Source: Acidobacteriota bacterium (GTDB lineage: Bacteria; Acidobacteriota; Vicinamibacteria; Vicinamibacterales; 2-12-FULL-66-21). From it: a DNA stretch of 64,000 nt. Where the stretch lies: contig QHWR01000040.1 of NCBI GenBank assembly GCA_003223835.1, forward strand, positions 15,134 through 79,133, written 5' to 3'. The translations under genes were made by a program, and so were the position numbers. Positions 1-64,000 of the stretch are shown piece after piece; the stretch's first letter is position 1, and each line of letters begins with the position of its first letter. Under the pieces are notes generated by a model. It had not been told where the DNA came from. It did no database searches and was given only the letters and a program-made list of their open reading frames with translations.

Positions 1-200
1 CCACCCCCAACGAAATTCACCACTTCGATCTCGTCGCCTTCTTCAATCTTCGTCGTCGCGTACGAGTCCCGTTTGACGATGACGACGTTGCGTTCGACGG
101 CGACGCGCCGGGGATCGATCTCGAGGCGCGCGAGGAGATCCACGATCGTGATGGGGCCGTCGTCGATGACGTACGGCTCGCCGTTGAGCGTGATCGTCAA
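1..200 (-). CDS. thiS: ThiS sulfur-carrier protein (C-terminus at window edge)
   Basis: Absent from the ORF track (TTG start). Reverse translation from TTG 200..198 gives (M)TITLNGEPYVIDDGPITIVDLLARLEIDPRRVAVERNVVIVKRDSYATTKIEEGDEIEVVNFVGG. This is a ThiS/MoaD-type beta-grasp sequence ending in the diagnostic GG exactly at the window edge. It starts 3 nt after the upstream stop. Confidence 0.8.
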   Translation of the reverse strand, partial: MTITLNGEPYVIDDGPITIVDLLARLEIDPRRVAVERNVVIVKRDSYATTKIEEGDEIEVVNFVGG

Positions 201-203
201 AGT

Positions 204-1577
204 CTACCTCAACACTCCCTCGCGGGCGAGCGCCGCCGCGACGCCGAACGGCGCGATCAGCCGGCGCAGCCGTTCGTCCGCCGCGTCGCGCAGGTGGCGC
301 GGCAGCGATGCGGGAACCGCGGGTGCCGGACGCGCAATCGCGGCGGCGATCACGCGCTTGTAATCGTCAATCATCACCGCCGGCGAGTGCTCGCGCTCCC
401 ACCACGCGCGCGCCGCGCACCCGAGCCGCGCGCGCAGCGCCGCGTCCGTCCCGAGCCGCCGCATTGCCAGCCGCAGCGAATGATCTTCGTCCAGGACGTC
501 GATGGAGACGCAGACGGGAAGCCCATCTGGCTTCCACGTCCGCGGATCCAGCGCCGGGACGTGCGCGAGATGGACGAGGTCGCTGATGACCGTCGGACGC
601 GCCGCGGCGAGCGCGCGCAGCCACGGGCCCGACGTCTCGCGCGTCGTGGGCCAGCGCAGGTTGAGGCTGACGTCGCACGCCGCGAGGTGTGCGGTGACGT
701 CCGCGTCGGTCTCGAGATACCCGGTCACCGTGACGCGATCGGCGAGGCCGTGCGCGGCGATCTCCGCGCGCACGTCGTAGTGTTCGACGGGGGCGCCGGC
801 GAGCAGCAGATGCGCCGGCGGCACGTGCGCGATCAATCCGGGCATCGCGGCGAGGATCTGCGAAATCCGCTTCTCGGGAATGAGCCCGCCGATCACGGCA
901 AACACGATCGCGTCGATCGGAATATGGCAGCGCGCGCACACGGATCCGCGGGACCGGCGCTCCTCCTCGGACGTCACGAGTTCACCTTCTCCCAGCCGGA
1001 TGCTGGTGATGGCTTCAGCCGTTTCCGCCCGATCCAACATCTCGCGCAGTTCGCGCGCCGCGCCTTCGCCATGTACCGCGACGAGCCGTGCCGTCGCCGC
1101 GAGCGCGCGCACCATCGGCCACTCGTAATACAGCCGGCTGTCGAACCCGTTGACCGCGAGCTCCGCGAGGTCCGGGTCGTGGTGCGGATGATTCCACGCG
1201 AACTCCGCGCGGTACTCGTCGGCGCGCCTCGTGCGCAGGAGCGCCGCGGCGCGCGCGTGGTGCAGGTGCGTGTCGTGGAGGACGACGAGGCCCGGATAAC
1301 GGTGCGCGTAGGGCCACGCGTAATCGTGATGCGACGAGTTGCCGATCTGATAGACGTTCAGGTCGTACGGCTGCTGCTGGTGCCGCCACACGAACTCGTG
1401 CGCCGAGCGCACGCGCGGATCGGTCGTCGCCCGCGCCACGGGCTCGTCAACGAACACGTCGATGTCGAACGCCGCGCGAAGCTCAACGACAAGCTCGGCG
1501 CTGCGTCCGGCGATGCCGGAGCGCGCCGGCGGGACGGGGCTGAACCAGGCGAGGCGCGGACGCGACTGTGATAGCAT
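204..1577 (-). CDS. Glycosyltransferase, GT-B fold (family 1/4-like)
   Basis: 457-aa ORF. The C-terminal half has a GT1/GT4-like layout (…VFAVIGGLIPEKRISQIL…, …GYLETDADVTAHLAACDVSLNLRWPTTRETSGPWLRALAAARPTVISD…). The family call rests on motif recognition only. Confidence 0.6.
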   Translation of the reverse strand: MLSQSRPRLAWFSPVPPARSGIAGRSAELVVELRAAFDIDVFVDEPVARATTDPRVRSAHEFVWRHQQQPYDLNVYQIGNSSHHDYAWPYAHRYPGLVVLHDTHLHHARAAALLRTRRADEYRAEFAWNHPHHDPDLAELAVNGFDSRLYYEWPMVRALAATARLVAVHGEGAARELREMLDRAETAEAITSIRLGEGELVTSEEERRSRGSVCARCHIPIDAIVFAVIGGLIPEKRISQILAAMPGLIAHVPPAHLLLAGAPVEHYDVRAEIAAHGLADRVTVTGYLETDADVTAHLAACDVSLNLRWPTTRETSGPWLRALAAARPTVISDLVHLAHVPALDPRTWKPDGLPVCVSIDVLDEDHSLRLAMRRLGTDAALRARLGCAARAWWEREHSPAVMIDDYKRVIAAAIARPAPAVPASLPRHLRDAADERLRRLIAPFGVAAALAREGVLR

Positions 1578-1633
1578 TCGGGGGTTGAACGGTTGAGAAA
1601 AGATTCACAAGCAGGATAACCGACCGCACACGC

Positions 1634-1999
1634 ATGCACGGCTGGATTCCTATCCTTATTATGTTGGCGTTCGGCACCGGCTTCGCGGTGGTCAACATCG
1701 GCCTGTCGAAGCTGGTCGGTCCGAAGAAGCCCACCCCCGAAAAGCTCGCGCCGTACGAGTGCGGCATGCCCCCCGTCGGGGACGCCCGCGAACGCCACCC
1801 GGTCAAGTTCTACCTGGTGGCCATGATCTTCCTGCTCTTCGACATCGAGGTCGCGTTCCTCTACCCGTGGGCCATGGCGCTGCGCGAGCTGCGCTGGAAC
1901 GGCTTCATCCAGTTGATCGTGTTCTTCGTCATCCTGCTCGCCGGCTACGTGTACGTCTGGCGCAAAGGGGTCCTGGACTGGGGCCACGAGCACGACTGA
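1634..1999 (+). CDS. nuoA: NADH-quinone oxidoreductase subunit A
   Basis: 121 aa. Contains …YECGMPPVGDARERHPVKFYLVAMIFLLFDIEVAFLYPWA…, the canonical NuoA/ND3 motif. First gene of the nuo cluster. Confidence 0.95.
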   Translation: MHGWIPILIMLAFGTGFAVVNIGLSKLVGPKKPTPEKLAPYECGMPPVGDARERHPVKFYLVAMIFLLFDIEVAFLYPWAMALRELRWNGFIQLIVFFVILLAGYVYVWRKGVLDWGHEHD

Positions 2000-2011
2000 C
2001 GCCGCGCATTT

Positions 2012-2479
2012 ATGGCATCCGATTTCGAAATCCCCGTTCTGACGACGACCGTGGAGAAGGTCGTCCAGTGGGCGCGCCGCTCGTCGATCTGGCCGGTCAC
2101 GTTCGGCCTCGCCTGCTGCGCGATCGAGATGATGGCGATGAGCGCGTCGCGCTACGACATTGCCCGGTTCGGGGCCGAGGTGTTTCGCGGCTCGCCGCGG
2201 CAGTCGGACCTGATGATCGTCGCCGGCCGCCTGTCGCGAAAAATGGCGCCCGTGCTCCGCCGCATCTACGACCAGATGCCGGAACCCAAGTACGTGATCT
2301 CGATGGGCGCCTGCGCGTCGATCGGCGGCGTGTTCGACAACTACGCGCTCGTCCAGGGCGTGGACCAGATCGTCCCCGTCGACGTATTCGTGCCCGGCTG
2401 CCCGCCGCGTCCCGAATCGCTCATCTACGGGATCGTCCAGCTCCAGAAGAAGATCGACCGGTCGAGGATGAATGCTTAG
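2012..2479 (+). CDS. nuoB: NADH-quinone oxidoreductase subunit B
   Basis: 155 aa. Has [10 protein letters not shown]…, SPRQSD…, MGACASIGG… and VPGCPPRPE, the N2 cluster ligands of NuoB/PSST. Confidence 0.95.
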
Positions 2480-2481
2480 TC

Positions 2482-2523
2482 GGCTTTGGGCTTTAGGCTT
2501 GAACCCTCTAGAGTCCAAGGCCT
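2482..2523. repeat. Short heptad repeat (GGCTTNN x3) with a weak inverted partner, nuoB-nuoC spacer
   Basis: ggctttg ggcttta ggcttga accctctagagtcc aaggcc. A small member of the same class of element. Confidence 0.5.
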
Positions 2524-2532
2524 GTTACACGC

Positions 2533-3099
2533 ATGGATTCCACCGCGATAGCTGAGTCGTTACGAGGGACCGTCCCCGACGGCTCCGTCGAGCCGTTTGC
2601 CGCCGCCGACGGCATGCCGACGATCTACGTCGCGCGCGAGCACGTGGTCGCCGTGTGCCGCGAGCTGCGCGATCGTCCGGCCCTGCGGTTCGCGTTCTTC
2701 GCCGACGTGACGGCCGTGGACTGGATGCCAGCCGAGCCGCGCTTCGAGGTCGTGGTGCACCTCGCGTCGTTCGGCGTCGCGGGATTCGGCGAGGCGCCGA
2801 AGCGGCTGCGCGTGAAGGTGCGCGTTCCCGGCGATCGGCCGGTCATGCCGACGCTCTCCCGCGTCTGGCCGGCCGCGAACTGGGGGGAGCGCGAAGTGTT
2901 CGACCTGTTCGGGATCGAGTTCGAGGGGCATCCGGACCTGCGGCGCGTCCTGATGCCGGAGGATTGGGAAGGCTACCCCGCGCGGAAGGACTACCCGGTC
3001 CAGATCACGATGACGCCGAAGGTGTACGAGCCGCTGCAGGTCTCGGCGGAAGAATTCGCGGCCAACGTCAAGGCCGCGCGGATCGCCGAACAGGACTGA
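2533..3099 (+). CDS. nuoC: NADH-quinone oxidoreductase subunit C
   Basis: 188 aa. Contains …WPAANWGEREVFDLFGIEFEGHPDLRRVLMPEDWEGYPARKDYP…, the NuoC/30-kDa signature. Confidence 0.93.
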   Translation: MDSTAIAESLRGTVPDGSVEPFAAADGMPTIYVAREHVVAVCRELRDRPALRFAFFADVTAVDWMPAEPRFEVVVHLASFGVAGFGEAPKRLRVKVRVPGDRPVMPTLSRVWPAANWGEREVFDLFGIEFEGHPDLRRVLMPEDWEGYPARKDYPVQITMTPKVYEPLQVSAEEFAANVKAARIAEQD

Positions 3100-3113
3100 G
3101 GACTCGAGGCCGC

Positions 3114-3689
3114 ATGACGCCGCCGCCGAGAGACGCCGTCGCCGCCGCCGAAGCGGCGTTCGCGGCCGCGGCGGCGCTGCACCAGCGCGTGCGGAGCAAT
3201 CTCGCGCCGGCGGTGGCCGCGGCGCAGGCGATCCGCGAGGCGCTCGAGCACGGCGGCAAGCTGCTCGTCTTCGGCAACGGCGGGAGCGCCGCCGACGCGC
3301 AGCACTTCGCGGCGGAGCTGGTCGGCCGGTTCATGAAGGAGCGCGCCGCGCTCGCCGCGATCGCGCTGACGACCGACACGAGCGTGATGACGAGCGTGGC
3401 GAACGACTACTCGTTCGAGCACGTGTTCGTCCGGCAGATCGAGGCGCTCGGGAGGCCCGGGGACGTCGCGTTCGGCATTTCGACGAGCGGCGAGTCGCGC
3501 AACGTGATCTCGGCGCTCGAGCGCGCGCGCGAGCGCGGGCTGAAGACGATCGCGCTGACGGGGCGCGACGGCGGCCACGCCGGCCGCGCCGCCGACCTGC
3601 ACGTGAACGTGCCGGACCAGAACACGGCCCGCGTGCAGGAAGTGCACCGCACGATTCTGCACGTGATGTGTGAATTGATCGAGACGTAA
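3114..3689 (+). CDS. gmhA: D-sedoheptulose-7-phosphate isomerase (SIS domain) embedded in the nuo operon
   Basis: ATG at 3114, in frame within track ORF 2655..3689. Contains …GGKLLVFGNGGSAADAQHFAAELVGRF… and …ALTTDTSVMTSVANDYSFEHVFVRQIEALGRPGDVAFGISTSGESRNV…, typical of GmhA. Sits between nuoC and nuoD with 14- and 19-nt gaps. Confidence 0.88.
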   Translation: MTPPPRDAVAAAEAAFAAAAALHQRVRSNLAPAVAAAQAIREALEHGGKLLVFGNGGSAADAQHFAAELVGRFMKERAALAAIALTTDTSVMTSVANDYSFEHVFVRQIEALGRPGDVAFGISTSGESRNVISALERARERGLKTIALTGRDGGHAGRAADLHVNVPDQNTARVQEVHRTILHVMCELIET

Positions 3690-3708
3690 CGGCGAGCGAA
3701 GCGAGCCC

Positions 3709-4914
3709 ATGTCCACCGAGCGAGCGAGCGTCCCAACCCGTCGCGAGACGATGACCGTGAACATGGGGCCGCAGCACCCGAGCACGCACGGGGTGCTCCG
3801 GCTCGTGCTCGAGCTGTCGGGCGAGGTGGTCGTCTCCGCCGATTCCACGATCGGATTCCTCCACACCGGCATCGAGAAGACCGCCGAGCAGAAGAAGTGG
3901 CAGCAGGTCATCCCGCTCGTCGAGCGGATGGATTACCTTGGCGCGCAGTCCAACTCGCTCGCCTTCTCGCTCTCCGTCGAGCGGCTGCTCGGCGTCGAGG
4001 CGCAGATGCCGGAGCGCGTCCGGAACATCCGCATCCTGATCGCGGAGCTGCAGCGGATCGCGAGCCACCTCGTCTGGCTCGGGACGCACGCGCTCGAAGT
4101 CGGCGCGGTGTCGGTGATGATGTACTGCTTCCGCGAGCGCGAGCTGTTGATGAACGTCAACGAGATGCTCGCGGGCTTCCGGATGTTTCCGAGCTACATC
4201 CGGATCGGCGGCCTGCGTGAAGACCTGCCGCCCGGGTTCCACGACGCCGTCAACGCGTTCCTCGCGCGGTTCCCGTCGAAGCTGAACGAGTACGAAGACC
4301 TGCTGACGAAGAATCAGATCTGGATCAAACGGACCAGCGGAGTCGGCGCGCTGTCGCGCGAGGACACGATCGCGTACGGCCTCGTCGGGCCGCTCGCGCG
4401 CGCGGCCGGCGTTCCCTACGACGTCCGCAAGGCGTTTCCGTACCTGGGCTACGACACCTACACGTTCGACGTTCCGACCGGCATCAACGGCGACGTCTAC
4501 GACCGGTACTTGGTCCGCATCGAGGAGATGCGGCAGAGCCTCCGGATCGCGGAGCAGGCGATCGCGCGCATCACGCCGCGCGGCCAGTTCGACATCCAGG
4601 ACTACCGGATCGTCCCGCCCCCGAAGGACAAGGTGTACACCGAGATGGAAGCGCTCATTCAGCACTTCCTGGTGTACTCGCAGGGGTTCACCGTGCCGGC
4701 CGGCGAGGCGTACATCCCGGTCGAGGGGCCGCGCGGCGAGCACGGGTTCTACATCGTGTCGGACGGATCGAACCGGCCGTGGCGGATCAAGGCGCGTCCG
4801 CCGGGATTCTATGCCTGTCAGGCGTTGCCGAAGATGATCGAGGGCGGACTCATCGCGGACGTCATCGCCGTCATCGGATCCACGGACGTCGTGATGGGGG
4901 ACGTGGATCGATGA
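3709..4914 (+). CDS. nuoD: NADH-quinone oxidoreductase subunit D
   Basis: 401 aa. Contains MTVNMGPQHPSTHGVLRL…IGFLHTGIEK…, and ends …GSTDVVMGDVDR. Canonical NuoD/49-kDa subunit. Confidence 0.96.
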   Translation: MSTERASVPTRRETMTVNMGPQHPSTHGVLRLVLELSGEVVVSADSTIGFLHTGIEKTAEQKKWQQVIPLVERMDYLGAQSNSLAFSLSVERLLGVEAQMPERVRNIRILIAELQRIASHLVWLGTHALEVGAVSVMMYCFRERELLMNVNEMLAGFRMFPSYIRIGGLREDLPPGFHDAVNAFLARFPSKLNEYEDLLTKNQIWIKRTSGVGALSREDTIAYGLVGPLARAAGVPYDVRKAFPYLGYDTYTFDVPTGINGDVYDRYLVRIEEMRQSLRIAEQAIARITPRGQFDIQDYRIVPPPKDKVYTEMEALIQHFLVYSQGFTVPAGEAYIPVEGPRGEHGFYIVSDGSNRPWRIKARPPGFYACQALPKMIEGGLIADVIAVIGSTDVVMGDVDR

Positions 4915-5513
4915 GCTTCCATCCGTTGATGCCGTACGGCGAGGGCTGGCACAAATCGGACCGGATCGTCGCCGCCGAAGGGCAGCCGTTCGCGTTCACG
5001 CCGGATCGCGTTCGACAGCTCGAGGAGATTTGCGGCAAGTACCCGCCCGATCGCCGGAAATCGGCGGTGCTGGCGGCGCTCTATTTCGTCCAGGAGCAGC
5101 AGGGCTATCTGACGGCGAACGCGATGCGGCACGTCGCGGAATTCCTGCGCATCACGCCCGCCGAGGTCGAAGACGTCGCGACATACTACGTGATGTTCTA
5201 CAGGGCGCCGGTCGGCCGCTACGTGCTGCAGGTCTGCCGCACGCTGTCCTGTGCGCTCGGCGGCGCCGAGCGCGTCGTCGAGGCGCTCAGCGAGAAGCTG
5301 GGGATCAAGGTCGGCGAGACGGACGCGTCCGGCATGTTCACGCTGATGGAGTTCGAGTGCCTCGGCGCGTGCGATCGCGCGCCGGTCGTGATGGTGAACA
5401 ACGAGTACTGGCACGAAAGGCTGACGCCGGAGAATTGTTCGAAGTTCGTGGATGACATCAAAGTTCGCGGTGAGGCGGCGTTGTCGGGGTGTTATCTGAA
5501 GGTCGAAAACTGA
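4911..5513 (+). CDS. nuoE: NADH-quinone oxidoreductase subunit E
   Basis: ATG at 4911 overlaps the nuoD stop (ATGA). Contains …VCRTLSCALGG… and …ECLGACDRAPVVMVN…, the 2Fe-2S ligands of NuoE/24-kDa. Confidence 0.93.
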   Translation: MSFHPLMPYGEGWHKSDRIVAAEGQPFAFTPDRVRQLEEICGKYPPDRRKSAVLAALYFVQEQQGYLTANAMRHVAEFLRITPAEVEDVATYYVMFYRAPVGRYVLQVCRTLSCALGGAERVVEALSEKLGIKVGETDASGMFTLMEFECLGACDRAPVVMVNNEYWHERLTPENCSKFVDDIKVRGEAALSGCYLKVEN

Positions 5514-5518
5514 GCCAC

Positions 5519-6817
5519 ATGGAACCTGTCCTCACCAAATACGTGCGCGAACCCAACAGCTTCGAGCTGGACTTCTTCCTGACGCACGACGGCTATCAGG
5601 GGTTGAAGAAGGCGCTCGCGATGCAGCCGAACGACGTCATCGAAATGGTGAAGGCCTCGGGGCTGCGCGGCCGCGGCGGCGCCGGCTTCCCGACCGGGAT
5701 GAAGTGGCAGTTCGTGGACAAGAAAACCCCGAACCCGCGCTACATCGCCTGCAACGCGGACGAGAGCGAGCCCGGCACGTTCAAGGATCACCTGCTGATG
5801 GAGCGCAACCCGCACCTGATGTTCGAAGGCTGCCTGATCGGCTGCTGGGCGATCGGCGCGAAGGTCGCGTACATCTACATCCGCGGCGAGTTCTATCACG
5901 TCCAGAAAATTCTCGAAGACCAGCTCGCGAAAGCTTACGCGAAGGGCTACGCCGGCAAGAACGTCATGGGCAGCGGGTGGGACTGCGACATCGTGCTCCA
6001 TCGCGGCGCCGGCGCGTACGAGGCCGGCGAGGAGACCGCGCTGATCGAATCGCTCGAAGGGAAGCGCGCGCAGCCGCGGATCAAGCCGCCGTTCCCGGCC
6101 GTCTCGGGCCTCTACAACTGCCCGACCGCGGTCAACAACGTCGAGACGCTGTGCAACCTGCCGTCGATCCTGACGAACGGCGCGGAGTGGTTCGCCAGAC
6201 TCGGCCCGGAGAAAAACGGCGGGCCGAAGCTGTTCTGCATCAGCGGGCACGTGAAGAAGCCCGGCGTCTACGAAGCGTCGATGAATACGACGCTCCAGGA
6301 CCTCATCTTCAATTACGCGGGCGGCATCCGCGACGGCCATCGGCTGAAGGCCGTGATCCCGGGCGGCTCCTCGGTACCGATCCTGATGCCGGATCAACTC
6401 GACGTGCCGGCGAGCTTCGACGCCGTGCAGAAGGCCGGCTCGATGCTCGGGTCCGCCGGGATCATCGCGATGGACGAGACCACGTGCATGGTCTGGGTCG
6501 CGAAGAACCTGATGCACTTCTACGCGCACGAGTCGTGCGGCAAGTGCACGCCGTGCCGCGAAGGCGGCGACTGGCTCTACAAGATCCTCGACCGCATCGA
6601 GCGCGGCGAAGGGGAGGTGCGCGACCTCGATTTGCTGACGAGCGTGTCGAACAACATCGCGGGCAAGACGCTGTGCGCGTTCGGCGACGCCGCAGCGACG
6701 CCGCCGCTGACGACGCTGAAAAACTTCCGCGCCGAGTACGAAGCGCACATCCGCGAGGGCCGGTGCCCGATCCCGGCGGACTGGCGCGCCGGCACGGCGC
6801 TCGCGGCCGCTCACTAG
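5519..6817 (+). CDS. nuoF: NADH-quinone oxidoreductase subunit F
   Basis: Has GLRGRGGAGFPTGMKW (FMN site), …NADESEPGTFKD… and …ESCGKCTPCREG… (4Fe-4S). Start taken at ATG 5519 (MEPVLTKY…); the track ORF begins at an alternative start, 5489. Confidence 0.95.
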   Translation: MEPVLTKYVREPNSFELDFFLTHDGYQGLKKALAMQPNDVIEMVKASGLRGRGGAGFPTGMKWQFVDKKTPNPRYIACNADESEPGTFKDHLLMERNPHLMFEGCLIGCWAIGAKVAYIYIRGEFYHVQKILEDQLAKAYAKGYAGKNVMGSGWDCDIVLHRGAGAYEAGEETALIESLEGKRAQPRIKPPFPAVSGLYNCPTAVNNVETLCNLPSILTNGAEWFARLGPEKNGGPKLFCISGHVKKPGVYEASMNTTLQDLIFNYAGGIRDGHRLKAVIPGGSSVPILMPDQLDVPASFDAVQKAGSMLGSAGIIAMDETTCMVWVAKNLMHFYAHESCGKCTPCREGGDWLYKILDRIERGEGEVRDLDLLTSVSNNIAGKTLCAFGDAAATPPLTTLKNFRAEYEAHIREGRCPIPADWRAGTALAAAH

Positions 6818-6820
6818 GGT

Positions 6821-7843
6821 ATGTCCGCGTACTTCATCGCGCACTTCCTGCTGATCTTCCTCGTCTTCAACATGCTCGTGATGTCGGCCGCGTTCATGGT
6901 GTGGATGGAGCGGAAGGTGTGCGCCTACATCCAGGACCGCGTCGGCCCGAACCGGGTCGGCGTCGAGGGACTGCTCCAGCCCTTCGCCGACGTCCTCAAG
7001 CTCCTGATGAAAGAGGAGCTGCGTCCCAAGGCGGCCGATGCGTTCCTGTTCACGATCGCGCCGATTGTCTCCGCCGCCGCCGCGTTCACCGCCTTCTCCG
7101 TCATCCCCTTCGGCAGCGAGACGACGCTGTTCGGGCTGCTCGATCGGCCGCTGCCGCTCGAGGTGACGGACGTCAACGTCGCCGTGCTGGTGATCTTCGC
7201 GATCACGTCGATGGGCGTGTACGGGATCGTGCTGGCGGGCTGGAGCTCCAACAGCAAGTACTCGCTGCTCGGCGGCCTGCGCTCGTCGGCGCAGATGATC
7301 AGCTACGAGCTGTCGTACGGCCTCGCGCTCGCGGCGGTGATCGTGCTCGGCGGCTCGCTCTCGCTGCGCGAGCTGGTGCTGAACCAGACCGGCTACTGGT
7401 TCCACGTGATCCCGCGCTGGTACATCTTCCTGCAGCCGCTCGGGTTCCTGATTTACCTGACGGCGGGCGTGGCCGAGACGAACCGCGCGCCGTTCGATTT
7501 TCCCGAAGCGGAGCAGGAACTGGTCGCCGGCTATCACACGGAGTACAGCAGCATGAGCTTCGCGATGTTCTTCCTCGCGGAGTACATCAACATGGTGACC
7601 GTGTCGGCGGTCGCGACGAGCCTGTATCTCGGCGGCTGGCTGGGCCCGATCCTGCCGTCATGGCTCGGCTGGCTGTGGTTCCTCCTCAAGGTCCTGCTGC
7701 TGCTCTTCTTCTATGTCTGGATGCGATGGACGCTGCCGCGCTACCGCTACGACCAGTTGATGGAGTTCGGGTGGAAGTGGCTGCTGCCCGCCGCGGTGGT
7801 CAACCTGATCGCGACCGCGGCGCTGGTGCTGTGGATTGGATGA
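6821..7843 (+). CDS. nuoH: NADH-quinone oxidoreductase subunit H
   Basis: 340 aa. Contains …ERKVCAYIQDRVGPNRVG… and …AETNRAPFDFPEAEQELVAGYHTEYS…, the NuoH/ND1 signature. Begins 3 nt after the nuoF stop, where nuoG would normally be. Confidence 0.95.
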   Translation: MSAYFIAHFLLIFLVFNMLVMSAAFMVWMERKVCAYIQDRVGPNRVGVEGLLQPFADVLKLLMKEELRPKAADAFLFTIAPIVSAAAAFTAFSVIPFGSETTLFGLLDRPLPLEVTDVNVAVLVIFAITSMGVYGIVLAGWSSNSKYSLLGGLRSSAQMISYELSYGLALAAVIVLGGSLSLRELVLNQTGYWFHVIPRWYIFLQPLGFLIYLTAGVAETNRAPFDFPEAEQELVAGYHTEYSSMSFAMFFLAEYINMVTVSAVATSLYLGGWLGPILPSWLGWLWFLLKVLLLLFFYVWMRWTLPRYRYDQLMEFGWKWLLPAAVVNLIATAALVLWIG

Positions 7844-7854
7844 TGCAAGATGTT

Positions 7855-7890
7855 GGCTTCGTGAACTTCGCAGCTTCGCGGGCTTCGTGC
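7855..7890. repeat. One-armed 8/9-nt repeat (core CTTCG x4) in the nuoH-nuoJ spacer
   Basis: ggcttcgtg aacttcgca gcttcgcgg gcttcgtgc. Cores at 7857, 7866, 7874 and 7883. Same core as the right arm of the 58881 element. Sits where nuoI would be expected. Confidence 0.6.
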
Positions 7891-7916
7891 CAGCGCCGTC
7901 GGCGCGTGCGTGATTG

Positions 7917-8423
7917 ATGTTCGAGTTCATTGCCTTCTACGCCTTCGCCGCAATCGCCATCATCGCGTCGCTGCTCGTCATCGGGCAGCGCAACCCGATG
8001 TACAGCGTGATCCTGCTGATCGTGTCGTTCGGCGCGCTGGCGGGGCTGTACGTGCTCCTCGACGCGCCGTTCACGGCCGTCACGCAGATCATCATCTACG
8101 CCGGCGCGATCATGGTCCTCTTCCTGTTCGTCGTCATGCTGCTGAACGTCCCGCGCGAAGAGGCGATCGCGTCGCGGCTCGGCGCGCGCGCGAGGCGGAC
8201 CGGCGCCGTCCTCTCGCTCGTGTTCACGCTCGAGATCGTCTGGGCGCTGACGCGCCTCAGCGTGATGCCCGTCTCGAGCGGCGGCGGCGGCTCGATCGGA
8301 TCGGTCGCGCGGATCGGCACGGCGCTCTTCACGACCCACGCGTTCGCGTTCGAGGCGACGTCGCTCCTCATCCTCGTCGCCATGGTCGGCGCCGTCGTCC
8401 TCGCGCGCAAGGAGCACCACTGA
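7917..8423 (+). CDS. nuoJ: NADH-quinone oxidoreductase subunit J
   Basis: MFEFIAFYAFAAIAIIASLLVIGQRNPMYSVILLIVSF…YAGAIMVLFLFVVMLLN, typical of NuoJ/ND6. ATG 7917 chosen; TTG 7914 is also possible. Confidence 0.9.
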   Translation: MFEFIAFYAFAAIAIIASLLVIGQRNPMYSVILLIVSFGALAGLYVLLDAPFTAVTQIIIYAGAIMVLFLFVVMLLNVPREEAIASRLGARARRTGAVLSLVFTLEIVWALTRLSVMPVSSGGGGSIGSVARIGTALFTTHAFAFEATSLLILVAMVGAVVLARKEHH

Positions 8424-8424
8424 C

Positions 8425-8727
8425 GTGATCTCTCTCAACCATTACCTGATTCTCTCGGGGATCCTGTTCGCCATCGGGACCGCGGGGGTGTTCCTTCGCC
8501 GCAACGTGATCACGATCCTGCTGTCGATCGAGATCATGCTGAACGCGGTGAACCTGACGTTCGTCGCGGTGGGGCGCTACCTCAACACGGTTGACGGCCA
8601 GATCATCACGTTCTTCGTGATGACGGTCGCGGCGGCGGAAGCAGCGGTGGGCCTGGCGCTGGTCATCGCACTCTTCCGCCATCGCGAGACGCTGAGCCCC
8701 GATGCATTCACCGCGCTGAAATGGTGA
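8425..8727 (+). CDS. nuoK: NADH-quinone oxidoreductase subunit K
   Basis: 100 aa with a GTG start. …LSGILFAIGTAGVFLRRNVITILLSIEIMLNAVNLTFVA… is typical of NuoK/ND4L. Confidence 0.93.
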   Translation: MISLNHYLILSGILFAIGTAGVFLRRNVITILLSIEIMLNAVNLTFVAVGRYLNTVDGQIITFFVMTVAAAEAAVGLALVIALFRHRETLSPDAFTALKW

Positions 8728-8737
8728 CGCAGCGCCG

Positions 8738-10687
<1,950 letters not shown>

Positions 10688-12281
10688 GTTCCGCTCGCGG
10701 GCGCCGTGCTGGCGCTCCTCGCCGGCGGGCGCGGCGATCGGCCGGACCGCGACCCCCTCGTGCGCGCGATCGCGGTCGTGACGTCGCTCCTCGCCTTCGC
10801 GGCGACGCTGTATCTGTGGTGGCGCTTCGACCCGGCGAGCGCGGACTTCCAGTTCATCGAGCATCGCCCGTGGATTCCGGCGTTCGGGATCGCCTACCAC
10901 CTCGGCATCGACGGCATCAGCCTGTTCCTCATCGTCCTGACCGGCTTCCTCACGCCGCTCGCGCTGCTGTCGTCGTGGCAGTCGGTGCACAAGAACTTCA
11001 AGCTGTTCTCGTTCTTCCTGCTGGCGCTCGAGACGGCGATGCTCGGCGTGTTCGCGTCGCTGGACCTCTTCCTCTTTTATGTGTTCTGGGACGCGATGGA
11101 AGGGCCGACGCCGGTCTCCGCGTTGATCCACGCCGCGACGATGGTGACGGCCGGGGTGTACATGATCGGGCGGAACGCCGTGCTGTTTTCGCGCGCGCCC
11201 GAGACGCTGGCGGTCGTCGCGGCGATCGCTCGACCTCTACGGCCTGCGGCTGCAGCACCCGCTCGACACGTGGTTCTTCCTGGCGTTCACGGTGGCCTTC
11301 GCCATCAAAGTGCCGCTGTTCCCGTTCCACACCTGGCTGCCCGACGCGCACGTCGAGGCGCCGACGGCGGGTTCGGTGATCCTGGCCGGCGTGCTGCTGA
11401 AGATGGGCACGTACGGTCTGCTCCGCTTCTCGTTCCCGCTCTTCCCCGACGCCGCCCACTACTTCGCGCCCGCGCTCGCGGTGCTCGCCGTCGTCGGCAT
11501 CATCTACGGCGCGCTGGTCGCGATGGTGCAGCCGGACTTGAAGAAGCTGGTCGCGTATTCGAGCGTGAGCCACCTGGGGTTCGTGGTGCTCGGGCTCTGC
11601 GCGCTCAACGTCAACGGCGTGCAGGGGGCCGTCTACCAGATGCTCAACCACGGCGTCAGCACGGGCGGATTGTTCATGCTCGTCGGCATGCTGTCGGACC
11701 GGCGCCACACGCGGCTGATCTCCGAGTTCGGCGGCCTCAAGGCGGTGATGCCGCGGCTCGTCGCGGCGTTCCTGCTCGTGACGCTCTCGTCGATCGCGCT
11801 GCCCGGCCTGAACGGATTCGTCGGCGAGTTCCTGATCCTGCTCGGGGCGTTCCGCTGGCATCCGAAGTTTGCCGCGTTTGCCGCGACGGGCGTGATTCTC
11901 TCGGCGGTCTACATGCTCTGGATGTTCCAGCGCGTGAACTACGGCGAGATGACGAACGAGAAGAACGCGCGGCTGCCGGACCTCTCGCCGCGCGAGTGGG
12001 CGCTCATGATTCCGACCGTCGCGATCGCCGTGCTCATGGGCGTCGCGCCGGGCATCTTCCTGCGGCCCATGGAGCCGTCGGTCGCGAAGTCGCTCGACCG
12101 GATCATGAGCGGCCAGCCGACCAGCGTGCGCGCGATCGAAACGCCGCCCGTCAGCCGCCCTCCGTCATCCGTCATCGTTTCTCGGCGCTCGGCGGCTTCC
12201 GCCTTCGCTGAAGCTTCGGCGGACCGCCGTAGCCTTGGCGGAGGCTCGTCGCGCCTCGCTCGGGCCGCAGGCGCGCCATGA
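10688..12281 (+). pseudogene. nuoM: NADH-quinone oxidoreductase subunit M, disrupted (N-terminus fused to nuoL, an internal segment replaced by a nuoL copy, frameshift)
   Basis: - N-terminal part: VPLAGAVLALLAGG…FQFIEHRPWIPAFGIAYHLGIDGISLFLIVLTGFLTPLALLSSW…FYVFWD, in the nuoL frame.
- Middle: 140 nt of nuoL sequence (11089..11228).
- C-terminal part: the NuoM sequence resumes in another frame at 11229 (LDLYGLRLQHPLDTWFFLAFTVAFAIKVPLFPFHTWLPDAHVEAPTAGSVILAGVLLKMGTYG…, track ORF 11292..12281).
- Missing: the expected ~60 aa (…AMLIPMYFLIG…). Confidence 0.85.
11089..11228 (+). repeat. 140-bp exact direct repeat, copy 2 (ectopic, inside nuoM)
   Basis: Identical to 9463..9602. The left junction shares the 10-nt microhomology ggacgcgatg with the expected nuoM sequence (FWDAM…). 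The right junction is at …gcgatcg|ctcgacctc. Confidence 0.95.
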
Positions 12282-13705
12282 TTGACTTCTACGCCGTCAT
12301 TCCGCTCCTCATCGTCGTCCTGGCGGGCGGCGCCGCGATGCTCGCGGAGGCGTTCCGTCAGCCGGGCGAGCGGATGCCGATCGCCGGGCTCGGCGTGATC
12401 GGCCTCGTGGGGGCGGCGGCCGCATCCTGCTTCCTGTGGAACACCGACGCGCAGAGCTACGGCGCGATCCGCGCGGACAACTTCGCGCTGTTCATCAACC
12501 TGATCCTCTGCGGGATCGGGATCCTGACGATGATCTTCTCGAACGACGTCGTGGAGCGCGAGGGCCTGCCGGCGGGCGAGTACTACGCGCTGACGCTCTT
12601 CGCGATCGCGGGCATGATGATGATGGCGGCGGCGACCGACCTGCTCGTCATCTTCATCGCGCTCGAGATCCTGTCGCTGGCGGTGTACGTGCTGACGGGG
12701 CTTCGCCGGTCGAGCGCGGCGGGCGCGGAAGCGGCGTTCAAGTATTTCCTGCTCGGCGCGTTCTCGAGCGCGTTCTTCCTCTACGGCATCGCGTTCGCGT
12801 TCGCGATTTCCGGATCGACCCGGCTCGATGTGATCGGGACGGCGATCGCGTCGGGTCCGGGCGGGACGCTCGCCCTCCTCGCGGTCGGACTCCTGGCGAT
12901 CGGGTTCGCCTTCAAGGTGTCGGCGGTGCCGTTCCACATGTGGACGCCCGACGCCTACGAAGGGGCGCCGACGATTGTCACGGCGTTCATGTCCACGGCG
13001 GTCAAGGCCGCGGCGTTCGGCGCGTTCGTGCGCGTCTTCCTCTCGACGCTCGAACCGCTGCAGGGGCACTGGGTGCCCGTGCTGTCCGTCATTTCCGCGC
13101 TCACGATGATCCTGGGGACGGTCGTCGGGGTCCTTCAGAGCAACATCAAGCGGATGCTCGCGTACTCGAGCATCGCGCACGCCGGTTATCTGCTGCTCGG
13201 CATCGTCGCGGCGAACGCGTCGGGCAAGGCCGCCGTCCTCTTCTATCTCGCGGTGTACGCCATCGCGAACCTCGGCGCGCTCGGCATCGTCGCGCTGCTC
13301 GGCACGGCCGACCACGAACACGATCAGCTTCGCGATTTCGCGGGTCTCTGGCAGTCGCGGCCGGGGCTCGCGGGCCTGATGACGATCTTCCTGCTGTCGC
13401 TCGGCGGCTTTCCGCCCACCGCCGGATTCATCGGCAAGTGGTACATCTTCGCGGCCGCGGTGCAGGAAGGCCACTACTGGCTCGCGATTATCGGGGTCCT
13501 CTCGAGCGTCGTCTCGGTGTTCTTCTATCTCCGGATCGTCGTGATGATGTACATGACGGAAGACGCGGCGGGTCCCGTCCGTCCGCCGATCTCGGCGACC
13601 GCGATGGCCGCTCTCGCCGTCGCGATGATCGTGACGTTCTACCTTGGAATCCTTCCCACGCGGGTGATCGACCTCGCGCTGCAGTCGATCCAGACGATCT
13701 ACTGA
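12278..13705 (+). CDS. nuoN: NADH-quinone oxidoreductase subunit N
   Basis: 475 aa. Contains …LFAIAGMMMMAAATDLLVIFIALEILSLAVYVL… and …FKVSAVPFHMWTPDAYEGAPT…, typical of NuoN/ND2. Has a 4-nt overlap with the nuoM stop. Confidence 0.94.
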   Translation: MIDFYAVIPLLIVVLAGGAAMLAEAFRQPGERMPIAGLGVIGLVGAAAASCFLWNTDAQSYGAIRADNFALFINLILCGIGILTMIFSNDVVEREGLPAGEYYALTLFAIAGMMMMAAATDLLVIFIALEILSLAVYVLTGLRRSSAAGAEAAFKYFLLGAFSSAFFLYGIAFAFAISGSTRLDVIGTAIASGPGGTLALLAVGLLAIGFAFKVSAVPFHMWTPDAYEGAPTIVTAFMSTAVKAAAFGAFVRVFLSTLEPLQGHWVPVLSVISALTMILGTVVGVLQSNIKRMLAYSSIAHAGYLLLGIVAANASGKAAVLFYLAVYAIANLGALGIVALLGTADHEHDQLRDFAGLWQSRPGLAGLMTIFLLSLGGFPPTAGFIGKWYIFAAAVQEGHYWLAIIGVLSSVVSVFFYLRIVVMMYMTEDAAGPVRPPISATAMAALAVAMIVTFYLGILPTRVIDLALQSIQTIY

Positions 13706-13734
13706 GAACTCTCTACCCGATTCGAGTGTGGCAC

Positions 13735-13764
13735 TTCTGCGATCGAGGCAATTCTGCGATCGAG
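13735..13764 (+). promoter_or_regulatory. Two direct copies of the 13-mer TTCTGCGATCGAG, 17 bp apart (candidate regulator site)
   Basis: Copies at 13735..13747 and 13752..13764 are identical. Each contains the CGATCG palindrome. They lie ~45-75 bp upstream of the -35 element at 13807. Confidence 0.4.
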
Positions 13765-13806
13765 AAAACAATTTTGCGTCACGCGACAAAAGTCGCGCGT
13801 TAACTC

Positions 13807-13836
13807 TTGACTGCCGCGGCCCGCGGCAGTTATTGT
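13807..13836 (+). promoter_or_regulatory. Sigma-70-like promoter TTGACT-N18-TATTGT whose spacer is a perfect 21-nt palindrome
   Basis: TTGACT at 13807..13812 and TATTGT at 13831..13836. The palindrome ACTGCCGCGG-C-CCGCGGCAGT at 13810..13830 spans the spacer. A GGAGG RBS (13885..13889) and ATG 13894 follow about 55 nt downstream. Confidence 0.55.
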
Positions 13837-13893
13837 CTCGCTTCCCGAAACTTTCGTTCTCGTTCACAGCCGAACGACACCATCGGAGGTTCG

Positions 13894-16800
13894 ATGCGTG
13901 TGTCCGATTTGGCGCGCGACGGGAGCGACACCGCCACTGCGCGCTCGAGTGTGCGCCACGGGTGTCGATTCCGCGCGCTGCCGCTTTATCTTGTTCTCGC
14001 GCTGACATCGATCGCGGCGTTCAGCGCCAATGCATTTGGCGCCGGCCCGCCGATGTACACAGTCTACGGACCGCGGTCATTCGTGCGCAGCACCGGACAC
14101 TCCTCTCCGGTTTCCGAGACCTTCACCGTTCGGAGTCCCGGTTCCACGAGCACCCTGCGAATCGTGAATCACGGCATCACGAGCGCTCAGGTCGCCGTCA
14201 ACGGGCAGGTCGTGTTCGAGCCGCCGGACTTTCAGGGCAGCGACAAGATCGATCCGCTGCTGATGGAGCGGCCCGTCGTCCTGCGATCCGGCGCCAACCA
14301 GCTGACCGTCGAACTGCAGAGCGGACCCGGAAATCACCTGACGATTGAGGTCGTCACGACCGACGTCATCGCGCCGCGGATCTCCGCGGCGGCGAATCCG
14401 CCGGCGAACACCGCCGGCTGGAACAACGCGGACGTCACCGTCACCTTCACGTGCGCGGACGACGAGTCCGGCATCGCGGCGTGTCCGGCCCCGGTGCTCG
14501 TGAGCACGGAAGGCGCGCAGCAGATCGTGTCGGGCACCGCGGTCGACAAGGCGGGCAACACGGCCGTCGCCAGCCTGACGGTGAACCTGGACAAGACCGC
14601 GCCGGTCGTGACGGCGACCGTGTCGCCGGCGGCGAATGCGAACGGATGGAACAACGGGCCGGTCGTCGTCCATTTCGATTGCGCGGACGGGGGGTCTGGC
14701 GTGCCGGCCTGCCCGGCCGACAGGACGGTCACGAACGACGGCGCCGGCCAGACCGTGAGCGAAACCGCGACGGACAGAGCGGGCAATTCAGCGTCGGTGA
14801 CGAGCGCGGCGTTCAACATCGATCGGACGCTTCCGGCAATCACCGTGGCGTTGACGCCTGCCCCTGGCGGATGGCTGAAGACGCCGGTGACGGCGCATTT
14901 CACGTGCAATGACGCCGGATCCGGCGTCGACACGTGCCCGCCGGATAAAACCGTCGCGTCCGAAGGGGCCAGCCAGACCGTCACCGGGACCGTGACCGAC
15001 AGGGCCGGCAACGTCGCATCGGTGACGAGCGATCCGTTCGACATCGACGTCACACCGCCGGCCGTGACCGTCACGCTCAATCCGCCGCCCAACGCGGCGG
15101 GCTGGAACAACACGGAGGTCACGGCGCATTTCACCTGCGCCGATGCAGGCTCCGGCGTGATCGTGTGTCCGGACGACCAGGTGATTTCCACCGAAGGGGC
15201 CGCGCAGACCGTCACCGGCCGGGCGTTCGACAACGCGGGGAATACCGTGATCGGATCCGCGACGGTCAACATCGACAGGACCGGTCCCGTCCTCACGCTC
15301 TCGTCGCCGACGGATGGCTCGACGCTGTTCACGGCGACGGCGACGGTGACCGGCACGGTCGCCGACACGCTGTCGGGGGTCGCCGCCGTCACCTGCAATG
15401 ACGCGCCGGCGACGATGACGCAGGGTCAGGTGCAGTGCGACGTCACGCTCGAGCGGGGCGCCCACCCGATCCTCGCGACGGCCACCGACGTCGCGGGCAA
15501 CCAGAGTACGGCCCGCCTCGGGTTGAGCTACGTGCGCGTGCCGCAGGTCACGATCTCGGCGCCGTCGAATCTGGGCTACGTGAGCATGAGCCCGACCACC
15601 GTCACCGGTACGGTTGACGATCCGACGGCGACGGTCACGGTCAATTCGATTGCCGCGCCCGTCATGAACGGCGCGTTCAGCATCGTGCTGCCGCTCGCCG
15701 AGGGGCCGAACGTCATCACTGCGAGCGCGAACACGGCGGAAGGGGGCGTCGGCACCGCGAGCGTCACCGTAACCCTCGATACCACGCCGCCGCACGTCAC
15801 GATTACCTCTCCGCCCGATCAGTTTGTGACCACCGAGGCGTCGATCTCGATCGCCGGCAGCGTCAACGACATCGTCGTGGGGACCGTGAACGACCAGCAG
15901 GCGCAGGTGAAGCTGGAGGTGAGCGCCAGAGAGTTCGTCGCGCAGGTCTCCAACCGCACGTTTCTCGCGACCGCGGTCCCGCTCGCGCTCGGACCGAACA
16001 CGATTCTGGCGCGGGCCATCGATCGCGTGGGCAATTCCGCGGACACGCACATCATCGTGACGCGGCGCGCGCCGACGCAGGCGCAGATCAAGCTGCTCTC
16101 AGGCAACAACCAGTCGGGCACGATCGGCGCCACGGTCGCCGCGCCGCTCGTCGTGGCGCTCACCGATGCGGCGGGCAACCCCGTGGCGAACGAGCAGGTC
16201 ATCTTCAAGGTCACGCAGAACGACGGCCTCGTCGCGAGCGGCGGCCCCCCCGCGGCGACGGTGATTGCGACGACCGACGCGCAGGGTCAGGCGCGCGCGC
16301 AGTGGACGCTCGGGCATCGCGCGGGGGCGGGGGGCAACGCCGTCGAAGCGTACTCGGTCGGGTTCGACGGCACGGCGCTCTTCACCGCGACCGGCCAGCA
16401 GGGCGCCGGCAGCCGCTGCCGAAGCCGTTCATCGCGGTCGTCGTCGACGACGGCAACAACCGTCTGTCGCGCGTGCCGGTCACCTTCGCCGTGAAGCAGG
16501 GCGGTGGCAGCTTCGACGGCAATCCGACGGTGACCGTGGAGACCGATTCCGACGGCCGCGCCGCGGCGACGCTCACGCTCGGCGTCCAGGAAGGGAACGC
16601 GAACAACCTCGTCGAGGCGGATTTCGCCTTCAACGAAGGCTTCGCGGCGGCGTTCACCGCCTCGGGCCGCGCGCCCGGGGATCCGACGGCGACGACGATC
16701 TCGGGCGTCGTGCTCGACAACAGCAACGTCCCGATTCCGGGTGTCACCGTCCGCGCGGTGTTGACGAACGTGCTGCACTCCAACCTCACGTCGGTCCAGT

Positions 16801-18212
16801 CCGCAACCGCGGTGCAGACGAACGCGGAAGGACAGTTCTCGATTCCGCAGGCGCCGGTCGGCTTCGTCAAACTGCTCGTCGACGGATCGACGGCGTCGCT
16901 TCCGGGCAAATACCCGTCGCTCGAGTACGACGTCGTGACGGTCGCGGGCCAGAACAACACCGTCGGCCAGCCGATCTACCTGCTTGCGTTGAGCGCCGCG
17001 AACCAGCTCTGCGTGACCGCCACCACGGGCGGCGGGACGCTGACGATTCCGGAGGCGCCGGGCTTCTCGCTGACGTTCGGTCCCGATCAGGTCACCTTCC
17101 CCGGCGGATCGAAGAGCGGCTGCGTCAGCGTCACGGTCGTTCACGGCGACAAGGTGCCGATGGTCCCCGGCTTCGGCCAGCAGCCGCGATTCATCGTGAC
17201 GATTCAGCCGTCGGGCGCGGTCTTCAATCCGCCCGCGCCGATTACGCTGCCCAACGTCGACGGCCTGAGGCCGCGCGAAGTCACCGAGATGTACTCGTTC
17301 GATCACGACATCGGATCGTTTGTCGCGATCGGCACCGGCGTCGTCAGCGACGACGGCTTGTTGATTCGATCGAGTCCGGGCGTCGGCGTCCTCAAGGCGG
17401 GGTGGCACTGCGGAGGCGATCCCAACACGAGCGGAACCGCGGCGACGTGTCCAACCTGCCAGTCGTGTCAGGGCTCCGGCTGCCAGCCCGACGACGGCCA
17501 GTCGTACGACGACGGCAAGTTCTGCACGTCGTGCGACGGCAGATCGCCGGGGGGCGACTGCTGCAAGAACGGCACCCCGACGGCCATCAAGATCGACGAG
17601 CAGGACATCGGGGGCGCCACGCTGCAGGAGTGGGACTTCAGCAAACTGGCCGACATCATCCGGACCGGAACGTCGGTGTTCGAGTACACGCCGGGATGTC
17701 AGATGCCGCCGGTGTCCATCAAGGGCGCGATCAAGCTGACCGGCGTCAAGCAGTGCTGCGAGGAGAAGCAGGACTTCGAAACCGCCTACAAGATGAGCGG
17801 CAGCATCGGCGTCGACGCGATCGGCGTCGAGTGTTCCGTGCCGGGCCTGTCGGTGGACTTCCTCGGCCTGGTCAAGATCGGACTCGTCGCGGGGGTCTCG
17901 CTCGGCGGCGAGTTCTCCGGCAGCGGGATCTCCGGCGGATGCAGCGACTGCAACTGGTCCGTCGACGGAAAGGTTGGCGTGAGCGTCACCGGCAAGGCGG
18001 TGTTCATCACGAAGATCGACCCGAGCGTGATCCGGTTCGAGGGTGGCGTCAAGGGCGACGGCTCCGTATCGGCGTCGTGCAACTGCCAGGGCTGCGGCAA
18101 CCTGAAAGGCTGTCTCGGCCCCGTCTCGGTGTTCGGCACGGTCACGCTCGCGAACTTCATCAGCAAGGGCGGCGAGGTCGTGATTCCGGGCACGCAGATC
18201 TGCACGCATTGA
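13894..18212 (+). pseudogene. Large secreted Ig-like multidomain protein with a Cys-rich C-terminal domain; reading frame breaks near 16405
   Basis: - Start: ATG 13894 after GGAGG, followed by a signal-peptide-like RFRALPLYLVLALTSIAAFSANAFG.
- Repeats: four ~77-aa repeats (approx 14365..15285) with GWNN…V.V.F.C.D..SG…CP…D.AGN.
- Other modules: further Ig-like modules, Big_1/invasin-like modules (LSGNNQSGTIGATVAAPLVVALTDAAGNPV…) and a CarboxypepD_reg-like module.
- Frame change: frame 1 (track 13807..16494) switches to frame 0 (track 16302..18212) at …FTATGQQGAG | QPLPKPFIAVVVDDGNN…. Confidence 0.8.
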
Positions 18213-18226
18213 GGAAGGGAAACGTG

Positions 18227-18811
18227 ATGGGTTGGCCGGCAGGGATCGCGTTGGTGGCGGCGTTGACGGCAGGCGCGGGCGCGCAGGCGCCGAGCCAGGC
18301 GTCGAACACGGTGCGCATCGAGCTGTACCCCGACGCGCAGCCGCGCGCGAACCCCGTGGTGTTGACGTTCACCGGCGAGCAGTACGGCAAGGGCGTGCTC
18401 ATTTCCGCGTCGCCGAGCGGCGGCGGAAAGCCGTCGGACGACGTCGCGTTTCTGAGCACCCTGTTCGCCGCCGACGTCAACGGCACGATCGACGACATCC
18501 TGAAACTGTGGGACGTGCCGGACCGCGACGCGATCCGGCGGACCGCGTCGGATCCGCAGGCGTTCGAGGGGAACCGCAACTTCTATCGCGGCATCACGAC
18601 GTCCATGCTGCTGGCGAAGATGCTGTATGGGCCTTACGAGGTGCTGTTCGTCAAGCACGCGGGGGCGGCCCCCGTCGTCAAGGACTACCCCCTGATCCGG
18701 CGGAACGGGTCCCTGTATCTCACGAACGCGCTGCAGCGCGATCCGCTGTTCGTGTACGTGAGCACGAAGTACGCGCAGACGCTGCAGCAGGCAACGACCG
18801 ATGCGAAGTAA
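18227..18811 (+). CDS. Hypothetical secreted protein (194 aa)
   Basis: ATG 18227 preceded by gaggaaggga. It is in frame with the last 194 codons of track ORF 16265..18811. Has an N-terminal signal-like MGWPAGIALVAALTAGAGAQA. No family recognised. Confidence 0.6.
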   Translation: MGWPAGIALVAALTAGAGAQAPSQASNTVRIELYPDAQPRANPVVLTFTGEQYGKGVLISASPSGGGKPSDDVAFLSTLFAADVNGTIDDILKLWDVPDRDAIRRTASDPQAFEGNRNFYRGITTSMLLAKMLYGPYEVLFVKHAGAAPVVKDYPLIRRNGSLYLTNALQRDPLFVYVSTKYAQTLQQATTDAK

Positions 18812-20468
18812 CGGCTCCCACGTCGGAACCTGCGCGCTGATCCTGGTGTCGGCGCACGTGTGCGCGCTGTACTGCCAGACCCGCGCGACGGATCCGCGCG
18901 CGGCGCAGCCGTCGTCGATCGGCCGCGAAGTCGCGGTGCCGCGGCATCTGCAGGACGGCGAGGAATTCAGCGTTCCCCTCGAGGCGCTGCTCGCGCACGG
19001 GCAGAAGCTGTTCGAGGCGAACTGGACCGACCAGGAGGGGGGTGGCCGGCCGCTGACGAAGGGCACCGGCCGTCCGATCGCCGACCCCACGCGTCCGCTC
19101 ACGGGCACGCGCGCTTTCAACCGCATCTCCGCCCCCGACGCGAACTCGTGCGCCGGCTGTCACAACGCGCCGTACCGCATCTCCGGCGGCGGCGGGGACG
19201 TCGTGACGAACGTCTTCGTCCTCGGCCAGCGCTTCGATTTCATGACGTTCGATCGGGACGACACGCTGCCGACGCGCGGCGCCGTCGACGAAACCGGCAA
19301 GCCGGTCTCGCTGCTCGACGCCGCGGATTCGCGCGCGACGACGGGGATGTTCGGCGCCGGCTATCTCGAGATGCTCGCGCGCCAGATGACCGAGGAGCTG
19401 CAGCGGACGCGCGATACGATCCATCGCGGCGAGACGACGGATCTCGTCGCGAAGGGCATCGCGTTCGGCAAGCTCACGTTGACCGACGCGGGATTGTGGG
19501 ACACCTCCAGGGTCCAGGGGCTCGGGCGCCTCAGCCTGTTGTCCACCGATTCGCACAATCCGCCGACGCTCGTCATCCGTCCGTGGCATCAGGCGAGCAA
19601 CGTCATTTCCCTGCGGGAATTCACGAATACCGCGTACAACCAGCATCACGGCATCCAGTCGACGGAACGGTTCGGCCGCGACACGGATCCGGACGGCGAC
19701 GGCTTCGCCAACGAGCTGACGCGCGCCGACGTCACGGCGGTGACGATGTGGCAGGCGACGCTGCAGGTCCCGGGCCGCGTCATCCCTCGCGATCCCGACG
19801 TCGAAGAGGCGGTGCTCGCGGGCGAGCGTCTCTTCGAACGCATCGGGTGCGCGTCGTGCCACGTCCCGCGCCTGCCGCTCGCGAAGCAGGGCTGGATCTT
19901 CACCGAGCCGAATCCCTTCAATCCGCCAGGCAACCTCCGCAAAGGCGAGACGCGCGATCTGAAGGTCGACTTGTCGAGCGCGCTGCTGCCGGCGCCGCGT
20001 CTGAACCCCGACTCGTCAGGGACGGTGTGGGTCGAGGCGTACACCGATTTCAAGCTGCACGACATCTGCGACGGCGGCGGCCGCGAGCCGCTGGATCAGA
20101 ACCAGTCGCAGTGGTCGAAGAAGCTGATGGACGGCAACTGCCGGTTCCTGACCAAGCGTCTGTGGGGCGCGGCGAACGAAGCGCCGTTCTTCCACCACGG
20201 CCTGTTCACGACGCTGCGGCAGTCGGTGCTGGCGCACGGCGGCGAGGCGCGCGACTCGCGGGTCGCGTTCCAGGCGCTCGCGCCGCCGCAGCGCGACGCC
20301 GTCATCGAATTCCTGAAGACGCTGCAGGTGCTGCCGCCGGGGACGACGGATCGGATCGTCGACGAAACGTTCCACGCGCGGACCTGGCCGCCGCCGCCGA
20401 ACCGATTGACGCAGGGCGAGCCCCGCCTGCAACAGGGGCGGCCCTCGATCCGGGAGCGCCGGCGATGA
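18801..20468 (+). CDS. Di-haem oxidoreductase / putative peroxidase (DUF1111 family), paralog A
   Basis: 555 aa with two CxxCH haem motifs (…DANSCAGCHNAPY… and …RIGCASCHVPRLPL…). Also …FGAGYLEMLARQ… and …PFFHHGLFTTLRQSVLAHGGEA…, typical of the DUF1111 'thiol oxidoreductase' family. Overlaps the upstream gene by 11 nt. Confidence 0.8.
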   Translation: MRSNGSHVGTCALILVSAHVCALYCQTRATDPRAAQPSSIGREVAVPRHLQDGEEFSVPLEALLAHGQKLFEANWTDQEGGGRPLTKGTGRPIADPTRPLTGTRAFNRISAPDANSCAGCHNAPYRISGGGGDVVTNVFVLGQRFDFMTFDRDDTLPTRGAVDETGKPVSLLDAADSRATTGMFGAGYLEMLARQMTEELQRTRDTIHRGETTDLVAKGIAFGKLTLTDAGLWDTSRVQGLGRLSLLSTDSHNPPTLVIRPWHQASNVISLREFTNTAYNQHHGIQSTERFGRDTDPDGDGFANELTRADVTAVTMWQATLQVPGRVIPRDPDVEEAVLAGERLFERIGCASCHVPRLPLAKQGWIFTEPNPFNPPGNLRKGETRDLKVDLSSALLPAPRLNPDSSGTVWVEAYTDFKLHDICDGGGREPLDQNQSQWSKKLMDGNCRFLTKRLWGAANEAPFFHHGLFTTLRQSVLAHGGEARDSRVAFQALAPPQRDAVIEFLKTLQVLPPGTTDRIVDETFHARTWPPPPNRLTQGEPRLQQGRPSIRERRR

Positions 20469-21574
20469 TGCTGCTCCTCTGGACGCTCCTGATCGCGGCG
20501 CAGACGACGTCGGCACCCGGCGCGGCCGCGCGAGCGCCGGCGCCGGCCGATCGCGTCGAGGTCGTGCTGTTCTCCGACTTTCAGTGTCCGTTCTGCGCGC
20601 TGCTCGCGCAGCCGGTCCGCCAACTGGAGACCAAAGGCGTCGAGGGCGTGGACGTCACCGTCCGGTTCAAGAATTTCCCGCTCCCGATCCACCCGCGCGC
20701 GGCGCTCGCGCACCAGGCCGCGCTCGCCGCGATGCGGCAGGGCAAGTTCTGGGAGATGCACGACCTGCTCTTCGCGAACCAGCGCAAGGCGGAGCGCGAT
20801 GACGTGCTGGGATACGCGCGGACGCTGGGGCTCGACCTCGTTCGCTTCCAAAAGGACATCGACAGCGACGAGATCAAGGCGTCGATCGCCGCCGACAAGG
20901 CGGAAGGCGACAGGCGTCGCGTCACGGGAACGCCGACCTACTACATCAACGGCAAGCCGTACGTCGGCGCGCGCTCGTACGAGCAGTTGAAGCAGCTCGT
21001 CGTCGGCGAACAGCGTCGCGCGCGCGCGCTGGCCGACGTGACCGACACGATGGTGAGCCAGGGCGCGTCGGACGCGCCCGTGATCATCGAATTGTTTGCG
21101 GACCTCGAGAGTCCCATCAGTCCGTCGGCGGTGCGCGTGGTCGACGAGGTCATGGCGCGATATCCCGCGGAGGTTCGCGTGCAGTTCCGCAACCTGCCGC
21201 TCGCGTTCCATCCCGGCGCGGCGCTCGCGCACGAAGCGGCGATGACCGCCGCGAAGGCGGGGCGGTTCTGGGACTTCGCGCGCGGCGTGCTCGCGCGGCG
21301 GCAGCCGGCGACGGACCGCGACCTGATCGCGCTCGCCGGCCGCCTCGGCCTCGACGAGGCGGCGTTCGCCGACACGCTGCGCCAGCATCGCTACGCGGCG
21401 CGCGTGGACGCCGACCTCGACGTCGCGCGCACCCGCGGCGTGCGCGGCAGTCCGGCTCTGTTCGTCAACGGCAGGCGGATCGACGGCGTTCCGACGCTGG
21501 CCGTCCTGACCCAATACGTCGAAGCAGAACTCATGGCGAGGCACGTCGGGCGCCTGGAACAACACTCATCGTGA
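20465..21574 (+). CDS. Tandem DsbA-like thioredoxin-fold protein (two domains; the second lacks the CxxC)
   Basis: ATG 20465 overlaps the upstream stop (ATGA).
- Signal: MMLLLWTLLIAAQTTSAPG.
- Domain 1: …VEVVLFSDFQCPFCALLAQP…FKNFPLPIHPRAALAHQAALAAMRQGKFWEMHDLLF…
- Domain 2: …VIIELFADLESPISPSAVRV…FRNLPLAFHPGAALAHEAAMTAAKAGRFWDF… (SPIS in place of CPFC). Confidence 0.8.
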   Translation: MMLLLWTLLIAAQTTSAPGAAARAPAPADRVEVVLFSDFQCPFCALLAQPVRQLETKGVEGVDVTVRFKNFPLPIHPRAALAHQAALAAMRQGKFWEMHDLLFANQRKAERDDVLGYARTLGLDLVRFQKDIDSDEIKASIAADKAEGDRRRVTGTPTYYINGKPYVGARSYEQLKQLVVGEQRRARALADVTDTMVSQGASDAPVIIELFADLESPISPSAVRVVDEVMARYPAEVRVQFRNLPLAFHPGAALAHEAAMTAAKAGRFWDFARGVLARRQPATDRDLIALAGRLGLDEAAFADTLRQHRYAARVDADLDVARTRGVRGSPALFVNGRRIDGVPTLAVLTQYVEAELMARHVGRLEQHSS

Positions 21575-24500
21575 CCACTACCGCCACGCGTTTCGTCCGC
21601 CTGCTCGCGCTCGTCCTGCTGGCCGTGTGTCCGGCACGGGAGACGTTCGCGCAGCTCAACGAGAACTGCACGGTCAGCGTGCTCAACCGGAACGTCCGCG
21701 TCAACCCGGACGGCACGTGGGTCCTGCCCAACGTCCCGGCGAATTTCGGGCCGGTGCGCGCGCGCGCGACGTGCATCATCGACGGCAGGACGATCTCCGG
21801 CGAGTCCGAGCCGTTCCTGGTTCCGCCGAATGGCGCGGTGAACGTGCCGCGAATCGTGTTCGGCGAGCTGACCCCCATCCCCACGACCGTGACGGTCACC
21901 GCGCCGGCGTCCCTCCTGACGGCGCTGGGATCGACGCTGCAGCTCACCGTGACCGCGGCGTACGCCAACAACACCACGCGCGACGTGACGGCCGAGGCGA
22001 CCGGCACGCAGTACACGATCAGCAACTCCGCGATCGCGACCGTCAGCGGCAACGGCCTCGTGACGGCCGTCAAGGCGGGGATCGTGCTCGTCCAGGCCAC
22101 GCACGAAGGCGCGTCGGGCCTGATCTCGATCCGCATCGCGCCGTCCAACGCCGACGCAGACGGCGACGGGATCCCCGACGACGTGGAGGTCGCCCTCGGC
22201 TTGAACCCGCAGGATCCGACCGACGCCGCCGAGGACTTCGATCGTGACGGCCTCACGAACCTGCAGGAGTACCTGCTCGGCACGGACATCCGCAAGGCGG
22301 ACACCGACGGCGACGGCCTCACCGACGGCGACGAAGTCGCGCGCGGGACGAACCCGCTGCTCCGGGACACCGACGGCGACGGCATTTCCGACGGCCTCGA
22401 GGTGCAGACCGGCAGCAACCCGCTCGACGCGAACAGCTACAACCTCGCCGCCGCGCTCACGTCGGTCACCGTCGCGCCGGCGCAGTTCGTCCTGACGTTC
22501 AACACGATCCTCGGCGACGTGACGCTGCAGCTCAAGGTGACCGGGCATTTGAAAGACGGCTCGACGATCGATCTCACCTCGACGCGGCGCGGCACGAACT
22601 ACAACTCGAGCAACCTGAACGTCTGCAACTTCGGCGCGACCGACGGCATGGTCTTCGCCGGCGAAGAAGGCAGCTGCACGATTACCGCGACCGTTGCAAC
22701 CTTCACCGCGTCGTCATCCGGCAACGTCCACAAGTTCTCGCCGAAGCCGTTGTCGTTCGTCGATCTCGGCGGCCCGGGCAACAACATCGACGTGAGCGGC
22801 GACTACGCGTACGTCGCGGTCGGCGCGGCCGGGCTCAAGGTGGTGAACGTCAGCGATCGCAAGACGCCGCAAATCGTCGCGACGCTCAGCCTGCCGGGGA
22901 CCGCGAACGACGTGAAGCTCGCCGGGACCCGCGCGTATGTCGCCGCGGGCGCGGCCGGCCTCCACATCGTCGACGTCAGCAACCCGATTGCCCCCAGACT
23001 GATCGGCACGTTCGACACGGCGGGGAGCGCCAACGACGTGCGGTCGAACGGCAACCTCGCGTTCGTCGCCGATGGATCGGCCGGACTGGCCATCATCGAC
23101 GTCTCGACGCCGGATACGCCGCGGCTGATCGGCGCGCTGAGTGGGATTGGCACGGCCAACGGCGTCGACGTCGTCGGCGGGCTCGCCCTCATCGCCAACG
23201 GATCCATGCTGCGCGTCGTGGACGTGAGCAATCCCGCGAACCCGCGATCGATCGGCACGGTCAACCTGCCCGGCGACGCGCAGGACGTCGTGGCCAGAGG
23301 CACGACCGCGTACGTCGCGGACTACACCGGCAGCCTGCAGGTCGTGGACTTCACGACGCCGACGGCGCCCGTCGTGGTCGGGACGACGACGCAGGCGCTC
23401 GGCGGCATCCTCTACGACGTCGCCGTGTCCGGCAACTTCGTGTTCGGCGCCGACATCTTCTTCGTCAACGGCGTGCCGATCGTCGACGTCACGAATCCGC
23501 ACAGCCCGATCCCGCGGGCGATCCTCGACTTCCGGCAGTTCCGGGACGACAACGGGTCCGGCATCGCGGCGGACGGCAGCTACGTCTACCTGACGACCCT
23601 CGAGGGCCGGCTCTACATCGGCCAATACCGCCTGCTCGAGGATCTCTATGGCGTGGCGCCGACGGTCAGCATCTCGGCGCCGGCGCCGGGCGCGACGTTC
23701 GTCGAAGGGGAAACGATCCCGGTCAGCGTGGTCGCAACCGACGACGTGTCGGTCACGGCCGTCACGCTCGAGGTCGACGGCGCCGCCGCGGCGACCGACA
23801 CGACGGCGCCCTATCAATTCACGGTCACGGCGCCGCACGGCGCGACGGGCGTCACGCTCGGCGCCTCCGCCGTCGATCTCGGGAACAACGTTGGCGTCGC
23901 GGCGGACATCCAGGTCGCCGTGACACCCGATCCGCTGACGACAGCGGCGGGGCGCGTGGTGGACCGGAACGGCACGCCGGTTGGCGGCGCGACCGTGTCG
24001 TGTCTCGCGCACACGGGCGTCACGACACCGGACGGCGCGTTCGCGATCCCCGGACTGCCGACCATTCAGCCGACGGTCCTGTGCACCGCCGATTACGTCG
24101 ATGCGCAGGGGATCACGCAGCACGGCGCGTCGGCGCGCGTGCCGCCGGTCCGCGGCGGGATGACGCAGGTCGGCGACATCCGGCTGCTGGCGGTTCCCGT
24201 GATCGCCTCGATCACGCCGAAGGCGATCGACTCGTTCCGGCCGCCCACCACGCTTCACGTGACGGGCGTGAACCTCACCGGCGCGACGTTCGCGTTCGTG
24301 TCCGACACGACGCCGATCGTGACCGCTGGAACGCCGCAGATCGACGCCGGCGGGACGTCGGCGACGCTGCCGATCAACGTGACGTTCGGCGCGCAGGGCA
24401 CGCTCGTGCTGACGGCGACCAACAGCGTCGGGACGTCCGAGACGTTCGCGACCGCCGGCAATTCGCTCGTGGTGCTCAGCCTGACGCCGGCCGGCGACGC

Positions 24501-27500
24501 CGACAACGACGGCCTGACCAACGAGTACGAACTGGCGATCGGCACGGATCCCACGAGTCCCGACACCGATCACGATGGCATCCCCGACGGATGGGAAGTC
24601 CGGTTCGGCCTCAATCCGCTCGACGCGGCCGACGCGAACCAGGACGCGGACGGCGACGGCGCCACGAATCTGGAGGAGTTCGCCGCCGGCACCAGCCCGG
24701 TCAACCCGCACACCGTGCCGCCGGCGGTAGCGGAAGTGTTCCCGGCGAACGGCGCGACGAATTACCCGACGAACGGCGTGGTGATTGTCCGCTTCGACGA
24801 GCCGCTGCTGACAGCGGTGGCGATCGACGTCGCGAAGCAGGCGCTCGGCGCCGCGTTACCGGCGAGCCAGAGCCAGGTGGACCTCACAGCGGCGGCGCAG
24901 GCGCTGCAGGCGTACCTGCGGACGCACGGTGAAGGGGACACGGTCGTGCCGGGCACCGTCCGCGTGAGGCGGAACGGGATCGACGTGGCCGGCGCCGTCA
25001 CCTTGTCGAACGACAAGTTGTCGATCACGTTCACGCCGTCGCAGGCGCTGCTGGCGTCCTCGCTGTACACCGTGACCGTCGCCGGCGTTCGCGACGCCGC
25101 CGGCAATCCCATGACGCAGGCGTTCGAGAGCGTGTTCACCACCGGCCAGTCGGGGGACACGAGCGCTCCGCGCGTGTTGCTGACCAACCCGTCGAGCGGC
25201 ATGTCGGGCGTGCCGGTCAACGCGCCGGTGACCGTGCAGTTCACCAAACGTCTCGATCCCGCGACGCTGACCGCGCAAAGCTTCGCCGCGTACGACAACT
25301 TCACCGGCCAGCAGGTCGCCGGGATGATCCAGATGGAGCCGAGCGGTCTCGTCGCGTCGTTCGTCCCGCAGACGACGTGGGCGCCGGGCCGATCGTTCAG
25401 CGTCTATCTGAACACCGACATCAAGGACTCGGCCGGCAACCGGCTCCAGTCGTACTCGTTCTCGTTCTCGACGGCGTTCTTCGCCGACGCGCAGGGCCCG
25501 CACATCGTGGGCACCAGTCCCGCGGACGGCGATACGAACGTGCCGTTGAACGTCCCGATCGTCGTGCAGTTCGACGAGGCCGTGAACACGATTCGCGGGG
25601 CGGCGGGCGTCCAGGTGTTCGCGCAGGGCCAGCCCATCCCGGGCTCGATCGCGCTTTCCGACGGCAACCGGCGGATCACGTTCACGCCGGCGTCGGCGCT
25701 GGCGCCGAACACCGCTTACACCATCGTTCCGAGCGCGCAGCTCACGGACATCGCGGGGAACCTCGTTGCCGCGTTCACGAACGCGACGTTCACGACGGGC
25801 GCCGCGGCGGACAACACCACGCCGTCCGTGACGGCGGTGAGTCCCGCGAATGGCGCCGGGGGAGTGCCGACCAATACGGTCGTCCAACTGAGCTTCAACG
25901 AGCCGATCAACCGGCTGACCGTGAACGCCGCGACCTTCGTCGTGTATCCGCAGGCGACCGGCATCCCGGTGGCGGCGACCTATGCGGTCTCCGCGGACGG
26001 TCGAAACGCGACGCTGATTCCGGCCAGCCCGCTCGTCTCGCTGACCGGCTATTACGTCAGCATGAGCGGCATCTCGGATGCCGTCGGTCATGCGACGTCT
26101 ACATTCACGAGCTTTACGACCGGCGCGGCCGCCGACACCGCGCCGCCGACGGTCGTGGCGATCAGCCCGGCCGGCGGCGCGACCAACGTGCCGCTCAACG
26201 CGCGCGTCGTCGTGCGCCTGAGCGAACCGATCAACCCCTCCTCGGCGACGACGGCCGCGGTGAAACTGACCGCGGGGGGCAATGCGGCAGCGGCGACGGT
26301 GGCGCTGAGTGCCGACCGCCTCACGATCACGCTGACGCCGGGGGCGCCGCTCGCCGCCTCGACGCTCTACACGGTCAAGGTCAGCGGGCTCACGAACCTC
26401 GCGGGCCTGGAGGTCGTGGCGGCGACCAGCACGTTCACGACCGGCACCGCCGCCAGCGGTCCGCAGCTCGCGGTCACCTCGTTCACGCCGGCCAACAACA
26501 GCGTGAACGTGCCGGTGGACAGCCCGATCCTCGTGACGTTCAACGCGCCGATCGATCCGACGTCGGTCAACGTCAACTCGGTCTTCGTGTTCGTGTCCGG
26601 AGCGGGAGCGGTCTCCGGCACGTTTGCCGTCCAGGGCAACAGCGTGACCTACACGCCCGTGAGTTCATTCCCCGGCAATACGACCGTGTCGGTGCAGGTG
26701 TCCGGCGTCCTCGACGTCGCCGGCCACGGGAACAACTTCGCGAGCATGTCGTTCCGCACGGTCGCCGCGCCCGACACGACCGCGCCGGCGGTGATCAGCG
26801 TGACGCCCGGGGACGGCGCGATGGGCATCGGGCTCAACGCGCAGGTGGTCGTGACCTTCTCGGAGTCGGTGAACCCGTCGACGGTGAACAACAACACGAT
26901 CGCGCTGTTCGCGAACGGCGGCCGCTTCGGCAACATCGCGGGGATCTCGGCGGACAACCGCACCGTCGTGCTGAACGGTGGAATGTTGCCGGCGTCGAGC
27001 GTCGTCACGGTGGCGCTCACGAGCGCGATACAGGATCTGTCGGGGAACAGGCTCGCCGACTTCACGACGGCGTTCACGACGGCGCCTCCCTTCGACACGG
27101 CACGGCCGTCGGTCGTCAGCCAGCGGCCCGGCAACGGCGCGAGCGGCGTGGCCGCGGGAACCCGCATCGTGCTCTTCCTGAGCGAGCCGCTCGACGCGAC
27201 CACGGTGCCCTCCGCGCTGCACGTGTCGCAGAACGGCGCGTTGGTCGACGGCGTGGTGCAGGTCAGCGGCAACGGCCAGGTGATTCAGTTCTTCCCGGCG
27301 GAGCCGTGGGCGGGCAACGCGCTGGTTCAGGTGTTCCTCGACACGACCGCGCGCGATCTGCAGGGCAACAGCGTCTCGGCGTATCAGGCCTCGTTCCGCA
27401 CCGCCGCGGATCCGCAAACGACGCGTCCGGTGGTGACGGCGGTCAGCCCGGTGTACGGCGCGGGGAATGCGCCGCTCAACACGGTCGTCACGATCGGGTA

Positions 27501-30500
27501 CAGCCTGCCGCTGGATCCCGCGACGGTGACGGCGACTACGGTCACGATGACCGGACCGGCCGGCGCGGTGAACATCGCCGTCACGCTCGACGCGACCGGC
27601 CAGGTCATTCGCCTCGTGCCGGCGGGCCCGCTGGTTGCGAACTCGTACTACTTCTACCAGACGACGGCCGCGATCCGCGGGATCAACGGGCTGGCGCCGC
27701 AGAATCCCGGGTCTTGGTACTTCTATACGGGCGGACCCCTCGACGCGACCGCGCCCGCGGTGCGGTCCATCACGCCGCCGCCCGCGGCCGTCAGCGTCGG
27801 CGACAACGCGCGCATCATCGTGCGTTTCACGGAGCAGGTGAATCCGCTCACCGTCAACGGGACGACGCTTTCGGTCGCTGCGAACGCGTCCGTGCCCACG
27901 TCGGTCACGTTCTCGAACCAGAACATGGACGTGTATCTGGAGCCGTACGCGCCGCTGCCCGACGGGCAGTCGGTAACGGTCGCCATCGCCGGCGTCACCG
28001 ATATCGCCGGCAATCCCGTGACCGCCACGTCGGCGCAATTCACCGTCGGCGCGGGACCTGACGTGAAACCGCCGACGACGCTCGCGGAGAACCCCGTCAA
28101 CGGCCTCACGAACGTGCCGATCAATGCCGTCGTCTCGCTGCTGTTCAACGAGCCGATCGATCCGAGCTCCGTCACGCCGGGCGCGTTCCAGGTCTACGAC
28201 AACGTCGTCGGCCAGGTGAGCGGCAGCTACACGGTGAGCGGCGACGGCCGGCTGGTGACCTTCGTCCAGGCGAAGCCGTTCGGCATCGACCGGTCGCACA
28301 GCGTGTACTTCGCGAACCAGGGGATCACCGATCTCGCGGGCAACCTCGCGAACGGCTCGGGCTTCTCGAACTTCAGCTTCACGACGGGCGTGTCGGCGAA
28401 CGTCACCGGCCCGCAGGTGATCGGGATCAGCCCGGCCGATCAGCTCACGGACGTCTCGCGCAACGCGCAGGTCGTCATCGATTTCGATCGGCCGATCAAC
28501 ACGCTCACGGCGCCGCAGATCGCGCTGTCGGCGGCCGGGTCCCCCGTCGCGACGTTCACGTCGTTCTCGAGCGGCGACCGGCGCGTCACGCTGACGCCCG
28601 TGAATCCGCTCGCGGCGGCGACGGTTCACGCGATCACGATCGGCGCGATTACGGATCTGAGCGGCGCGCCGCTTGCGACGCCCGTCGTCACGCAGTTCAC
28701 CACCGCGCCGGGCGTGGATCTGGTCGGCCCGCAGGTCACGTCGGTGAGCCCTGCGAACGGCGCGACGTCCGTGCCGACGAACACGGTCGTCCAGTTGACC
28801 TTCAGCGAGCGGATGAACCCGCTGACGGTGAACGGGAGCACGTTCCAGGTGTACCCGCAGGCGACGGGATTGCCGGTCGCGGGCGTCTACGTCGTGGCGA
28901 GCGACGGCCGAAGCGCTACCTTCACGCCGAGCGCCGCGCTCTCCGCATCCACGGGCTACTACATCAGCGTCAGCGGGATCGCCGATCTCACCGGCCAGGG
29001 GGCGAACACTTTCACCAGCTTCGCGACGGCCGCGGGACCGCAGATCGCACGTCCGACCGTTGCCGGGATCAGCCCGCCTGACGGCGCCACGAACGTGCCG
29101 TTGAACGGCCGCGTCGTCGTCCGGATGAGCGAGCCGGTGAGCCCGCTCTCGCTCAACGCGGAGGCGCTGACGTTATCGGCCGCCGGCAGCCTCGTGCCGG
29201 CCGCGGTGGCTCTCAGCGGGGATCGCCTCACTCTCACGCTGACGCCGAACGCGCCGCTCACCGCGTCGACGACGCATACGGTCGCCATCGCGCATCTGAC
29301 CAACGTCGTCGGCGCCGAAGTGCTGCCCGTGACGAGCGCCTTCACGACGGGCACGACGACGGCCGGCAGCAATTCGCTGACCGTGTCGTCGATCGCGCCA
29401 GCCAACGGCGCGCAGAACGTGCCCGTGGACAGCACGGTGAGGGTCACGTTCAGCACGGCTGTCGATCCGACCTCCGTCAACGTGAATACGGTGACGATCT
29501 ATCTGTCGGGCGTGACCAATCTGGCGGGTTCGTACGTGGTGCAGGGGGCGACGGTCACATTCACGCCGCTCAATCCGCTGCCCGGGAACACGACGATCTC
29601 GGTGCAGGTCTCCGGCGTCGTCGACTTCGCGGGACACGGGAACAACTACACGAACATCTCGTTCAAGACGGCGGCAGTGCCCGATACGACGGCGCCCACC
29701 GTCGTCAGCATCACCCCGAGCGAGGGCGCGACCGGCGTCGGGCCGAACGCGCAGGTCGTGATCGCGTTCTCGGAGTCGCTGAACGCCGCGACGGTGAGGA
29801 ACAACACCGTGGCGCTGTTCGTGAACGGCGCGCGGTTCGGCAACGTGGTGTCGGTCTCGGCCGACGCCCGCACCGTCGTCCTCGGCGGCGGCACGTGGCC
29901 GGCGTCGAGCCTCGTCACGGTGGCGTTGACGAGCGCGGTGCAGGACGTGTCCGGCAATCCGCTCGCGGACTTCACGAGCACCTTCACGACGGCGCCCGCG
30001 TTCGACACGGCGCGGCCGTCGGTGGTGAGCCAGCGGCCCGCGAACGGCTCGAGCGGCGTCGCTGCGAGCACGGACGTGGTGTTCTTCCTCAGCGAACCGC
30101 TCGATCCGGCGACGGTGCCGGACGCCGTGCACATCTCCGAGAACGGCGTGCTGGTGGACGGCACGGTGCAGGTGAGCGGCAACGGTCAGGTGATTCAGTT
30201 CGCGCCGGCGGAGCCATGGGCGGGCGGCGCGTTGATTCAGGTCTTCCTCGAATCGAGCGCGCGCGATCGCAACGGCAATAGTGTCTTCGCGTATCAGGCG
30301 TCGTTCCGCACGGCGTCCGATCCGCAGACGACGAGGCCGGCCCCGACCGCGGTGAGCCCGGTGTACGGCGCGTCGAACGTGCCGCTCAATACGGCGATCA
30401 CGATCGGCTACAACGTCCCGCTCGATCCGGCGACCGTGACGACGAGCACCGTCACGATGAGCGGCCCCGCCGGCGCGGTCAGCGCGGCCGTCAGCCTCGA

Positions 30501-33500
30501 CGCGACGGGCCAGGTGATCCGTCTCGTGCCGTCGGCGCCGCTGCTGCCGAACAATTACTACTACTACCAGGTGAGCACCGCGATCCGCGGAACGAACGGC
30601 CTGACGCCGCAGAACCAGGGTTCCTGGTACTTCTACACCGCGACGACGAGCGATACGATCGCGCCCGGCGTCCTGTCGGTGACGCCGCCTGCCGCCGCGA
30701 TCAACGTCGGCGACAACGCGCGCATTGTCGTGCGCTTCACCGAGCCGGTGAACACGCTCACGGTGAACGCGGCGACGCTGTCGGTAAGGGGCACGACGCC
30801 GATCGCCGGCGCGCTCAGCTTCGCCAACCAGAATCAGGACGTGTATCTGGAGCCGTTCACGCCGCTGCCCGACGGGCAGGTCCTGACGGTGGCGATCGAC
30901 GGCGTGACCGACGTCGCGGGGAATCCCGTCGCGGCGGTGACGTCGCAGTTCGCCGTCGGCGCCGGACCCGACGTGGCGGTGCCGGTGGTGCTCGCCATCA
31001 ATCCGGTGAACGGCCTCACGAACGTGCCGACGAACGTGGCGGTCTCGCTGCTCCTGAACGAGCCCATCGATCCGAGCTCGGTGACGCGCTCGAGCCTCCA
31101 GATCTACGACAACGTCGTCGGCCAGGTGAACGGCGCCTACACGGTGAGCAGCGACGGCCGCACGGTGACGTTCGTGCCGGGCGCGCCGCTCGGCGTGAGC
31201 CGCTCGCACAGCGTGTACTTCGCCAATCAGGGGATGACCGACCTCGCCGGCAATCTGGTGAACGGGTCGGGCTTCTCGAACTTCAGCTTCACGACGGGCG
31301 CGTCCGCGAACACGACGGCGCCGCAGGTGGTCGGGATCAGCCCGGCGGATCAGCTGACCGACGTCTCGCGCAACGTGCAGGTCGTCGTCGATCTCGATCG
31401 CCCGATCGACACGCTGACGGCGTCGCAGATCACGCTTGCGGCGAGCAGCGGAACGATCCCGGTCATCATGACGTTCGCCAACGGCGACCGCCGGATCACG
31501 CTGACGCCGATCGCGCCGCTGGCGGCCGCGACCGCCTACACCGTCACCGTGGGCGCGATTACGGATCTCAGCGGGATTCCGCTCGCCACGCCGGTGGTCA
31601 GTCATTTCACGACCACGACCGGCGTCGATCTGAACGGACCGCAGGTGAGCGTCGTCAGCCCGATCAACGGTGGAACGGGTGTGCCGACGAACGCGCTGAT
31701 TCAGCTCGGGTTCACCGAGCGCATGAATCCGCTGACCGTCAACGCCGGCACGTTCCGGCTCTATCCGCAGGCGACGGGGATTGTGATTGCCGGATCGTAC
31801 TCGGTCGCCGCCGACGGCCGGAGCGCGACGTTCACGCCGTCCGCGCCGCTGGCGCCGTCGACCGCCTACTACATCGACGTCAACGGCGTCGTGGATCTGA
31901 CCGGACAGGCCGCCTCGACGTTCACGAGCTTCACGACCGGGACAGCCGCGCAGGTCGCGCGGCCGACGGTCGTCACCGTCAGTCCGGCTGACGGCACGTC
32001 GGACGTGCCGCTCAACGCCAAGGTGTCCATGCTCGTGAGCGCGGCGATCAGCCCCGTGACGATCGGGAGCATGGCCGTCACGTTGTCGGCCAACGGCAGC
32101 AGCGTCGCCGGATCGATCTCGCTCAGCGCGGATCGCAGACAACTGACGCTGACGCCCGCCGCCGCGCTGGCGCCGAATACCACTTACACGGTGTTCGTCG
32201 GCGGCTTCGCGGACGTCGCCGGCAACCTCGTGCTGCCGTTCGGCAGCACGTTCACGACCGGGACCGCGGCGACCGACACCGGGCCGCTCGTCGTGAGCGC
32301 CTTCACCCCGGCGAACGGCACCCAGAACGTGCCGGTGAACAGCACCGTCGTCGTCCGGTTCAACAAGGCGGTCAGCCCGGTGACCGTCAACACGAACACG
32401 ATCGTGGTGTCGTACGCCGGCGTCAGCCACGTGGCGGGCGCCTACGCGGTCAGCGGCGGCACGGTGACGTTCACGCCGGCGAGCCCGTTCCCAGGCAATA
32501 CCAGCATCTCGGTGCAGGTGACGGGCGTCCAGGATCTGATCGGCAACGCGAACGGGTTCGCGTCCGCCTCCTTCGTGACGGCCGCCGTGGCGGATACGAC
32601 GCCGCCCGAGGTGGCGAGCGTGACGCCCGCCGACGGATCGGGCGACGTCGGCCTCAACGCGCAGGTCGTCGTGACGTTCTCCGAATCGCTGAATCCCGCG
32701 ACGGTGAGCAACAACACGTTCGCGTTGTTCGCCAACGGCATCCGCATCGGCAACATCGCGTCGGTGTCGGCCGACAACCGGACCGTCGTGCTGAGCGGCG
32801 GCACACTGCCGGCCGCGAGTCTCATCAGCCTCGTCATCACGAGCGCCGTTCGTGACCTCGCCGGGAACGCGCTCGCGGACTTCGTGAGCGGGTTCACCAC
32901 CGAGGATGCGCCCGACACGTCACGGCCGAGCATCGTGAGCCAGCGGCCGGCGAACGGCGCGAGCGGCGTGTCCGCCGCGAGCGGCGTCGTCCTGTTCGTC
33001 AGCGAGCCGCTCAACCCCGCAACCGTCGGGGCGGCGATCCACGTCTCGCAGAACGGCGTGCTCGTCGACGGGACGGCGCAGGTGACCGGCAACGGGCAGG
33101 TGATTCAGTTCCAGCCGGCCGTGGCGTGGGCGCCGAACGCGCTGATCCAGGTGTTCCTCGACGGCAACGCACAGGATCTGCAGGGCAACGCGCTCAACTC
33201 GTACCAAAGCTCGTTCCGGATCGCCGTCGATCCGCAGACCGCCGCGCCGGTCGCGACCGCGGTGAGCCCGGCGTACGGCTCGCAGAACGTGCCGCTGAAT
33301 CCGAGCATCGCCGTCGGTTACAACCAACCGCTCGATCCCGCGACGGTCAATACGTCCACGGTCAGCCTGAACGGCCCCGCGGGCAGGGTCAACGCGTCGG
33401 TCGGCCTCGATTCGACGGGAACGGTGATTCGGATCCTGCCCGTTGACGCGAGCAACAACCGGGTCGATCTGGCGCCCAACGCGTTCTACTACTACCAGAC

Positions 33501-34878
33501 GAACGGGATTCGCGGCACGAACGGCGTCGCCGCGCAGAATTCGGGCTACTGGTACTTCTACACGGGCACCGATCGCGACGCGACGGCGCCGTCCGTGCGC
33601 GCCATCACGCCGCCGGCGGGCTCGACGAACGTCGGCGACAACGCTCGCATCGTCGTCCGCTTCTCCGAGCCGCTGAATCCGTTGACGGTGAACAATGGGA
33701 CGATCGCGGTGACGGGCGCCGCGGCTGTGACGGGCTCCTTCAGTTTCGCCAACCAGAACAAGGATGTGTATCTCGAACCGTACGCGCCGTTGCCGGATAG
33801 CCAGACGCTCACGATCACGATCGCGGGCGTGACCGACGTCAGCGGCAACGCGGTGACCACGACGACCGCTCAGTTCGGCGTGGCGGCGGGCCCGGACGTC
33901 GCGGTGCCGGTCGTCCTGGCGGAAAACCCGGTCGGCGGGCTGACGAACGTGCCGACGAACGCCGTCGTCTCGCTGCTGCTGAACGAGCCGATCGATCCGG
34001 GCTCGGTGACCACCTCCACGATGCAGGTGTACGACAACGTTCTCGGCAAGCAGGTCGCCGGGAGCTACGCCGTCAGCAGCGACGGACGGACGATCAGCTT
34101 CGTGGCCGACTCGCCGCTCGCCGCGAACCACAGCCACAGCGTGTACTTCGCCAATCAGGGGATGACGGATCTGGCGGGCAACCTCGTGAACGGCAGCGGC
34201 TTCTCGAACTTCAGCTTCACCACCGGATCGACGGCGGACCTCACCGGACCGCAGGTCACCGCCATCAGCCCGGCGGATCAATTGACGAACGTGCCGCGCA
34301 ACGGGTCCGTCATGATCGGGTTCGATCGGCCGATCAACACGCTGACGGCATCGCAGATCACGCTTGCCACCGCGGCCGGAACGCCCGTGCCGGTCGCGAG
34401 GACGTTCTCGAACGGCGACGCGCGCGTCACGCTGACGCCGCTCGCGCCGCTGTCCGCCTCGACTTCTTACAGGGTCACGGTAGGCGCCGTCGCGGACCTG
34501 ACCGGCACCGCGCTGGCGACGCCGGTGGAGAGCCGCTTCACCACCGGCACCGGGGCCGATCTGACGCCGCCCGTGGTCACGAGCGTGTCGCCGATCAACG
34601 GCGCGCAAAACGTGCCGACGAACGTCGTCGTCCAGGTCACGTTCAACGAGCGGATGAATCCGCTGACGATCGCGCGCTCGACGTTCCAGGTGATCGATCA
34701 GAGCACCGGCATCGCGATCGCGGGCGACGTCGTCGTGTCGTCCGACGGCTTGACGGCGGCGTTCATTCCGGCGGCGGCGCTGACGCCGTCGGCGGGCTAC
34801 TATGTGCAGGGCTCCGGATGGGCGAACCTGGCGGGCCTGCAGACGAGCGTGTTTACGAGTTTCAGAACGGGTCAATGA
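21571..34878 (+). CDS. Giant (4,435 aa) secreted multidomain Ig-repeat protein: Big_2, TSP3-like Ca-binding repeats, LVIVD propeller repeats, then ~31 SbsA/Big_5-like Ig modules
   Basis: Uninterrupted 13,308-nt ORF. The GTG start overlaps the upstream stop (GTGA). Signal peptide MTTTATRFVRLLALVLLAVCPARETFAQ. Domain calls come from motif reading (see findings). The long antisense ORFs across it are Arg-rich shadows. Confidence 0.92.
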   Translation: MTTTATRFVRLLALVLLAVCPARETFAQLNENCTVSVLNRNVRVNPDGTWVLPNVPANFGPVRARATCIIDGRTISGESEPFLVPPNGAVNVPRIVFGELTPIPTTVTVTAPASLLTALGSTLQLTVTAAYANNTTRDVTAEATGTQYTISNSAIATVSGNGLVTAVKAGIVLVQATHEGASGLISIRIAPSNADADGDGIPDDVEVALGLNPQDPTDAAEDFDRDGLTNLQEYLLGTDIRKADTDGDGLTDGDEVARGTNPLLRDTDGDGISDGLEVQTGSNPLDANSYNLAAALTSVTVAPAQFVLTFNTILGDVTLQLKVTGHLKDGSTIDLTSTRRGTNYNSSNLNVCNFGATDGMVFAGEEGSCTITATVATFTASSSGNVHKFSPKPLSFVDLGGPGNNIDVSGDYAYVAVGAAGLKVVNVSDRKTPQIVATLSLPGTANDVKLAGTRAYVAAGAAGLHIVDVSNPIAPRLIGTFDTAGSANDVRSNGNLAFVADGSAGLAIIDVSTPDTPRLIGALSGIGTANGVDVVGGLALIANGSMLRVVDVSNPANPRSIGTVNLPGDAQDVVARGTTAYVADYTGSLQVVDFTTPTAPVVVGTTTQALGGILYDVAVSGNFVFGADIFFVNGVPIVDVTNPHSPIPRAILDFRQFRDDNGSGIAADGSYVYLTTLEGRLYIGQYRLLEDLYGVAPTVSISAPAPGATFVEGETIPVSVVATDDVSVTAVTLEVDGAAAATDTTAPYQFTVTAPHGATGVTLGASAVDLGNNVGVAADIQVAVTPDPLTTAAGRVVDRNGTPVGGATVSCLAHTGVTTPDGAFAIPGLPTIQPTVLCTADYVDAQGITQHGASARVPPVRGGMTQVGDIRLLAVPVIASITPKAIDSFRPPTTLHVTGVNLTGATFAFVSDTTPIVTAGTPQIDAGGTSATLPINVTFGAQGTLVLTATNSVGTSETFATAGNSLVVLSLTPAGDADNDGLTNEYELAIGTDPTSPDTDHDGIPDGWEVRFGLNPLDAADANQDADGDGATNLEEFAAGTSPVNPHTVPPAVAEVFPANGATNYPTNGVVIVRFDEPLLTAVAIDVAKQALGAALPASQSQVDLTAAAQALQAYLRTHGEGDTVVPGTVRVRRNGIDVAGAVTLSNDKLSITFTPSQALLASSLYTVTVAGVRDAAGNPMTQAFESVFTTGQSGDTSAPRVLLTNPSSGMSGVPVNAPVTVQFTKRLDPATLTAQSFAAYDNFTGQQVAGMIQMEPSGLVASFVPQTTWAPGRSFSVYLNTDIKDSAGNRLQSYSFSFSTAFFADAQGPHIVGTSPADGDTNVPLNVPIVVQFDEAVNTIRGAAGVQVFAQGQPIPGSIALSDGNRRITFTPASALAPNTAYTIVPSAQLTDIAGNLVAAFTNATFTTGAAADNTTPSVTAVSPANGAGGVPTNTVVQLSFNEPINRLTVNAATFVVYPQATGIPVAATYAVSADGRNATLIPASPLVSLTGYYVSMSGISDAVGHATSTFTSFTTGAAADTAPPTVVAISPAGGATNVPLNARVVVRLSEPINPSSATTAAVKLTAGGNAAAATVALSADRLTITLTPGAPLAASTLYTVKVSGLTNLAGLEVVAATSTFTTGTAASGPQLAVTSFTPANNSVNVPVDSPILVTFNAPIDPTSVNVNSVFVFVSGAGAVSGTFAVQGNSVTYTPVSSFPGNTTVSVQVSGVLDVAGHGNNFASMSFRTVAAPDTTAPAVISVTPGDGAMGIGLNAQVVVTFSESVNPSTVNNNTIALFANGGRFGNIAGISADNRTVVLNGGMLPASSVVTVALTSAIQDLSGNRLADFTTAFTTAPPFDTARPSVVSQRPGNGASGVAAGTRIVLFLSEPLDATTVPSALHVSQNGALVDGVVQVSGNGQVIQFFPAEPWAGNALVQVFLDTTARDLQGNSVSAYQASFRTAADPQTTRPVVTAVSPVYGAGNAPLNTVVTIGYSLPLDPATVTATTVTMTGPAGAVNIAVTLDATGQVIRLVPAGPLVANSYYFYQTTAAIRGINGLAPQNPGSWYFYTGGPLDATAPAVRSITPPPAAVSVGDNARIIVRFTEQVNPLTVNGTTLSVAANASVPTSVTFSNQNMDVYLEPYAPLPDGQSVTVAIAGVTDIAGNPVTATSAQFTVGAGPDVKPPTTLAENPVNGLTNVPINAVVSLLFNEPIDPSSVTPGAFQVYDNVVGQVSGSYTVSGDGRLVTFVQAKPFGIDRSHSVYFANQGITDLAGNLANGSGFSNFSFTTGVSANVTGPQVIGISPADQLTDVSRNAQVVIDFDRPINTLTAPQIALSAAGSPVATFTSFSSGDRRVTLTPVNPLAAATVHAITIGAITDLSGAPLATPVVTQFTTAPGVDLVGPQVTSVSPANGATSVPTNTVVQLTFSERMNPLTVNGSTFQVYPQATGLPVAGVYVVASDGRSATFTPSAALSASTGYYISVSGIADLTGQGANTFTSFATAAGPQIARPTVAGISPPDGATNVPLNGRVVVRMSEPVSPLSLNAEALTLSAAGSLVPAAVALSGDRLTLTLTPNAPLTASTTHTVAIAHLTNVVGAEVLPVTSAFTTGTTTAGSNSLTVSSIAPANGAQNVPVDSTVRVTFSTAVDPTSVNVNTVTIYLSGVTNLAGSYVVQGATVTFTPLNPLPGNTTISVQVSGVVDFAGHGNNYTNISFKTAAVPDTTAPTVVSITPSEGATGVGPNAQVVIAFSESLNAATVRNNTVALFVNGARFGNVVSVSADARTVVLGGGTWPASSLVTVALTSAVQDVSGNPLADFTSTFTTAPAFDTARPSVVSQRPANGSSGVAASTDVVFFLSEPLDPATVPDAVHISENGVLVDGTVQVSGNGQVIQFAPAEPWAGGALIQVFLESSARDRNGNSVFAYQASFRTASDPQTTRPAPTAVSPVYGASNVPLNTAITIGYNVPLDPATVTTSTVTMSGPAGAVSAAVSLDATGQVIRLVPSAPLLPNNYYYYQVSTAIRGTNGLTPQNQGSWYFYTATTSDTIAPGVLSVTPPAAAINVGDNARIVVRFTEPVNTLTVNAATLSVRGTTPIAGALSFANQNQDVYLEPFTPLPDGQVLTVAIDGVTDVAGNPVAAVTSQFAVGAGPDVAVPVVLAINPVNGLTNVPTNVAVSLLLNEPIDPSSVTRSSLQIYDNVVGQVNGAYTVSSDGRTVTFVPGAPLGVSRSHSVYFANQGMTDLAGNLVNGSGFSNFSFTTGASANTTAPQVVGISPADQLTDVSRNVQVVVDLDRPIDTLTASQITLAASSGTIPVIMTFANGDRRITLTPIAPLAAATAYTVTVGAITDLSGIPLATPVVSHFTTTTGVDLNGPQVSVVSPINGGTGVPTNALIQLGFTERMNPLTVNAGTFRLYPQATGIVIAGSYSVAADGRSATFTPSAPLAPSTAYYIDVNGVVDLTGQAASTFTSFTTGTAAQVARPTVVTVSPADGTSDVPLNAKVSMLVSAAISPVTIGSMAVTLSANGSSVAGSISLSADRRQLTLTPAAALAPNTTYTVFVGGFADVAGNLVLPFGSTFTTGTAATDTGPLVVSAFTPANGTQNVPVNSTVVVRFNKAVSPVTVNTNTIVVSYAGVSHVAGAYAVSGGTVTFTPASPFPGNTSISVQVTGVQDLIGNANGFASASFVTAAVADTTPPEVASVTPADGSGDVGLNAQVVVTFSESLNPATVSNNTFALFANGIRIGNIASVSADNRTVVLSGGTLPAASLISLVITSAVRDLAGNALADFVSGFTTEDAPDTSRPSIVSQRPANGASGVSAASGVVLFVSEPLNPATVGAAIHVSQNGVLVDGTAQVTGNGQVIQFQPAVAWAPNALIQVFLDGNAQDLQGNALNSYQSSFRIAVDPQTAAPVATAVSPAYGSQNVPLNPSIAVGYNQPLDPATVNTSTVSLNGPAGRVNASVGLDSTGTVIRILPVDASNNRVDLAPNAFYYYQTNGIRGTNGVAAQNSGYWYFYTGTDRDATAPSVRAITPPAGSTNVGDNARIVVRFSEPLNPLTVNNGTIAVTGAAAVTGSFSFANQNKDVYLEPYAPLPDSQTLTITIAGVTDVSGNAVTTTTAQFGVAAGPDVAVPVVLAENPVGGLTNVPTNAVVSLLLNEPIDPGSVTTSTMQVYDNVLGKQVAGSYAVSSDGRTISFVADSPLAANHSHSVYFANQGMTDLAGNLVNGSGFSNFSFTTGSTADLTGPQVTAISPADQLTNVPRNGSVMIGFDRPINTLTASQITLATAAGTPVPVARTFSNGDARVTLTPLAPLSASTSYRVTVGAVADLTGTALATPVESRFTTGTGADLTPPVVTSVSPINGAQNVPTNVVVQVTFNERMNPLTIARSTFQVIDQSTGIAIAGDVVVSSDGLTAAFIPAAALTPSAGYYVQGSGWANLAGLQTSVFTSFRTGQ
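25819..34878 (+). repeat. Intragenic tandem super-repeat: a ~2.9-kb (nine Ig modules) unit, about 3.1 copies
   Basis: Unit starts:
- 25819: TPSVTAVSPANGAGGVPTNTVVQLSFNEPINRLTVNAATFVVYPQATG
- 28726: GPQVTSVSPANGATSVPTNTVVQLTFSERMNPLTVNGSTFQVYPQATG
- 31636: GPQVSVVSPINGGTGVPTNALIQLGFTERMNPLTVNAGTFRLYPQATG
- 34564: TPPVVTSVSPINGAQNVPTNVVVQVTFNERMNPLTIARSTFQV
Spacings are 2907, 2910 and 2928 nt. The copies have diverged (roughly three-quarters aa identity by eye). Confidence 0.85.
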
Positions 34879-36398
34879 GCCGCCGAACGCCGGGCGCGTT
34901 GTGGACTCTCGCGCTCGCCGGTTCCGTGCTGTCGACGTGGGAGACCGCCGCGCAGTCGCGGCGTCCGGCGTCGCGGATCGGCCAGGAAACGGCGGTCGCC
35001 CGGCACCTGCGAGACGGCGAGGAGTTCAGCCTGCCGCTCGCCGCGCTCGTCGATCACGGCCGCATACTCTTCTCGGCGAACTGGACCGCGCAGGACGGCG
35101 GCGGCCGGCCGCTCGCCAAGGGCACCGGAGAAGCGCTGTCGGACCGCGCGCGGCCTCTCGAGGGTACGCGCGCGTTCAACCGGATCTCCGGTCCGGATGC
35201 GAACTCCTGTCAGGGCTGCCACAACGCGCCCTTCGGCATCACGGGCGGCAAGGGCGACGTCGTCACGAACACGTTCGACGCGGCCGAACGGTTCGACTTC
35301 GCGACGTTCGATCGCACCGACAAGCGGAGCACCGTCGGAGCCGTTGACGAACAGGGCCGTCCGGTCTCTCTCCAGACCGTTGGCGGCGAGCGTTCGACGC
35401 CGGCGCTGTTCGGTGCCGGCTACGTCGAGATGCTGGCGCGGCAAATCACCGCCGACCTGCAGCGGACGCGCGACGCGACGCAGCCCGGCCAGACGCGTCC
35501 GCTGCTGTCGAAAAGCATCTCGTTCGGGACGCTCGCGCGTCGCGCCGACGGCGCCTGGGACGTCAGCCGCGTCGAGGGTTTGCCCCGCGCCAGCGTCGTC
35601 ACGTCGCGTCCCGGCGACAAGCCGAGCCTCGTGCTGCGGCCGTGGAACCACGCCGGCACGGCGGTGTCGCTGCGCGAGGTCACCAACACGCAGTTCAATC
35701 TGCACCACGGCATGCAGTCGTCGGAACGGTTCGGCGCCGGCGTCGACGCCGATCGAGACGGCGTCGCCGACGAGCTGACGCGCGCCGACATCACGGCCGT
35801 CAGCGCATTCGAAGCGACGCTGCCCGTGCCGGGCCGCGTGATTCCGAACGATCCGGACGTCGAAAAGGCTGTCTCGATCGGCGAGCGCCTCTTCGCGCAA
35901 ATCCGGTGCAGCGCCTGCCACATGCCATCGCTGCCGCTGGATCATAAAGGATGGATCTATTCGGAGCCGGGGCCGTACAATCCGCCACGCAACCTGCGCC
36001 GCGGGACCGTGCGGGTGCTCGACGTCGATCTGACGAGCGCGCTGCTGCCGCCGCCCCGCTTGACGCCGTCTATCGCGGACCGGGACGTCGTTCAGGTGCC
36101 GGCGTATTCGGATTTCAAGCGCCACGATCTCGGCGACGCCGGCGGTCCGTTTCTCACGGCCCGCCTCTGGGGGATCGCGAACGCGCCGCCGTACTTCCAT
36201 CACGGCCTCTTCACGACGATGCGGCAGGCCGTGCTGGCGCATGGCGGGGAGGCCCTGGAGCAGCGCGAGGCGTTCCGGCAGCTCTCCGCGCCGGATCAGG
36301 ATGCGCTGATCGAATTCCTCAAGACGCTGCAGGTGTTGCCGCCGGGGACCAAAGATCTCGTCGTCGACGAACACTATAAAGCCCGAAGCCAACCATGA
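34875..36398 (+). CDS. Di-haem oxidoreductase / putative peroxidase (DUF1111 family), paralog B
   Basis: ATG 34875 overlaps the giant gene's stop (ATGA). Colinear with paralog A (…DANSCQGCHNAPF…, …QIRCSACHMPSLPL…, …PYFHHGLFTTMRQAVLAHGGEA…). It lacks a ~20-aa Cys-containing stretch that A has (DICDGGGREPLDQNQSQWSKKLMDGNC). Confidence 0.8.
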   Translation: MSRRTPGALWTLALAGSVLSTWETAAQSRRPASRIGQETAVARHLRDGEEFSLPLAALVDHGRILFSANWTAQDGGGRPLAKGTGEALSDRARPLEGTRAFNRISGPDANSCQGCHNAPFGITGGKGDVVTNTFDAAERFDFATFDRTDKRSTVGAVDEQGRPVSLQTVGGERSTPALFGAGYVEMLARQITADLQRTRDATQPGQTRPLLSKSISFGTLARRADGAWDVSRVEGLPRASVVTSRPGDKPSLVLRPWNHAGTAVSLREVTNTQFNLHHGMQSSERFGAGVDADRDGVADELTRADITAVSAFEATLPVPGRVIPNDPDVEKAVSIGERLFAQIRCSACHMPSLPLDHKGWIYSEPGPYNPPRNLRRGTVRVLDVDLTSALLPPPRLTPSIADRDVVQVPAYSDFKRHDLGDAGGPFLTARLWGIANAPPYFHHGLFTTMRQAVLAHGGEALEQREAFRQLSAPDQDALIEFLKTLQVLPPGTKDLVVDEHYKARSQP

Positions 36399-37146
36399 TC
36401 GCCCTTACGCGCAGCGTGCCTCCCAGCATCACCCGCTGCGAGTTGACGCACGTCGCGCGGCAGCCGATCGATTACCACCGCGCGCGCGCGCAGCATGCGG
36501 CGTACGAGCGCGCGCTCGAGACGCTGGGATGTCGCATTCAGCGTCTTCCCGACACGCCCGATCTGCCGGATTCCGTCTTCGTGGAGGACGCCGCCGTCGT
36601 CTTCGACGAGATTGCGGTGCTGACGCGGCCCGGCGCCGCCTCGCGGCGTCCCGAGATCGAATCCGTCGCCGCCGCGCTCGAGCCGCAGCGGAGCCAGGCA
36701 CGCTCGACGGCGGAGACGTGCTCACGGTCGGCAAGACCGTGTACGTCGGGTTGTCGCGCCGCACCAACGCCGACGGCGCGCGGCAGCTCGAACACGCCGT
36801 GGCGCCGTTCGGCTATCGCGTCGTGCGCGCGGCCGTCGACGGATGTCTGCACCTGAAGTCCGCCGTGACGGCGGTGAGCGACGGCGCGGTGTTGCTCAAC
36901 CCCGCGTGGATCGATCCGCGCGTTTTTGCCGCGCACGATCGCATCGACGTCGATCCGTCGGAGGCCGCGGCCGCCAACGTCCTGCGCGTCGGCGATCGCG
37001 TGCTCGTTGCCGCGGCATTTCCACGCACCAACGATCGAGTGGGGCAGCGCGGCGCGCAGATCGCGATCGTCGACGTCTCGGAGGTCGCGAAGGCCGAAGG
37101 CGCGCTGACCTGTTGCAGCATTCTGGTTCGGACGGTTGGATCGTGA
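36395..37146 (+). pseudogene. ddaH: Dimethylarginine dimethylaminohydrolase-like amidinotransferase (DDAH), frame broken near 36690
   Basis: - N-terminal part (track 36395..): MIALTRSVPPSITRCELTHVARQPIDYHRARAQHAAYERALETLGCRI…SVFVEDAAVVFDEIAVLTRPGAASRRPE…ALEPQR.
- C-terminal part, in another frame (track 36529..37146): PGTLDGGDVLTVGKTVYVGLSRRTN…DGCLHLKSAVTAV…AKAEGALTCCSILV (catalytic Cys).
- About 6-8 codons seem to be missing at the junction.
- The ATGA start overlaps the upstream stop. Confidence 0.8.
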
Positions 37147-37286
37147 CGCGTGCCCGCGGCCGTGCGGTCACCGCAACGCACTGGCGGAGCGGGCGATTGC
37201 TTCGGCCAATTCCTTGAATCCGCGGTTCCAATTCATTGGTTCCGCTGTCGGTGTCTTACCTACCACAGCCGTGCTGGATTTCGCTC

Positions 37287-37315
37287 TTGACTGTTCGCGC
37301 GACAGCGTTTACGGT
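37287..37315 (+). promoter_or_regulatory. Sigma-70-like promoter TTGACT-N17-TACGGT
   Basis: TTGACT at 37287..37292 and TACGGT at 37310..37315. The 10-mer CTCTTGACTG (37284..37293) is identical to the -35 region of the 13807 promoter (13804..13813). Confidence 0.45.
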
Positions 37316-37325
37316 CACCCCCGGA

Positions 37326-37418
37326 TGAGAGGCGTGATCGCGGTGGAGGAGGGAGGGCCTCCGCCGCTTCTCGCCGCAACGTCTGCTCGCCTGATCGCAA
37401 TCCCTCTCACTTTTTTTT
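37326..37418 (+). terminator. Structured element ending in U8: an intrinsic terminator, either an attenuator in the TonB-receptor leader or the terminator of the upstream operon
   Basis: The outer helix TGAGAGG (37326..37332) pairs with CCTCTCA (37403..37409). It is followed by C and then T8 (37411..37418). An inner 10-bp hairpin forms between GCGGTGGAGG (37340..37349) and CCTCCGCCGC (37358..37367). Confidence 0.55.
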
Positions 37419-37462
37419 GATTCGTTTCACGGGCTTCTTGGGACACGCAGAAGGAGCGTTTC

Positions 37463-41343
<3,881 letters not shown>

Positions 41344-41346
41344 TCA

Positions 41347-41449
41347 GTCCCTCGTCCCTAGTCCCTCGTCCCGAGTCCCTCGTCCCCAGTCCCTCGTCCC
41401 CAGTCCGGCGTCCTTGGGACCCGAGACGAGGGACTAGGGACTAGGGACT
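41347..41449. repeat. Heptad-armed hairpin: (GTCCCNN) x~10 facing (GGGACNN/TAGGGAC) x~4
   Basis: gtccctc gtcccta gtccctc gtcccga gtccctc gtcccca gtccctc gtcccca gtccggc gtccttg | gggaccc gagac gagggac tagggac tagggac. Fills the whole 90-bp spacer between the convergent TonB receptor and selA. The last four selA codons (AVPSP*) lie in the right arm. Confidence 0.9.
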
Positions 41450-42837
41450 GCCGAGTGTCGCAGCAACTCGCGTAGTTTCGCGTCGTCCTGCGGCAGTACC
41501 GTCCTGAGGTCCAGCACGACCCGATCGTTTTCGATCCTGGCGATGACCGGCGGGTCGAGCGCGCGCAGGCGCTGTTCGATTTGATCCGCGGTCAGGTCGT
41601 CGCGCGTCAACTCCAATAGCCGTGTCGGCAGCGCGGACCCCGGGGCGCTTCCGCCGCCGATCGTGGACTCGCCGTCGACGAGGCGCGTCCGCCACGGCGT
41701 CCCGCGAAGCGCCGACGCGAGCGCCTCGGCACGGCGGCCGATCTCCTCCGCCGTCAGCGCGATCATCCGCACCACCGGTACTTCCTCGCATCCACGCCCG
41801 ATGGCGTGCTGCTCGAGCGTCGCCTCGAGCGCCGCGTACGTCAGCTTGTCCACGCGGAACGCGCGCATCAGCGGGTGCAGGCGGATCCGATCGAGCGGCT
41901 CGCGACGCCCGGCGATGATCCCCGCCTGCGGTCCGCCGAGCAGCTTGTCGCCGCTGAACGTGACGACGTCCGCGCCGGCCTCGACGCTCGCGGACACGAT
42001 CGGCTCGTCTGCGAGCGGCGGAGGCGTGCGGTCGCGCTCCGGCCATCCCAGCCACCCGCTGCCGAGATCTTCGGCGACCGCGACGCCGAACCGGCGCCCG
42101 ATTGCGACGAGGTCCTCCAGCGACGGCCGTTCCGTGAACCCCGAGATCCGGAAGTTCGACGGGTGGACGCGCAGGATGAGCGCCGTGCGGCCGGTGATCG
42201 CCGCGGCGTAGTCCGCCGCGCGCGTCCGATTGGTGGTGCCGATCTCGCGCAGAATCGCGCCGGACTGCGCCATGACGTCGGGGACGCGGAACCCGCCGCC
42301 GATCTCGACCAGCTCGCCGCGCGAGATGATCACTTCCCGTCCCGCCGCGAGGGCCGCCAGCGTCAGCATCGCGGCCGCGGCGTTGTTGTTGACGACGACC
42401 GCGGCTTCGGCGCCGGTGAGCCGCTGGAGCAGGCGCTCGGCATGGGTGTCGCGGCGGCCGCGCGCGCCGGCCTCGAGGTCGTATTCGAGGTTCGTGTACC
42501 CGGCGGCGACGTCCGCGACGCGTGCGGCGGCCGCCGCGGAGAGCGGCGCGCGTCCGAGATTCGTGTGCACGATGACGCCCGTCGCGTTGATCACGCCGAC
42601 GAGCGACGGGCGCATCGCGGCGCGAAGCCGCGATTCCGCGCCGCGCTCGATCTCGAAAACCGCATCGTCCACGGCGATCGCCGCGAGGCCGCCGGAGGCG
42701 AGGCGATCGCGGAGGGCGGCGGTTTCGGCGCGCAGCGCGTCCACGAGCGCCGCGCGGCCGTAGCGCGCCTCGAGCGCGCGCATCGCGTCGCGCTGCCGCA
42801 GCTGTTCGATGGCGGGGATCACACGAAGGTCAGCCAT
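41434..42837 (-). CDS. selA: L-seryl-tRNA(Sec) selenium transferase
   Basis: Start taken at MADLRVIPAIEQLRQRDAM… (ATG 42837). Contains …INATGVIVHTNLGRAPL…, …NNNAAAAMLTLAALA… and …VVTFSGDKLLGGPQAGII… (PLP lysine), the SelA signature. The track's 5' extension to 42924 reads through a repeat element. Confidence 0.9.
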   Translation of the reverse strand: MADLRVIPAIEQLRQRDAMRALEARYGRAALVDALRAETAALRDRLASGGLAAIAVDDAVFEIERGAESRLRAAMRPSLVGVINATGVIVHTNLGRAPLSAAAAARVADVAAGYTNLEYDLEAGARGRRDTHAERLLQRLTGAEAAVVVNNNAAAAMLTLAALAAGREVIISRGELVEIGGGFRVPDVMAQSGAILREIGTTNRTRAADYAAAITGRTALILRVHPSNFRISGFTERPSLEDLVAIGRRFGVAVAEDLGSGWLGWPERDRTPPPLADEPIVSASVEAGADVVTFSGDKLLGGPQAGIIAGRREPLDRIRLHPLMRAFRVDKLTYAALEATLEQHAIGRGCEEVPVVRMIALTAEEIGRRAEALASALRGTPWRTRLVDGESTIGGGSAPGSALPTRLLELTRDDLTADQIEQRLRALDPPVIARIENDRVVLDLRTVLPQDDAKLRELLRHSAVPSP

Positions 42838-42850
42838 GAGAGATGCGCTA

Positions 42851-42939
42851 GAATGACGAATGCCGAATGTCGAATGCCGAACGTGAACCGAGTGCCGATT
42901 CAGATCTCTTTCGGCATTCGGCATTCAGCATTCGGCATT
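42851..42939. repeat. Heptad-armed hairpin: (GAATGNC) x4 facing (GNCATTC) x4
   Basis: Left arm gaatgac gaatgcc gaatgtc gaatgcc (42851..42878). Right arm ggcattc ggcattc agcattc ggcattg (42912..42939). Lies in the divergent spacer between selA and the 42953 gene. Confidence 0.9.
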
Positions 42940-42952
42940 GTCAGAATATCAA

Positions 42953-43396
42953 ATGAGCAGCGACAATCCCCAGGAGGGCGGCGCGCCCGCCGTGCCGGTG
43001 CCGGATTATCGGCCGCTGGAGCGGTTCTGGCCGTACGTCGATCTGCCCGAGCAGCCGAGCGACGAGGAGCTCGCCGCGCTCGACCCGGAGCTCGCGGAAG
43101 CGCTGTTCGGGGCGCCGCGTCTGCCGTTTTCCGTCACGATTGAATTCTCGCCGTTCGACGCGCCGGATTTCGCGCGCGCGATCGAGCTGGCGCGCGGCTC
43201 CCGCGAGTACCGCGAGATCGGCGCCGGCGACCGCCGCCGGCTCCGCGCGCGCTTCTACCCGCAGGACGCCGTCCGCCTGCGCGACTTCTTCGACATCGTC
43301 GGGCGCTTCGACTCGACGGACGTGCTGATCGACGACCGTCCCGTCCCGTACGCGCGCGAACTCTGGCTGCCGCTCATATGGTTTCTGATTCGGTAA
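42953..43396 (+). CDS. Hypothetical protein (147 aa)
   Basis: ATG 42953 (MSSDNPQEGG…). Acidic and Pro-rich N-terminus; no family recognised. Bracketed on both sides by heptad-armed hairpins. Confidence 0.5.
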   Translation: MSSDNPQEGGAPAVPVPDYRPLERFWPYVDLPEQPSDEELAALDPELAEALFGAPRLPFSVTIEFSPFDAPDFARAIELARGSREYREIGAGDRRRLRARFYPQDAVRLRDFFDIVGRFDSTDVLIDDRPVPYARELWLPLIWFLIR

Positions 43397-43467
43397 CAGC
43401 TTCCAGCTGCCAGCTTCCAGCTTCCAGCTCGGAACCATGGAACCGTTGGCCGGGAGCTGGTAGCTGA
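43397..43467. repeat. Heptad-armed hairpin: (CAGCTNC) x5 facing GAGCTGG TAGCTGA
   Basis: Left arm cagcttc cagctgc cagcttc cagcttc cagctcg (43397..43431). Loop ggaaccatggaaccgttggccgg. Right arm gagctgg tagctga (43454..43467). Occupies the whole spacer from the stop at 43396 to ATG 43473. Confidence 0.9.
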
Positions 43468-43472
43468 AGACG

Positions 43473-44063
43473 ATGGCCGATCCCTCCGACCTGCAGAAAG
43501 ATCTCCAGACGCTCGCCGCGGAACTGAAGCGGCTCGAGGCGGAGTACAACATGTTCTTCGCCGGCCGGCTGCCGCGTCCGCCCTGGGAGACACGCGGGCG
43601 CGTGGAGGCGATGTTCAAGCGGTGGGACCGCGGCGTGATCCAGTCCACCGGCGATCGGTTCCGGTTCGAGACGCTGCAGTCGCGGTATCAGGCGTTCGTC
43701 GAGCTGTGGGATCGCGGGCTGAAGGCGCGCGAGGAAGGACGGCCGGGCCCGTTCGCGCAGCCGCCGCCGAAGGAGATCAAGCGCAGGCACAAGGAGCCCG
43801 ACGCCAAGGTGCTGCACGTGACCGCGTTCACCGATCCGATGCGCGAGATGGACAAGCTGCACTCGCTGTACGATTCGCTGATGGACGCGCGGCGCGAGTC
43901 GGGCGAGGACGTCGTCCCGTTCCATCGCTTCGCCGCGCTCGTGAAAGATCAGGTCAGCAAGCTGCGCGAGGAAGGCAGCCCCGAGGTCGCGTTCCGCGTC
44001 GCGAAGAACAAGCACGGCAAGGTGAACTTTACGGTGCGGGCGACGAAGGGCGGGAAAGAGTGA
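43473..44063 (+). CDS. Hypothetical protein (196 aa), coiled-coil-like N-terminus
   Basis: MADPSDLQKDLQTLAAELKRLEAEYNMFFAGRLPRPPWETR…; no family recognised with confidence. Confidence 0.55.
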   Translation: MADPSDLQKDLQTLAAELKRLEAEYNMFFAGRLPRPPWETRGRVEAMFKRWDRGVIQSTGDRFRFETLQSRYQAFVELWDRGLKAREEGRPGPFAQPPPKEIKRRHKEPDAKVLHVTAFTDPMREMDKLHSLYDSLMDARRESGEDVVPFHRFAALVKDQVSKLREEGSPEVAFRVAKNKHGKVNFTVRATKGGKE

Positions 44064-44086
44064 GGGGTGGAGCGCGCAACGACCGG

Positions 44087-44112
44087 AGGCTGGAGGCGGG
44101 CGCCTCCAGCCT
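44087..44112. terminator. Perfect GC-rich hairpin between convergent genes (bidirectional terminator candidate)
   Basis: AGGCTGGAGGCG-GG-CGCCTCCAGCCT, a 12-nt inverted repeat. There is no flanking U-tract, so activity is uncertain. Confidence 0.45.
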
Positions 44113-44127
44113 GCCGATCACGAGAGG

Positions 44128-44334
44128 TCAGCTGACTTTGGTGACGTTGCCGGCCTGCGGGCCCTTCGGACCGTCAACGATCTCGAACTCGACCGCCTGG
44201 CCTTCTTCGAGCGTCCGGAACCCGTTGCCCTGGACCGCCGAGAAGTGGACGAAGACGTCGCTGCCGCCGTCGCGCTCGATGAATCCGTAGCCCTTGGCGT
44301 TGTTGAACCACTTGACCTTGCCTGTGATACGCAT
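44128..44334 (-). CDS. cspA: Cold-shock protein (CspA family)
   Basis: [68 protein letters not shown], with RNP1 (KGYGFI) and RNP2 (VFVHF) motifs. Start taken at the internal Met of track ORF 44128..44433. Confidence 0.95.
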
Positions 44335-44433
44335 CGTACTTTCCCTGCCTTGCAATGACACGGCGATGGTCGCCGCATGACCCCGCCCGCCGGCCCGAAG
44401 AGCCCGATGGGGCCCCGCAAACCGGGCGGACAT

Positions 44434-44458
44434 AAAAAAAGACCGCGAGTGCGCGGCC
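44434..44458 (-). terminator. Hairpin plus U7 inside the cspA 5' leader (attenuator candidate)
   Basis: The minus strand reads GGCCGCG-CACT-CGCGGTC followed by TTTTTTT. It lies ~30-55 nt downstream of the predicted cspA TSS and ~100 nt upstream of the cspA ATG. Confidence 0.45.
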
Positions 44459-44493
44459 TCGGCTTACGACGCTGGCCCGCCAGCGCCGACGGC

Positions 44494-44523
44494 ATACTAC
44501 CGGCGGTCGGAGCGAAATGTCAA
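44494..44523 (-). promoter_or_regulatory. Strong sigma-70-like promoter for cspA: TTGACA-N18-TAGTAT
   Basis: The minus strand reads …ttcTTGACAtttcgctccgaccgccggTAGTATgcc…. The -35 overlaps the divergent purH ATG (44517). This predicts a ~150-nt 5' UTR, as is classical for cspA. Confidence 0.6.
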
Positions 44524-46048
44524 GAAAATCCAGCAATATGCGCGCGATTTTGAGCGTCTCGGACAAGGCGGGGCTCGTCCCGTTCGCGCGTGCCCTCGCC
44601 GCCGCCGGCGTCGCCTTGATCTCGACCGGCGGCACCGCGAAGGCGCTGGCGGACGCCGGCTTGCCGGTGACGAACGTGTCGGACGTCACCGGTTTCCCCG
44701 AGATGATGGACGGCCGCGTCAAGACGCTGCATCCGAAGATCCACGGCGGCATCCTGGCGCGCCGCCATCGGCCCGACGATCTCGCCGCGATCGCGGCTCA
44801 AGGCATCGAGCCGGTGGATCTCGTGGTCGTGAACCTGTATCCGTTCGAGCGGTGCTGCGCGCCGCGGCGAAAAATTTCCGCGACGTCCTCGTCGTCGTGT
44901 ATCCCGCGGACTATCCGCGCGTGCTCGAAGAGCTGGCGCGGCCGGACGGGCCGTCGCTGGCATTCAGGTTCGAGCTGATGAAAAAGGCGTTCGCGCACAC
45001 GGCGCAGTTCGACAAGTTGATTCTCGATACGCTGAACACGATTCGGTGCTCGAACGGCGATTTCTCGCGGGGCGCTCCGCTCGAGAACCGCAGGCAGCTG
45101 CGGTACGGCGAGAACCCGCATCAGCAGGCGATCTGGCTGTGTACGACGGACGCCGCGGCCGAGTGGAAGATCCATCAGGGCAAGGAGCTGTCGTACACGA
45201 ATCTGCTCGACGTCGACGCCGCCGCCCGCATCGCGCTCGAGTTCACGGAGCCGGCGGCGGTTGTCATCAAACACACGAATCCATGCGGGACTGCGACGGG
45301 GTCGTCGATCGCCGACGCGTATGTGCGCGCGCGCGAGGCCGACCCGCTGTCCGCCTTCGGCGGGATCGTCGGGCTGAACCGGCCGGTTGACGAGGAAACG
45401 GCGCGGGCTATTGCGTCGACGTTCATCGAGGCGGTCATCGCCCCCGGAATCGACGAGGCCGCGCGCGGGATTCTCGCGGCCAAGACCAACATGCGCGTCC
45501 TGACGGCGAGCTTCGATCGCCTGCGCGACGACGAGCGATCGGCCAAGGACGGGCGATCGATTCTGGGCGGCTTCCTCGAGCAGGACAGGGATCAGGTCGT
45601 CGAGGCCCGCCTGCCCTGGCCACCGCCGCCGGGTGACGCAACCGCCGCAACGGCGGCGATTCGGGTGGTGACGAAGCGCCAGCCGACGCCGGAGGAGTGG
45701 ACCGCGTTGCGGTTTGCGTGGCGCGTGTGCGCGCACGTCAAATCCAACGCGGTGATCTTCACCGCGGCCGATCGAACGCTGGCGGTGGGCGCCGGTCAGA
45801 TGAGCCGTGTGGACGCGGTCAAGGTCGCGGTGACGAAGGCCGCGGGCCAGAACGTCTCGTTGAAAGGATCAGTCGCGGCGTCGGATGCGTTCTTCCCGTT
45901 CCGCGACGGCCTCGACGCGATCGCGGACGCCGGCGCGACCGCGGTCGTGCAGCCCGGCGGATCCGTGCGCGATCAGGAGGTGATTGCCGCGGCCGACGAG
46001 CGAGGGCTCGCCATGGTGTTCACAGGGCGCCGTCACTTCAGACACTGA
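44517..46048 (+). pseudogene. purH: Bifunctional AICAR transformylase / IMP cyclohydrolase, frame broken near 44851
   Basis: - N-terminal part: [37 protein letters not shown]…[18 protein letters not shown]…VVVNLYPFE (track 44517..).
- C-terminal part, in another frame: (V)[15 protein letters not shown]… to the end (track 44852..46048).
- Missing: the ~22 aa that normally separate NLYPF from LRAAAKN. Confidence 0.88.
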
Positions 46049-47697
46049 TGACGCGACGAGCGACGCTGACGGTCATCCTCGCGCTCGCCTCGATCCTCTT
46101 CTTCGTGGATCTCGGCGGCACCTCGATATGGGACGCGAACGAAGCGTTCTACGTCGAAACGCCGCGCGAGATGCTCGAGGCGCACGACCTCATCAACCCC
46201 ACGTTCGACTACGAGCCGCGCTTCAACAAGCCGGTGCTCAGCTACTGGGTGGTTGCGGCTTTCTACAAGCTGTTCGGCGTCTCCGTCGCCGTGCAGCGAA
46301 TCCCTATCGCCATCGGAGCGTTGATCATCGTCGCCTGCGCGTTCTTCCTCGCGCGTGCCGCCGCCGACGGGGGACTTGGGACGCGGGACGAGGGACGAGG
46401 GACGAGGGACGCGGCGTTGTGGGCCGCCGCCGGCCTCGCCGTTTCCCCCCGGCTGGTGATGTTCGCGCGCCGCATCTTCATCGACATCTGGATCACGGCG
46501 TTCATGTCGCTGACGCTGCTCTTCTTCGCGTTGAGCGAACGTCATCCGGAGAGGCGGCGGTTGTTCCTGATCCTGATGTACGTTGCCGCGGGGCTCGGGA
46601 CGCTGACGAAGGGCCCCGTCGCGATCGTGCTGCCCGCCCTCGCATTCCTCCTGTATCTGATCGTCCATGGGGAACTGCGTCGCCTTCGGTCGATGATGCT
46701 GCCGCTCGGCGTCGTCATCGTCTGCGCCGTCGTGGTGCCGTGGTATCTGGCGGTGTACCACCAGCACGGCTGGCCCTACATCAAGGCATTCTTCATCGGC
46801 GAGAACATCGGGCGCTACACGTCCGGCGTCGGCCTGCAGCAGGAGCGCGGTCTTCTGTTCTATCCGCCGATTATCCTCACCGACTCGTTGCCGCTGTCGT
46901 TTTTTCTGGTCGCCGCGGCGGCGTGGTGGTGGCGCGAGAGCCGGATCCAGACGCTCCTCTGGATCTGGATTGCCGTCATCGTGCTGTTCTTCTCGTTCTC
47001 GGCGAACAAGCAGGATCTGTACATCTACCCGATCGTGCCCGCGGTCGCCGCGCTCGCCGGTGCGTTCCTCTCGCGCGTTGAGGCGGATTCCTCGGGACCG
47101 TTCGCGTGGTGGGCGGCCGTCACGGCCGGCGTCGCCGGGATCTTCCTGGCGGCGGCCGGCGCCGGCGTGCTGTACGTGTTCGAGACGGCGGGCCGGGTGT
47201 ACGCGCTCAACGGCGCGATCGCCATCGGCGTCGTCGGCGTGTGCGGGGGTCTAATCGCGTTTGCGCTCGCCGTCGCGCGGAAGCCGCTGGCGTCGACGTT
47301 CACCCTGCTCATCCTGATGGTCGCGCTCGACTGGACGTTCGTGCTGCGCGTCTTGCCGGACTTCGAGCGCAACAAACCGGTCCCCGGGATCAGCGAGACG
47401 CTTCGCGCGCGCCTGCGTCCGGACGACGTCGTCGCCGTGTTTCACGAGGCGGTGCCGAGCCTCGTCTACTATCTGCGGCGGCACGTGGACATGTACATCG
47501 ACCCGCGCGCGTTCGTCGAGGCGATGTCGCAGCCACGGCGCGTCTACGGCGTGCTGACGCTCAGCGATTACGACGAGCTGCGCCCGCAGATCTCGAGGCC
47601 GACGTGCATCATCGATCGGCGGCCGACCTTCGCCGGAGCTGTTGCTCATTACGAACGATTGTGGCCGACGATAGGTTCGGGGTTCCTGAAACAGTGA
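46048..47697 (+). CDS. Glycosyltransferase family 39 (ArnT/PMT-like, undecaprenyl- or dolichyl-phosphate sugar dependent)
   Basis: ATG 46048 (TGATG overlap with the purH stop). MTRRATLTVILALASILFFVDLGGTSIWDANEAFYVETPREMLE…FNKPVLSYWVVAAFYKLFG…LGTLTKGPVAIVLPAL… is typical of GT39/PMT_2. Polytopic membrane protein. Confidence 0.8.
   Translation: MTRRATLTVILALASILFFVDLGGTSIWDANEAFYVETPREMLEAHDLINPTFDYEPRFNKPVLSYWVVAAFYKLFGVSVAVQRIPIAIGALIIVACAFFLARAAADGGLGTRDEGRGTRDAALWAAAGLAVSPRLVMFARRIFIDIWITAFMSLTLLFFALSERHPERRRLFLILMYVAAGLGTLTKGPVAIVLPALAFLLYLIVHGELRRLRSMMLPLGVVIVCAVVVPWYLAVYHQHGWPYIKAFFIGENIGRYTSGVGLQQERGLLFYPPIILTDSLPLSFFLVAAAAWWWRESRIQTLLWIWIAVIVLFFSFSANKQDLYIYPIVPAVAALAGAFLSRVEADSSGPFAWWAAVTAGVAGIFLAAAGAGVLYVFETAGRVYALNGAIAIGVVGVCGGLIAFALAVARKPLASTFTLLILMVALDWTFVLRVLPDFERNKPVPGISETLRARLRPDDVVAVFHEAVPSLVYYLRRHVDMYIDPRAFVEAMSQPRRVYGVLTLSDYDELRPQISRPTCIIDRRPTFAGAVAHYERLWPTIGSGFLKQ
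46371..46412 (+). repeat. In-frame (GGGACNN) x6 heptad array inside the GT39 coding sequence
   Basis: gggactt gggacgc gggacga gggacga gggacga gggacgc, 42 nt or 14 codons (GLGTRDEGRGTRDA), inserted in a loop after a TM helix. The core is the same as the right arm of the 41347 element. Confidence 0.85.
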
Positions 47698-47704
47698 ACC
47701 AGAC

Positions 47705-47735
47705 CACGAACTCCGAACCGCCGAACGTGGAACCG
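47705..47735. repeat. One-armed 7/8-nt repeat (core CGAAC x4) after the GT39 stop
   Basis: cacgaac tccgaac cgccgaac gtggaac. Cores at 47707, 47714, 47722 and 47729. Confidence 0.5.
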
Positions 47736-47750
47736 ACGCGCTACGCGACC

Positions 47751-48557
47751 ATGGCGTATGGCGAAGGCGCGGCTGTGTACCGGCAGGCCGTGATGCTGCT
47801 CGTATCGTTGCTCGCGCATGCGCCCGCGTCGCGGGAAATCGTCGTCGCGACCGATCGTCCGGAACGGTTCGTCTGGTTCGGGACGCGCATCGAGATCGAG
47901 TATCTTCCGGCGGATCTGCTCGCGCGCTGGCGGGGAACGCCGGCGGTGTCGATGCGCGAGAAGCTCGAGGTCGCGCGGAAGCTGATGCCCGAGCGCGGCG
48001 CGCTGGTGCTGCTCGACGCCGACACGCTCGCGACGTCGGATTTGCGGCCGTTCGTCGAGCGGCTCGGCCGCGGCGCGGTGTTCATGCACGCGTGCGAGTA
48101 CGAGCTGCGGCGGCGGCGCCGTCCCGGCGATCAGCCGTTCCTGCGCGCGCTGCGCGGCGCGACGTTCGCGGGCTGGCAGATGCGGGGGGACGAGCGGATG
48201 TGGAATTCCGGCGTGATCGCGGTGGGCGAACGCGACCGCGCGCTGGTGGACGAGGCGCTGCGGCTGTACGACGCGATGGTGGACGCGGGCGTGCGTCACT
48301 TCGCGCTGGAGCAGTTTGCGGCGGGAACGATCTTCGGGAGGACGGGCCGTCTCGAGGCGGCGCAGCCGTGGTTCGTGCACTACTGGGGGAACAAAGCGGG
48401 GTATGACGCCGAACTCGCGCGGCGTCTGGCCGACGCCTTTCTGCGCGGCGACTCCGTCAAGGAAGCGATCGCGGAGTATCGCGCGCACCCGATCGCGCTG
48501 CCGGCGGAAATGCGCGCGACGCGCTGGCAGAAGCTCCGCGGCTGGCTGCACCGCTGA
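47751..48557 (+). CDS. Hypothetical protein, possible nucleotide-diphospho-sugar transferase (DxD-like LLDADT)
   Basis: 268 aa from ATG 47751, in frame with track ORF 47106..48557. An earlier GTG near 47695 is possible. No confident family; it sits in an LPS-related neighbourhood. Confidence 0.5.
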   Translation: MAYGEGAAVYRQAVMLLVSLLAHAPASREIVVATDRPERFVWFGTRIEIEYLPADLLARWRGTPAVSMREKLEVARKLMPERGALVLLDADTLATSDLRPFVERLGRGAVFMHACEYELRRRRRPGDQPFLRALRGATFAGWQMRGDERMWNSGVIAVGERDRALVDEALRLYDAMVDAGVRHFALEQFAAGTIFGRTGRLEAAQPWFVHYWGNKAGYDAELARRLADAFLRGDSVKEAIAEYRAHPIALPAEMRATRWQKLRGWLHR

Positions 48558-48572
48558 CCGTGGCAGCCACCG

Positions 48573-49550
48573 TTACAGCACGGCGCGCAATTCGTCGGCG
48601 GTGATCGCCGCCGGCCCAAAGCGGCTGACGGCGAGGCCCGCCGCGCGATTCGCCAGCCGTGCGGCATCCGCGAGCGACCCGCCCGCCGCCAGCCCGAGCG
48701 CGATCGCGGCGATGACGGTGTCCCCCGCGCCCGTCACGTCCGACACCTCCAGCGCCTCGGCCGGCAGATCGAACTCGCCGTCCGGCCCGAGCAGCCACAT
48801 CCCGTGCTCCCCCCGCGTGATCAGCACGTTCTCGCAGCGCGCGCGGTCGCGGAAGCGCTGCGCCGCCTCCCGCGCCTCCTCCTCCGACCGGATGCGCATC
48901 AGCGTGACCGCTTCCGCCTCGTGGTGATTCGGCGTCACGAGCGTCGCCCCCGCGTACCGGTCGATGTGCGGCACCTTCGGGTCCACGAGCGACGGCACGC
49001 CGCGCGCGCGCGCCGCCTCGATCGCCGCCGCCGCGACCGCGGCCGTAATCGTGCCTTTCTGATAATCCGAAATCAGCACGACGTCGGTCCGCGCCGCCAG
49101 TTCCCTCACCTTGCGCAGCACCGCATCCTGCAGCGTGCCCCCGATCTCCCGGTCGCTCTCGTAATCGATCCGCGCGACCTGCTGGTTGCGCGTCGTGACG
49201 ACCCGCAGCTTCCGCGTCGTGGACCGCTCCGCATCCGTGACGACGCCCGTCGTGCCGATCGCCATGCGCGCGAGGTCCGCGAGCAGCCGCGCCGCCGAAT
49301 CGTCCGACCCCGCGACCCCGACGACGTCGGCGTGTCCGCCGAGCGCCGCAACGTTGTGCGCCACGTTCGCCGCCCCCCCGAGCCGGTACTCCTCGTGATC
49401 GAACTGCACGACCGGCACCGGCGCTTCGGGCGAAATGCGATCGACGCGCCCGATCAGGAAATGATCGAGCATCAGATCGCCGATGACGAGGACGGATCGC
49501 CCGCGGGCGCGGTCGAGCAGCCGTTGCAGGTCAGACGGCGCGGCGCACAT
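48573..49550 (-). CDS. rfaE1: D-glycero-beta-D-manno-heptose-7-phosphate kinase (RfaE domain I only; PfkB family)
   Basis: MCAAPSDLQRLLDRARGRSVLVIGDLMLDHFLIGRVDRISPEAPVPVVQFDHEEYRLGGAANVAHNVAALGG…DVTGAGDTVIAAIALGLAAGGSL…. The kinase domain of HldE/RfaE is present, with no adenylyltransferase domain attached. Confidence 0.85.
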   Translation of the reverse strand: MCAAPSDLQRLLDRARGRSVLVIGDLMLDHFLIGRVDRISPEAPVPVVQFDHEEYRLGGAANVAHNVAALGGHADVVGVAGSDDSAARLLADLARMAIGTTGVVTDAERSTTRKLRVVTTRNQQVARIDYESDREIGGTLQDAVLRKVRELAARTDVVLISDYQKGTITAAVAAAAIEAARARGVPSLVDPKVPHIDRYAGATLVTPNHHEAEAVTLMRIRSEEEAREAAQRFRDRARCENVLITRGEHGMWLLGPDGEFDLPAEALEVSDVTGAGDTVIAAIALGLAAGGSLADAARLANRAAGLAVSRFGPAAITADELRAVL

Positions 49551-50805
49551 CGGTGACGGCGGCCATGGGTTCGGCGGCGGAGACGAGGGCGGCCGCGCCG
49601 CGCTCGGCCGCATAGGGGAGCGTGACGAGCACGAGGAACAACATCAGGAACTCGGAGTCGCCGAAATTGTATTCGAACTGTCCGGCGGCCAGCATCGCGG
49701 CGATCGCCGCGAGCGCGCCCGCGGCGAGCGAGGCGGTCGCCCCCCGGCGCCGGCGGACGAAGTCGCGCACGAGCCGCACGATGAACCAGAGCCACAGCGC
49801 GAGCGCCGGCAGTCCGCGCTCCGCCGCAATCTGCAGCGGCACATTGTGCAGGTGCGGAGCGAGCTGGTTGACGGCGCGCTTGTCGCGATAGTGCGGGTAC
49901 ACCTGGATCACCATGTCGGGTCCGACCCCGGTGAGCGGATCGTCCTTGATGATCCGCCACCCCGAGCGGATCATCGCGAGGCGGTCCGCGTTCGAGGGAT
50001 CGCTCAAGCTGAACGTCGAATAGAGGCGTTCGGTCAGGTGCGCCGGCGCGATGGCGAGGAACGCGCCGAGCGCGACCGGCAGCAGCGCGAGCAGACGGAA
50101 GTCGCGCAACAGGAACATCAGCCCGATCCCGACGCACGCGCCGACCCAGGCGCTCCGCGTCTGCGTCAGGATCAACGCGACGACGAGCGCCGGCATGACG
50201 ATCGCCGTCCACGCGCGGTTGTGCCGGGAGAACAGCAGCCGCGCCACCGCCGCGCACGCGACGAGCATCAGCAGCCCCGAGTACGTCATGTAGTGGCCGC
50301 CGAGCGACCCGCCGGGCCGCAGGCCCAGCGAATCGTAGTCGAGGATGCCGTATTCGATGATGCCGATCGTCGCGCTGATCGCGCCCATCGTGACGATGAC
50401 GTCGATCGCCAACAGGCTTCGTCGTCCGGGCAGCAACCGGTAGACGAGCGGGACGATGACGAGCAGGACGAGCTGCTTGCTGTCCACGAGGCTGACGCGC
50501 GGATCGACCGAGAAGACGGACGCGACGAGGGTCGCCGCGGCAAACGCGGCGAGCGGCCAGAACATGCCGGGGAAGCGGACGCGCTCGCGGTTCCGGACGA
50601 TCAACGCCAGCCACAAGAGCGTCGTGACGGCGAGGAAGATGTCGGCGATGGCGATCGAGAACTGCAGCGCGGCGGCGAACGCGAGCAGCACGAGGCACGC
50701 GATCCGCTCGAGGACGTCCTCGGGCAGCAGCGGCGCCGTCAGCGCGCCGTCAGCGCCCGTTCCGCCGCGGCGATTACCGTCTCTGAACTGAGCGTCGTCA
50801 GGCAT
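49531..50805 (-). CDS. O-antigen ligase family (Wzy_C / WaaL-like) membrane protein
   Basis: Start at MPDDAQFRDG… (ATG 50805). Multi-TM, with …ILTQTRSAWVGACVGIGLMFL… and …APHLHNVPLQIAAERGLPAL…, typical of O-antigen ligase/polymerase. The upstream 241 codons of the track ORF are an Arg-rich extension overlapping the next gene. Confidence 0.78.
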   Translation of the reverse strand: MPDDAQFRDGNRRGGTGADGALTAPLLPEDVLERIACLVLLAFAAALQFSIAIADIFLAVTTLLWLALIVRNRERVRFPGMFWPLAAFAAATLVASVFSVDPRVSLVDSKQLVLLVIVPLVYRLLPGRRSLLAIDVIVTMGAISATIGIIEYGILDYDSLGLRPGGSLGGHYMTYSGLLMLVACAAVARLLFSRHNRAWTAIVMPALVVALILTQTRSAWVGACVGIGLMFLLRDFRLLALLPVALGAFLAIAPAHLTERLYSTFSLSDPSNADRLAMIRSGWRIIKDDPLTGVGPDMVIQVYPHYRDKRAVNQLAPHLHNVPLQIAAERGLPALALWLWFIVRLVRDFVRRRRGATASLAAGALAAIAAMLAAGQFEYNFGDSEFLMLFLVLVTLPYAAERGAAALVSAAEPMAAVTDVRRAV

Positions 50806-51809
50806 CGGAAGTCCCCCGGCGTGCACACCCGCTGGTCGCACGGGCGGCACGGCAGGGCGGTCAGCTCGACCGACTCGGTCGGCAGCCGCGGGTCGCGCCA
50901 CGGCGCCGACTGGGCCGACAGCGTCGGACCATAGATTCCCACAATCGCGGTCCCCGTCGTCGCCGCGATGTGCAGCGGCCCCGTGTCGCCGCCGACGAAC
51001 AGCCGGCTGCGGCCGATGAGCGCGCGCAGCTCCTGCAGATCGAATTCGCCGAGATCGATGACGCGCGTCGCGTCGCCGCCGAGCGTCGCGCGCGCCGCCG
51101 ACACGATGCGCGCGGCCGCCGCGCGATCCGACGGTCCGGAGCTGACCGTCACGCGGCGCCGCGGGTCGCGGCGGGCGAGCGTCGTCACCAGTTCGACGAA
51201 CGACTCCTCCGGCCATCGCCGGAAACGATTCCCCGCGCTGACGTGGACGACGACCAGCTCGTCGCCGCGTCCGACGCCCGCGCGATCGAGGCGCGCCGCC
51301 ATCCGCGCGTCGGCGTCGCGATCGAGCGGCATCTCGACGGCATCTCGATCCGCCCGCGGCCCCCCCCCCGGCCAGCCGGGCATCGCCTCGACGAGATCCC
51401 ACTGGTTCGCGACCGAATGGCGTGCCCTCAGCTCGCGCGGCCGTTTCACGACGCGCGTGTACATCCACTCGCGGCCGGGGATCGCGTAGCCGATGCGCTC
51501 GCGCGCGCCGCTCGCCCACGTGAGCCACGCGCTCCGCGGGCCTCCGTGGAGATCGAGCGCGACGTCGAACCGTTCGGCGCGCAACCGCCGCGCCAGCGCC
51601 AGGTCGTCGAACAGCCGTCGCGCGCCGCGCGACCGCGGCACGACGATGACCTCGTTCAGATGCGGGTTGTTGATCACCACCGGCGCCGCGTCGCGCTCGA
51701 CGAGAAAGGTGAGACGCGCCCCGGGATACGCCCGCTTCAGCGCGCCGAGGAGCGGCGTCGTGAAGACGACGTCGCCGATCAGCCGCAGCCGGAGCAGGAG
51801 GATCTTCAG
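50739..51809 (-). CDS. Glycosyltransferase family 9 (LPS heptosyltransferase)
   Basis: …KILLLRLRLIGDVVFTTPLLGALKRAYPGARLTFLV… and …LFVGGDTGPLHIAATTGTAIVGIYGPT…, the GT9 signature. The start is uncertain: there is no ATG/GTG at the conserved (M)KILL position. Either CTG at 51809 or upstream GTGs overlapping trm112 could serve. Confidence 0.8.
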   Translation of the reverse strand: MKILLLRLRLIGDVVFTTPLLGALKRAYPGARLTFLVERDAAPVVINNPHLNEVIVVPRSRGARRLFDDLALARRLRAERFDVALDLHGGPRSAWLTWASGARERIGYAIPGREWMYTRVVKRPRELRARHSVANQWDLVEAMPGWPGGGPRADRDAVEMPLDRDADARMAARLDRAGVGRGDELVVVHVSAGNRFRRWPEESFVELVTTLARRDPRRRVTVSSGPSDRAAAARIVSAARATLGGDATRVIDLGEFDLQELRALIGRSRLFVGGDTGPLHIAATTGTAIVGIYGPTLSAQSAPWRDPRLPTESVELTALPCRPCDQRVCTPGDFRCLTTLSSETVIAAAERALTAR

Positions 51810-51976
51810 GGCTCGATGGTCGCTTCGTCGATCAGCATCACCGGGATGTCGTCCTTGATCGGATACACCCGGCGGCACTGCCCGCACTTCAACGCGGTGC
51901 CGTTCTTCACGAGGTCGACCTTCGTCTTGCAGTTGGGACACGCGAGGATCTCGAGCAGCTCCGGATCGATGGCCAT
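51806..51976 (-). CDS. Trm112/YcaR-family small zinc-ribbon protein (56 aa)
   Basis: Absent from the track (<60 aa). The minus strand from ATG 51976 gives MAIDPELLEILACPNCKTKVDLVKNGTALKCGQCRRVYPIKDDIPVMLIDEATIEP*, the UPF0434/Trm112 pattern (CPxC…CxxC…YPI.DGIPVML). Confidence 0.85.
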   Translation of the reverse strand: MAIDPELLEILACPNCKTKVDLVKNGTALKCGQCRRVYPIKDDIPVMLIDEATIEP

Positions 51977-52086
51977 AAGCTCCTGCCGACGCTCTCGTTT
52001 TGTCCGTGTTGATCCCTGTTCTTCCGTGGCCAGTATTCCATAAGTTGCGCCGGATAACCTGCAGCCGTCATTATAGTCAGCGACGC

Positions 52087-53817
52087 ATGTCTGTCGCGCT
52101 GTTGTTCGTCGTTTCGCTGAGTTTTCCCGCCTCCGCCCCGAATCAGGCCGACCAGCCGACCGCGGCGTACTACTTCCTGCTGGGCAGAACGCTCGAAGGC
52201 AAAGGCAAGATCGACGACGCGATCGCCGCGCACCGCCAGGCGATCCAGCTCGATCCGAAGTCCGCCGAGCTGCACGCCGAACTGGCAGGCCTCTTCGCGC
52301 GGCAGGAGCGCGCGCCGGAGGCGTTCGACGAGGCGCGCGCGGCGCTCGACCTCGATCCGCAGAACGTCGAGGCGAATCGCATTCTGGGCACCGTGCTCGC
52401 GGCGTACGCGGACCAGCGGCGCGTGTTGAAGCCGGGCGACGATACGTCGACGTACATGCGGCGCGCGATCGGCGCGCTCGAAATCGCGCGGCGCGACGGC
52501 TCCGTCGATCTCAACACCGACCTCGCGCTCGCGCGTCTGTATCTGCAGGACCATGCCCCCGGGAAGGCCGCGCCGCTCCTCCGCCACATCCTCGACGATC
52601 AACCCGGCTTCGGCGAAGGCTATCTGCTGCTCGCGCAGGCGCAGGAGGAATCCGGTCATCCCGACGACGCGATCAATACGCTGAAAGCCGTCGTCGGCGA
52701 GGAGCCGACGTTCTATCGCGCCGTCGTCCGCCTCGCGGAGCTGTACGACGCGCACCGTCAATGGACGGAGGCGGCCGAGACGTGGTCGCAGGCGCAGAAG
52801 ATCAATCCGCGCAATCCCGACCTCGTGAGCCGCCGCATCACGGCGCTCATCAACAGCGGCAAGGCGGGGGACGCGCGCGCGGAATTGCAGATCGCGCTCA
52901 AGGCGCGGCCCGACGACCCGTCGCTCTTGTATCTCCTCGCGCAGGCGGAGCGCCAGGCGGGGGACTGGGACGCCGCCGAGGCGACGGCGCGTCAGCTCCA
53001 GAAGGCGGAGCCGAACGGCATCCGCGGACTTTACGTGCTGGCGCAGATTCTCGAGACGCGCAACCGTCACCAGGAGGCCGTCGCCCTGCTCCAGCCGGAG
53101 ATCGCGAAGCGCCGCGGCAACGCGGACGCGGGCTCCGGCGTCGCGCTGCTCCTCGGCACCGAGGGGCTCGCGCTGCAGGGACTGAAGAAGCATGACGAGG
53201 CCATCGCCGCGTTCAAGGAGGCGGCGGAGCTTGCGCCGGACGATCCGCTGCGGCAGGTCCTGCTGATCCAGAGCTACACCGAAGCGCGCCGGTTCAAGGA
53301 CGCGATCGCGGCGGCGGCCGCGGCGCAGAAGAGATTTCCTGACGACACGAGCGTCCTGTATCAACTCGGCGCCGCGTACGATCGCGGCGGGCAGCAGGTC
53401 GAAGCCGAGAAAACGTTCCGCGATCTGCTGCGGCACGACCCGCTCGACGCCAACGCGCTGAACTATCTCGGCTACATGTTCGCGGAGCGCGGCCGTGACC
53501 TCGACGAGGCCGTCGCGCTCATTCAGCGCGCGCTGAAAATCGATCCCGCCAACCCGTCCTATCTCGACAGCCTGGGCTGGGCGTACGTGCAGCAGGGGCA
53601 CCTCGATCTCGCCGATCAGCCCCTGACGGCGGCGGCGGATCGGCTGCCGAAGAACTCGGTCGTCCAGGATCATCTGGGCGACCTGCGTCAGAAGCAGCAT
53701 CGGCCCGCCGACGCGATCGCGGCGTGGCAGCGCGCGCTCGCCGGCGACGGCGAGGAGATCGACCGTGGCAAGATCGAGAAGAAGATAAAAGAGGCACAGG
53801 CGCTGCTGAGGAAATGA
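52087..53817 (+). CDS. Tetratricopeptide-repeat (TPR) protein, secreted
   Basis: Start MSVALLFVVSLSFPASAP (ATG 52087). Many TPR units (…AIAAHRQAIQLDPKSAELHAELAGLF…, …ALNYLGYMFAERGRDLDEAVALIQRALKIDPANPSYLDSLGWAY…). Occupies the position of the TPR gene that precedes lolB-ispE in many Gram-negatives. Confidence 0.85.
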   Translation: MSVALLFVVSLSFPASAPNQADQPTAAYYFLLGRTLEGKGKIDDAIAAHRQAIQLDPKSAELHAELAGLFARQERAPEAFDEARAALDLDPQNVEANRILGTVLAAYADQRRVLKPGDDTSTYMRRAIGALEIARRDGSVDLNTDLALARLYLQDHAPGKAAPLLRHILDDQPGFGEGYLLLAQAQEESGHPDDAINTLKAVVGEEPTFYRAVVRLAELYDAHRQWTEAAETWSQAQKINPRNPDLVSRRITALINSGKAGDARAELQIALKARPDDPSLLYLLAQAERQAGDWDAAEATARQLQKAEPNGIRGLYVLAQILETRNRHQEAVALLQPEIAKRRGNADAGSGVALLLGTEGLALQGLKKHDEAIAAFKEAAELAPDDPLRQVLLIQSYTEARRFKDAIAAAAAAQKRFPDDTSVLYQLGAAYDRGGQQVEAEKTFRDLLRHDPLDANALNYLGYMFAERGRDLDEAVALIQRALKIDPANPSYLDSLGWAYVQQGHLDLADQPLTAAADRLPKNSVVQDHLGDLRQKQHRPADAIAAWQRALAGDGEEIDRGKIEKKIKEAQALLRK

Positions 53818-54638
53818 AGGCAGGAGGCACAAGGCAGAAGGCAACCGCATCGGGATGGCTTGCGGCGTTCTGCCTTTTCCCTTTTGCCTTCTGCCTTTTT
53901 GCGTGCACGCCGAAGCCGCCTGCCCTTCCCGCTGGTGCCGCGTCGCCGTTTCCGGAATATCAACAGGCGTGGACCGAGGCGACGCGCGAGTGCGCCGGAG
54001 TCCAGACGTTGACGGCGTCGCTCGCGATGTCGGGGAAGGTCGCGAAGACAACGCTGCGCGGACGAATCGACGCCGGGTTCGCCGCGCCATCGAGCCTCAG
54101 GCTCGAAGCGGTCGCGCCGTTCGGCCGGCCGGTGTTCGTGCTGGTCGCCACCGGCGACGCCGGCACGCTGCTGCTCGAGCGCGACAACCGCGTGCTGCGC
54201 GGCGCGCGTCCGGCGGACATCGTCGAAGCGCTGGCGGGGGTGCCGCTCGGCGCCGCCGACCTCCGGGCGGTCGTGACCGGCTGCGGGCTGTGGGCCGCCG
54301 CGTCGCCGCACGAGGGGCGCCGGTACGCCGACGGATGGGCGGCGGTCGATCTCGATGACGGCACGGCATTCCTGCGGCAGGCGAACGCCCGCTGGCGGAT
54401 CGCCGCCGCTTCGTCGCCCCACATGACGGTGCGATACGATCTCGATCGCGACGGGCGTCCGTCCACGATTCGCATTTTCACCGATGCGTCCACGACCGCG
54501 GCCGACCTCACGCTGCGCGTCTCACAGGTCGACATCAACGTCACCCTCACTCCGCGAACGTTCACCATCGACGTCCCGCGTGACGCAGCGCCGATCACAC
54601 TCGACGAACTCAGGCGCGCCGGCCCGCTGGGACGCTGA
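53814..54638 (+). CDS. Outer-membrane lipoprotein, LolB-like by position (DUF4292/LolB-type)
   Basis: ATG 53814 (ATGA overlap with the TPR stop). N-terminus MKAGGTRQKATASGWLAAFCLFPFAFCLFAC has a lipobox-like LFAC. Followed directly by ispE. The family call rests mainly on synteny. Confidence 0.6.
   Translation: MKAGGTRQKATASGWLAAFCLFPFAFCLFACTPKPPALPAGAASPFPEYQQAWTEATRECAGVQTLTASLAMSGKVAKTTLRGRIDAGFAAPSSLRLEAVAPFGRPVFVLVATGDAGTLLLERDNRVLRGARPADIVEALAGVPLGAADLRAVVTGCGLWAAASPHEGRRYADGWAAVDLDDGTAFLRQANARWRIAAASSPHMTVRYDLDRDGRPSTIRIFTDASTTAADLTLRVSQVDINVTLTPRTFTIDVPRDAAPITLDELRRAGPLGR
53816..53898. repeat. Heptad-armed hairpin (NNAGGCA x4 / TGCCTNN x4) overlapping the lipoprotein signal peptide
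   Basis: Left arm aaggca ggaggca caaggca gaaggca (53816..53843). Right arm tgccttt tcccttt tgccttc tgccttt (53871..53898). The right arm encodes FCLFPFAFCLF. Confidence 0.88.
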
Positions 54639-54642
54639 CGTG

Positions 54643-55548
54643 ATGAAGCGAGCGAAGCGCTTGACCGTTCGCGCCCATGCCAAGGTCAATCTGGATCTGC
54701 GCGTGCTCGGCGTCCGCGAGGACGGGTATCACGAGCTGCTGACCGTGTTCCAGACGATCGAGCTGCACGACACGCTCGTGTGCGCGGAGCAGACGGGACG
54801 CTTCCGGATCACGTCGCGCGCGGCGGACGTCCCGCTCGACGCCGACAATCTGATCTGGAAGGCCGCGTCCGCGTTGTGGAAAGCGCTCGGGCGCGCCGGC
54901 GACGTCCGCGACACCGCCGTCACGCTGCAGAAGAAGATCCCGGTCCAGGCCGGCCTCGGCGGCGGAAGCGCCGACGCCGCGGCGGCGCTTCACGCGCTCG
55001 CGCGGCTCTGGGGCGGCGTGCCGCTCACGCTGCTGCGCGAAGTCGGCGCGACGATCGGCGCCGACGTCCCCTTCTTCCTCTCGGGCGGCACCGCGCTCGG
55101 GCTCGGGCGCGGCGAGGAGGTCTATCCGCTCGTCGATCTGCCGCCGCACTGGATCGTGATCGTGCGGCCGCCCTTCGGCGTCTCCACCGCGGAAGCGTAC
55201 GCGTGGTACGACGAAGATCGCGCGGCAGGGCTGCGCGAAGTGCGGGAGCTTCAGCTGCTGCCGGTGCCCTGGCCCAGCCGCGCGGCGCAGATGATCAACG
55301 ACCTCGAGCCACCCGTCGTGCGGCGTCATCCCGAGATTGCGACGCTGAAGACGCAGTTGCGCGAGGCGGGCGCGGTCGCGGCGGCGATGTCGGGGAGCGG
55401 CTCTGCCGTGTTCGGTTTGTTCCGCGCGCGCCGCGCCGCCGAGGCGCTCGTGCGGCCGCTGTCCCGCAAGGGGTGCCGCGCGCTGCTCACGCGCACGCTG
55501 GCGCGCGCCCAGCACGAGCGCCGCGCGCGTCCCTTTGGCCGCCGTTGA
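54643..55548 (+). CDS. ispE: 4-diphosphocytidyl-2-C-methyl-D-erythritol kinase
   Basis: MKRAKRLTVRAHAKVNLDLRVLGVREDGYHELLTVFQTIELHDTL… and …KKIPVQAGLGGGSADAAAAL… (GHMP kinase motif). Confidence 0.93.
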   Translation: MKRAKRLTVRAHAKVNLDLRVLGVREDGYHELLTVFQTIELHDTLVCAEQTGRFRITSRAADVPLDADNLIWKAASALWKALGRAGDVRDTAVTLQKKIPVQAGLGGGSADAAAALHALARLWGGVPLTLLREVGATIGADVPFFLSGGTALGLGRGEEVYPLVDLPPHWIVIVRPPFGVSTAEAYAWYDEDRAAGLREVRELQLLPVPWPSRAAQMINDLEPPVVRRHPEIATLKTQLREAGAVAAAMSGSGSAVFGLFRARRAAEALVRPLSRKGCRALLTRTLARAQHERRARPFGRR

Positions 55549-55693
55549 GCTGACGTGGTGACGCGGCCGGTTTGCGCGAACTGCCCGGATCCGCTAGACT
55601 TAACCTTTTGCCGACGTGCCGGCGGGCCATGCCCTTGTGATCCATCTCCAGCAACGGCGCGGGTTCTGTCATCCTTAACGAGCGGTCCGGTGG

Positions 55694-55768
55694 TGGGGCG
55701 TGGCCAAGCGGTAAGGCGCGGGACTTTGGATCCCGTATTCGGAGGTTCGAATCCTCCCGCCCCAACCA
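55694..55768 (+). tRNA. tRNA-Gln (anticodon UUG)
   Basis: 75 nt, folded by hand:
- Acceptor stem: TGGGGCG / CGCCCCA
- Anticodon arm: CGGGA-CTTTGGA-TCCCG (UUG)
- T arm: GGAGG-TTCGAAT-CCTCC
- Discriminator A and an encoded CCA
Sits between ispE and prs as in many Gram-negative genomes. Confidence 0.92.
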
Positions 55769-55805
55769 GCATTGGGGTGTCGGTACGCTACTAGAATCGC
55801 TGCCG

Positions 55806-56771
55806 ATGAGTCGCGGACAGCTCAAGCTTTTTTCGGGCAGCGCGCACCGCGCGCTCACGGAGGAAATCGCGGAGTTCCTGCAGGTGCCCGTCGGGCACTC
55901 GCGGCTCCAGCGGTTCCCCGACACGGAGGTCTCGTTCCAGATCGACGAGAACATCCGCGGCACGGACGTGTTCGTGATCCAGCCGACGTGCGCGGACGTC
56001 GATCGCAACCTGGTCGAGCTGTGCGTGATGATCGACGCGTTCAAGCGGTCGTCCGCCTCGCGCATCACGGCGGTGATTCCCTATTACGGCTACGCGCGCC
56101 AGGACCGCAAGGACAAGCCGCGCGTGCCGATTTCGGCGAAGCTGGTCGCGAACCTGCTGAGCGCCGCCGGCACGAACCGCGTGCTGACGATGGATCTGCA
56201 CAAGGCGCAGATCCAGGGGTTCTTCGACATCCCGGTCGATCATCTGTTCGCGGCGCCGGTGATCATCGACTACCTGTCGAGGCTCGCGACGACGCTCGAC
56301 CGCGGGTCGTCGAACATGACGATTGTGTCCCCCGACGCGGGGGGCGCCGAGCGCGCGCGGGCGTACGCGAAGCGGCTCGACGCGGAGCTGGCGATCATCG
56401 ACAAACGCCGCACCGACGACGGCACGGCGGAGGTCATGAACGTCATCGGCGACGTGAACGGCCGCGTGTGTATCCTGCAGGACGACATCATCGACACTGC
56501 GGGAACGATCGTGAAGGCGGCGGGCGCGCTCAAGGAGAGCGGCGCCGAACGCGTGCTCGCGTGCGCGGTGCACGGCGTGTTGAGCGGCCCCGCGATCGAA
56601 CGGCTCGAGGCGGCGCCGATCGATCAGGTCGTGATCACCAACACGATCCCGCTCAACAGCGAGCGGGCGAAGTGCTGCCGGAAGATCAAGCAGCTCTCGG
56701 TCGCGCGTCTGCTGGGACAGGCGATCCGGAGCATTCACGAGGAAACGTCGGTTTCGTCCTTGTTCGTATAG
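55806..56771 (+). CDS. prs: Ribose-phosphate pyrophosphokinase
   Basis: 321 aa. Contains …LKLFSGSAHRALTEEIA…, …VIPYYGYARQDRK… and …ILQDDIIDTAGTIVKAA…, the canonical Prs motifs. Confidence 0.96.
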   Translation: MSRGQLKLFSGSAHRALTEEIAEFLQVPVGHSRLQRFPDTEVSFQIDENIRGTDVFVIQPTCADVDRNLVELCVMIDAFKRSSASRITAVIPYYGYARQDRKDKPRVPISAKLVANLLSAAGTNRVLTMDLHKAQIQGFFDIPVDHLFAAPVIIDYLSRLATTLDRGSSNMTIVSPDAGGAERARAYAKRLDAELAIIDKRRTDDGTAEVMNVIGDVNGRVCILQDDIIDTAGTIVKAAGALKESGAERVLACAVHGVLSGPAIERLEAAPIDQVVITNTIPLNSERAKCCRKIKQLSVARLLGQAIRSIHEETSVSSLFV

Positions 56772-56773
56772 CT

Positions 56774-56801
56774 GGAAGCCGGAAGCTGATATATGGAAGC
56801 C
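56774..56801. repeat. Heptad repeat GGAAGCN (x3 in a 4-heptad register) across the prs-ctc spacer and the ctc start
   Basis: ggaagcc ggaagct gatatat ggaagcc. The reverse complement (CAGCTTCC) is the core of the 43397 element. Confidence 0.55.
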
Positions 56802-57418
56802 ACACTGCAAGCGGGCGGCTGCGTGCCGCGGGCCGGATCCCGGCCGTCCTCTACGGCACGCACAAGGGGAAGGCCACCGAGATCGCGGTCGATCCGAAGG
56901 CGCTCCTGCGCATCCTGCACTCCGACTCCGGGGTCAACACGCTCATCGGGCTGAGCGTCGACGGATCGGCGACGCGCGTGCTCGTCAAGGAGTACCAGCT
57001 CGACCCGATCGATCACAAGCTGCTCCACGCGGACTTCTATCAGGTCGCGATGGACAAGGCGATCACCGTCACCGTGCCGATCGTGCTCAAAGGTGAACCG
57101 AAGGGCGCCAAGCAGCAGGGCGGGATCGTCGACTTCGTCAATCGTGAGATCGAGATCGAGTGTCTGCCCGGCGACATCCCCGAGCACGTCGACGTGGACA
57201 TCAGCGAGCTGATGCTGCACCAGGGCGTGCGCGTGCGCGACCTCGTCCAGGGCGTGAAGTGGACGGCGATCAGCGACCCCGACATGATGATCGTGCACGT
57301 CGTGACGCTGAAGGCGGAGGAGGAGCCGAAGCCGGCCGAGGCCGCCGCCGCCGCGCCGGCCGCGCCCGCCGAGCCCGAGGTGATCAAGAAGGGCAAGACG
57401 GAGAAAGAAGAAGAATAA
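56793..57418 (+). pseudogene. rplY: 50S ribosomal protein L25 / general stress protein Ctc, frame broken near 56812
   Basis: ATG 56793 gives MEATLQA. The L25 sequence then continues in another frame (…RLRAAGRIPAVLYGTHKGKATEIAVDPKALLRILHSDSGVNTLIGLSVDG…, the C-terminal part of track ORF 55772..57418). About 12 residues of the usual …R…GKG.ARRLR… segment are missing. Confidence 0.85.
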
Positions 57419-57426
57419 TTGGTGGA

Positions 57427-57456
57427 TTGGTGAAGTGGTGATCACCAACTCACCAA
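57427..57456. repeat. Near-perfect 30-nt palindrome built from TTGGTGA/TCACCAA repeats
   Basis: ttggtgaagtggtgatcaccaactcaccaa, with a further ttggtgga copy just upstream. Lies between the ctc stop (57418) and the pth ATG (57456). The centre GTGGTGATCACC recurs at 59506..59517. Confidence 0.85.
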
Positions 57457-58055
57457 TGAAGCTCGTTGTCGGCTTGGGCAATCCGGGCAGGAAGTACGAA
57501 GGGACGCGGCACAACGCGGGATTCGCGGTCATCGACGCGCTGGCCGCGCGTCACCACGTCGACTGGGAGGCGGCGCCGCGCGGGATCGAGGCGCTCGTCG
57601 CGCGCTGGCGGACCGCCGACGTCGTCTTCGCCAAGCCGCTGACGTTCATGAACAGCAGCGGCCCGGCGGTCGCCGCGCTGCTGCAGTTCTACAAGGTCGA
57701 CCCGGCGGAGCTGCTCGTCGTCGTCGACGAAGTGAACCTCGAGCTGGGGCGGCTGCGCACGCGCGCGAGCGGATCGGCCGGCGGCCACAACGGCCTGAAG
57801 TCGGTCGTCGCGGCGCTCGGGGGCGACGGGTTCGCGCGGATGCGCGTCGGCGTCGGGCGCGGCGACGCGAGGCGCGACCTCGCGGATCACGTGCTGGCGA
57901 GATTCGAGACGTCGGAGCGCGCGGTCGTCGACGAAACGATCGGGCGCGCCGCCGACGCGGTGGAGCTGTTCATCAACGAGGGCATCGTCCCCATGATGAA
58001 CCGGTACAACAGGAAAGACGACAGCGGGATCGACCCGACAGAATCGTCTCCTTGA
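57456..58055 (+). CDS. pth: Peptidyl-tRNA hydrolase
   Basis: [30 protein letters not shown]…[10 protein letters not shown]… is canonical Pth. Start taken at the internal ATG of track ORF 57435. Confidence 0.95.
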
Positions 58056-58103
58056 GAAAATGGGCCATTTGGCCGGATTTCTCCAAAGTCCAGAAGGAGA
58101 GCC

Positions 58104-58559
58104 ATGAGTCAGACCAGACAGTACGAGCTCGTCTACATCGTCGGCGCGGAGACCGGCGAGCAGGAGATCGCCGACCTGCACACGCAGGTCGAGCAGATCG
58201 TGCAGCGCTTCAACGGCACCCTCGACAAGACCGAGAACTGGGGGCGCCGGAAGCTGGCGTACGAAATCAGTCACCATCGCGAAGGCACCTACGTCGTCGA
58301 GACGATTTCCGGCTCGGGCGAGCTGATGAAGGAAATCGACCGGCGGCTGCGCGTGACCGACACGGTCATCCGGCACCTCATCGTGCGGATCGACGAGGAT
58401 CTGCGCGTCGCGGGGCGGCGGCGCGAGGACCGGCGGTCGTCGCAGGCGCGGCGCCGCGTGGCGCGCGGGTTGCCGCCCGAGCCGGCGGCCGGCGAGCGGC
58501 GCGACCACGGCGATCTGGAAGAAGAGGATCGGGGCGAAGGGGTCGAGGTGCAGCGATGA
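58104..58559 (+). CDS. rpsF: 30S ribosomal protein S6 (with a ~50-aa charged C-terminal extension)
   Basis: [55 protein letters not shown]…, followed by an Arg/Glu-rich tail. Confidence 0.93.
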
Positions 58560-58849
58560 GCGAAGAACGAGGATCGCGGGGACGCGGGGGCAAGTCGGCC
58601 GACAAGGGCAAGGGAGAGCAGCCGCGCCGCGGCGGGTTCTTCCGGCGCCGCCGGGTGTGCAAGTTCTGCGTCGACAAGATCGATTACATCAACTACAAGG
58701 ACGTGCGGCTGCTGATGCCGTTCATCCCGGAGCGCGGCAAGATTCAGCCGCGGCGGATTTCGGGGACCTGCGCGGCGCACCAGCGGAAGCTGCAGACCGC
58801 GATCGCCCGCGCGCGGCAGCTGGCGCTGATTCCGTATGTGACCGATTGA
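58556..58849 (+). CDS. rpsR: 30S ribosomal protein S18
   Basis: ATG 58556 (ATGA overlap with rpsF). Contains …[65 protein letters not shown]…. Confidence 0.94.
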
Positions 58850-58880
58850 AGAGTGGAAGACTAGATGCGCCGACGGCCCC

Positions 58881-58964
58881 GACACGAAGACACGAAGGTA
58901 CGAAGGATACGAAGAAAACACATTTGGCTTCGTGTGCTTCGTTGGCTTCGTGATCTTCGTGATG
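58881..58964. repeat. Repeat-armed hairpin: (NNACGAAG) x4 facing (CTTCGTNN) x4
   Basis: gacacgaa gacacgaa ggtacgaa ggatacgaa gaaaacacatttg gcttcgtgt gcttcgttg gcttcgtgat cttcgtgat. Lies between rpsR and rplI. Confidence 0.9.
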
Positions 58965-58994
58965 AGACCGTGGTCCCGTGACAGGAAAATCATC

Positions 58995-59410
58995 ATGGAA
59001 GTGATTCTTCGAGAACATGTCGAAAAGCTCGGCAAACGCGGCGACGTCGTCAGGGTCGCCGAGGGCTACGCGCGCAACTACCTGCTGCCGCGGAAGCTGG
59101 CGCTTGCCGCGAGCGCAAGGTCGCCGAGGTGCGCGAGGCCGAAGAGAAGTCGCAGGCCGACGCGATCGCGCAGCGGCTGAACGCGCTCGAGATCGAGATC
59201 GGGCGCCGCGTGGGGGAGCACGAGACGCTGTACGGTTCGGTCACCTCCGCCGACATCGCGCACGCGGTGCAGGCGAAAGGGTTCGACGTGGACAAGCGCA
59301 AGATCGTGCTCGCGGAACCGCTCAAGGCGCTGGGCGAAACGATGGTCACCGTGAAAATTCACCGCGACGTGACCGCGCAGGTCAAGGTCAAGGTCGTCCC
59401 GCAGACGTAA
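58995..59410 (+). pseudogene. rplI: 50S ribosomal protein L9, frame broken near 59113
   Basis: [40 protein letters not shown] (frame of track 58932..). Continues in another frame as …[63 protein letters not shown]… (track 59129..59410). About 10 residues of the linker helix are missing. Confidence 0.87.
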
Positions 59411-59443
59411 AGGCCGTCGTGTCCCAGAACGAGCGCTGAATTT

Positions 59444-59517
59444 CACCACAGAGCCAACAGAGAACACAGAGGCCGACTCAGTTTTCTGTGACCTCTGTTT
59501 CCTCTGTGGTGATCACC
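59444..59517. repeat. Repeat-armed hairpin: (NNNACAGAG) x3 facing (CTCTGTNNN) x3, ending in GGTGATCACC
   Basis: caccacagag ccaacagag aacacagag gccgactcagtttt ctgtgac ctctgtttc ctctgtggtgatcacc. Begins 34 nt after the rplI stop. Confidence 0.9.
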
Positions 59518-59536
59518 CACGCTGCATTTTCGGGCA

Positions 59537-59566
59537 TTCGACAGTACACCTCCCCGGTCGTAGAAT
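59537..59566 (+). promoter_or_regulatory. Sigma-70-like promoter TTCGAC-N18-TAGAAT upstream of dnaB
   Basis: TTCGAC at 59537..59542 and TAGAAT at 59561..59566. The ~40-nt leader contains caattcac caattcac gaactgactgattcttcgtg (59575..59611), another short repeat/hairpin. Confidence 0.5.
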
Positions 59567-59608
59567 CTCTCCACCCAATTCACCAATTCACGAACTGACT
59601 GATTCTTC

Positions 59609-60967
59609 GTGCCCGACGTCGCTGTCTCCGACCGTACGCTGCCGCATTCGCTCGACGCGGAGAAGTCCGTGCTCGGCGCGATCCTGATCCACAACGAGGC
59701 GTTCAACCACGCCGCGGAGCTGATCGACTCGCGGGATTTCTTCCGCGACGCGCACCGCCGCATCTTCGAGAAGATGATCGTGCTCAGCGAGCGCGGCGAC
59801 GCGATCGATCTGATCACGCTGAAGGACGAACTGGCGCGGTCGGGCGAGCTGGACGAAGTCGGCGGGCCCGCCTACATCGCGTCGCTCGCCGACGGCGTGC
59901 CGCGCTCCGCCAACATCGAGCACTACGCGCGCATCGTCAAGGAGAAGTCCACCCTCCGGAACCTGATTTACTCCGCCAACAAGATCCTGACGACGGCGTA
60001 CGAGGCGGAGCAGGACGCGGACCTGATCCTGGACGAGGCGGAGAAATCCATCTTCGAGATCGCGGAGGACCGGATCCGCGAGGGGTTCGTGCCGCTGCGC
60101 GACCTCGTGCAGGGCAGCTTCGCCACGATCGAGAAGCTCCAGCAGCACAAGGGGCTGGTCACGGGCGTGCCGACGGGGTTCGCCGATCTCGACGAGATGA
60201 CCTCTGGGCTCCAGCGGTCGGACCTCATCCTCATCGCCGCGCGGCCGTCCATGGGAAAGACCAGCCTCGTGCTCAACATCGCGCAGCACGTCGGCGCGCA
60301 GACGGATATGACCGTCGGCTTCTTCAGCCTGGAGATGGCGAAGGAACAGCTCTTCATGCGGCTGCTGACGTCGGAGGCGCGGATCGACGCGCACCGGTTC
60401 CGCAGCGGCCACCTGAGCGAGAAGGATTACGGCCGCCTGTCCCACGCCCTCGGCACGCTCGCCGAGTCGCGCGTGTTCATCGACGACACGGCGTCGATCG
60501 GCGTGCTGGAAATGCGCGCAAAGGCGCGGCGGCTCAAGGCGGAGCACGGCCTGCACCTGCTGATCGTGGATTACATCCAGTTGATGCAGGGGCGCGGCCG
60601 GTTCGAGAACCGGCAGGCGGAGCTGGCCTCGATCTCGCGCTCGCTCAAGGGGCTCGCCAAGGAGCTGCACGTGCCGATCGTCGCGCTCTCGCAGCTCTCA
60701 CGCGCGCCCGAGACACGATCGGACCACCGGCCGCAGCTCTCCGATCTTCGCGAGTCGGGCGCTCTCGAGCAGGACGCCGACGTCGTCCTCTTCATCTTCC
60801 GCGAGGAGCAGTACCGCGACGACAACGGCCAGCCGAACCAGGCGGCCGAAGGGATCGCGGAGATCATCATCGGCAAGCAACGCAACGGCCCCACCGGTGT
60901 CGTCAAGCTCGCGTTCATCAAAGAGCACACGCGGTTCGAGAACCTCGCCCACGGCGCTGTCCAGTGA
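59609..60967 (+). CDS. dnaB: Replicative DNA helicase
   Basis: 452 aa with a GTG start. Contains …[17 protein letters not shown]…, …[17 protein letters not shown]… (Walker A), …[10 protein letters not shown]… and …[33 protein letters not shown]…. Confidence 0.96.
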
Positions 60968-62160
60968 TCCGGCCGACCGTCGCGCGCGTCGACCTTCAGG
61001 CCATCGAGTCGAATCTGCGCGCGATCGCCGCATTTCTTCTCGGTCCCCGGTCTCCGGTCGCCCCGCCTCCGCCGCCTGGCGGCGACGGCGAGGCCTCGCC
61101 AGAGCCCGCGCCGCATTCAACGCGGGCGGCGGCGGGTCCTCGAATCATCGGTGTCGTCAAGGCGAACGCCTACGGCCACGGCGCTCGGGAAGTCGGCCTC
61201 GCGCTCGAGCGCGCGGGGGCGGCCGTGCTCGCGTGCGCGGATATCGAGGAGGGGATCGCGCTGCGCGACGCCGGCGTCCGCGCCCCGATTCTGGTGTTCG
61301 GCGCGCTCGGCATCAGCGACCTCGACGGCCTCTTCACGCACACGCTGACGCCGACGATTTCCACGCCGTCCGCGGCGGCCGCGTTGCAGCAGGCCGCGGC
61401 ACGCCACGCCACGGTGCTCCGCTGTCATCTCAAGATCGACACGGGCATGAACCGCCTCGGCTTCCGGCACGACAACCTCGCGCGGACGATTCCCGAAGTC
61501 GCGTCCAGCCGCAACCTCGCGATCGACGCCGTCTACACGCACTTCGCGACCGCCGACGATCCCGACGGCGACATGTTCGCGGTCCAGCGCGAGCGCTTCG
61601 AGCGCGCGTGCGCGGAGGTCAGCGCGCTCGGGATTCGACCGGCGTCGCGTCACGCCGCGAACAGCGCCGCCCTCCTGCGCGACGAGCGGGTCTGGTACGA
61701 CTTCGTCCGCCCCGGACTGCTCCTCTACGGCATCGTCCCGCCGCCGCTCGCCTCGACGCTGCGGCTGCGACCCGCCCTGTCACTCCACAGCCGTATCGTC
61801 CATGTGAAAGGGATGCGGCCCGGCGAGGGCACGGGCTACGGGCTCAAGACCGTCGTCGATCGTCCGGCGACGATCGCCGTCGTGCCCGCGGGGTACGCCG
61901 ACGGCCTCGATCGCCGGCTCGCGGGCGCCGGCGCGATGCTGGTTCGCGGCCGCCGCGCCCCCATCGTCGGATCGGTGTGCATGGACATGACGACGATCGA
62001 CGTCACCGGGATGGATGTGTACCCGGGCGACGAGGTGGTGATTGTCGGCGAGCAGGACGGCGCGTCGATCGGCATGCGCGAGATGTCCGCCGCGATCGGC
62101 ACGATCCCGTACGAGCTGCTTTGCCGCGTCGGCACGAGGATTGAAAGGCTCTACGATTGA
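60964..62160 (+). CDS. alr: Alanine racemase (with a ~35-aa Pro/Gly/Ala-rich insertion near the N-terminus)
   Basis: GTG 60964 (GTGA overlap with dnaB). Contains …[14 protein letters not shown]… (PLP lysine), …[13 protein letters not shown]… and …GYADGL…[11 protein letters not shown]…. The insertion is [35 protein letters not shown] at about 61036..61140. Confidence 0.92.
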
Positions 62161-62652
62161 AGATTGGCGATTGGCGATTGGCGATTCACGAATTGACGAT
62201 TACAGGATTGCCGATTCACGGATTGACGAATACCGATTGCCGATTCACGAATTGACGATTACGGGATTGCCGGTTTACGGATTCACGAATACAGATTGCC
62301 GATTCACGAATTGACGATTACAGGATTGCCGGTTTACGGATTGACGAATTGAGGATTGCCGATTGACGGATTGCCGAGTGCGGATTGGCGGTTGCCAATC
62401 GTCAACACGCCAATCGTCAACACGCCAATCGTCAATGCCCCAATCGTCAATATGCCAATCGTCAATACGCCAATCGTCAATGCCCGAATCGTCAATGCCC
62501 GAATCGTCAATGACCCAATCGTCAATGACCCCAATCGTCAATTGCCCAATCGTCGATCCGTCAATCGTTAATCGCCAATCGTCGATCCGTCAATCGTTAA
62601 TCGCTAATCGACAATTCGTGAATCTTCAGTCTCCAATCGCCAATCGCCAATG
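62155..62652. repeat. ~490-bp palindromic tandem-repeat array (15-bp period; core GATTG/CAATC) filling the alr-radA spacer
   Basis: - Left arm (62155..62389): alternating 7/8-mers such as gattggc, gattcac, gaattgac, gattaca, ggattgcc…
- Dyad: gattggc-ggtt-gccaatc at 62383..62400.
- Right arm (62394..62650): CAATCGTCAANNNNN at a strict 15-bp period (starts 62396, 62411, 62426 … 62516).
- Outermost pairing: gattggcgattggcgatt (62162..) is complementary to aatcgccaatcgccaat (62633..).
- Overlaps: covers the alr stop and the radA ATG. Confidence 0.92.
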
Positions 62653-64000
62653 AAAGCGAAGATTGTCTACGTGTGCCAGGAATGCGGCGCGCAGGCGCCG
62701 AAATGGCTCGGACGCTGCGCGGACTGCGGCGCGTGGAACTCCCTCGTCGAGGAACGCCCGGTGCCCGTGGGGGCCGGGGCGGGCGCGGCGGCGGGAGCCG
62801 CGGCGGAGCGGTACGCACTGGCTGCCACATCGGGGCCGCGGCTGTACGCGGAAATTGACACTGTCGTCGCCGAGCGGCTGTCCACCGGCATCGGCGAGTT
62901 CGATCGCGTGCTCGGCGGCGGGGTCGTGCCCGGATCGCTGGTGTTGATCGGCGGCGAGCCCGGCATCGGGAAGTCGACGCTGCTCCTGCAGGCGGCCGCG
63001 CACTTCGCGCACGCGATCGGCCCGGTGCTCTACAGCTCCGGCGAGGAATCCGAGCACCAGATCAAATCGCGCGGCCAGCGGCTCGGCGTCGCCGCCGCTC
63101 CTCTTTATCTGCTCGCCGAAACGTGCCTCGAGCGGATCCTCGAGGAGATCGCGCGGCTGCGCCCCAGGTTCGTGATCGTGGACTCCGTGCAGACGGTGTT
63201 CTCGCTCAAGTTCCAGTCGGCGCCCGGCAGCGTCGGTCAGGTGCGCGAGGCCGCGACGCAGCTGCTCTTCGCGGCGAAGGGGCAGAACATCCCGACCTTC
63301 CTCGTCGGCCACGTCACGAAGGACGGCAGCCTCGCGGGTCCGAAAGTCCTCGAGCACATCGTGGACACGGTCCTCTATTTCGAAGGCGAGAAGCACCACT
63401 CGCACCGCGTCGTCCGCGCGGTCAAGAACCGGTTCGGCGCGATCAGCGAGCTGGGCGTCTTCGAGATGACGGGACAGGGGCTGCGCGCGGTGCCGAATCC
63501 GTCGCAGCTCTTTCTCGCCGAGCGTCCCGCGAACGCGCCTGGCTCCGCGGTGCTCTGCTGCGTCGAGGGATCGCGGCCGCTGCTCGTCGAGGTGCAGGCG
63601 CTCGTGAGCACGAGCAGCTACGGCAACGCGCGCCGGATGGCGAGCGGGCTCGATCAGAATCGGCTGTCGCTGCTGCTCGCCGTCCTCGAGAAGCGCGCGG
63701 GGCTGAACCTGATGGCGGAGGACGTGTTCGTCAACGTCGCCGGCGGCATGTCGATCGAGGAGCCCGCCGCGGACCTTGCGGTCGTCGCCGCCGTCGCGTC
63801 GAGCGTCCGCAACCGCCCGATCAAGCCGGGGACCGCCGTCTTCGGCGAGGTCGGGCTCGCCGGCGAGGTGCGCGGGACGACGCAGGCGTCGCTGAGGGTG
63901 AAAGAGGCGGGGCAGCTCGGGTTCACGCGCGTCGTGATGCCCGAGGCCAACATCGTCCCCGGCGAGGCGCCCGACGGGTGCGAGCTGGTCGGCGTCAGGA
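62650..64000 (+). CDS. radA: DNA repair protein RadA/Sms (3' end beyond the window)
   Basis: Absent from the track because it runs off the end. From ATG 62650: MKAKIVYVCQECGAQAPKWLGRCADCGAWNSL (zinc ribbon), …LIGGEPGIGKSTLLLQ… (Walker A), …HVTKDGSLAGPKVLEHIVDTVLYFEGE… and KNRFG. Confidence 0.94.
   Translation, partial: MKAKIVYVCQECGAQAPKWLGRCADCGAWNSLVEERPVPVGAGAGAAAGAAAERYALAATSGPRLYAEIDTVVAERLSTGIGEFDRVLGGGVVPGSLVLIGGEPGIGKSTLLLQAAAHFAHAIGPVLYSSGEESEHQIKSRGQRLGVAAAPLYLLAETCLERILEEIARLRPRFVIVDSVQTVFSLKFQSAPGSVGQVREAATQLLFAAKGQNIPTFLVGHVTKDGSLAGPKVLEHIVDTVLYFEGEKHHSHRVVRAVKNRFGAISELGVFEMTGQGLRAVPNPSQLFLAERPANAPGSAVLCCVEGSRPLLVEVQALVSTSSYGNARRMASGLDQNRLSLLLAVLEKRAGLNLMAEDVFVNVAGGMSIEEPAADLAVVAAVASSVRNRPIKPGTAVFGEVGLAGEVRGTTQASLRVKEAGQLGFTRVVMPEANIVPGEAPDGCELVGVR

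What the first reader, a model, noticed from the sequence alone, without database searches (positions are those of the whole stretch)
41344..43472. Heptad-armed hairpins with locus-specific cores fill three consecutive spacers (GTCCCNN, GAATGNC, CAGCTNC)
**What is seen**
- Three spacers within 2 kb are each occupied end to end by one element of the same design. The element is a run of 4-10 tandem heptamers (5 constant plus 2 variable nt), a short loop, then the reverse-complement heptamers.
- The constant core differs at each site: GTCCC/GGGAC at 41347..41449, GAATG/CATTC at 42851..42939, and CAGCT/AGCTG at 43397..43467.
- Across the window, most such elements start within a few nt of a stop codon. 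That fits 3'-end hairpins acting as terminators or mRNA stabilisers.
- The 42851 copy, however, lies in a divergent promoter region.
- The small hypothetical gene 42953..43396 is bracketed by two of them.

**Comparison with known repeats**
- Tandem intergenic heptamers are known as STRR repeats of heterocystous cyanobacteria. As I recall, their consensus sequences are CCCCAGT, TTGGTCA and CAACAGT, which are strikingly close to the GTCCCCA, TTGGTGA and CAACAGAG units seen here.
- I am not aware of them being described as paired inverted arrays, or in a high-GC non-cyanobacterial genome.

**Open question**
- Structure is conserved while sequence is not. This suggests a generating mechanism (slippage plus hairpin selection, or a structure-specific enzyme) rather than a mobile sequence family.
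Basis: partly seen in the sequence, partly recalled or inferred. Interest (0 to 1): 0.78.

Follow-up and report, generated by a model that had tools for sequence, protein, structure and literature searches.

The report
Heptamer-repeat hairpins filling intergenic spacers
A soil acidobacterium (order Vicinamibacterales) fills many gaps between its genes with long hairpins built from locally grown 7-base tandem repeats. This kind of repeat is already known from cyanobacteria and Xanthomonas, but here almost every site uses a different repeat word and the two hairpin arms change length together between strains.

Summary
All three spacers (41345-41450, 42851-42939, 43397-43467) hold heptamer arrays facing their reverse complement, and each folds into a long imperfect hairpin (z -3.7 to -8.8). 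A simple detector finds 6 such elements in the window against 0.015 expected from shuffles. By eye there are about 10, including a ~500-nt hairpin at 62148-62657.

They are not assembly artefacts, because independent metagenome assemblies carry them. The window comes from a Vicinamibacterales genome. Relatives carry the same architecture, mostly with other cores: 96 unit classes in 132 period-7 arrays.

The arrays grow in place. A coding array differs between strains by exactly 3 heptamers. Two hairpins have strain alleles in which both arms changed length at mirrored positions.

The elements are enriched after stop codons and in convergent spacers. They lack U-tracts and sit inside conserved operons, so they are unlikely to be strong terminators.

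Hairpin-forming STRR arrays in cyanobacteria and convergent (GGGANTN)n pairs in high-GC Xanthomonas are published. The resemblance to the STRR consensus sequences is at chance level.

Verdict: a new lineage and a multi-core variant of a known, functionally unexplained repeat class. Interest is moderate.

The parts
41345..41412 (.). Element E2, left arm: 9.5 GTCCCNN heptamers with a 14-nt super-period. It starts 1 nt after the OMP stop codon (41341-41343).
   Evidence: Fold. Strain alleles have 11.5 and 13 units.
41413..41450 (.). Element E2, right arm: 5 NNGGGAC heptamers. It contains the selA stop codon (reverse-strand TAG at 41434-41436).
   Evidence: Strain alleles have 7 and 9 units.
42851..42881 (.). 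Element E3, left arm: GAATGNC x4.4, 13 nt from the selA start codon (42837, minus strand).
   Evidence: Same length in 11 strain contigs, with SNPs only.
42910..42939 (.). Element E3, right arm: GCATTCN x4.3, 13 nt before the hypothetical gene's ATG (42953). It is followed by TGATATTCTGAC on the minus strand (42940-42952), which resembles a motif conserved upstream of selA.
43397..43429 (+). Element E4, left arm: CAGCTNC x4.7, starting directly after the TAA of gene 42953-43396.
   Evidence: Same length in 11 strain contigs.
43452..43467 (+). Element E4, right arm: two reverse-complement units (GAGCTGGTAGCTG), ending 5 nt before the ATG at 43473.
2482..2522 (+). E1: a weak example. GGCTTTN x3 plus a partner, between nuoB (stop at 2479) and nuoC.
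   Evidence: Fold -24.3 kcal/mol, z -2.5.
46366..46411 (+). E5: a direct-only (GGGACGN)6 array inside the PMT_2 glycosyltransferase gene, in frame. It is 21 nt (3 heptamers) longer than in related strains.
53816..53898 (+). E6: a GAAGGCA / TGCCTTY hairpin overlapping the TGA of the TPR gene. It is the only element followed by a T-run.
   Evidence: -47.2 kcal/mol, z -4.6. Identical in 2 other strain contigs.
57418..57457 (+). E7: an ATTGGTG / CACCAAY 8-mer hairpin. It runs from the TAA of the L25/Ctc gene to the ATG of pth, and the ATG lies in the stem base.
   Evidence: Constant in 6 strain contigs.
58883..58961 (+). E8: an ACGAAG(8-9 nt) / CTTCGTG hairpin between rpsR (stop at 58849) and rplI (ATG at 58996).
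   Evidence: (-44.2 kcal/mol, z -7.2). Same length in 11 strain contigs, with 4 SNP haplotypes.
59443..59512 (+). E9: a CACAGAGNN / NNCTCTGTG 9-mer hairpin after rplI. Its stems are separated by 2x2 internal loops at the variable positions.
   Evidence: (-39.7 kcal/mol, z -8.1).
62148..62657 (+). E10: a giant imperfect hairpin. The left arm is about 239 nt of GATTG-type units (period 15/30/59). The right arm is about 260 nt of CAATC-type units (period 15). It fills the alr (stop at 62160) to radA (ATG at 62650) spacer end to end.
   Evidence: -221.6 kcal/mol, z -10.8. Strain L111 has arms of 151 and 168 nt, with mirrored 88- and 91-nt indels.
38938..41343 (+). TonB-dependent-type outer-membrane beta-barrel gene, convergent with selA.
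   Evidence: PF25183, E 2.7e-65.
41434..42837 (-). selA (L-seryl-tRNA(Sec) selenium transferase).
   Evidence: PF03841, E 9e-133. Orthologues.
42953..43396 (+). Conserved hypothetical gene (147 aa) bracketed by E3 and E4. It is the divergent neighbour of selA across the order.

Best explanation
These are STRR-like simple-sequence-repeat hairpins made in place.

**How they arise**
- In this Vicinamibacterales lineage, short words in non-coding DNA expand by replication slippage with a strongly preferred 7-nt step. The step is often two units (14 nt).
- Where an array faces its reverse complement, the pair behaves as one unit, a long imperfect hairpin. Its two arms stay matched in length, either through compensatory slippage under selection or through intra-strand template switching.
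- The arrays grow until they meet coding sequence. This is why they fill spacers from stop codon to start codon.

**What they probably do**
- The hairpins are most likely transcribed. They would act as 3'-end or intercistronic RNA structures, protecting the upstream mRNA against exonucleases and weakly insulating neighbouring genes, much as REP/BIME hairpins do.
- They do not look like efficient intrinsic terminators.

**Shown versus inferred**
- Shown: the architecture, its non-randomness, the lineage distribution, the core diversity, in-situ unit-number change, arm co-variation and the positional bias.
- Inferred: transcription, the RNA-level role and the molecular route of arm matching.
For: **Architecture and statistics**

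**Lineage-wide, with period 7 dominant**
- 244 arrays were found in 1.17 Mb of high-GC Vicinamibacterales loci.
- 68 of the 89 arrays with 4 or more copies have period 7.
- Arrays of 4 or more copies: 68 intergenic against 19 in called coding sequence, although about 80% of the DNA is called coding.
- Paired arrays: 55 intergenic against 3 coding.
- Only 1 paired array (21 arrays in all) was seen in the other 319 kb, the 19 loci at or below 63% GC, which are mainly Chloroflexi and Blastocatellia.

**Not a sequence family**
- There are 96 canonical unit classes in 132 period-7 arrays.
- The orthologous spacers flanking selA carry different cores in different genomes.

**In-situ growth**
- The PMT_2 coding array is exactly 3 heptamers (21 nt, +EGRGTRD) longer in the window than in three strain contigs, which have GGGACGC GCGACGC.

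**Arms change together**
- E2 alleles have 9.5/5, 11.5/7 and 13/9 units. The 11.5/7 allele has the same apex as the window.
- E10 alleles have arms of 239/260 and 151/168 nt. They differ by one 88-nt and one 91-nt indel at mirrored mid-arm positions, with base and apex identical.

**Constraint on arms**
- An orthologous AATGCTG hairpin keeps 88-98% arm identity between species whose coding flanks are 75-85% identical and whose loop is 44% identical.

**Positional bias**
- Convergent spacers are strongly structured in general (mean z -2.66).
- 17 of the 50 strongly structured spacers contain arrays.
- Arrays occupy 21% of convergent, 14% of tandem and 5% of divergent spacers.

**Published precedent for the same anatomy and positions**
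- Xanthomonas (GGGANTN)n convergent pairs are mostly transcribed (PMC4692102).
- Cyanobacterial STRR hairpins have been proposed to affect transcript stability or translational coupling (PMC2670836).
- Template-switch correction of imperfect inverted repeats is an established mutational route (PMC7202029).
Against: - There are no expression data for this organism, so transcription and any RNA role are inferred.
- The sense strand is not clearly favoured. The sense transcript folds better in 8 co-directional elements, the antisense in 4, with 1 tie. RNA-level selection is therefore not demonstrated, and a DNA-level role or no role remains possible.
- E3 lies in a divergent spacer. E7 and E10 bury the next gene's start codon in the stem base, which looks costly rather than helpful.
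- Many arrays in relatives are direct-only (88 intergenic arrays unpaired against 55 paired). The hairpin is therefore not obligatory.
- The mirrored indels differ in length (88 against 91 nt), and the arms of E10 have different internal periods. This fits two independent slippage events better than simple templated copying, so the arm-matching route is unresolved.
- The conservation argument rests on one orthologous element in three species.
Confidence: 0.6

Rival explanations
1. Neutral mutational by-product. A lineage-specific slippage bias (7-nt step) inflates any tolerant non-coding DNA. Inverted pairs arise by occasional inverted duplication or template switching and have no function. 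The apparent placement after stop codons only reflects where selection permits junk.
For: - Cores are hugely diverse.
- Direct-only arrays are common.
- Arrays run right up to, and even into, coding sequence (selA stop, pth and radA starts).
- An array expanded inside a gene when the change was in frame.
- Distribution among relatives is patchy.
- No strand preference is seen.
- Heptamer SSR over-representation is widespread in bacteria and has been attributed to polymerase slippage (PMC4692102 citing Mrazek 2007).
- An unrelated deltaproteobacterial MAG also has perfect (ATGGGTT)10 arrays.
Against: - Balanced two-arm changes occur in both polymorphic hairpins.
- In the one orthologous case, the arms are more conserved than the flanking coding DNA while the loop diverges.
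- Arrays are depleted in divergent spacers and enriched in convergent ones.
- Six of eight elements are length-invariant across strains.
Confidence: 0.28
2. DNA-level elements. The arrays would be cruciform- or G-quadruplex-forming, or protein-binding (nucleoid protein, gyrase, or a cold-shock-type single-strand binder with a 7-nt footprint). They would organise the chromosome or pause replication or transcription, rather than acting as RNA hairpins.
For: - Fold energies are similar on both strands.
- The GGGAC-type core of E2 and E5 matches the G-tract heptamers shown to form G4 structures in vitro in Xanthomonas and Nostoc (PMC4692102).
- The Beggiatoaceae TAACTGA paper (PMC4679880) notes that B. 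subtilis CspB can bind heptamer direct repeats, one protein per heptamer.
- REP/BIME elements bind gyrase and IHF (established knowledge).
Against: - Most cores here (GAATG, CAGCT, GAAGGCA, ACGAAG, ACAGAG, GATTG) have no G-tracts, so G4 cannot be the common feature.
- No shared sequence exists for a specific binding protein.
- The placement tracks gene ends and operon spacers rather than any chromosomal periodicity.
Confidence: 0.08
3. REP/REPIN- or MITE-like mobile elements, spread by a transposase and later diverged.
For: - The hairpin doublet architecture and extragenic 3' location resemble REPINs/BIMEs.
- The same unit is shared between different spacers of one genome somewhat more often than between genomes: 7.1% against 3.3% of pairs.
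- GAATGNC occurs at a non-orthologous spacer in L008.
Against: - There is no family consensus: 96 classes in 132 arrays.
- Arms are tandem arrays with variable unit number, not fixed-length copies.
- In-situ expansion from a local seed is directly seen.
- No terminal inverted repeat plus target-duplication signature is visible at the element edges.
- Rfam returned no hit.
Confidence: 0.03
4. Assembly or scaffolding artefact of short-read metagenomes.
For: - Contigs often end inside E2.
- The window derives from a scaffold with a collapsed N-gap elsewhere.
- The inner part of E10 is confirmed by only one other assembly.
Against: - E2-E4 and E6-E9 recur in up to 11 independent contigs from different samples, assemblers and archives, with SNP haplotypes.
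- The same architecture is present in long-read-scale contigs of relatives, for example 4-Mb contigs.
Confidence: 0.01

Closest known systems
Xanthomonas (GGGANTN)n / Nostoc GGGGA(C/T)T heptamer repeats with convergent inverted pairs (Rehm et al. 2015, PLoS One, PMC4692102)
   Same: - Tandem heptamers have some constant and some variable positions.
- Arrays run from 2 to 26 units.
- Most arrays occur as convergent plus/minus-strand pairs able to form stem-loops.
- About 90% are intergenic, a few tens of nt after the upstream ORF, and rare between divergent ORFs.
- Length and sequence vary between close relatives.
- Function is unknown.
- Xanthomonas is a high-GC non-cyanobacterium.
- The GGGACNN core of E2 and E5 is of the same G-tract type.
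   Different: - In Xanthomonas one G-rich core dominates genome-wide, and the authors framed the arrays as G-quadruplex motifs.
- Here at least 9 unrelated cores occur in 64 kb and 96 classes in 132 arrays, most without G-tracts.
- Arm-length co-variation between strains and a ~500-nt example were not reported there.
Cyanobacterial STRR sequences (Mazel et al. 1990; hairpin-forming STRRs such as hupS-hupL, discussed in PMC2670836)
   Same: - Heptanucleotide tandem arrays sit in intergenic and intercistronic spacers.
- Several unit types occur per genome.
- Some are arranged so that they fold into hairpins.
- Proposed roles are in transcript stability, termination or translational coupling.
   Different: - STRRs are defined by a few genome-wide consensus units in heterocystous cyanobacteria (low GC).
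- Here the host is an acidobacterium at 67% GC and units are nearly site-specific.
- Similarity to the STRR1-3 consensus sequences is no better than chance.
Over-represented heptanucleotide simple sequence repeats in prokaryotes (Mrazek, Guo & Shah 2007, as cited in PMC4692102)
   Same: - The 7-nt period is preferred.
- The arrays are located in intergenic DNA.
- Polymerase slippage is the presumed generator.
   Different: - That work is a statistical survey of direct repeats.
- It does not describe the hairpin arrangement, the end-to-end filling of spacers or arm coupling (as far as the citing papers show; the original could not be read here).
REP/BIME/REPIN extragenic palindromes of Proteobacteria
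   Same: - Extragenic hairpins lie at 3' ends and between cistrons.
- They can stabilise upstream mRNA without being efficient terminators. This is the working analogy for function.
   Different: - REPs are fixed-length members of a conserved sequence family mobilised by RAYT transposases.
- These elements are variable-length tandem arrays with unrelated cores, generated in place.
Intrinsic (Rho-independent) terminators
   Same: - A stable stem-loop sits immediately after stop codons.
- Convergent spacers in these genomes are strongly structured.
   Different: - There is no U-tract, except at E6.
- Stems are far longer (35-250 bp) with periodic mismatches.
- Several lie inside conserved operons.

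Membership tests
STRR (cyanobacterial short tandemly repeated repetitive sequences) | Tandem repeats with a 7-nt unit in non-coding DNA, many loci per genome | tested here: met
   - TRF and my own detector agree.
- Period 7 accounts for 68 of the 89 arrays with 4 or more copies in 1.17 Mb.
- These arrays are about 14-fold enriched in intergenic DNA.
STRR (cyanobacterial short tandemly repeated repetitive sequences) | A small set of genome-wide consensus units (STRR1 CCCCAGT, STRR2 TTGGTCA, STRR3 CAACAGT; consensus recalled from Mazel et al. 1990, not re-read) | tested here: not met
   - There are 96 canonical unit classes in 132 arrays.
- Nine classes lie within 1 mismatch of an STRR, against 5.3 expected by chance (5.5% of all heptamers qualify).
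STRR (cyanobacterial short tandemly repeated repetitive sequences) | Host range: filamentous, heterocystous cyanobacteria | tested here: not met
   - The best SelA relatives are Vicinamibacterales / Acidobacteriota MAGs at 74-78% amino-acid identity.
- The window is 64-72% GC.
Xanthomonas-type convergent heptamer pairs (Rehm et al. 2015) | Two heptamer arrays of the same unit in convergent orientation close together, able to form a stem-loop | tested here: met
   The window holds 6 detector-positive elements plus E7 and E10.
Xanthomonas-type convergent heptamer pairs (Rehm et al. 2015) | Close to the end of the upstream ORF and depleted between divergent ORFs | tested here: met
   - Elements start 0-3 nt after stop codons at E1, E2, E4, E6 and E7.
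- Arrays occupy 21% of convergent, 14% of tandem and 5% of divergent spacers.
Xanthomonas-type convergent heptamer pairs (Rehm et al. 2015) | A single G-tract core (GGGAATC) with G-quadruplex potential | tested here: not met
   Only E2 and E5 (GGGACNN) have G-tracts. The other cores are GAATG, CAGCT, GAAGGCA, ATTGGTG, ACGAAG, ACAGAG and GATTG.
REP/BIME/REPIN | Dispersed copies of one conserved imperfect palindrome per genome | tested here: not met
   Different cores occur at each of about 10 sites in 64 kb. Relatives show the same pattern.
REP/BIME/REPIN | Associated RAYT (IS200/IS605-like Y1 transposase) in the genome | not tested
   Only 64 kb of this genome is available. The window's proteins were not all scanned, and none of the 17 window proteins scanned against Pfam is a transposase.
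Intrinsic terminator | GC-rich stem-loop followed by a U-tract | tested here: not met
   The consensus scan of 41200-43600 finds no terminator-like site at any of the three elements. Only E6 is followed by TTTTT.
Intrinsic terminator | Ends a transcription unit | not testable with these tools
   - No transcript data are available.
- Positions inside nuo, the rpsF-rpsR-rplI cluster and ctc-pth argue against efficient termination.
Curated RNA families (Rfam 15) | Score at or above the gathering threshold for any family | tested here: not met
   The only hit in the window is a tRNA at 55694-55765.

The most novel reading that the evidence does not exclude
The hairpin, not the sequence, is the heritable unit. 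A sequence-independent process would build and keep balanced very long stems from locally seeded heptamers: slippage in one arm, followed by intra-strand templated or selected compensation in the other.

The cell would use these stems as modular intercistronic devices. Because each stem spans the whole spacer, it places the upstream stop codon and the downstream start codon at the base of one helix. A terminating ribosome would then unzip the stem and expose, or reach, the next start. This would give structure-gated translational coupling and mRNA protection, tunable by unit number.
Probability: 0.15. Interest if true: 0.7.

Novelty: new variant of a known kind. Interest (0 to 1): 0.5.

Why it matters
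Heptanucleotide repeats have been known to be over-represented in bacterial intergenic DNA since 1990 and 2007, without an accepted origin or function.

**What this lineage offers**
- Abundant hairpins, about one per 6 kb here.
- Dozens of unrelated cores. This rules out explanations based on a specific motif, such as G-quadruplexes or a single binding protein.
- Natural strain alleles in which both arms of a hairpin change length together.
- A coding-region array that changed by exactly three units.

**Why that helps**
- It makes the question of slippage plus structural selection against neutral junk directly testable. The tools would be long-read population data and Term-seq in Vicinamibacterales, an abundant but little-studied group of soil bacteria.

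**Practical consequences**
- The elements break short-read assemblies.
- They can mislead gene callers at stop and start codons.

Tried and rejected
**Tested and negative or inconclusive**
- **Rfam scan of the whole window.** The only hit is a tRNA.
- **Sigma-70 promoter and terminator consensus scan of 41200-43600.** Nothing was found at the elements.
- **Strand test for RNA-level selection.** I compared the sense and antisense minimum free energies of co-directional elements. The result was 8:4:1, which is not significant.
- **Covariation on the orthologous AATGCTG hairpin.** There are only 3 species, the stems are almost invariant, and only 2 pairs are compensatory, so it is uninformative.
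- **STRR homology.** Rejected as chance.
- **G-quadruplex as the common denominator.** Rejected, because most cores lack G-tracts.
- **REP/MITE mobility.** Rejected on core diversity and in-situ expansion.

**Searches that yielded little**
- **Metagenome scan for more E2 alleles with the left-flank anchor.** It returned only 2 contigs, one already held and one ending inside the array.
- **Exact-protein look-ups.** Those for pth and a short S18 start variant found nothing. One pth look-up failed on a frame error.
- **Literature.** Mrazek 2007 and Mazel 1990 are not held. One search on STRR consensus strings was swamped by unrelated primer sequences. No paper was found linking Vicinamibacter or Luteitalea with tandem repeats.

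**Technical**
- A first spacer-folding run timed out and was redone with lighter settings.

Full report
**1.

The sequence shows three elements.
- 41345-41412 holds 9.5 GTCCCNN units, followed by five NNGGGAC units up to 41450.
- 42851-42881 holds GAATGNC x4.4. After a 28-nt loop, GCATTCN x4.3 runs to 42939.
- 43397-43429 holds CAGCTNC x4.7. After a 22-nt gap come two reverse-complement units at 43452-43467.

TRF and the inverted-repeat finder give the same arrays, with arms 83-91% complementary. Each element folds into one long imperfect hairpin on either strand, at -37 to -83 kcal/mol and z -3.7 to -8.8 against dinucleotide shuffles.

Gene boundaries are as follows.
- A TonB-type outer-membrane gene ends at 41343.
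- selA occupies 41434-42837 on the minus strand, and its stop codon lies inside the right arm of the first element.
- A conserved 147-aa hypothetical gene occupies 42953-43396.
- The next gene starts at 43473.

I make three small corrections. Elements 2 and 3 have one variable position, not two. The right arm of element 3 is short. The cores are not strictly unique to a locus.

**2. It is far beyond chance, and it is real DNA**

My detector required the same 5-mer at least 3 times at period 6-9, plus its reverse complement at least twice within 150 nt. It finds 6 paired elements in the window, against a mean of 0.015 (max 1) in 200 dinucleotide shuffles. Arrays of 4 or more copies number 8, against 0.005.

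Reading the TRF hits adds more elements.
- A weak one lies at 2482-2522 (nuoB|nuoC).
- An 8-mer hairpin lies at 57418-57457 (L25|pth).
- A giant hairpin at 62148-62657 (alr|radA) folds at -221.6 kcal/mol, z -10.8.
- A direct-only array lies inside a gene at 46366-46411.

Exact-protein look-ups retrieved strain-level contigs from several ENA, JGI and NCBI assemblies. E3 and E4 are present with identical length in 11 contigs. E6-E9 are present in 2-11 contigs, differing only by SNPs. Several short-read contigs end inside E2, as expected for a repeat hairpin.

**3. Whose genome, and how widespread**

SelA's best relatives are Acidobacteriota / Vicinamibacterales MAGs at 74-78% identity.

I analysed 61 high-GC loci of that group plus the window, 1.17 Mb in all.
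- There are 244 arrays.
- Period 7 dominates: 68 of the 89 arrays with 4 or more copies.
- Arrays of 4 or more copies are 68 intergenic against 19 in called coding DNA, although about 80% of the DNA is called coding.
- Paired arrays are 55 intergenic against 3 coding.

The other 319 kb, 19 loci at or below 63% GC and mainly Chloroflexi and Blastocatellia, holds 21 arrays, only one of them paired. Within the order the distribution is patchy. Some MAGs have 10-15 arrays in 21 kb and others have none.

**4. Structure is conserved and sequence mostly is not**

The 132 period-7 arrays fall into 96 canonical unit classes.

The orthologous spacers on either side of selA carry hairpins with unrelated cores in different genomes: AAAAGT, GCACGTC, GGTGCCA, GGTGCCT, GTTCGG, GCAGATT, ACGGAT, TCGAAGG and GGCTCTA. 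In some relatives the same spacer carries ordinary non-periodic palindromes instead.

Cores are not absolutely site-specific.
- GGGAC recurs at 46366.
- GAATGNC occurs in L008 at the spacer orthologous to E4, not E3.
- Two spacers of the same genome share a unit in 7.1% of pairs, against 3.3% between genomes.

At shorter evolutionary distance a core persists. An AATGCTG hairpin sits at the same convergent spacer in L009, L014 and L051, and as a direct-only array in L008. Its arms are 88-98% identical between species whose coding flanks are 75-85% identical and whose loop is 44% identical. That is one case only, but it suggests constraint on the arms.

**5. How they arise**

The array at 46366-46411 lies inside a PMT_2 glycosyltransferase gene. 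Three strain contigs read GGGACGC GCGACGC there. The window has five to six units, exactly 21 nt (three heptamers, +EGRGTRD) more, and stays in frame. This is direct evidence for local slippage with a 7-nt step, filtered by reading frame.

E2 has at least three alleles.
- The window has 9.5 left and 5 right units.
- L083/L095 has 11.5 and 7 units, with the same apex as the window and +14 nt in each arm.
- L081/L093 has 13 and 9 units.
- Stability rises with length: -66, -104 and -114 kcal/mol.

E10 has arms of 239 and 260 nt in the window and 151 and 168 nt in L111. The two differ by one 88-nt and one 91-nt indel at mirrored mid-arm positions, with base and apex identical.

So in both polymorphic hairpins the arms changed together. 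Two routes could explain this.
- **Templated route.** Template-switch correction of imperfect inverted repeats is a known mechanism that would do this (PMC7202029).
- **Independent route.** The unequal indel lengths, and the different internal periods of the two E10 arms, fit two separate slippage events retained because they restore pairing.

I cannot separate these two routes with the data available.

**6. What they probably do**

Array-bearing spacers make up 21% of convergent, 14% of co-directional and 5% of divergent spacers. Convergent spacers in these genomes are strongly structured in general (mean z -2.66). Of the 50 strongly structured spacers, 17 contain arrays. Heptamer hairpins thus look like one way of building the hairpin that usually sits at gene ends.

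Several observations argue against strong termination.
- None of the three elements has a U-tract, and only E6 does.
- E1, E7, E8 and E9 lie between genes of conserved housekeeping clusters: nuoB|nuoC, L25|pth, S18|L9 and L9|dnaB.
- There is no clear sense-strand advantage, at 8:4:1.

E3 lies between a motif conserved upstream of selA in 28 loci and the selA ATG. The motif is GATGGTATCCTGAA, which reads as an extended -10-like TGnTATCCT and sits 9-205 nt from the ATG. Other genomes also have arrays in exactly that interval. E3 is therefore more likely a 5'-leader hairpin than a promoter element. This is inference, since the window's copy of the motif matches only 10 of 14 positions.

My best reading is REP-like. 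The hairpins would be transcribed 3' or intercistronic structures that protect and partly insulate transcripts, built from slippage-prone repeats. The neutral by-product model remains a serious rival.

**7. Comparison with what is known**

- Rehm et al. 2015 (PMC4692102) describe (GGGANTN)n heptamer arrays in high-GC Xanthomonas. They report about 186 loci, of which 70-75 form convergent inverted pairs. About 90% are intergenic, on average 28 nt after the upstream ORF, and rare between divergent ORFs. Most are transcribed, they vary between sister species, and their function is unknown.
- STRR hairpins are called 'not unusual' in filamentous cyanobacteria. Proposed roles are transcript stability, termination or translational coupling (PMC2670836).
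- Heptamer direct repeats also occur in Beggiatoaceae, Microcystis and Bacteroidetes (PMC4679880).

The similarity to the STRR1-3 consensus sequences is at chance, with 9 classes within one mismatch against 5.3 expected.

Four things are new here.
- The host lineage is new.
- The core diversity is extreme, which rules out a motif-specific explanation such as G4.
- Spacers are filled end to end, including a ~500-nt hairpin.
- Strain-level evidence shows arm co-variation and in-situ three-unit expansion.

No paper linking Vicinamibacteria with such repeats was found. The searchable library is incomplete, however.

**8. Verdict**

This is a new, multi-core variant, in a new lineage, of a known and still unexplained class of repeats. 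Interest is moderate at 0.5. It would surprise few specialists in bacterial repeats. It does offer unusually clean natural material for testing how and why heptamer hairpins form.

Noticed in passing
window 46366-46411: An in-frame (GGGACGN)6 heptamer array lies inside the PMT_2 glycosyltransferase gene. Three strain contigs have only two units, and the window has 21 nt more (+EGRGTRD in a loop after a transmembrane stretch). It has the same core as the E2 hairpin 5 kb away.
   Followed up: yes
window 62148-62657: A giant ~500-nt imperfect hairpin of GATTG/CAATC-type 7/15/30-nt units fills the alr-radA spacer, and its last unit supplies radA's ATG. Strain L111 has a version 180 nt shorter, with mirrored indels in both arms.
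   Followed up: yes
window about 59100-59110 (rplI, 58996-59410): rplI looks frameshifted. The window lacks 31 nt present in strain contigs, exactly where the same-sample scaffold (L107/L109) carries a 45-N gap. This is most likely a collapsed scaffold gap, not biology.
   Followed up: partly
window 42940-42952 (minus strand); L003-L072 upstream of selA: The motif GATGGTATCCTGAA (extended -10-like) is conserved upstream of selA in 28 Vicinamibacterales loci, at 9-205 nt from the ATG. At the shortest distances selA mRNA would be nearly leaderless.
   Followed up: partly
L006 and L053, about 11380-11560 and 5390-5560 (selA|OMP spacer): Relatives lacking heptamer arrays carry ordinary long palindromes at the orthologous convergent spacer. 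These include similar GGGCTAAAGCCC and CCGGGTCTTTAGACCCGG cores, possibly another repeat family.
   Followed up: no
L077 11471-11539 and 12415-12482: A MAG labelled deltaproteobacterial (52% GC) has two perfect (ATGGGTT)10 direct arrays 900 nt apart, plus other heptamer arrays. Heptamer arrays are therefore not confined to Vicinamibacterales.
   Followed up: no
L012 9930-9999 and 11408-11470: The same AAAAGT unit flanks selA on both sides. Upstream it forms a hairpin abutting the ATG, and downstream it is a direct array. The two could in principle pair across the mRNA.
   Followed up: no
L082, L083/L095, L088, L096 contig ends: Short-read metagenome contigs repeatedly terminate inside the E2 array, so these elements fragment assemblies of this group.
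   Followed up: partly
window 44128-44334 (minus strand): A 68-aa cold-shock-domain gene lies 0.7 kb from E4. Cold-shock proteins bind about 7-nt stretches of single-stranded nucleic acid (noted in PMC4679880). The proximity is probably coincidental.
   Followed up: no
window 21571-34878, repeat at 22299-22424: A giant ORF of about 4,400-4,700 aa contains a 66-nt (22-aa, D/G-rich) tandem repeat.
   Followed up: no
window 57435-57458: Gene callers in other assemblies start pth at a GTG inside the E7 hairpin (206 aa) or at the ATG in its stem base (199 aa). The hairpins blur start-codon annotation.
   Followed up: no

What the first reader, a model, noticed from the sequence alone, without database searches (positions are those of the whole stretch)
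46371..46412. Heptad array inserted in frame inside an essential-looking membrane glycosyltransferase
- Six GGGACNN heptads (42 nt, which is 6x7 and also 14 codons) sit in the GT39 gene and translate to GLGTRDEGRGTRDA. This is a charged stretch right after a TM helix (…IIVACAFFLARAAADG|GLGTRDEGRGTRDA|ALWAAAGLAV…).
- The core is the one used by the intergenic hairpin at 41347..41449, 5 kb away, but here there is only one arm.
- Only multiples of three heptads keep the frame. Slippage by one or two heptads would switch the gene off, so this is a potential phase-variation switch for an LPS/glycan-modifying enzyme.
- Alternatively it is just a tolerated loop insertion.
Basis: partly seen in the sequence, partly recalled or inferred. 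Interest (0 to 1): 0.6.

Follow-up and report, generated by a model that had tools for sequence, protein, structure and literature searches.

The report
In-frame heptad microsatellite in enzyme loop
A 42-base run of six 7-base repeats sits in frame inside a dispensable cytoplasmic loop of an ArnT-like membrane sugar-transferase of a soil acidobacterium; relatives carry similar repeat runs at the same spot, and they change length in frame-keeping steps, so it looks like a tolerated variable loop, not an on/off switch.

Summary
Window 46371-46412 holds six GGGACNN heptads, in frame, in a GT39/PMT_2 gene (46048-47697, +). They encode GLGTRDEGRGTRDA.

The main interpretation, a phase-variation switch, is not supported.

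- **Location.** The insert lies in the disordered cytoplasmic TM2-TM3 loop of an ArnT-like GT-C enzyme, on the opposite side from the periplasmic active site.
- **Lineage context.** Heptads are the dominant tandem repeat in this Vicinamibacterales lineage: 206 period-7 arrays in 1.21 Mb, mostly intergenic hairpins.
- **Hotspot.** This loop is a recurrent site for arrays. 38 of the 246 arrays found in the 166 sequences scanned lie in it (34 sequences), with more than 15 different heptad motifs.
- **Near-identical strains.** Loop lengths differ by 21, 42 and 63 nt, an allele series of about 3, 6, 9 and 12 heptads.
- **Frame.** 159 of 160 surveyed orthologue loci are in frame.
- **Periodicity.** Long coding arrays are 21-nt periodic. 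No loop array has more than 3.9 perfect units.
- **Frameshifts.** The three interpretable frameshifted alleles carry 1-nt indels inside a unit. None shows a change in heptad number.
- **Motif sharing.** The loop array shares its motif and unit order with an intergenic hairpin 5 kb upstream, which suggests copying between arrays.

Verdict: an ordinary but neat coding VNTR, moderately interesting.

The parts
46371..46412 (+). Heptad array: GGGACTT GGGACGC GGGACGA x3 GGGACGC. It encodes GLGTRDEGRGTRDA. Its longest perfect tract is 3.9 units.
46048..47697 (+). ArnT-like GT-C glycosyltransferase gene (GT39/PMT_2), 100% identical to PYR79130.1 (DMF86_04480). The residues that align to ArnT D55, K85, D158, K203 and R270 (D28, K60, D145, K187, R255) are invariant in 32 orthologues.
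46285..46368 (+). Codons for the helix before the insert (model residues 79-106). By the ArnT alignment this is TM2, running from the periplasm to the cytoplasm.
46369..46395 (+). Codons for the unstructured part of the cytoplasmic TM2-TM3 loop (model residues 107-115; pLDDT below 50 at residues 109-113).
46396..46473 (+). Codons for TM3 (model residues 116-141, kinked at S132-P133). The helix begins inside the last heptads and leads to the invariant periplasmic D145.
41345..41449 (.). Intergenic two-armed heptad hairpin of the same GGGACNN family, lying between convergent genes. Copy number differs between strains: about 9+5 units here and about 15+9 in L085. It shares 20-nt unit strings with the 12-unit gene allele L166.
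47630..47633 (+). Junction of a 38-nt deletion relative to the 99.9%-identical contig L084. It shifts the frame and replaces the conserved C-terminal tail of the enzyme.

Best explanation
The stretch is a coding heptanucleotide microsatellite (VNTR) in a permissive loop. It is not a switch.

**Shown**
- The gene encodes an ArnT-like GT-C glycosyltransferase.
- By alignment to ArnT, the insert lies in the short cytoplasmic loop between TM2 and TM3. That loop is disordered in the model and lies on the opposite side from the periplasmic catalytic residues.
- In this Vicinamibacterales lineage, 7-nt tandem repeats are by far the commonest tandem repeat. Most sit between genes, often as two-armed hairpins.
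- The same loop carries heptad arrays of many different motifs in about a quarter of orthologues.
- Alleles of near-identical strains differ by multiples of 21 nt.

**Inferred**
- Arrays arise and change length by slipped-strand mispairing, and probably by copying (gene conversion) from other arrays of the same genome such as the hairpin 5 kb upstream.
- Because 7 and 3 share no factor, three heptads read through all three frames of the unit and give one 7-residue peptide unit. For G-rich units this peptide is hydrophilic (G, T/S, R, D, E).
- Purifying selection on the enzyme removes every length that breaks the frame and every unit that creates a stop codon. Only 21-nt steps and stop-free units survive.
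- The result is a variable-length, probably functionless, cytoplasmic linker.
For: **Topology**
- The profile match to ArnT 5ezm has E 2.7e-41. The AlphaFold model (pLDDT 81.6, pTM 0.85) matches 5ezm at TM-score 0.73.
- D145 aligns to ArnT D158, which lies in the second periplasmic loop just before TM4. JM1 and JM2 lie in the first periplasmic loop, and the TM2-TM3 and TM8-TM9 loops are cytoplasmic (PMC7801869).
- Strongly positive segments after TM4 and TM6 agree with this topology.
- The insert has pLDDT below 50 at residues 109-113.

**Lineage-wide heptads**
- Tandem Repeats Finder on 1.21 Mb found 206 arrays of period 7, against 2 of period 6 and 34 of period 8.
- After merging there are 246 arrays: 38 in this loop, about 5 in a second GT39 loop, about 160 intergenic, and very few in other genes.

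**Hotspot**
- The loop is 27-219 nt long in 160 orthologue loci. Baseline loops are 27-60 nt with no periodicity.
- Arrays carry motifs such as GGGACGA, GGGATTC, GGGATGC, CCGAGGA, GGAAGCC, CCTCCGT and CCAACTC.
- They cluster in one clade of the gene tree.

**Frame constraint**
- 159 of 160 loci are in frame.
- Allele series at 96% or more protein identity: ADAGLGTRDAAWW (5 contigs); ADGGLGTRDEGRGTRDAALW (window and L084); a 12-unit allele (L166/L167). A longer in-frame array occurs at 79-81% identity (L171), and none in L172.
- The best autocorrelation lag is 21 nt in 8 of 15 long loop arrays against 8 of 56 other arrays (Fisher p = 0.003).
- Other repeat units in the loop are 15 and 33 nt, also multiples of 3.

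**Low slippage potential**
- No loop array has more than 3.9 perfect units, while intergenic arrays reach 8.7.
- L092, L099 and L147, and separately L081-L083, L085 and L086, keep the same length across different metagenomes. The first trio differs by point substitutions.

**Copying between arrays**
- A loop array shares its motif with a nearby intergenic hairpin in the window (5 kb away) and in L048 (1.5 kb away). That is 3 sharing pairs against 0.29 expected.
- The L166 gene array shares exact 20-nt unit strings (GGGACCCGAGACGAGGGACT and GACGAGGGACTCGGGACGAG) with the hairpin arms.
Against: - No reads were available, so length heterogeneity within a population was not measured.
- Three frameshifted alleles lie inside arrays (L077, L166/L167, L168). 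Arrays may therefore be mutational weak points that occasionally inactivate the gene.
- The search for related loci keeps only the best-scoring 80 loci. Frameshifted loci, which give split matches, may be under-sampled, above all in the metagenome set.
- 'Functionless linker' is an inference. A quarter of orthologues keeping an array at one loop could also reflect selection for a long flexible loop.
- The argument for copying from the hairpin rests on two lineages and short shared strings.
Confidence: 0.7

Rival explanations
1. Phase-variation (contingency) switch. Slipped-strand gain or loss of one or two heptads shifts the frame and turns the LPS-related glycosyltransferase off, reversibly.
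For: - The unit length is not a multiple of 3, and the array sits in the first fifth of the ORF.
- The gene lies in an LPS-core neighbourhood with a PfkB kinase, a Wzy_C ligase and a GT9 heptosyltransferase.
- Copy number differs among close strains.
- Frameshifted alleles exist within arrays, in L077, L166/L167 and L168.
- A precedent exists: neuO, with its AAGACTC heptad VNTR (PMC3046976).
Against: - No allele has a heptad number that breaks the frame. Length differences are 21, 42 and 63 nt.
- 159 of 160 loci are in frame, whereas known contingency genes are often 'off' in assemblies (my own knowledge).
- All three interpretable frameshifts are 1-nt indels inside a unit: a 6-nt GGACGC, a 6-nt CGGATC, and two 8-nt units in L077. 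One of them is in a nanopore assembly.
- Units are degenerate, with at most 3.9 perfect units here, far fewer than in working switches.
- Length is stable across independent metagenomes.
Confidence: 0.1
2. Functional rheostat. The number of 7-residue units tunes activity, stability or a cytoplasmic interaction of the enzyme, as the RLKTQDS heptads tune NeuO. Loop length would then be under diversifying selection.
For: - Arrays persist at this one loop across a large clade, with motif turnover.
- A second hotspot lies in another cytoplasmic loop of the same enzyme.
- NeuO activity rises linearly with heptad number (PMC3046976).
Against: - Most orthologues, including a whole sister clade, have a 9-20-residue loop with no repeats. 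Some close relatives have none (L172).
- The encoded peptides differ widely (GTRDEGR, GSGIRDE, PSVLRPP, PTPNPQL, EAGSRKP), which argues against a specific interaction.
- The loop is on the opposite side from the active site.
Confidence: 0.1
3. Nucleic-acid structure element. The six GGG tracts, spaced by 4 nt on the sense strand, form a G-quadruplex in DNA or mRNA that modulates transcription or translation of the gene.
For: - The sequence fits G3N4 x 6.
- G-quadruplex-aware folding of the isolated 48-mer prefers a quadruplex, -16.6 against -11.0 kcal/mol.
- GGGNATC heptamer repeats of Xanthomonas and Nostoc form G4 in vitro (PMC4692102).
Against: - In the 122-nt context, ordinary pairing wins and no quadruplex is predicted.
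- Many arrays in the same loop have no G3 tracts or are C-rich on the sense strand, for example CCTCCGT, CCAACTC, CGATCCT and GTTGTTC.
Confidence: 0.05
4. Assembly artefact: the repeat run was created or mis-sized by the assembler.
For: - Repeats are prone to mis-assembly.
- The same window carries a 38-nt deletion that an independent contig lacks.
Against: - An independent ENA assembly (L084) has the identical 6-heptad allele in 2783 nt of 99.93% identity.
- Other alleles recur in several assemblies.
- The array is far shorter than a read.
Confidence: 0.02

Closest known systems
neuO poly-psi motif (E. coli K1 prophage CUS-3 polysialate O-acetyltransferase)
   Same: - Both are tandem heptanucleotide units inside a coding region.
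- Three units encode one hydrophilic, disordered 7-residue peptide unit.
- Copy number varies between strains.
- The host gene modifies a surface glycan (PMC3046976).
   Different: - neuO has 2-93 perfect AAGACTC units right after the start codon. Isolates carry all copy numbers, so the gene switches on and off, and activity scales with heptad number.
- Here there are 6 degenerate units at codon 107, in an internal cytoplasmic loop of a polytopic membrane enzyme.
- Only frame-keeping lengths are seen, and no switching is in evidence.
G-rich heptameric simple sequence repeats of GC-rich bacteria (GGGNATC type of Xanthomonas and Nostoc; cyanobacterial STRR heptamers)
   Same: - Both are 7-nt units with a G3 tract, in many copies per genome.
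- They are mostly intergenic, near gene ends, and sometimes occur as tandem inverted pairs.
- Copy number is variable (PMC4692102; here).
- Relatives of the window gene carry GGGATTC and GGGATCA units.
- A search with heptad-encoded peptides hits ORFs called across such arrays in Xanthomonas translucens.
   Different: - The window's units are GGGACNN, not GGGNATC.
- The lineage uses dozens of unrelated heptads, many without G tracts.
- The published class is described as under-represented in ORFs, whereas this array is in frame in a conserved enzyme at a recurrent hotspot.
ArnT, lipid A 4-amino-4-deoxy-L-arabinose transferase (PDB 5EZM/5F15)
   Same: - The GT-C fold matches (TM-score 0.73).
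- The residues equivalent to D55, K85, D158, K203 and R270 are invariant.
- The soluble domain after the last membrane helix (model residues 443-548) corresponds by position to ArnT's periplasmic domain.
   Different: - Identity is only 23%.
- The score against the NCBIfam ArnT equivalog is 114 bits, with a cut-off of 567.
- No arn operon is nearby, and the acceptor is unknown.
- ArnT's TM2-TM3 loop is about 4 residues and carries no repeat.
In-frame VNTRs in bacterial proteins (general class)
   Same: Length polymorphism of a repetitive, disordered peptide segment, maintained in frame.
   Different: The unit is 7 nt rather than a multiple of 3, so the frame constraint produces a 21-nt higher-order period. 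The array also belongs to the genome's intergenic repeat family.

Membership tests
SSR-mediated phase-variable (contingency) locus | A tract of tandem units, of a length not divisible by 3, within the ORF or promoter | tested here: met
   Six 7-nt units lie in frame at codons 108-121. Only 3.9 units are perfect.
SSR-mediated phase-variable (contingency) locus | Close strains or populations carry unit numbers in all residue classes, including frame-breaking ones | tested here: not met
   Alleles differ by 21, 42 and 63 nt. 159 of 160 loci are in frame. Frameshifted alleles are 1-nt indels, not changes in unit number.
SSR-mediated phase-variable (contingency) locus | High-frequency, reversible switching of expression | not testable with these tools
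   This needs reads or cultures. Indirect evidence: array length is unchanged across independent metagenomes while substitutions accumulate.
neuO-type poly-psi heptad VNTR | A heptanucleotide unit in which three units encode a 7-residue repeat | tested here: met
   GGGACGA x3 encodes GTRDEGR. Relatives encode GSGIRDE, GLGTRDS and others.
neuO-type poly-psi heptad VNTR | Array placed directly after the start codon, forming an N-terminal extension | tested here: not met
   The array is at residues 108-121 of about 549, in an internal loop between two membrane helices.
neuO-type poly-psi heptad VNTR | Catalytic efficiency scales with heptad number | not testable with these tools
   This needs an enzymology experiment.
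G-rich heptameric SSR class (GGGNATC; Rehm et al. 2015) | A 7-nt unit with a G3 tract, many copies per genome, mainly intergenic | tested here: met
   There are 206 period-7 arrays in 1.21 Mb, about two thirds of them intergenic. The window's units are GGGACNN.
G-rich heptameric SSR class (GGGNATC; Rehm et al. 2015) | Consensus GGGNATC | tested here: not met
   The window has GGGACGA, GGGACGC and GGGACTT. Some orthologues have GGGATTC or GGGATCA.
G-rich heptameric SSR class (GGGNATC; Rehm et al. 2015) | Forms a G-quadruplex | tested here: inconclusive
   A quadruplex is predicted for the isolated 48-mer but not in the 122-nt context.
ArnT (lipid A L-Ara4N transferase) | GT-C fold with the ArnT arrangement of helices and a periplasmic C-terminal domain | tested here: met
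   Foldseek against 5ezm gives E 4.4e-16 and TM-score 0.73. The profile match has E 2.7e-41.
ArnT (lipid A L-Ara4N transferase) | Conserved functional residues D55, E84/K85, D158, K203, R270 | tested here: met
   The aligned residues D28, K60, D145, K187 and R255 are invariant in 32 orthologues. E84 is replaced by N59.
ArnT (lipid A L-Ara4N transferase) | Reaches the curated equivalog score | tested here: not met
   NF009784 scores 114.4 bits against a cut-off of 567.
ArnT (lipid A L-Ara4N transferase) | Encoded with the other arn genes (arnBCADEF) | tested here: not met
   The neighbours are purH, a 287-residue protein with no family match, a PfkB kinase, a Wzy_C ligase and a GT9 transferase.

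The most novel reading that the evidence does not exclude
In Vicinamibacterales the heptad arrays behave as a self-propagating repeat family. Arms of intergenic heptad hairpins are copied, by gene conversion or template switching, into nearby DNA, including the two cytoplasmic loops of this conserved enzyme. There they persist as fast-evolving peptide linkers, and loop length may be tuned by selection. This would be a route by which non-coding microsatellites repeatedly create new protein sequence in a membrane enzyme.
Probability: 0.15. Interest if true: 0.55.

Novelty: new member of a known kind. Interest (0 to 1): 0.33.

Why it matters
- **Annotation.** In this abundant but poorly studied soil lineage, 7-nt repeats are the dominant microsatellite. 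They can sit in frame in conserved genes, so gene callers and readers should not take them for switches or errors by default.
- **A natural experiment.** Because 7 and 3 share no factor, selection for the reading frame leaves a visible 21-nt higher-order period and a 3/6/9/12 allele series. This is a clean illustration of selection filtering microsatellite mutations.
- **A tolerant insertion site.** The data mark the TM2-TM3 and TM8-TM9 cytoplasmic loops of ArnT-like GT-C enzymes as positions that tolerate insertions of up to about 70 residues (loop up to 73 residues). That is useful for protein engineering and tagging.
- **What it does not provide.** It gives no new regulatory mechanism.

Tried and rejected
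**Hidden second arm.** I looked for a second arm around the gene array. There is none. The only complementary partners are the arms of the hairpin 5 kb away, and the local fold is no better than shuffles.

**Off alleles among unbiased loci.** Only L077 is out of frame, and it comes from a nanopore assembly with two 8-nt units.

**Off alleles among truncated N-terminal fragments.**
- Most short hits are contig-end fragments.
- Others come from long-read contigs in which neighbouring genes are also broken (L169, L170), so they are uninformative.
- Many belong to a clade without arrays.
- L166/L167 and L168 are clean single frameshifts, but each is a 1-nt deletion in a G run.

**Proteome-wide spread of heptad-encoded peptides.** The hits are dominated by short ORFs called over intergenic arrays, for example in Xanthomonas translucens. 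This did not show whether other real proteins carry such loops.

**G-quadruplex idea.** A quadruplex is predicted only out of context.

**ArnT structure paper.** It is not held in the library. The topology was taken from PMC7801869 instead.

**Counting coding arrays by ORF and GC3.** Most of the 'other coding' calls were ORFs that extend upstream of the true start, or GC-rich low-complexity repeats of period 14 or 21. That count is therefore an upper bound.
Full report
**1. The observation**

Window 46371-46412 reads GGGACTT GGGACGC GGGACGA GGGACGA GGGACGA GGGACGC. Tandem Repeats Finder reports 46366-46411, period 7, 6.6 copies, 87% matches.

A three-unit pattern, GGGACNNGGGACNNGGGAC with up to 1 mismatch, matches 14 times in the window. 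All matches are in two places, this array and the intergenic element 41347-41448, against 0.03 expected by chance.

The array is in frame in the ORF ending at 47697 and encodes GLGTRDEGRGTRDA between ...IIVACAFFLARAAADG and ALWAAAGLAV.... The protein is PMT_2/GT39. It is 100% identical to PYR79130.1, DMF86_04480, from an Acidobacteria soil MAG.

The gene segment has no second arm: its fold z-score is -0.45, against -6.5 for the intergenic hairpin. 'Essential-looking' is unsupported.

**2. The gene and the position of the insert**

A profile of 32 orthologues matches ArnT of Cupriavidus metallidurans (5ezm) with E 2.7e-41. An AlphaFold model (pLDDT 81.6, pTM 0.85) superposes on 5ezm with TM-score 0.73.

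D28, K60, D145, K187 and R255 align to ArnT D55, K85, D158, K203 and R270. All five are invariant in the 32 orthologues.

The protein is not ArnT proper. It scores 114 bits against the NCBIfam equivalog, whose cut-off is 567. Its neighbours are purH, a 287-residue protein with no family match, a PfkB kinase, a Wzy_C ligase and a GT9 heptosyltransferase. That is an LPS-core setting, not an arn operon.

For topology I used PMC7801869:
- D158 lies in the second periplasmic loop, just before TM4.
- The TM2-TM3 and TM8-TM9 loops are cytoplasmic.

Since D145 equals D158, the helix before it (model residues 116-141) is TM3 and residues 79-106 are TM2. The insert (residues 107-121, pLDDT below 50 at 109-113) is therefore the cytoplasmic TM2-TM3 loop, on the opposite side from the active site. 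The strongly positive segments SERHPERRR and HGELRRLRS fall on the cytoplasmic side under this assignment, as the positive-inside rule expects. ArnT itself has only about 4 residues at this position.

**3. Relatives**

I fetched 80 species-level orthologue loci from GTDB genomes, all Vicinamibacterales or Acidobacteriota MAGs, and 80 metagenome contigs. I then delimited the loop with tblastn anchors on both sides.

- The loop is 27-219 nt long.
- Baseline loops are 27-60 nt and show no periodicity.
- Thirty-four of the 166 sequences scanned carry a heptad array in this loop.
- The heptads differ between lineages: GGGACGA (window), GGGATGC, GGGATTC/GGGATCA, GGGACTC, CCGAGGA, CGAGGGT, GGAAGCC, GGACCAC, CGATCCT, CCTCCGT, CCAACTC, GTTGTTC/GGGAACC.
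- One orthologue (L088) has a complete two-armed heptad hairpin inside the coding loop.
- On a tree of the rest of the protein, the arrays concentrate in one large clade, interspersed with array-free members. One array (L048) lies outside that clade.
- A sub-clade without loop-1 arrays carries heptad arrays in a second place, the cytoplasmic TM8-TM9 loop (L053, L064, L143, L026; peptides STPHPAP and APSTEHR).

**4. The wider repeat family**

In 1.21 Mb (the window plus 165 loci), Tandem Repeats Finder finds 206 arrays of period 7, against 2 of period 6 and 34 of period 8. After merging there are 246 heptad-family arrays: 38 in the GT39 loop, about 160 intergenic, and very few in other genes.

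In the window itself, every other heptad array is intergenic: 41345-41449, 42851-42939, 43397-43429, 53816-53899, 58881-58960 and 62154-62651.

This matches a published class: heptameric, often G-rich simple sequence repeats that are abundant in some GC-rich bacteria, mostly intergenic, sometimes in tandem inverted pairs (PMC4692102). A search with heptad-encoded peptides mainly hit short ORFs called over such arrays in Xanthomonas and others.

**5. Tests of the switch idea**

*(a) Strain-level alleles.* At 96% or more protein identity:
- the window and an independent contig (L084) have the 6-unit allele;
- five contigs from other assemblies have GGGGCTT GGGACGC GCGACGC (ADAGLGTRDAAWW), 21 nt shorter;
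- L166/L167 have a 12-unit allele.

At 79-81% identity, L171 has a longer in-frame array, 42 nt more than the short allele. L172 (about 78%) has none. All differences are multiples of 21 nt, apart from the 1-nt deletion described under (e).

*(b) Frame.* 159 of 160 loci are in frame across the loop. The exception, L077, is a nanopore MAG whose array contains two 8-nt units.

*(c) Periodicity.* Among arrays of 49 nt or more, the best autocorrelation lag is 21 nt in 8 of 15 loop arrays but in only 8 of 56 other arrays (Fisher p = 0.003). Other repeat units seen in the loop are 15 nt (7+8) and 33 nt, also multiples of three.

*(d) Mutability.* No loop array has more than 3.9 perfect units, and the window's array is the maximum. 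Intergenic arrays reach 8.7. L092, L099 and L147, from three metagenomes, have equal length but differ by substitutions.

*(e) A deliberate hunt for off alleles.* I searched with the N-terminal 107 residues.
- It returned many truncated fragments. Most are contig ends, or come from long-read contigs in which neighbouring genes are also fragmented (L169, L170).
- Two are clean single frameshifts within arrays. L166/L167 is the same allele in two samples, with a first unit GGACGC that lacks a G. L168 has one unit CGGATC that lacks a G, within a 21-nt-periodic array.
- Both are 1-nt deletions in G runs. Restoring the G restores the frame. Neither is a change in heptad number.

The signature expected of a heptad-slippage switch, copy numbers in all residue classes, is therefore absent.

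Caveats:
- No reads were available.
- The locus finder keeps only the 80 best-scoring loci, which may under-sample split genes.

**6. Origin of the array**

The window's loop array uses the same GGGACNN family as the hairpin 5 kb upstream. No other locus outside this lineage uses that family.

In L048 the loop array (CCAACTC/CCAACCC) matches a hairpin 1.5 kb downstream of the gene. Same-locus motif sharing was seen 3 times, in two independent loci, against 0.29 expected.

The 12-unit allele L166 shares exact 20-nt strings with the hairpin arms of the window and of L085: GGGACCCGAGACGAGGGACT and GACGAGGGACTCGGGACGAG. The first includes the unusual unit GAGACGA. The hairpin itself varies in copy number between strains.

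This suggests that arrays of one genome exchange sequence and that the coding array was seeded or refreshed from the intergenic family. It is an inference from two lineages.

**7. Mechanism proposed**

*Shown:*
- a heptad microsatellite in a disordered cytoplasmic loop of a conserved enzyme;
- a lineage-wide heptad repeat family;
- recurrent occupation of the same loop;
- length changes only in frame-keeping steps.

*Inferred:*
- Arrays grow and shrink by slippage or conversion.
- Because 7 and 3 share no factor, an array is read in all three frames of its unit. It therefore encodes a 7-residue repeat whatever the entry frame, and any unit that contains a stop codon in tandem (such as GGGACTA, present in the hairpin) is excluded from coding arrays.
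- Selection on the enzyme removes frame-breaking lengths.
- The loop tolerates up to about 70 extra residues because it has no catalytic role.

Rivals, each given low weight, are a true contingency switch, a NeuO-like activity rheostat, a G-quadruplex regulatory element and an assembly artefact (see the rival list).

**8. Comparison with known systems, and novelty**

It works like an in-frame VNTR. The closest specific precedent is the neuO poly-psi heptad VNTR (PMC3046976). It differs in position, in the perfection of the units, and in lacking out-of-frame alleles.

As DNA it belongs with the heptameric simple sequence repeats described for Xanthomonas and Nostoc (PMC4692102), with different unit sequences.

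I rate it a new member of a known kind. It is of moderate interest because of the clean 3/6/9/12 series, the two-loop hotspot in one enzyme family, and the hint of copying from intergenic hairpins.

**9. A side observation that bears on 'essential-looking'**

The window's copy of the gene has a 38-nt deletion at about 47632 relative to the otherwise 99.93%-identical L084. The deletion shifts the frame and replaces the family-wide conserved tail ...TFDVRLKNVLSRDPPPELLLITNDC. Either the assembly is wrong there or this allele is damaged.

Noticed in passing
window 47610-47660 (junction about 47632): A 38-nt deletion (ACGTCAGGCTGAAGAACGTATTGAGCCGCGATCCGCCG, flanked by CG) relative to the 99.93%-identical contig L084. 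It frameshifts the last ~20 residues (about 22) of the GT39 protein and removes a C-terminal tail conserved in all homologues. It is either an assembly error or a damaged allele.
   Followed up: partly
window about 44850 (inside purH): Identity to L084 drops abruptly from 99.9% to about 78% upstream of this point. This suggests a recombination breakpoint or a chimeric contig in one of the two assemblies.
   Followed up: no
window 62154-62651: A giant two-armed repeat of about 500 nt, built of 7-8-nt units (GATTGCC/GATTGAC... facing CAATCGT...), just upstream of the gene that starts near 62608. It is by far the largest heptad hairpin in the window.
   Followed up: no
window 42851-42939, 43397-43429, 53816-53899, 58881-58960: Further intergenic heptad elements with unrelated units (GAATGCC hairpin, CAGCTTC single array, GAAGGCA hairpin, and an 8-9-nt hairpin). 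The GAATGCC hairpin is nearly identical in related strains, unlike the GGGACNN hairpin.
   Followed up: partly
window 41345-41449 compared with L085 575-755: The GGGACNN intergenic hairpin differs in copy number between strains with about 96% protein identity: roughly 9+5 units in the window and 15+9 in L085.
   Followed up: partly
L053 3841-3946; L064 1331-1401; L143 2238-2301; L026 1312-1331: A second heptad-array hotspot in the same enzyme family, in the cytoplasmic TM8-TM9 loop (peptides STPHPAP and APSTEHR), confined to a sub-clade that lacks arrays in the first loop.
   Followed up: partly
L088 6261-6336: A complete two-armed heptad hairpin (CGAGGGT x4 facing CCTCGGT x4) lies in frame inside the coding loop and encodes GRGSRVEDRRSSVLDPRSS.
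   Followed up: no
L166/L167 212-664 and 664-1083; L168 3001-3453 and 3453-4694: Clean split alleles of the GT39 gene, each caused by one missing G in one heptad. In L166 the premature stop overlaps an ATG (TGATG) at the MFARRIF motif, so a C-terminal fragment lacking most of TM3 (from M137) could be translated.
   Followed up: partly
proteins P0138-P0245: Many short 'hypothetical proteins' annotated in Xanthomonas translucens and other genomes consist of heptad-encoded peptide repeats. They are probably ORFs called across intergenic heptad arrays, which would be an annotation artefact.
   Followed up: no
window 20803-34878: A single open reading frame of about 4691 codons with high third-position GC, containing a 66-nt tandem repeat at 22299-22424 rich in Asp/Gly/Thr codons. 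It may be a giant repeat-containing surface protein.
   Followed up: no

Follow-up and report, generated by a model that had tools for sequence, protein, structure and literature searches.

The question that this locus raises is why the gene block prs-ctc-pth-rpsF-rpsR-rplI-dnaB carries repeat-armed hairpins in its spacers, and whether these serve differential mRNA processing or stability, as the initial annotation had suggested. The window, i.e. the whole stretch analysed, is 64,000 nt of an Acidobacteriota bacterium (QHWR01000040.1; Vicinamibacterales; soil). Together with 80 related Vicinamibacterales loci it made up a clade survey of 1.42 Mb, and spacer occupancy at each block junction was scored in about 70 genomes. 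The same-species sample comprised nine contigs about 95-100% identical to the window. Tandem arrays were detected using TRF along with a direct and inverted repeat search, and folding significance was estimated from dG against dinucleotide shuffles (z; 200 shuffles per element). Genes were called with a crude GC3-based caller (82% coding), and counts by gene context are therefore approximate. The block has the following features:

56774..56801, + strand: one-armed GGAAGCN array, prs>ctc spacer into ctc (direct repeat D14)
57418..57457, + strand: hairpin, ctc>pth spacer (inverted repeats I10 and I14; TRF period 8 at 57417-57441; fold)
58056..58103, + strand: pth>rpsF spacer, array-free (fold z -0.93)
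58871..58973, + strand: bulged 103-nt hairpin, centre of the rpsR>rplI spacer (TRF, repeat search, fold)
59443..59512, + strand: hairpin after rplI (inverted repeat I2, 28-nt arms 86% complementary; fold)
59538..59566, + strand: sigma-70-like promoter candidate TCGACA-17-TAGAAT (consensus match only, 10/12)
59575..59611, + strand: dnaB leader, CCAATTCA twice (59575-59591) and a weak 6-bp stem CACGAA/TTCGTG (TRF 2.1 copies)

We observed that three of the five elements listed by the initial annotation folded strongly in comparison to the shuffles (z -4.3, -6.8 and -7.2). The TTGGTGA/TCACCAA palindrome that was said to end on the pth ATG is the hairpin at 57418-57457 (dG -19.7 kcal/mol, z -4.26; 0 of 200 shuffles folded equally well). 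Its 5' arm reads (A)TTGGTGG / ATTGGTGA / AGTGGTGA, also written ATTGGTGG ATTGGTGA AGTGGTGA, and its 3' arm TCACCAAC / TCACCAAT. It occupies the whole spacer, stop codon through start codon: the stem joins the last base of the ctc stop (TAA, 57416-57418) to the U in the AUG of pth (57456-57458). This AUG lies within the stem base, and pth has no Shine-Dalgarno sequence. The ACGAAG/CTTCGT arms between rpsR and rplI could also be recovered as a hairpin (58871-58973; dG -52.1, z -6.82), with the four (N2-3)ACGAAG units at 58881-58915 pairing to the four CTTCGT(N3) units at 58924-58964 inside an outer ACGG/CCGT stem. About 22-31 nt separate its 3' end from the rplI ATG (58995), so that the ribosome-binding region is free.

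The same was true of the ACAGAG/CTCTGT arms after rplI (59443-59512; dG -39.7, z -7.20). This hairpin begins 33 nt past the rplI stop codon, sets three ACAGAG units against TCTGTG/CTCTGT units, and closes the rpsF-rpsR-rplI unit on its 3' side, ahead of the promoter-like site. The latter sits between the hairpin and dnaB (1 site, against 0.4 in shuffles). The palindrome GGTGATCACC (59508-59517), which is the centre that two elements had been reported to share, overlaps the outer stem, TCACCACAGAG/CTCTGTGGTGA; the palindrome occurs exactly twice in the window (57437 and 59508), against 0.05 expected. As had been proposed, the hairpins are not simple terminators: the block has 3 terminator-like sites where 3.0 are expected, and the stems are not followed by a U-tract.

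The claim that every spacer carries a hairpin was, however, overstated, since pth>rpsF is array-free and rpsF and rpsR overlap. It was correct for three of the six junctions. The GGAAGCN heptads across the ctc start are a real array of three phased copies (GGAAGCC 56774-80, GGAAGCT 56781-87 and GGAAGCC 56795-801), the last being ctc codons 1-3 (ATG at 56793; the spacer is 21 nt), but they do not make a hairpin: the inverse arm is absent and nothing folds (z +1.74 on the + strand, +0.05 on the - strand). At this junction 35 of 68 genomes have an array, in 24 cases paired and mostly of the (GCTGGAA)n/(TTCCAGC)n type, and for this reason we read the window array as probably a remnant 3' arm. In the dnaB leader, the two CCAATTCA copies and the 6-bp stem exist, the stem overlapping the GTG start codon (59609), but the fold was not significant (z -1.23; 25 of 200 shuffles were equally good). 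In L003, L027 and L035 a complete hairpin of the motif occupies this site and stops directly ahead of the dnaB start, and 59575-59611 is probably the decayed 3' arm of a (AATTGGTGA)n/(CAATTCACC)n hairpin. In pth>rpsF, UUCUCC pairs with GGAGAG, an anti-SD-like sequence thereby covering the rpsF Shine-Dalgarno. The blocks TCTCCTTG and AGTCCAGAAGGAGAG recur in five of the seven relatives shown (L001, L079, L003, L005 and L010); L004 and L066 keep TCTCCTTG with the SD block variant AGTCCATAAGGAGAG. L079 and L010 have the two blocks separated by an array hairpin.

Further hairpins were present elsewhere in the window:

41345..41449, no strand assigned: about 9 units of (AGTCCCT/CGTCCCN) against 3.6 units of (GACTAGG), between convergent genes (TRF, fold)
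42851..42939, no strand assigned: 4.4 units of (GAATGCC) against 4.3 units of (TTCGGCA), filling a divergent-gene spacer (TRF, fold)
43397-43467: array hairpin (fold z -2.9)
53816..53899, + strand: 4 units of (GAAGGCA) against 4 units of (TGCCTTT) (TRF, fold)
62154..62651, + strand: giant element of about 490 nt, alr stop codon to radA ATG (TRF, sequence, fold)

The block had been likened to the architecture at 41-43 kb, and 41345-41449 (dG -66.1, z -6.85) and 42851-42939 (dG -48.7, z -5.87) are indeed of the same class. Element 53816-53899 (dG -47.4, z -4.08) starts on the upstream stop codon. The giant element is one long bulged hairpin (-219 kcal/mol sense, -234 antisense) in which (GATTGNC...)n, whose higher-order period is 30 nt, faces (CAATCGN...)n, whose period is 15 nt. 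Seven window elements, three of them in the block, had z values of -2.9 to -7.2, and the window holds 12 intergenic arrays of period 7-8, against 0.3 in shuffles (shuffle maximum 1). The reported re-use of cores was seen as well: CTTCG recurs at 7856-7887, and the core at 43397, CAGCTTC, is complementary to GAAGCTG.

When we examined the whole survey, period 7 dominated the tandem repeats with 363 arrays (period 6 had 165 and period 9 had 144, both mostly coding), and 303 of the 363 were intergenic. At least two inverse cores lay inside 120 nt in 179 of the period-7 arrays. Merging gave 330 elements, 162 of them paired; about half of the arrays are one-armed. Units are 7 nt long, sometimes 8-9, the arms reach about 240 nt each, and the GC content of the units is about 52% in a 68% GC genome. 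An "array palindrome" is thus a short motif array followed by its reverse-complement array in a non-coding spacer, hypervariable across the lineage. Arrays also occur in frame inside alr, where 3 x 7 nt make 7 codons and give 7-residue protein repeats in a permissive Alr loop; these speak for a general mutational process.

The 303 intergenic arrays comprise 147 distinct heptamers, and this lack of sequence specificity argues against both a mobile element and a single binding protein. Copies of mobile repeats (REP/REPIN, MITE or BOX-like) inserted into spacers would share with these elements an intergenic location, a palindromic form and a patchy presence among relatives. However, the core differs in every window element, terminal inverted repeats, target-site duplications and multi-copy identical sequences were not evident, and homologues at one site diverge in place between conserved flanks, so that this explanation is already largely refuted and very improbable. 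Action on the DNA itself, either as arrays bound by a nucleoid-associated or regulatory protein or as cruciforms affecting replication, supercoiling or transcription, we regard as improbable. It would fit the window elements folding about equally on both strands, phased units that recall iteron-type binding arrays, the over-representation of AGCTG-containing units, and the elements in divergent promoter spacers (e.g. 42851-42939). Yet the heptamers have no common consensus, elements are depleted at promoter-bearing gaps, and one-armed arrays are biased in orientation relative to transcription (purine-rich sense strand in 72 against 39). In addition, the arms often differ by transitions in every unit; RNA accommodates these as G.U pairs, whereas a cruciform would have mismatches there.

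Dedicated post-transcriptional stem-loops could set cistron stabilities or translation rates through RNase III cleavage or a 3' exonuclease block, or, in a variant, could sequester the downstream start region until the upstream ribosome arrives. Such a role would explain the long near-continuous helices on the sense RNA, the stems adjoining stop codons (median start 0-4 nt past the stop at four of five junctions), the ctc>pth stem that joins stop to AUG where pth lacks a Shine-Dalgarno, and the rarity of elements in divergent spacers (0.16 per gap, against 0.31 in tandem and 0.30 in convergent gaps). The sense strand also folded better in 120 array spacers against 78 for antisense (p = 0.002), and in 80 against 48 paired elements (p = 2e-4; G.U pairs 450 against 379). 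Hairpins of L003 and L005 exist only through sense-strand G.U pairs (-41.8 vs -18.4 and -77.1 vs -36.3). This advantage is real but weak, and not clearly above that of array-free spacers (192 vs 157, i.e. 55%, against 61% with arrays). Moreover, the ctc>pth element of L039 folds only as antisense (-35 vs -62) despite an unambiguous transcription direction, and several dnaB>alr elements are likewise antisense-only.

In the same gene block of relatives, arrays recur at each spacer, but only in 25-50% of about 70 genomes. Junctions without an array often have a minimal spacer of 9-40 nt, and median spacer length is 81-157 nt with an array against 26-95 nt without. At ctc>pth, the two genes of relatives either overlap or lie 1-40 nt apart, or the junction holds arrays of the GATTGSC/TTGGCGA type. 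That the same junction is empty in 50-75% of related genomes, with length and stability varying hugely where it is filled (29 to 498 nt at one junction), weighs against a dedicated role. So do the one-armed half of the arrays, the elements in convergent and divergent spacers and in coding sequence (alr), beyond operons, and Rfam, where no family matched the elements. The suggested role in differential processing was therefore not upheld; we consider a dedicated RNA function possible but doubtful.

The homologous rpsR>rplI elements (window, L004, L066, L017 and L022) have conserved flanks and different cores: ACGAAG:CTTCGT, ACGACG:CGTCGT and ACAAAG:CTTTGT. Compensatory changes keep the pairing in 9 of 33 pairs, and these could equally reflect real selection for RNA function. 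Variable positions between the cores are not mirrored from arm to arm, and arm lengths correlate weakly (rho 0.22, a crude measure); frequent arm-to-arm copying would predict neither. A homologous element is kept at a given spacer over moderate evolutionary distance, and is then lost, replaced or one-armed.

Within the species the block hairpins were stable, which would also fit a dedicated role. Unit number was constant in the nine same-species contigs, indicating that the mutation rate is not high on this time scale. The ctc>pth hairpin is identical in five of these contigs, and the one after rplI shows only SNPs and 1-nt indels among eight, with no unit gained or lost. These data also bear on assembly artefacts of repetitive reads, which could be suspected since the window has scaffolding artefacts within ctc and rplI, and the giant element differs between assemblies (a 309-nt spacer in the same-species contig L081, 489 nt in the window). 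But three hairpins are base-for-base the same in up to nine independent assemblies from different samples, and the class occurs in MEGAHIT (k141_), SPAdes (NODE_) and other-style contigs, some presumably long-read. There is next to no chance that the elements are artefacts.

Together, these observations lead us to favour, with a probability of roughly 0.55, a population of array palindromes that arose in place by slippage and template switching, under weak RNA-level selection. They are not intrinsic terminators, phase-variation switches or mobile-element copies. Origin would be in place, not by transposition: replication slippage would amplify a short sequence at the site, or a small inverted repeat, 7-nt units being strongly favoured. 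Arm complementarity may be kept via template switching between arms, via contraction and re-expansion that start from one unit pair already compensated, or via both processes. According to two reports, the arms of imperfect inverted repeats are made more alike and longer by template switching between them (PMC8604942, PMC13100816). As the spacers are presumably transcribed, they would make long bulged RNA stem-loops (-20 to -220 kcal/mol) beginning 0-4 nt after the upstream stop codon. Such a fold may render the insertion harmless: it would hold the stop codon near the next start codon or ribosome-binding site, so that translational coupling survives, and would leave no long unstructured RNA for Rho. 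Protection of the upstream 3' end could be a by-product.

For how the hairpins may act, the best analogue is REP/BIME of enterobacteria and pseudomonads. These extragenic palindromes lie inside operons or at operon ends, occur in some relatives and not in others, and yield transcribed stem-loops able to stabilise the mRNA upstream. REPs form one conserved sequence family per genome, spread by the RAYT transposase, whereas the elements here all differ in sequence from one another and evolve in place. The mycobacterial MIRU are tandem repeats of 40-100 bp units, placed between operon genes such that the cistrons on either side stay translationally coupled. Their units contain small ORFs overlapping the adjacent stop and start codons. 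Unlike the elements here, they have no arm-against-arm hairpins.

TAACTGA direct repeats are found in Beggiatoaceae, cyanobacteria and Bacteroidetes, and a translational role was suggested for them (MacGregor 2015, PMC4679880). As here, these intergenic heptamer arrays adjoin start codons and replace recognisable ribosome-binding sites, and the spacers of relatives are shorter and repeat-free; they differ in having a single motif, with 169 direct sets against one indirect and essentially no hairpins (PMC4679880).

The closest known case comes from Xanthomonas, where GGGAATC heptamers form inverted arrays (Rehm et al. 2015, PMC4692102). These heptamer repeats, and the GGGGAYT ones of Nostoc, are intergenic and include convergent or inverted pairs; those of Xanthomonas are mostly transcribed, with no function identified (PMC4692102). 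Common to these and our elements are 7-nt tandem units with a strong intergenic bias, two close inverse arrays able to form stem-loops (70-75 cases per Xanthomonas genome), and under-representation between divergent genes (PMC4692102). Rehm et al., citing their reference 33, report a general excess of heptameric long SSRs in bacteria, described in 2007, and ascribe it to the DNA-polymerase footprint (PMC4692102). Xanthomonas differs in having essentially one motif family, with G-tracts forming G-quadruplexes and four units preferred; here, in Acidobacteriota, there are 147 heptamers, mostly without G-tracts, and units are often 8-9 nt. We take reference 33 to be Mrazek et al. 2007.

The cyanobacterial STRR appear, for Calothrix, as reference 39 in the same paper (PMC4692102). 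Like our arrays, STRR are tandem heptamers over-represented in non-coding DNA, with several motif families per genome, and the cause proposed there, slippage tied to the polymerase footprint, resembles the slippage proposed here. STRRs are described as direct arrays of a few fixed motifs. To our knowledge, their description does not include the systematic head-to-head inverse arrangement, the spacer-tied motif families or the compensatory evolution seen here. Our best reading is that the array hairpins are a variant, found across the lineage, of the little-understood "heptamer repeat" phenomenon rather than a dedicated regulatory device.

The window (68% G+C) carries the genes of the prs-dnaB block at the following positions, with a tRNA ahead of them:

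55694-55765, tRNA
55806-56771, prs
56793-57418, ctc
57456-58055, pth
58104-58559, rpsF
58556-58849, rpsR
58995-59410, rplI
59609-60967, dnaB, with a GTG start

The DnaB of the window is 74-90% identical to the DnaB of 80 metagenome-assembled Vicinamibacterales/Acidobacteriota genomes, and its S18 protein sequence was found unchanged on 19 soil-metagenome contigs. Ten of these 19 contigs, with ~95-100% nucleotide identity to the window (blastn), were used as the same-species set (L081-L090). In the window, ctc is frameshifted by an internal deletion of ~34 nt at 56814, and rplI by one of ~49 nt at 59106. These are scaffolding/gap artefacts and not pseudogenes, since L25 is intact at 219 aa in L081, L082, L084 and L085, and L9 at 148 aa in L081, L082, L084 and L086-L090. 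The same-species contig L083, which is 100% identical to the window across 59107-62800, has an N run at the rplI deletion site and a smaller deletion in ctc. Elsewhere in the window, an ORF of ~4,690 codons (20803-34878) contains a 66-nt tandem repeat at 22299-22424.

The initial annotation had listed five repeat-armed hairpins in this block. We observed that three of them fold as hairpins with tandem-array arms, at 57418-57457 (dG -19.7 kcal/mol, z -4.26), 58871-58973 (-52.1, z -6.82) and 59443-59512 (-39.7, z -7.20). For each, 0/200 dinucleotide-shuffled controls were as stable, and all three fold about equally on both strands. The other two showed no such excess. At 56774-56801, the GGAAGCN heptads form three phased copies in direct orientation without an inverse arm (z +1.74), the final copy being ctc codons 1-3, and the fold of the dnaB-leader element at 59575-59611 was non-significant (z -1.23). 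The proposal that every spacer holds an array hairpin was therefore too broad: this is true of three of the six junctions, pth>rpsF having no array (z -0.93) and rpsF overlapping rpsR. The remaining observations were borne out. The palindromic centre GGTGATCACC, shared by two elements (57437 and 59508), has exactly these two copies in the window, where 0.05 would be expected; cores are re-used elsewhere (CTTCG at 7856, GAAGCTG at 43397); and the 41-43 kb elements share this architecture (z -6.9 and -5.9). Further elements of this architecture lie at 53816-53899, 43397-43467 and 62154-62651. The last is a giant array palindrome of ~490 nt that spans the alr>radA spacer from stop codon to ATG, and its arms have unlike higher-order periods (30 nt vs 15 nt). 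The alr>radA spacer is 309 nt in the same-species contig L081, which is either a true length polymorphism or an assembly collapse.

Simple termination had already been doubted, and our results agree. The hairpins are not intrinsic (Rho-independent) terminators, as no U-tract follows the stems, the units are only ~52% G+C, and a terminator scan stayed at chance level (3 sites vs 3.0 expected), with no array hairpin among the sites. The site at 59505-59521 consists only of the GGTGATCACC tip, with CTGCATTTTC after it. Curated RNA families (r-protein leaders, riboswitches, sRNAs) were also rejected, since no Rfam covariance model matched in gathering or E-value mode: the tRNA alone reached the gathering score in the window, and nothing in 56700-59700 scored at E < 0.1, the lone hit being a sub-threshold chance match inside ctc.

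Past the rplI-distal hairpin, a promoter-like TCGACA-17-TAGAAT (59538-59566) lies ~43 nt upstream of the dnaB GTG. As this site stands between the hairpin and dnaB, the sequence suggests that the hairpin may mark the 3' end of an rpsF-rpsR-rplI unit; dnaB would then be transcribed apart from rplI, with the doubled CAATTCAC unit at the 5' end of its leader. In the pth>rpsF spacer (58056-58103), the window fold pairs an anti-SD-like UCUCCUU with the SD block AAGGAGA before rpsF. Both blocks recur in most of the relatives shown, and no Rfam family matched this pairing. Two related loci (L079 and L010) have an array hairpin between the blocks, as if sited to spare both.

How general the arrays are was estimated with Tandem Repeats Finder (TRF) on the window and 80 related loci (1.42 Mb), used in place of an exact-6-mer detector that missed most elements. 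Period 7 was the commonest with 363 arrays; periods 6 and 9, both mostly coding, had 165 and 144. Among arrays with at least 2.8 copies, 353 had period 7, 103 period 8, 85 period 6 and 107 period 9. By crude gene calls, 303/363 period-7 arrays lay mostly outside called genes, vs 13/165 period-6 arrays. The intergenic DNA of the window alone held 12 arrays of period 7-8, vs 0.3 in shuffles. At least two inverse-core copies were present within 120 nt of 179 period-7 arrays, and of the 330 merged elements, 162 had two arms and 168 had one. Among the 303 intergenic heptamer arrays there were 147 distinct units; the commonest, AAGCTGG, accounted for 17, and AGCTG-containing units were the most frequent, far short of dominant. 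Folds of the array hairpins gave z scores of -2.9 to -7.2. Array density differed between lineages, L050, L053 and L063 being array-rich and L062 and L077 array-free.

That the elements are assembly artefacts is poorly supported. The three window hairpins are base-for-base identical in up to nine independent assemblies, and array-bearing contigs carry names in MEGAHIT (k141_), SPAdes (NODE_) and other styles, some of which we take from the naming to be long-read assemblies. The elements are therefore real sequence.

The gene order of the block is conserved in relatives, and arrays occur at each junction in only part of the genomes.

Arrays at block junctions in related genomes
prs>ctc: array in 35/68 genomes, 24 paired
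ctc>pth: array in 19/69 genomes, 6 paired
pth>rpsF: array in 26/68 genomes, 16 paired
rpsR>rplI: array in 33/73 genomes, 30 paired
rplI>dnaB: array in 25/77 genomes, 15 paired

Genomes without an array have minimal spacers (down to 9 nt from stop to start at rpsR>rplI; ctc and pth may overlap). Where relatives do have one, it occupies the same intergenic site with variation in length and sequence, and the motif type tends to follow the spacer: GCTGGAA-type at prs>ctc; GATTGSC, TTGGCGA or AATTGGTG at ctc>pth; GGTTCGG or CACGAMG at rpsR>rplI. Given these spacer-bound motifs and the intact hairpins of relatives, the one-armed GGAAGCN array and the CAATTCAC pair of the window would most simply be decayed hairpin arms. 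The rpsR>rplI elements of the window and of four related loci (L004, L066, L017 and L022) are homologous, with conserved flanks and internal divergence. Their cores shift in both arms (ACGAAG:CTTCGT, ACGACG:CGTCGT, ACAAAG:CTTTGT or ACTAAG:CTTAGT), and 9 of 33 consensus pairs have compensatory double changes among only five sequences.

Within the species, the three hairpins neither gained nor lost units among 5-9 contigs ~95-100% identical to the window. There were occasional SNPs only, including a recurrent U>C at 58908 that turns a G.U pair into G-C. Hairpin turnover therefore takes place between species and not between strains. Phase-variable contingency SSRs were rejected on this constancy of unit number, the 62154-62651 element being the one that differs (in L081, as a possible collapse). 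When elements were compared with synonymous sites, the abundance of indels was robust, the alignments of repetitive spacers being unreliable for substitution rate.

Mobile elements are poorly supported as well. Homologues share flanks and diverge internally, and the repeated copies that a MITE would leave were not found. A REP/REPIN-RAYT system was rejected because there is no single conserved multi-copy palindrome, every window element having its own core. CRISPR arrays need 23-50 nt repeats with unique spacers; the units here are 7-9 nt and contiguous.

The array units often include the adjoining stop or start codon. GATTGAAG is found at the end of alr, on its stop codon, and at TTG starts of pth; TGGAAGC, a rotation of the prs>ctc unit, is also the ctc start (A-TGGAAGC); and GATTGAA units contain the pth TTG start (ctc>pth of the related locus L003) or the alr TGA stop (window 62150-62170). 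This coincidence with gene ends suggests that arrays may be seeded from local sequence, namely conserved gene termini. Such seeding would also account for the recurrence of one motif family at any given spacer. A 7-nt period serving as an all-frame stop-codon device was rejected, since units with stop codons were not enriched (72 observed vs 82 +/- 6 expected).

The arrays also enter a coding region. In alr, in-frame heptamer arrays sit in the loop between the N-terminal strand (RVDL motif) and the KANAYGHG motif, where three 7-nt units make seven codons and give 7-residue repeats (e.g. ...RPSTIDHRPSEIGPRPSTLDHRPSEIG... in the related locus L005; also L017, L023, L026, L035 and L037).

Arrays in alr
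window 61030-61140: alr N-terminal region, with a remnant TRF array at 61041-61059
L005 5057-5228: in-frame array
L017 6330-6431: in-frame array
L023 11482-11543: in-frame array
L026 11523-11565: in-frame array
L035 11518-11605: in-frame array

The insert is of low complexity and varies from ~10 to ~85 residues among relatives. The L005 pair brackets the translation start, with one arm ahead of the alr start codon and its inverse within the gene.

Outside the block, elements per gap numbered 0.31 for co-directional, 0.30 for convergent and 0.16 for divergent genes (crude GC3-based gene calls). At four block junctions the main stem starts a median of 0-4 nt past the upstream stop codon, and stems in the block end 1-37 nt before the next start codon. 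At rpsR>rplI and prs>ctc the ribosome-binding region stays free; at ctc>pth the stem reaches the start codon. In the window, this ctc>pth stem joins the last base of the TAA to the U in the AUG of pth, a gene that lacks a Shine-Dalgarno sequence.

As an A.C mismatch on one strand is a G.U pair on the other, we compared sense and antisense folds. In array-bearing co-directional spacers, the sense strand folded better in 120 cases vs 78 (mean difference -1.8 kcal/mol, p = 0.002); array-free spacers gave 192 vs 157 (p = 0.07), and base skews were negligible. For paired elements alone the figures were 80 vs 48 (p = 2e-4), with 450 vs 379 G.U pairs, and one-armed arrays were purine-rich on the sense strand in 72 cases vs 39. 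In L003 and L005, the ctc>pth spacer forms a hairpin that exists only by virtue of sense-strand wobble pairs, (GAUUGCC)n with (GAUUGGC)n, with sense vs antisense dG of -41.8 vs -18.4 and -77.1 vs -36.3 kcal/mol. The ctc>pth element of the related locus L039 (7301-7405) is the opposite case (-35 sense vs -62 antisense), and several dnaB>alr elements also fold better as antisense. Hairpins through antisense-strand G.U pairs only were seen at L039 7301-7405, L023 11351-11600 and L074 1789-1966, where the direction of spacer transcription is seemingly unambiguous; these reflect either antisense transcripts or a transition sweeping a whole arm in either direction. The G.U asymmetry was rejected as a decisive RNA-vs-DNA test, being significant but small, marginally above the array-free control and with strong counter-examples. 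It counts as weak evidence only, and we take it to reflect a real but weak RNA-level filter over a largely strand-indifferent process. Protein binding at the DNA level, as a use for the palindromes, is poorly supported.

The best-supported account is that the array palindromes arise in place. A seed sequence would be amplified by slippage that favours 7-nt units; arm complementarity would be kept by template switching, by contraction to a compensated unit pair and renewed expansion from it, or by both; and the element would stay at its spacer for a time and then decay. Published work (PMC8604942, PMC13100816) describes template switching between imperfect inverted-repeat arms that yields homogenised, expanded arms. 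Here, the lengths of 5' and 3' arms correlated weakly (rho 0.22), on a crude 3'-arm measure with a 120-nt ceiling. In transcribed spacers the hairpin is probably the tolerated form: it would fold away, bring the stop codon near the next start codon and leave no long unstructured RNA, and the upstream 3' end might be protected incidentally, by analogy with REP stem-loops. Less probable, though the strongest of the rivals, is a dedicated function in processing or stability, as the initial annotation had proposed. In its favour are the pairing that has been maintained, the bias to the sense strand and the geometry from stop to start codon. Against it stand the presence/absence pattern among relatives, the enormous length range, the large share of one-armed arrays and the occurrence in every genomic context, also inside a gene.

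A stronger reading strikes us as unlikely, namely that Vicinamibacterales actively, and possibly with the help of an enzyme, write 7-nt arrays into permissive DNA, and that the hairpin form is positively selected as an RNA module in transcribed spacers. If it were true, Xanthomonas and some cyanobacteria would be alike, and the 7-residue repeats of Alr would come from the same process. The hairpin would join the stop and next start codon, preserve translational coupling and shield the spacer from Rho and RNases, and the elements would be a class of operon spacer structure that renews itself and does not depend on sequence.

Bacteria have been known to carry heptamer tandem repeats since the 1990s, first from cyanobacteria and later from Xanthomonas and Beggiatoa, and to our knowledge no explanation has been given so far for either the origin or the function of these repeats. 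This clade is unusually informative, as it has many motifs and not one, half of its arrays are in a hairpin arrangement, and the same process visibly enters a protein-coding loop. Its conserved operon allows homologues to be traced through gain, coordinated change in two arms, decay to one arm and loss. Whether the 7-nt period is a property of the replication machinery, and whether the hairpin form is kept by template switching or by RNA selection, thus become testable. In practical terms, the elements lengthen intergenic DNA, break short-read assemblies and could be misread as regulatory RNAs in the abundant Acidobacteria of soil.

We found no description of arrays of this kind in Acidobacteria/Vicinamibacterales in the searchable literature, and hence regard them as a new form of the known heptamer-repeat phenomenon. 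They resemble the heptameric long-SSR arrays (STRR / Xanthomonas-type) in having head-to-tail 7-nt units over-represented against other periods, a strong non-coding bias, frequent stem-loop-capable inverse pairs (162/330 here), fewer copies between divergent genes, and shared sites in relatives with variable length and sequence. The closest described case is that of the Xanthomonas GGGAATC heptamer repeats, with ~70-75 stem-loop-capable inverse pairs per genome (PMC4692102). Rehm et al. ascribe the bacterial heptamer-SSR excess to the polymerase footprint via their reference 33, a 2007 heptamer-excess report. The TAACTGA repeats of Beggiatoaceae (PMC4679880) and the cyanobacterial STRRs are further relatives. 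Unlike Xanthomonas and Nostoc, which have a G-tract motif (GGGAATC or GGGGAYT) with G4 potential at about four units, the window clade has no single dominant motif of this type. Most of its motifs are without G-quadruplex potential, and G-tract arrays are only occasional. One of these, the one-armed (GGGACGA) array of 6.6 units at 46366-46411, agrees with the G3N4 quadruplex pattern known from the Xanthomonas/Nostoc heptamers and has no hairpin fold (z 0.0). The present case differs from that of Xanthomonas in its many motifs, its high hairpin fraction, the size of the hairpins and the taxon, and has as a further feature motif families that are tied to spacers, with compensatory evolution.
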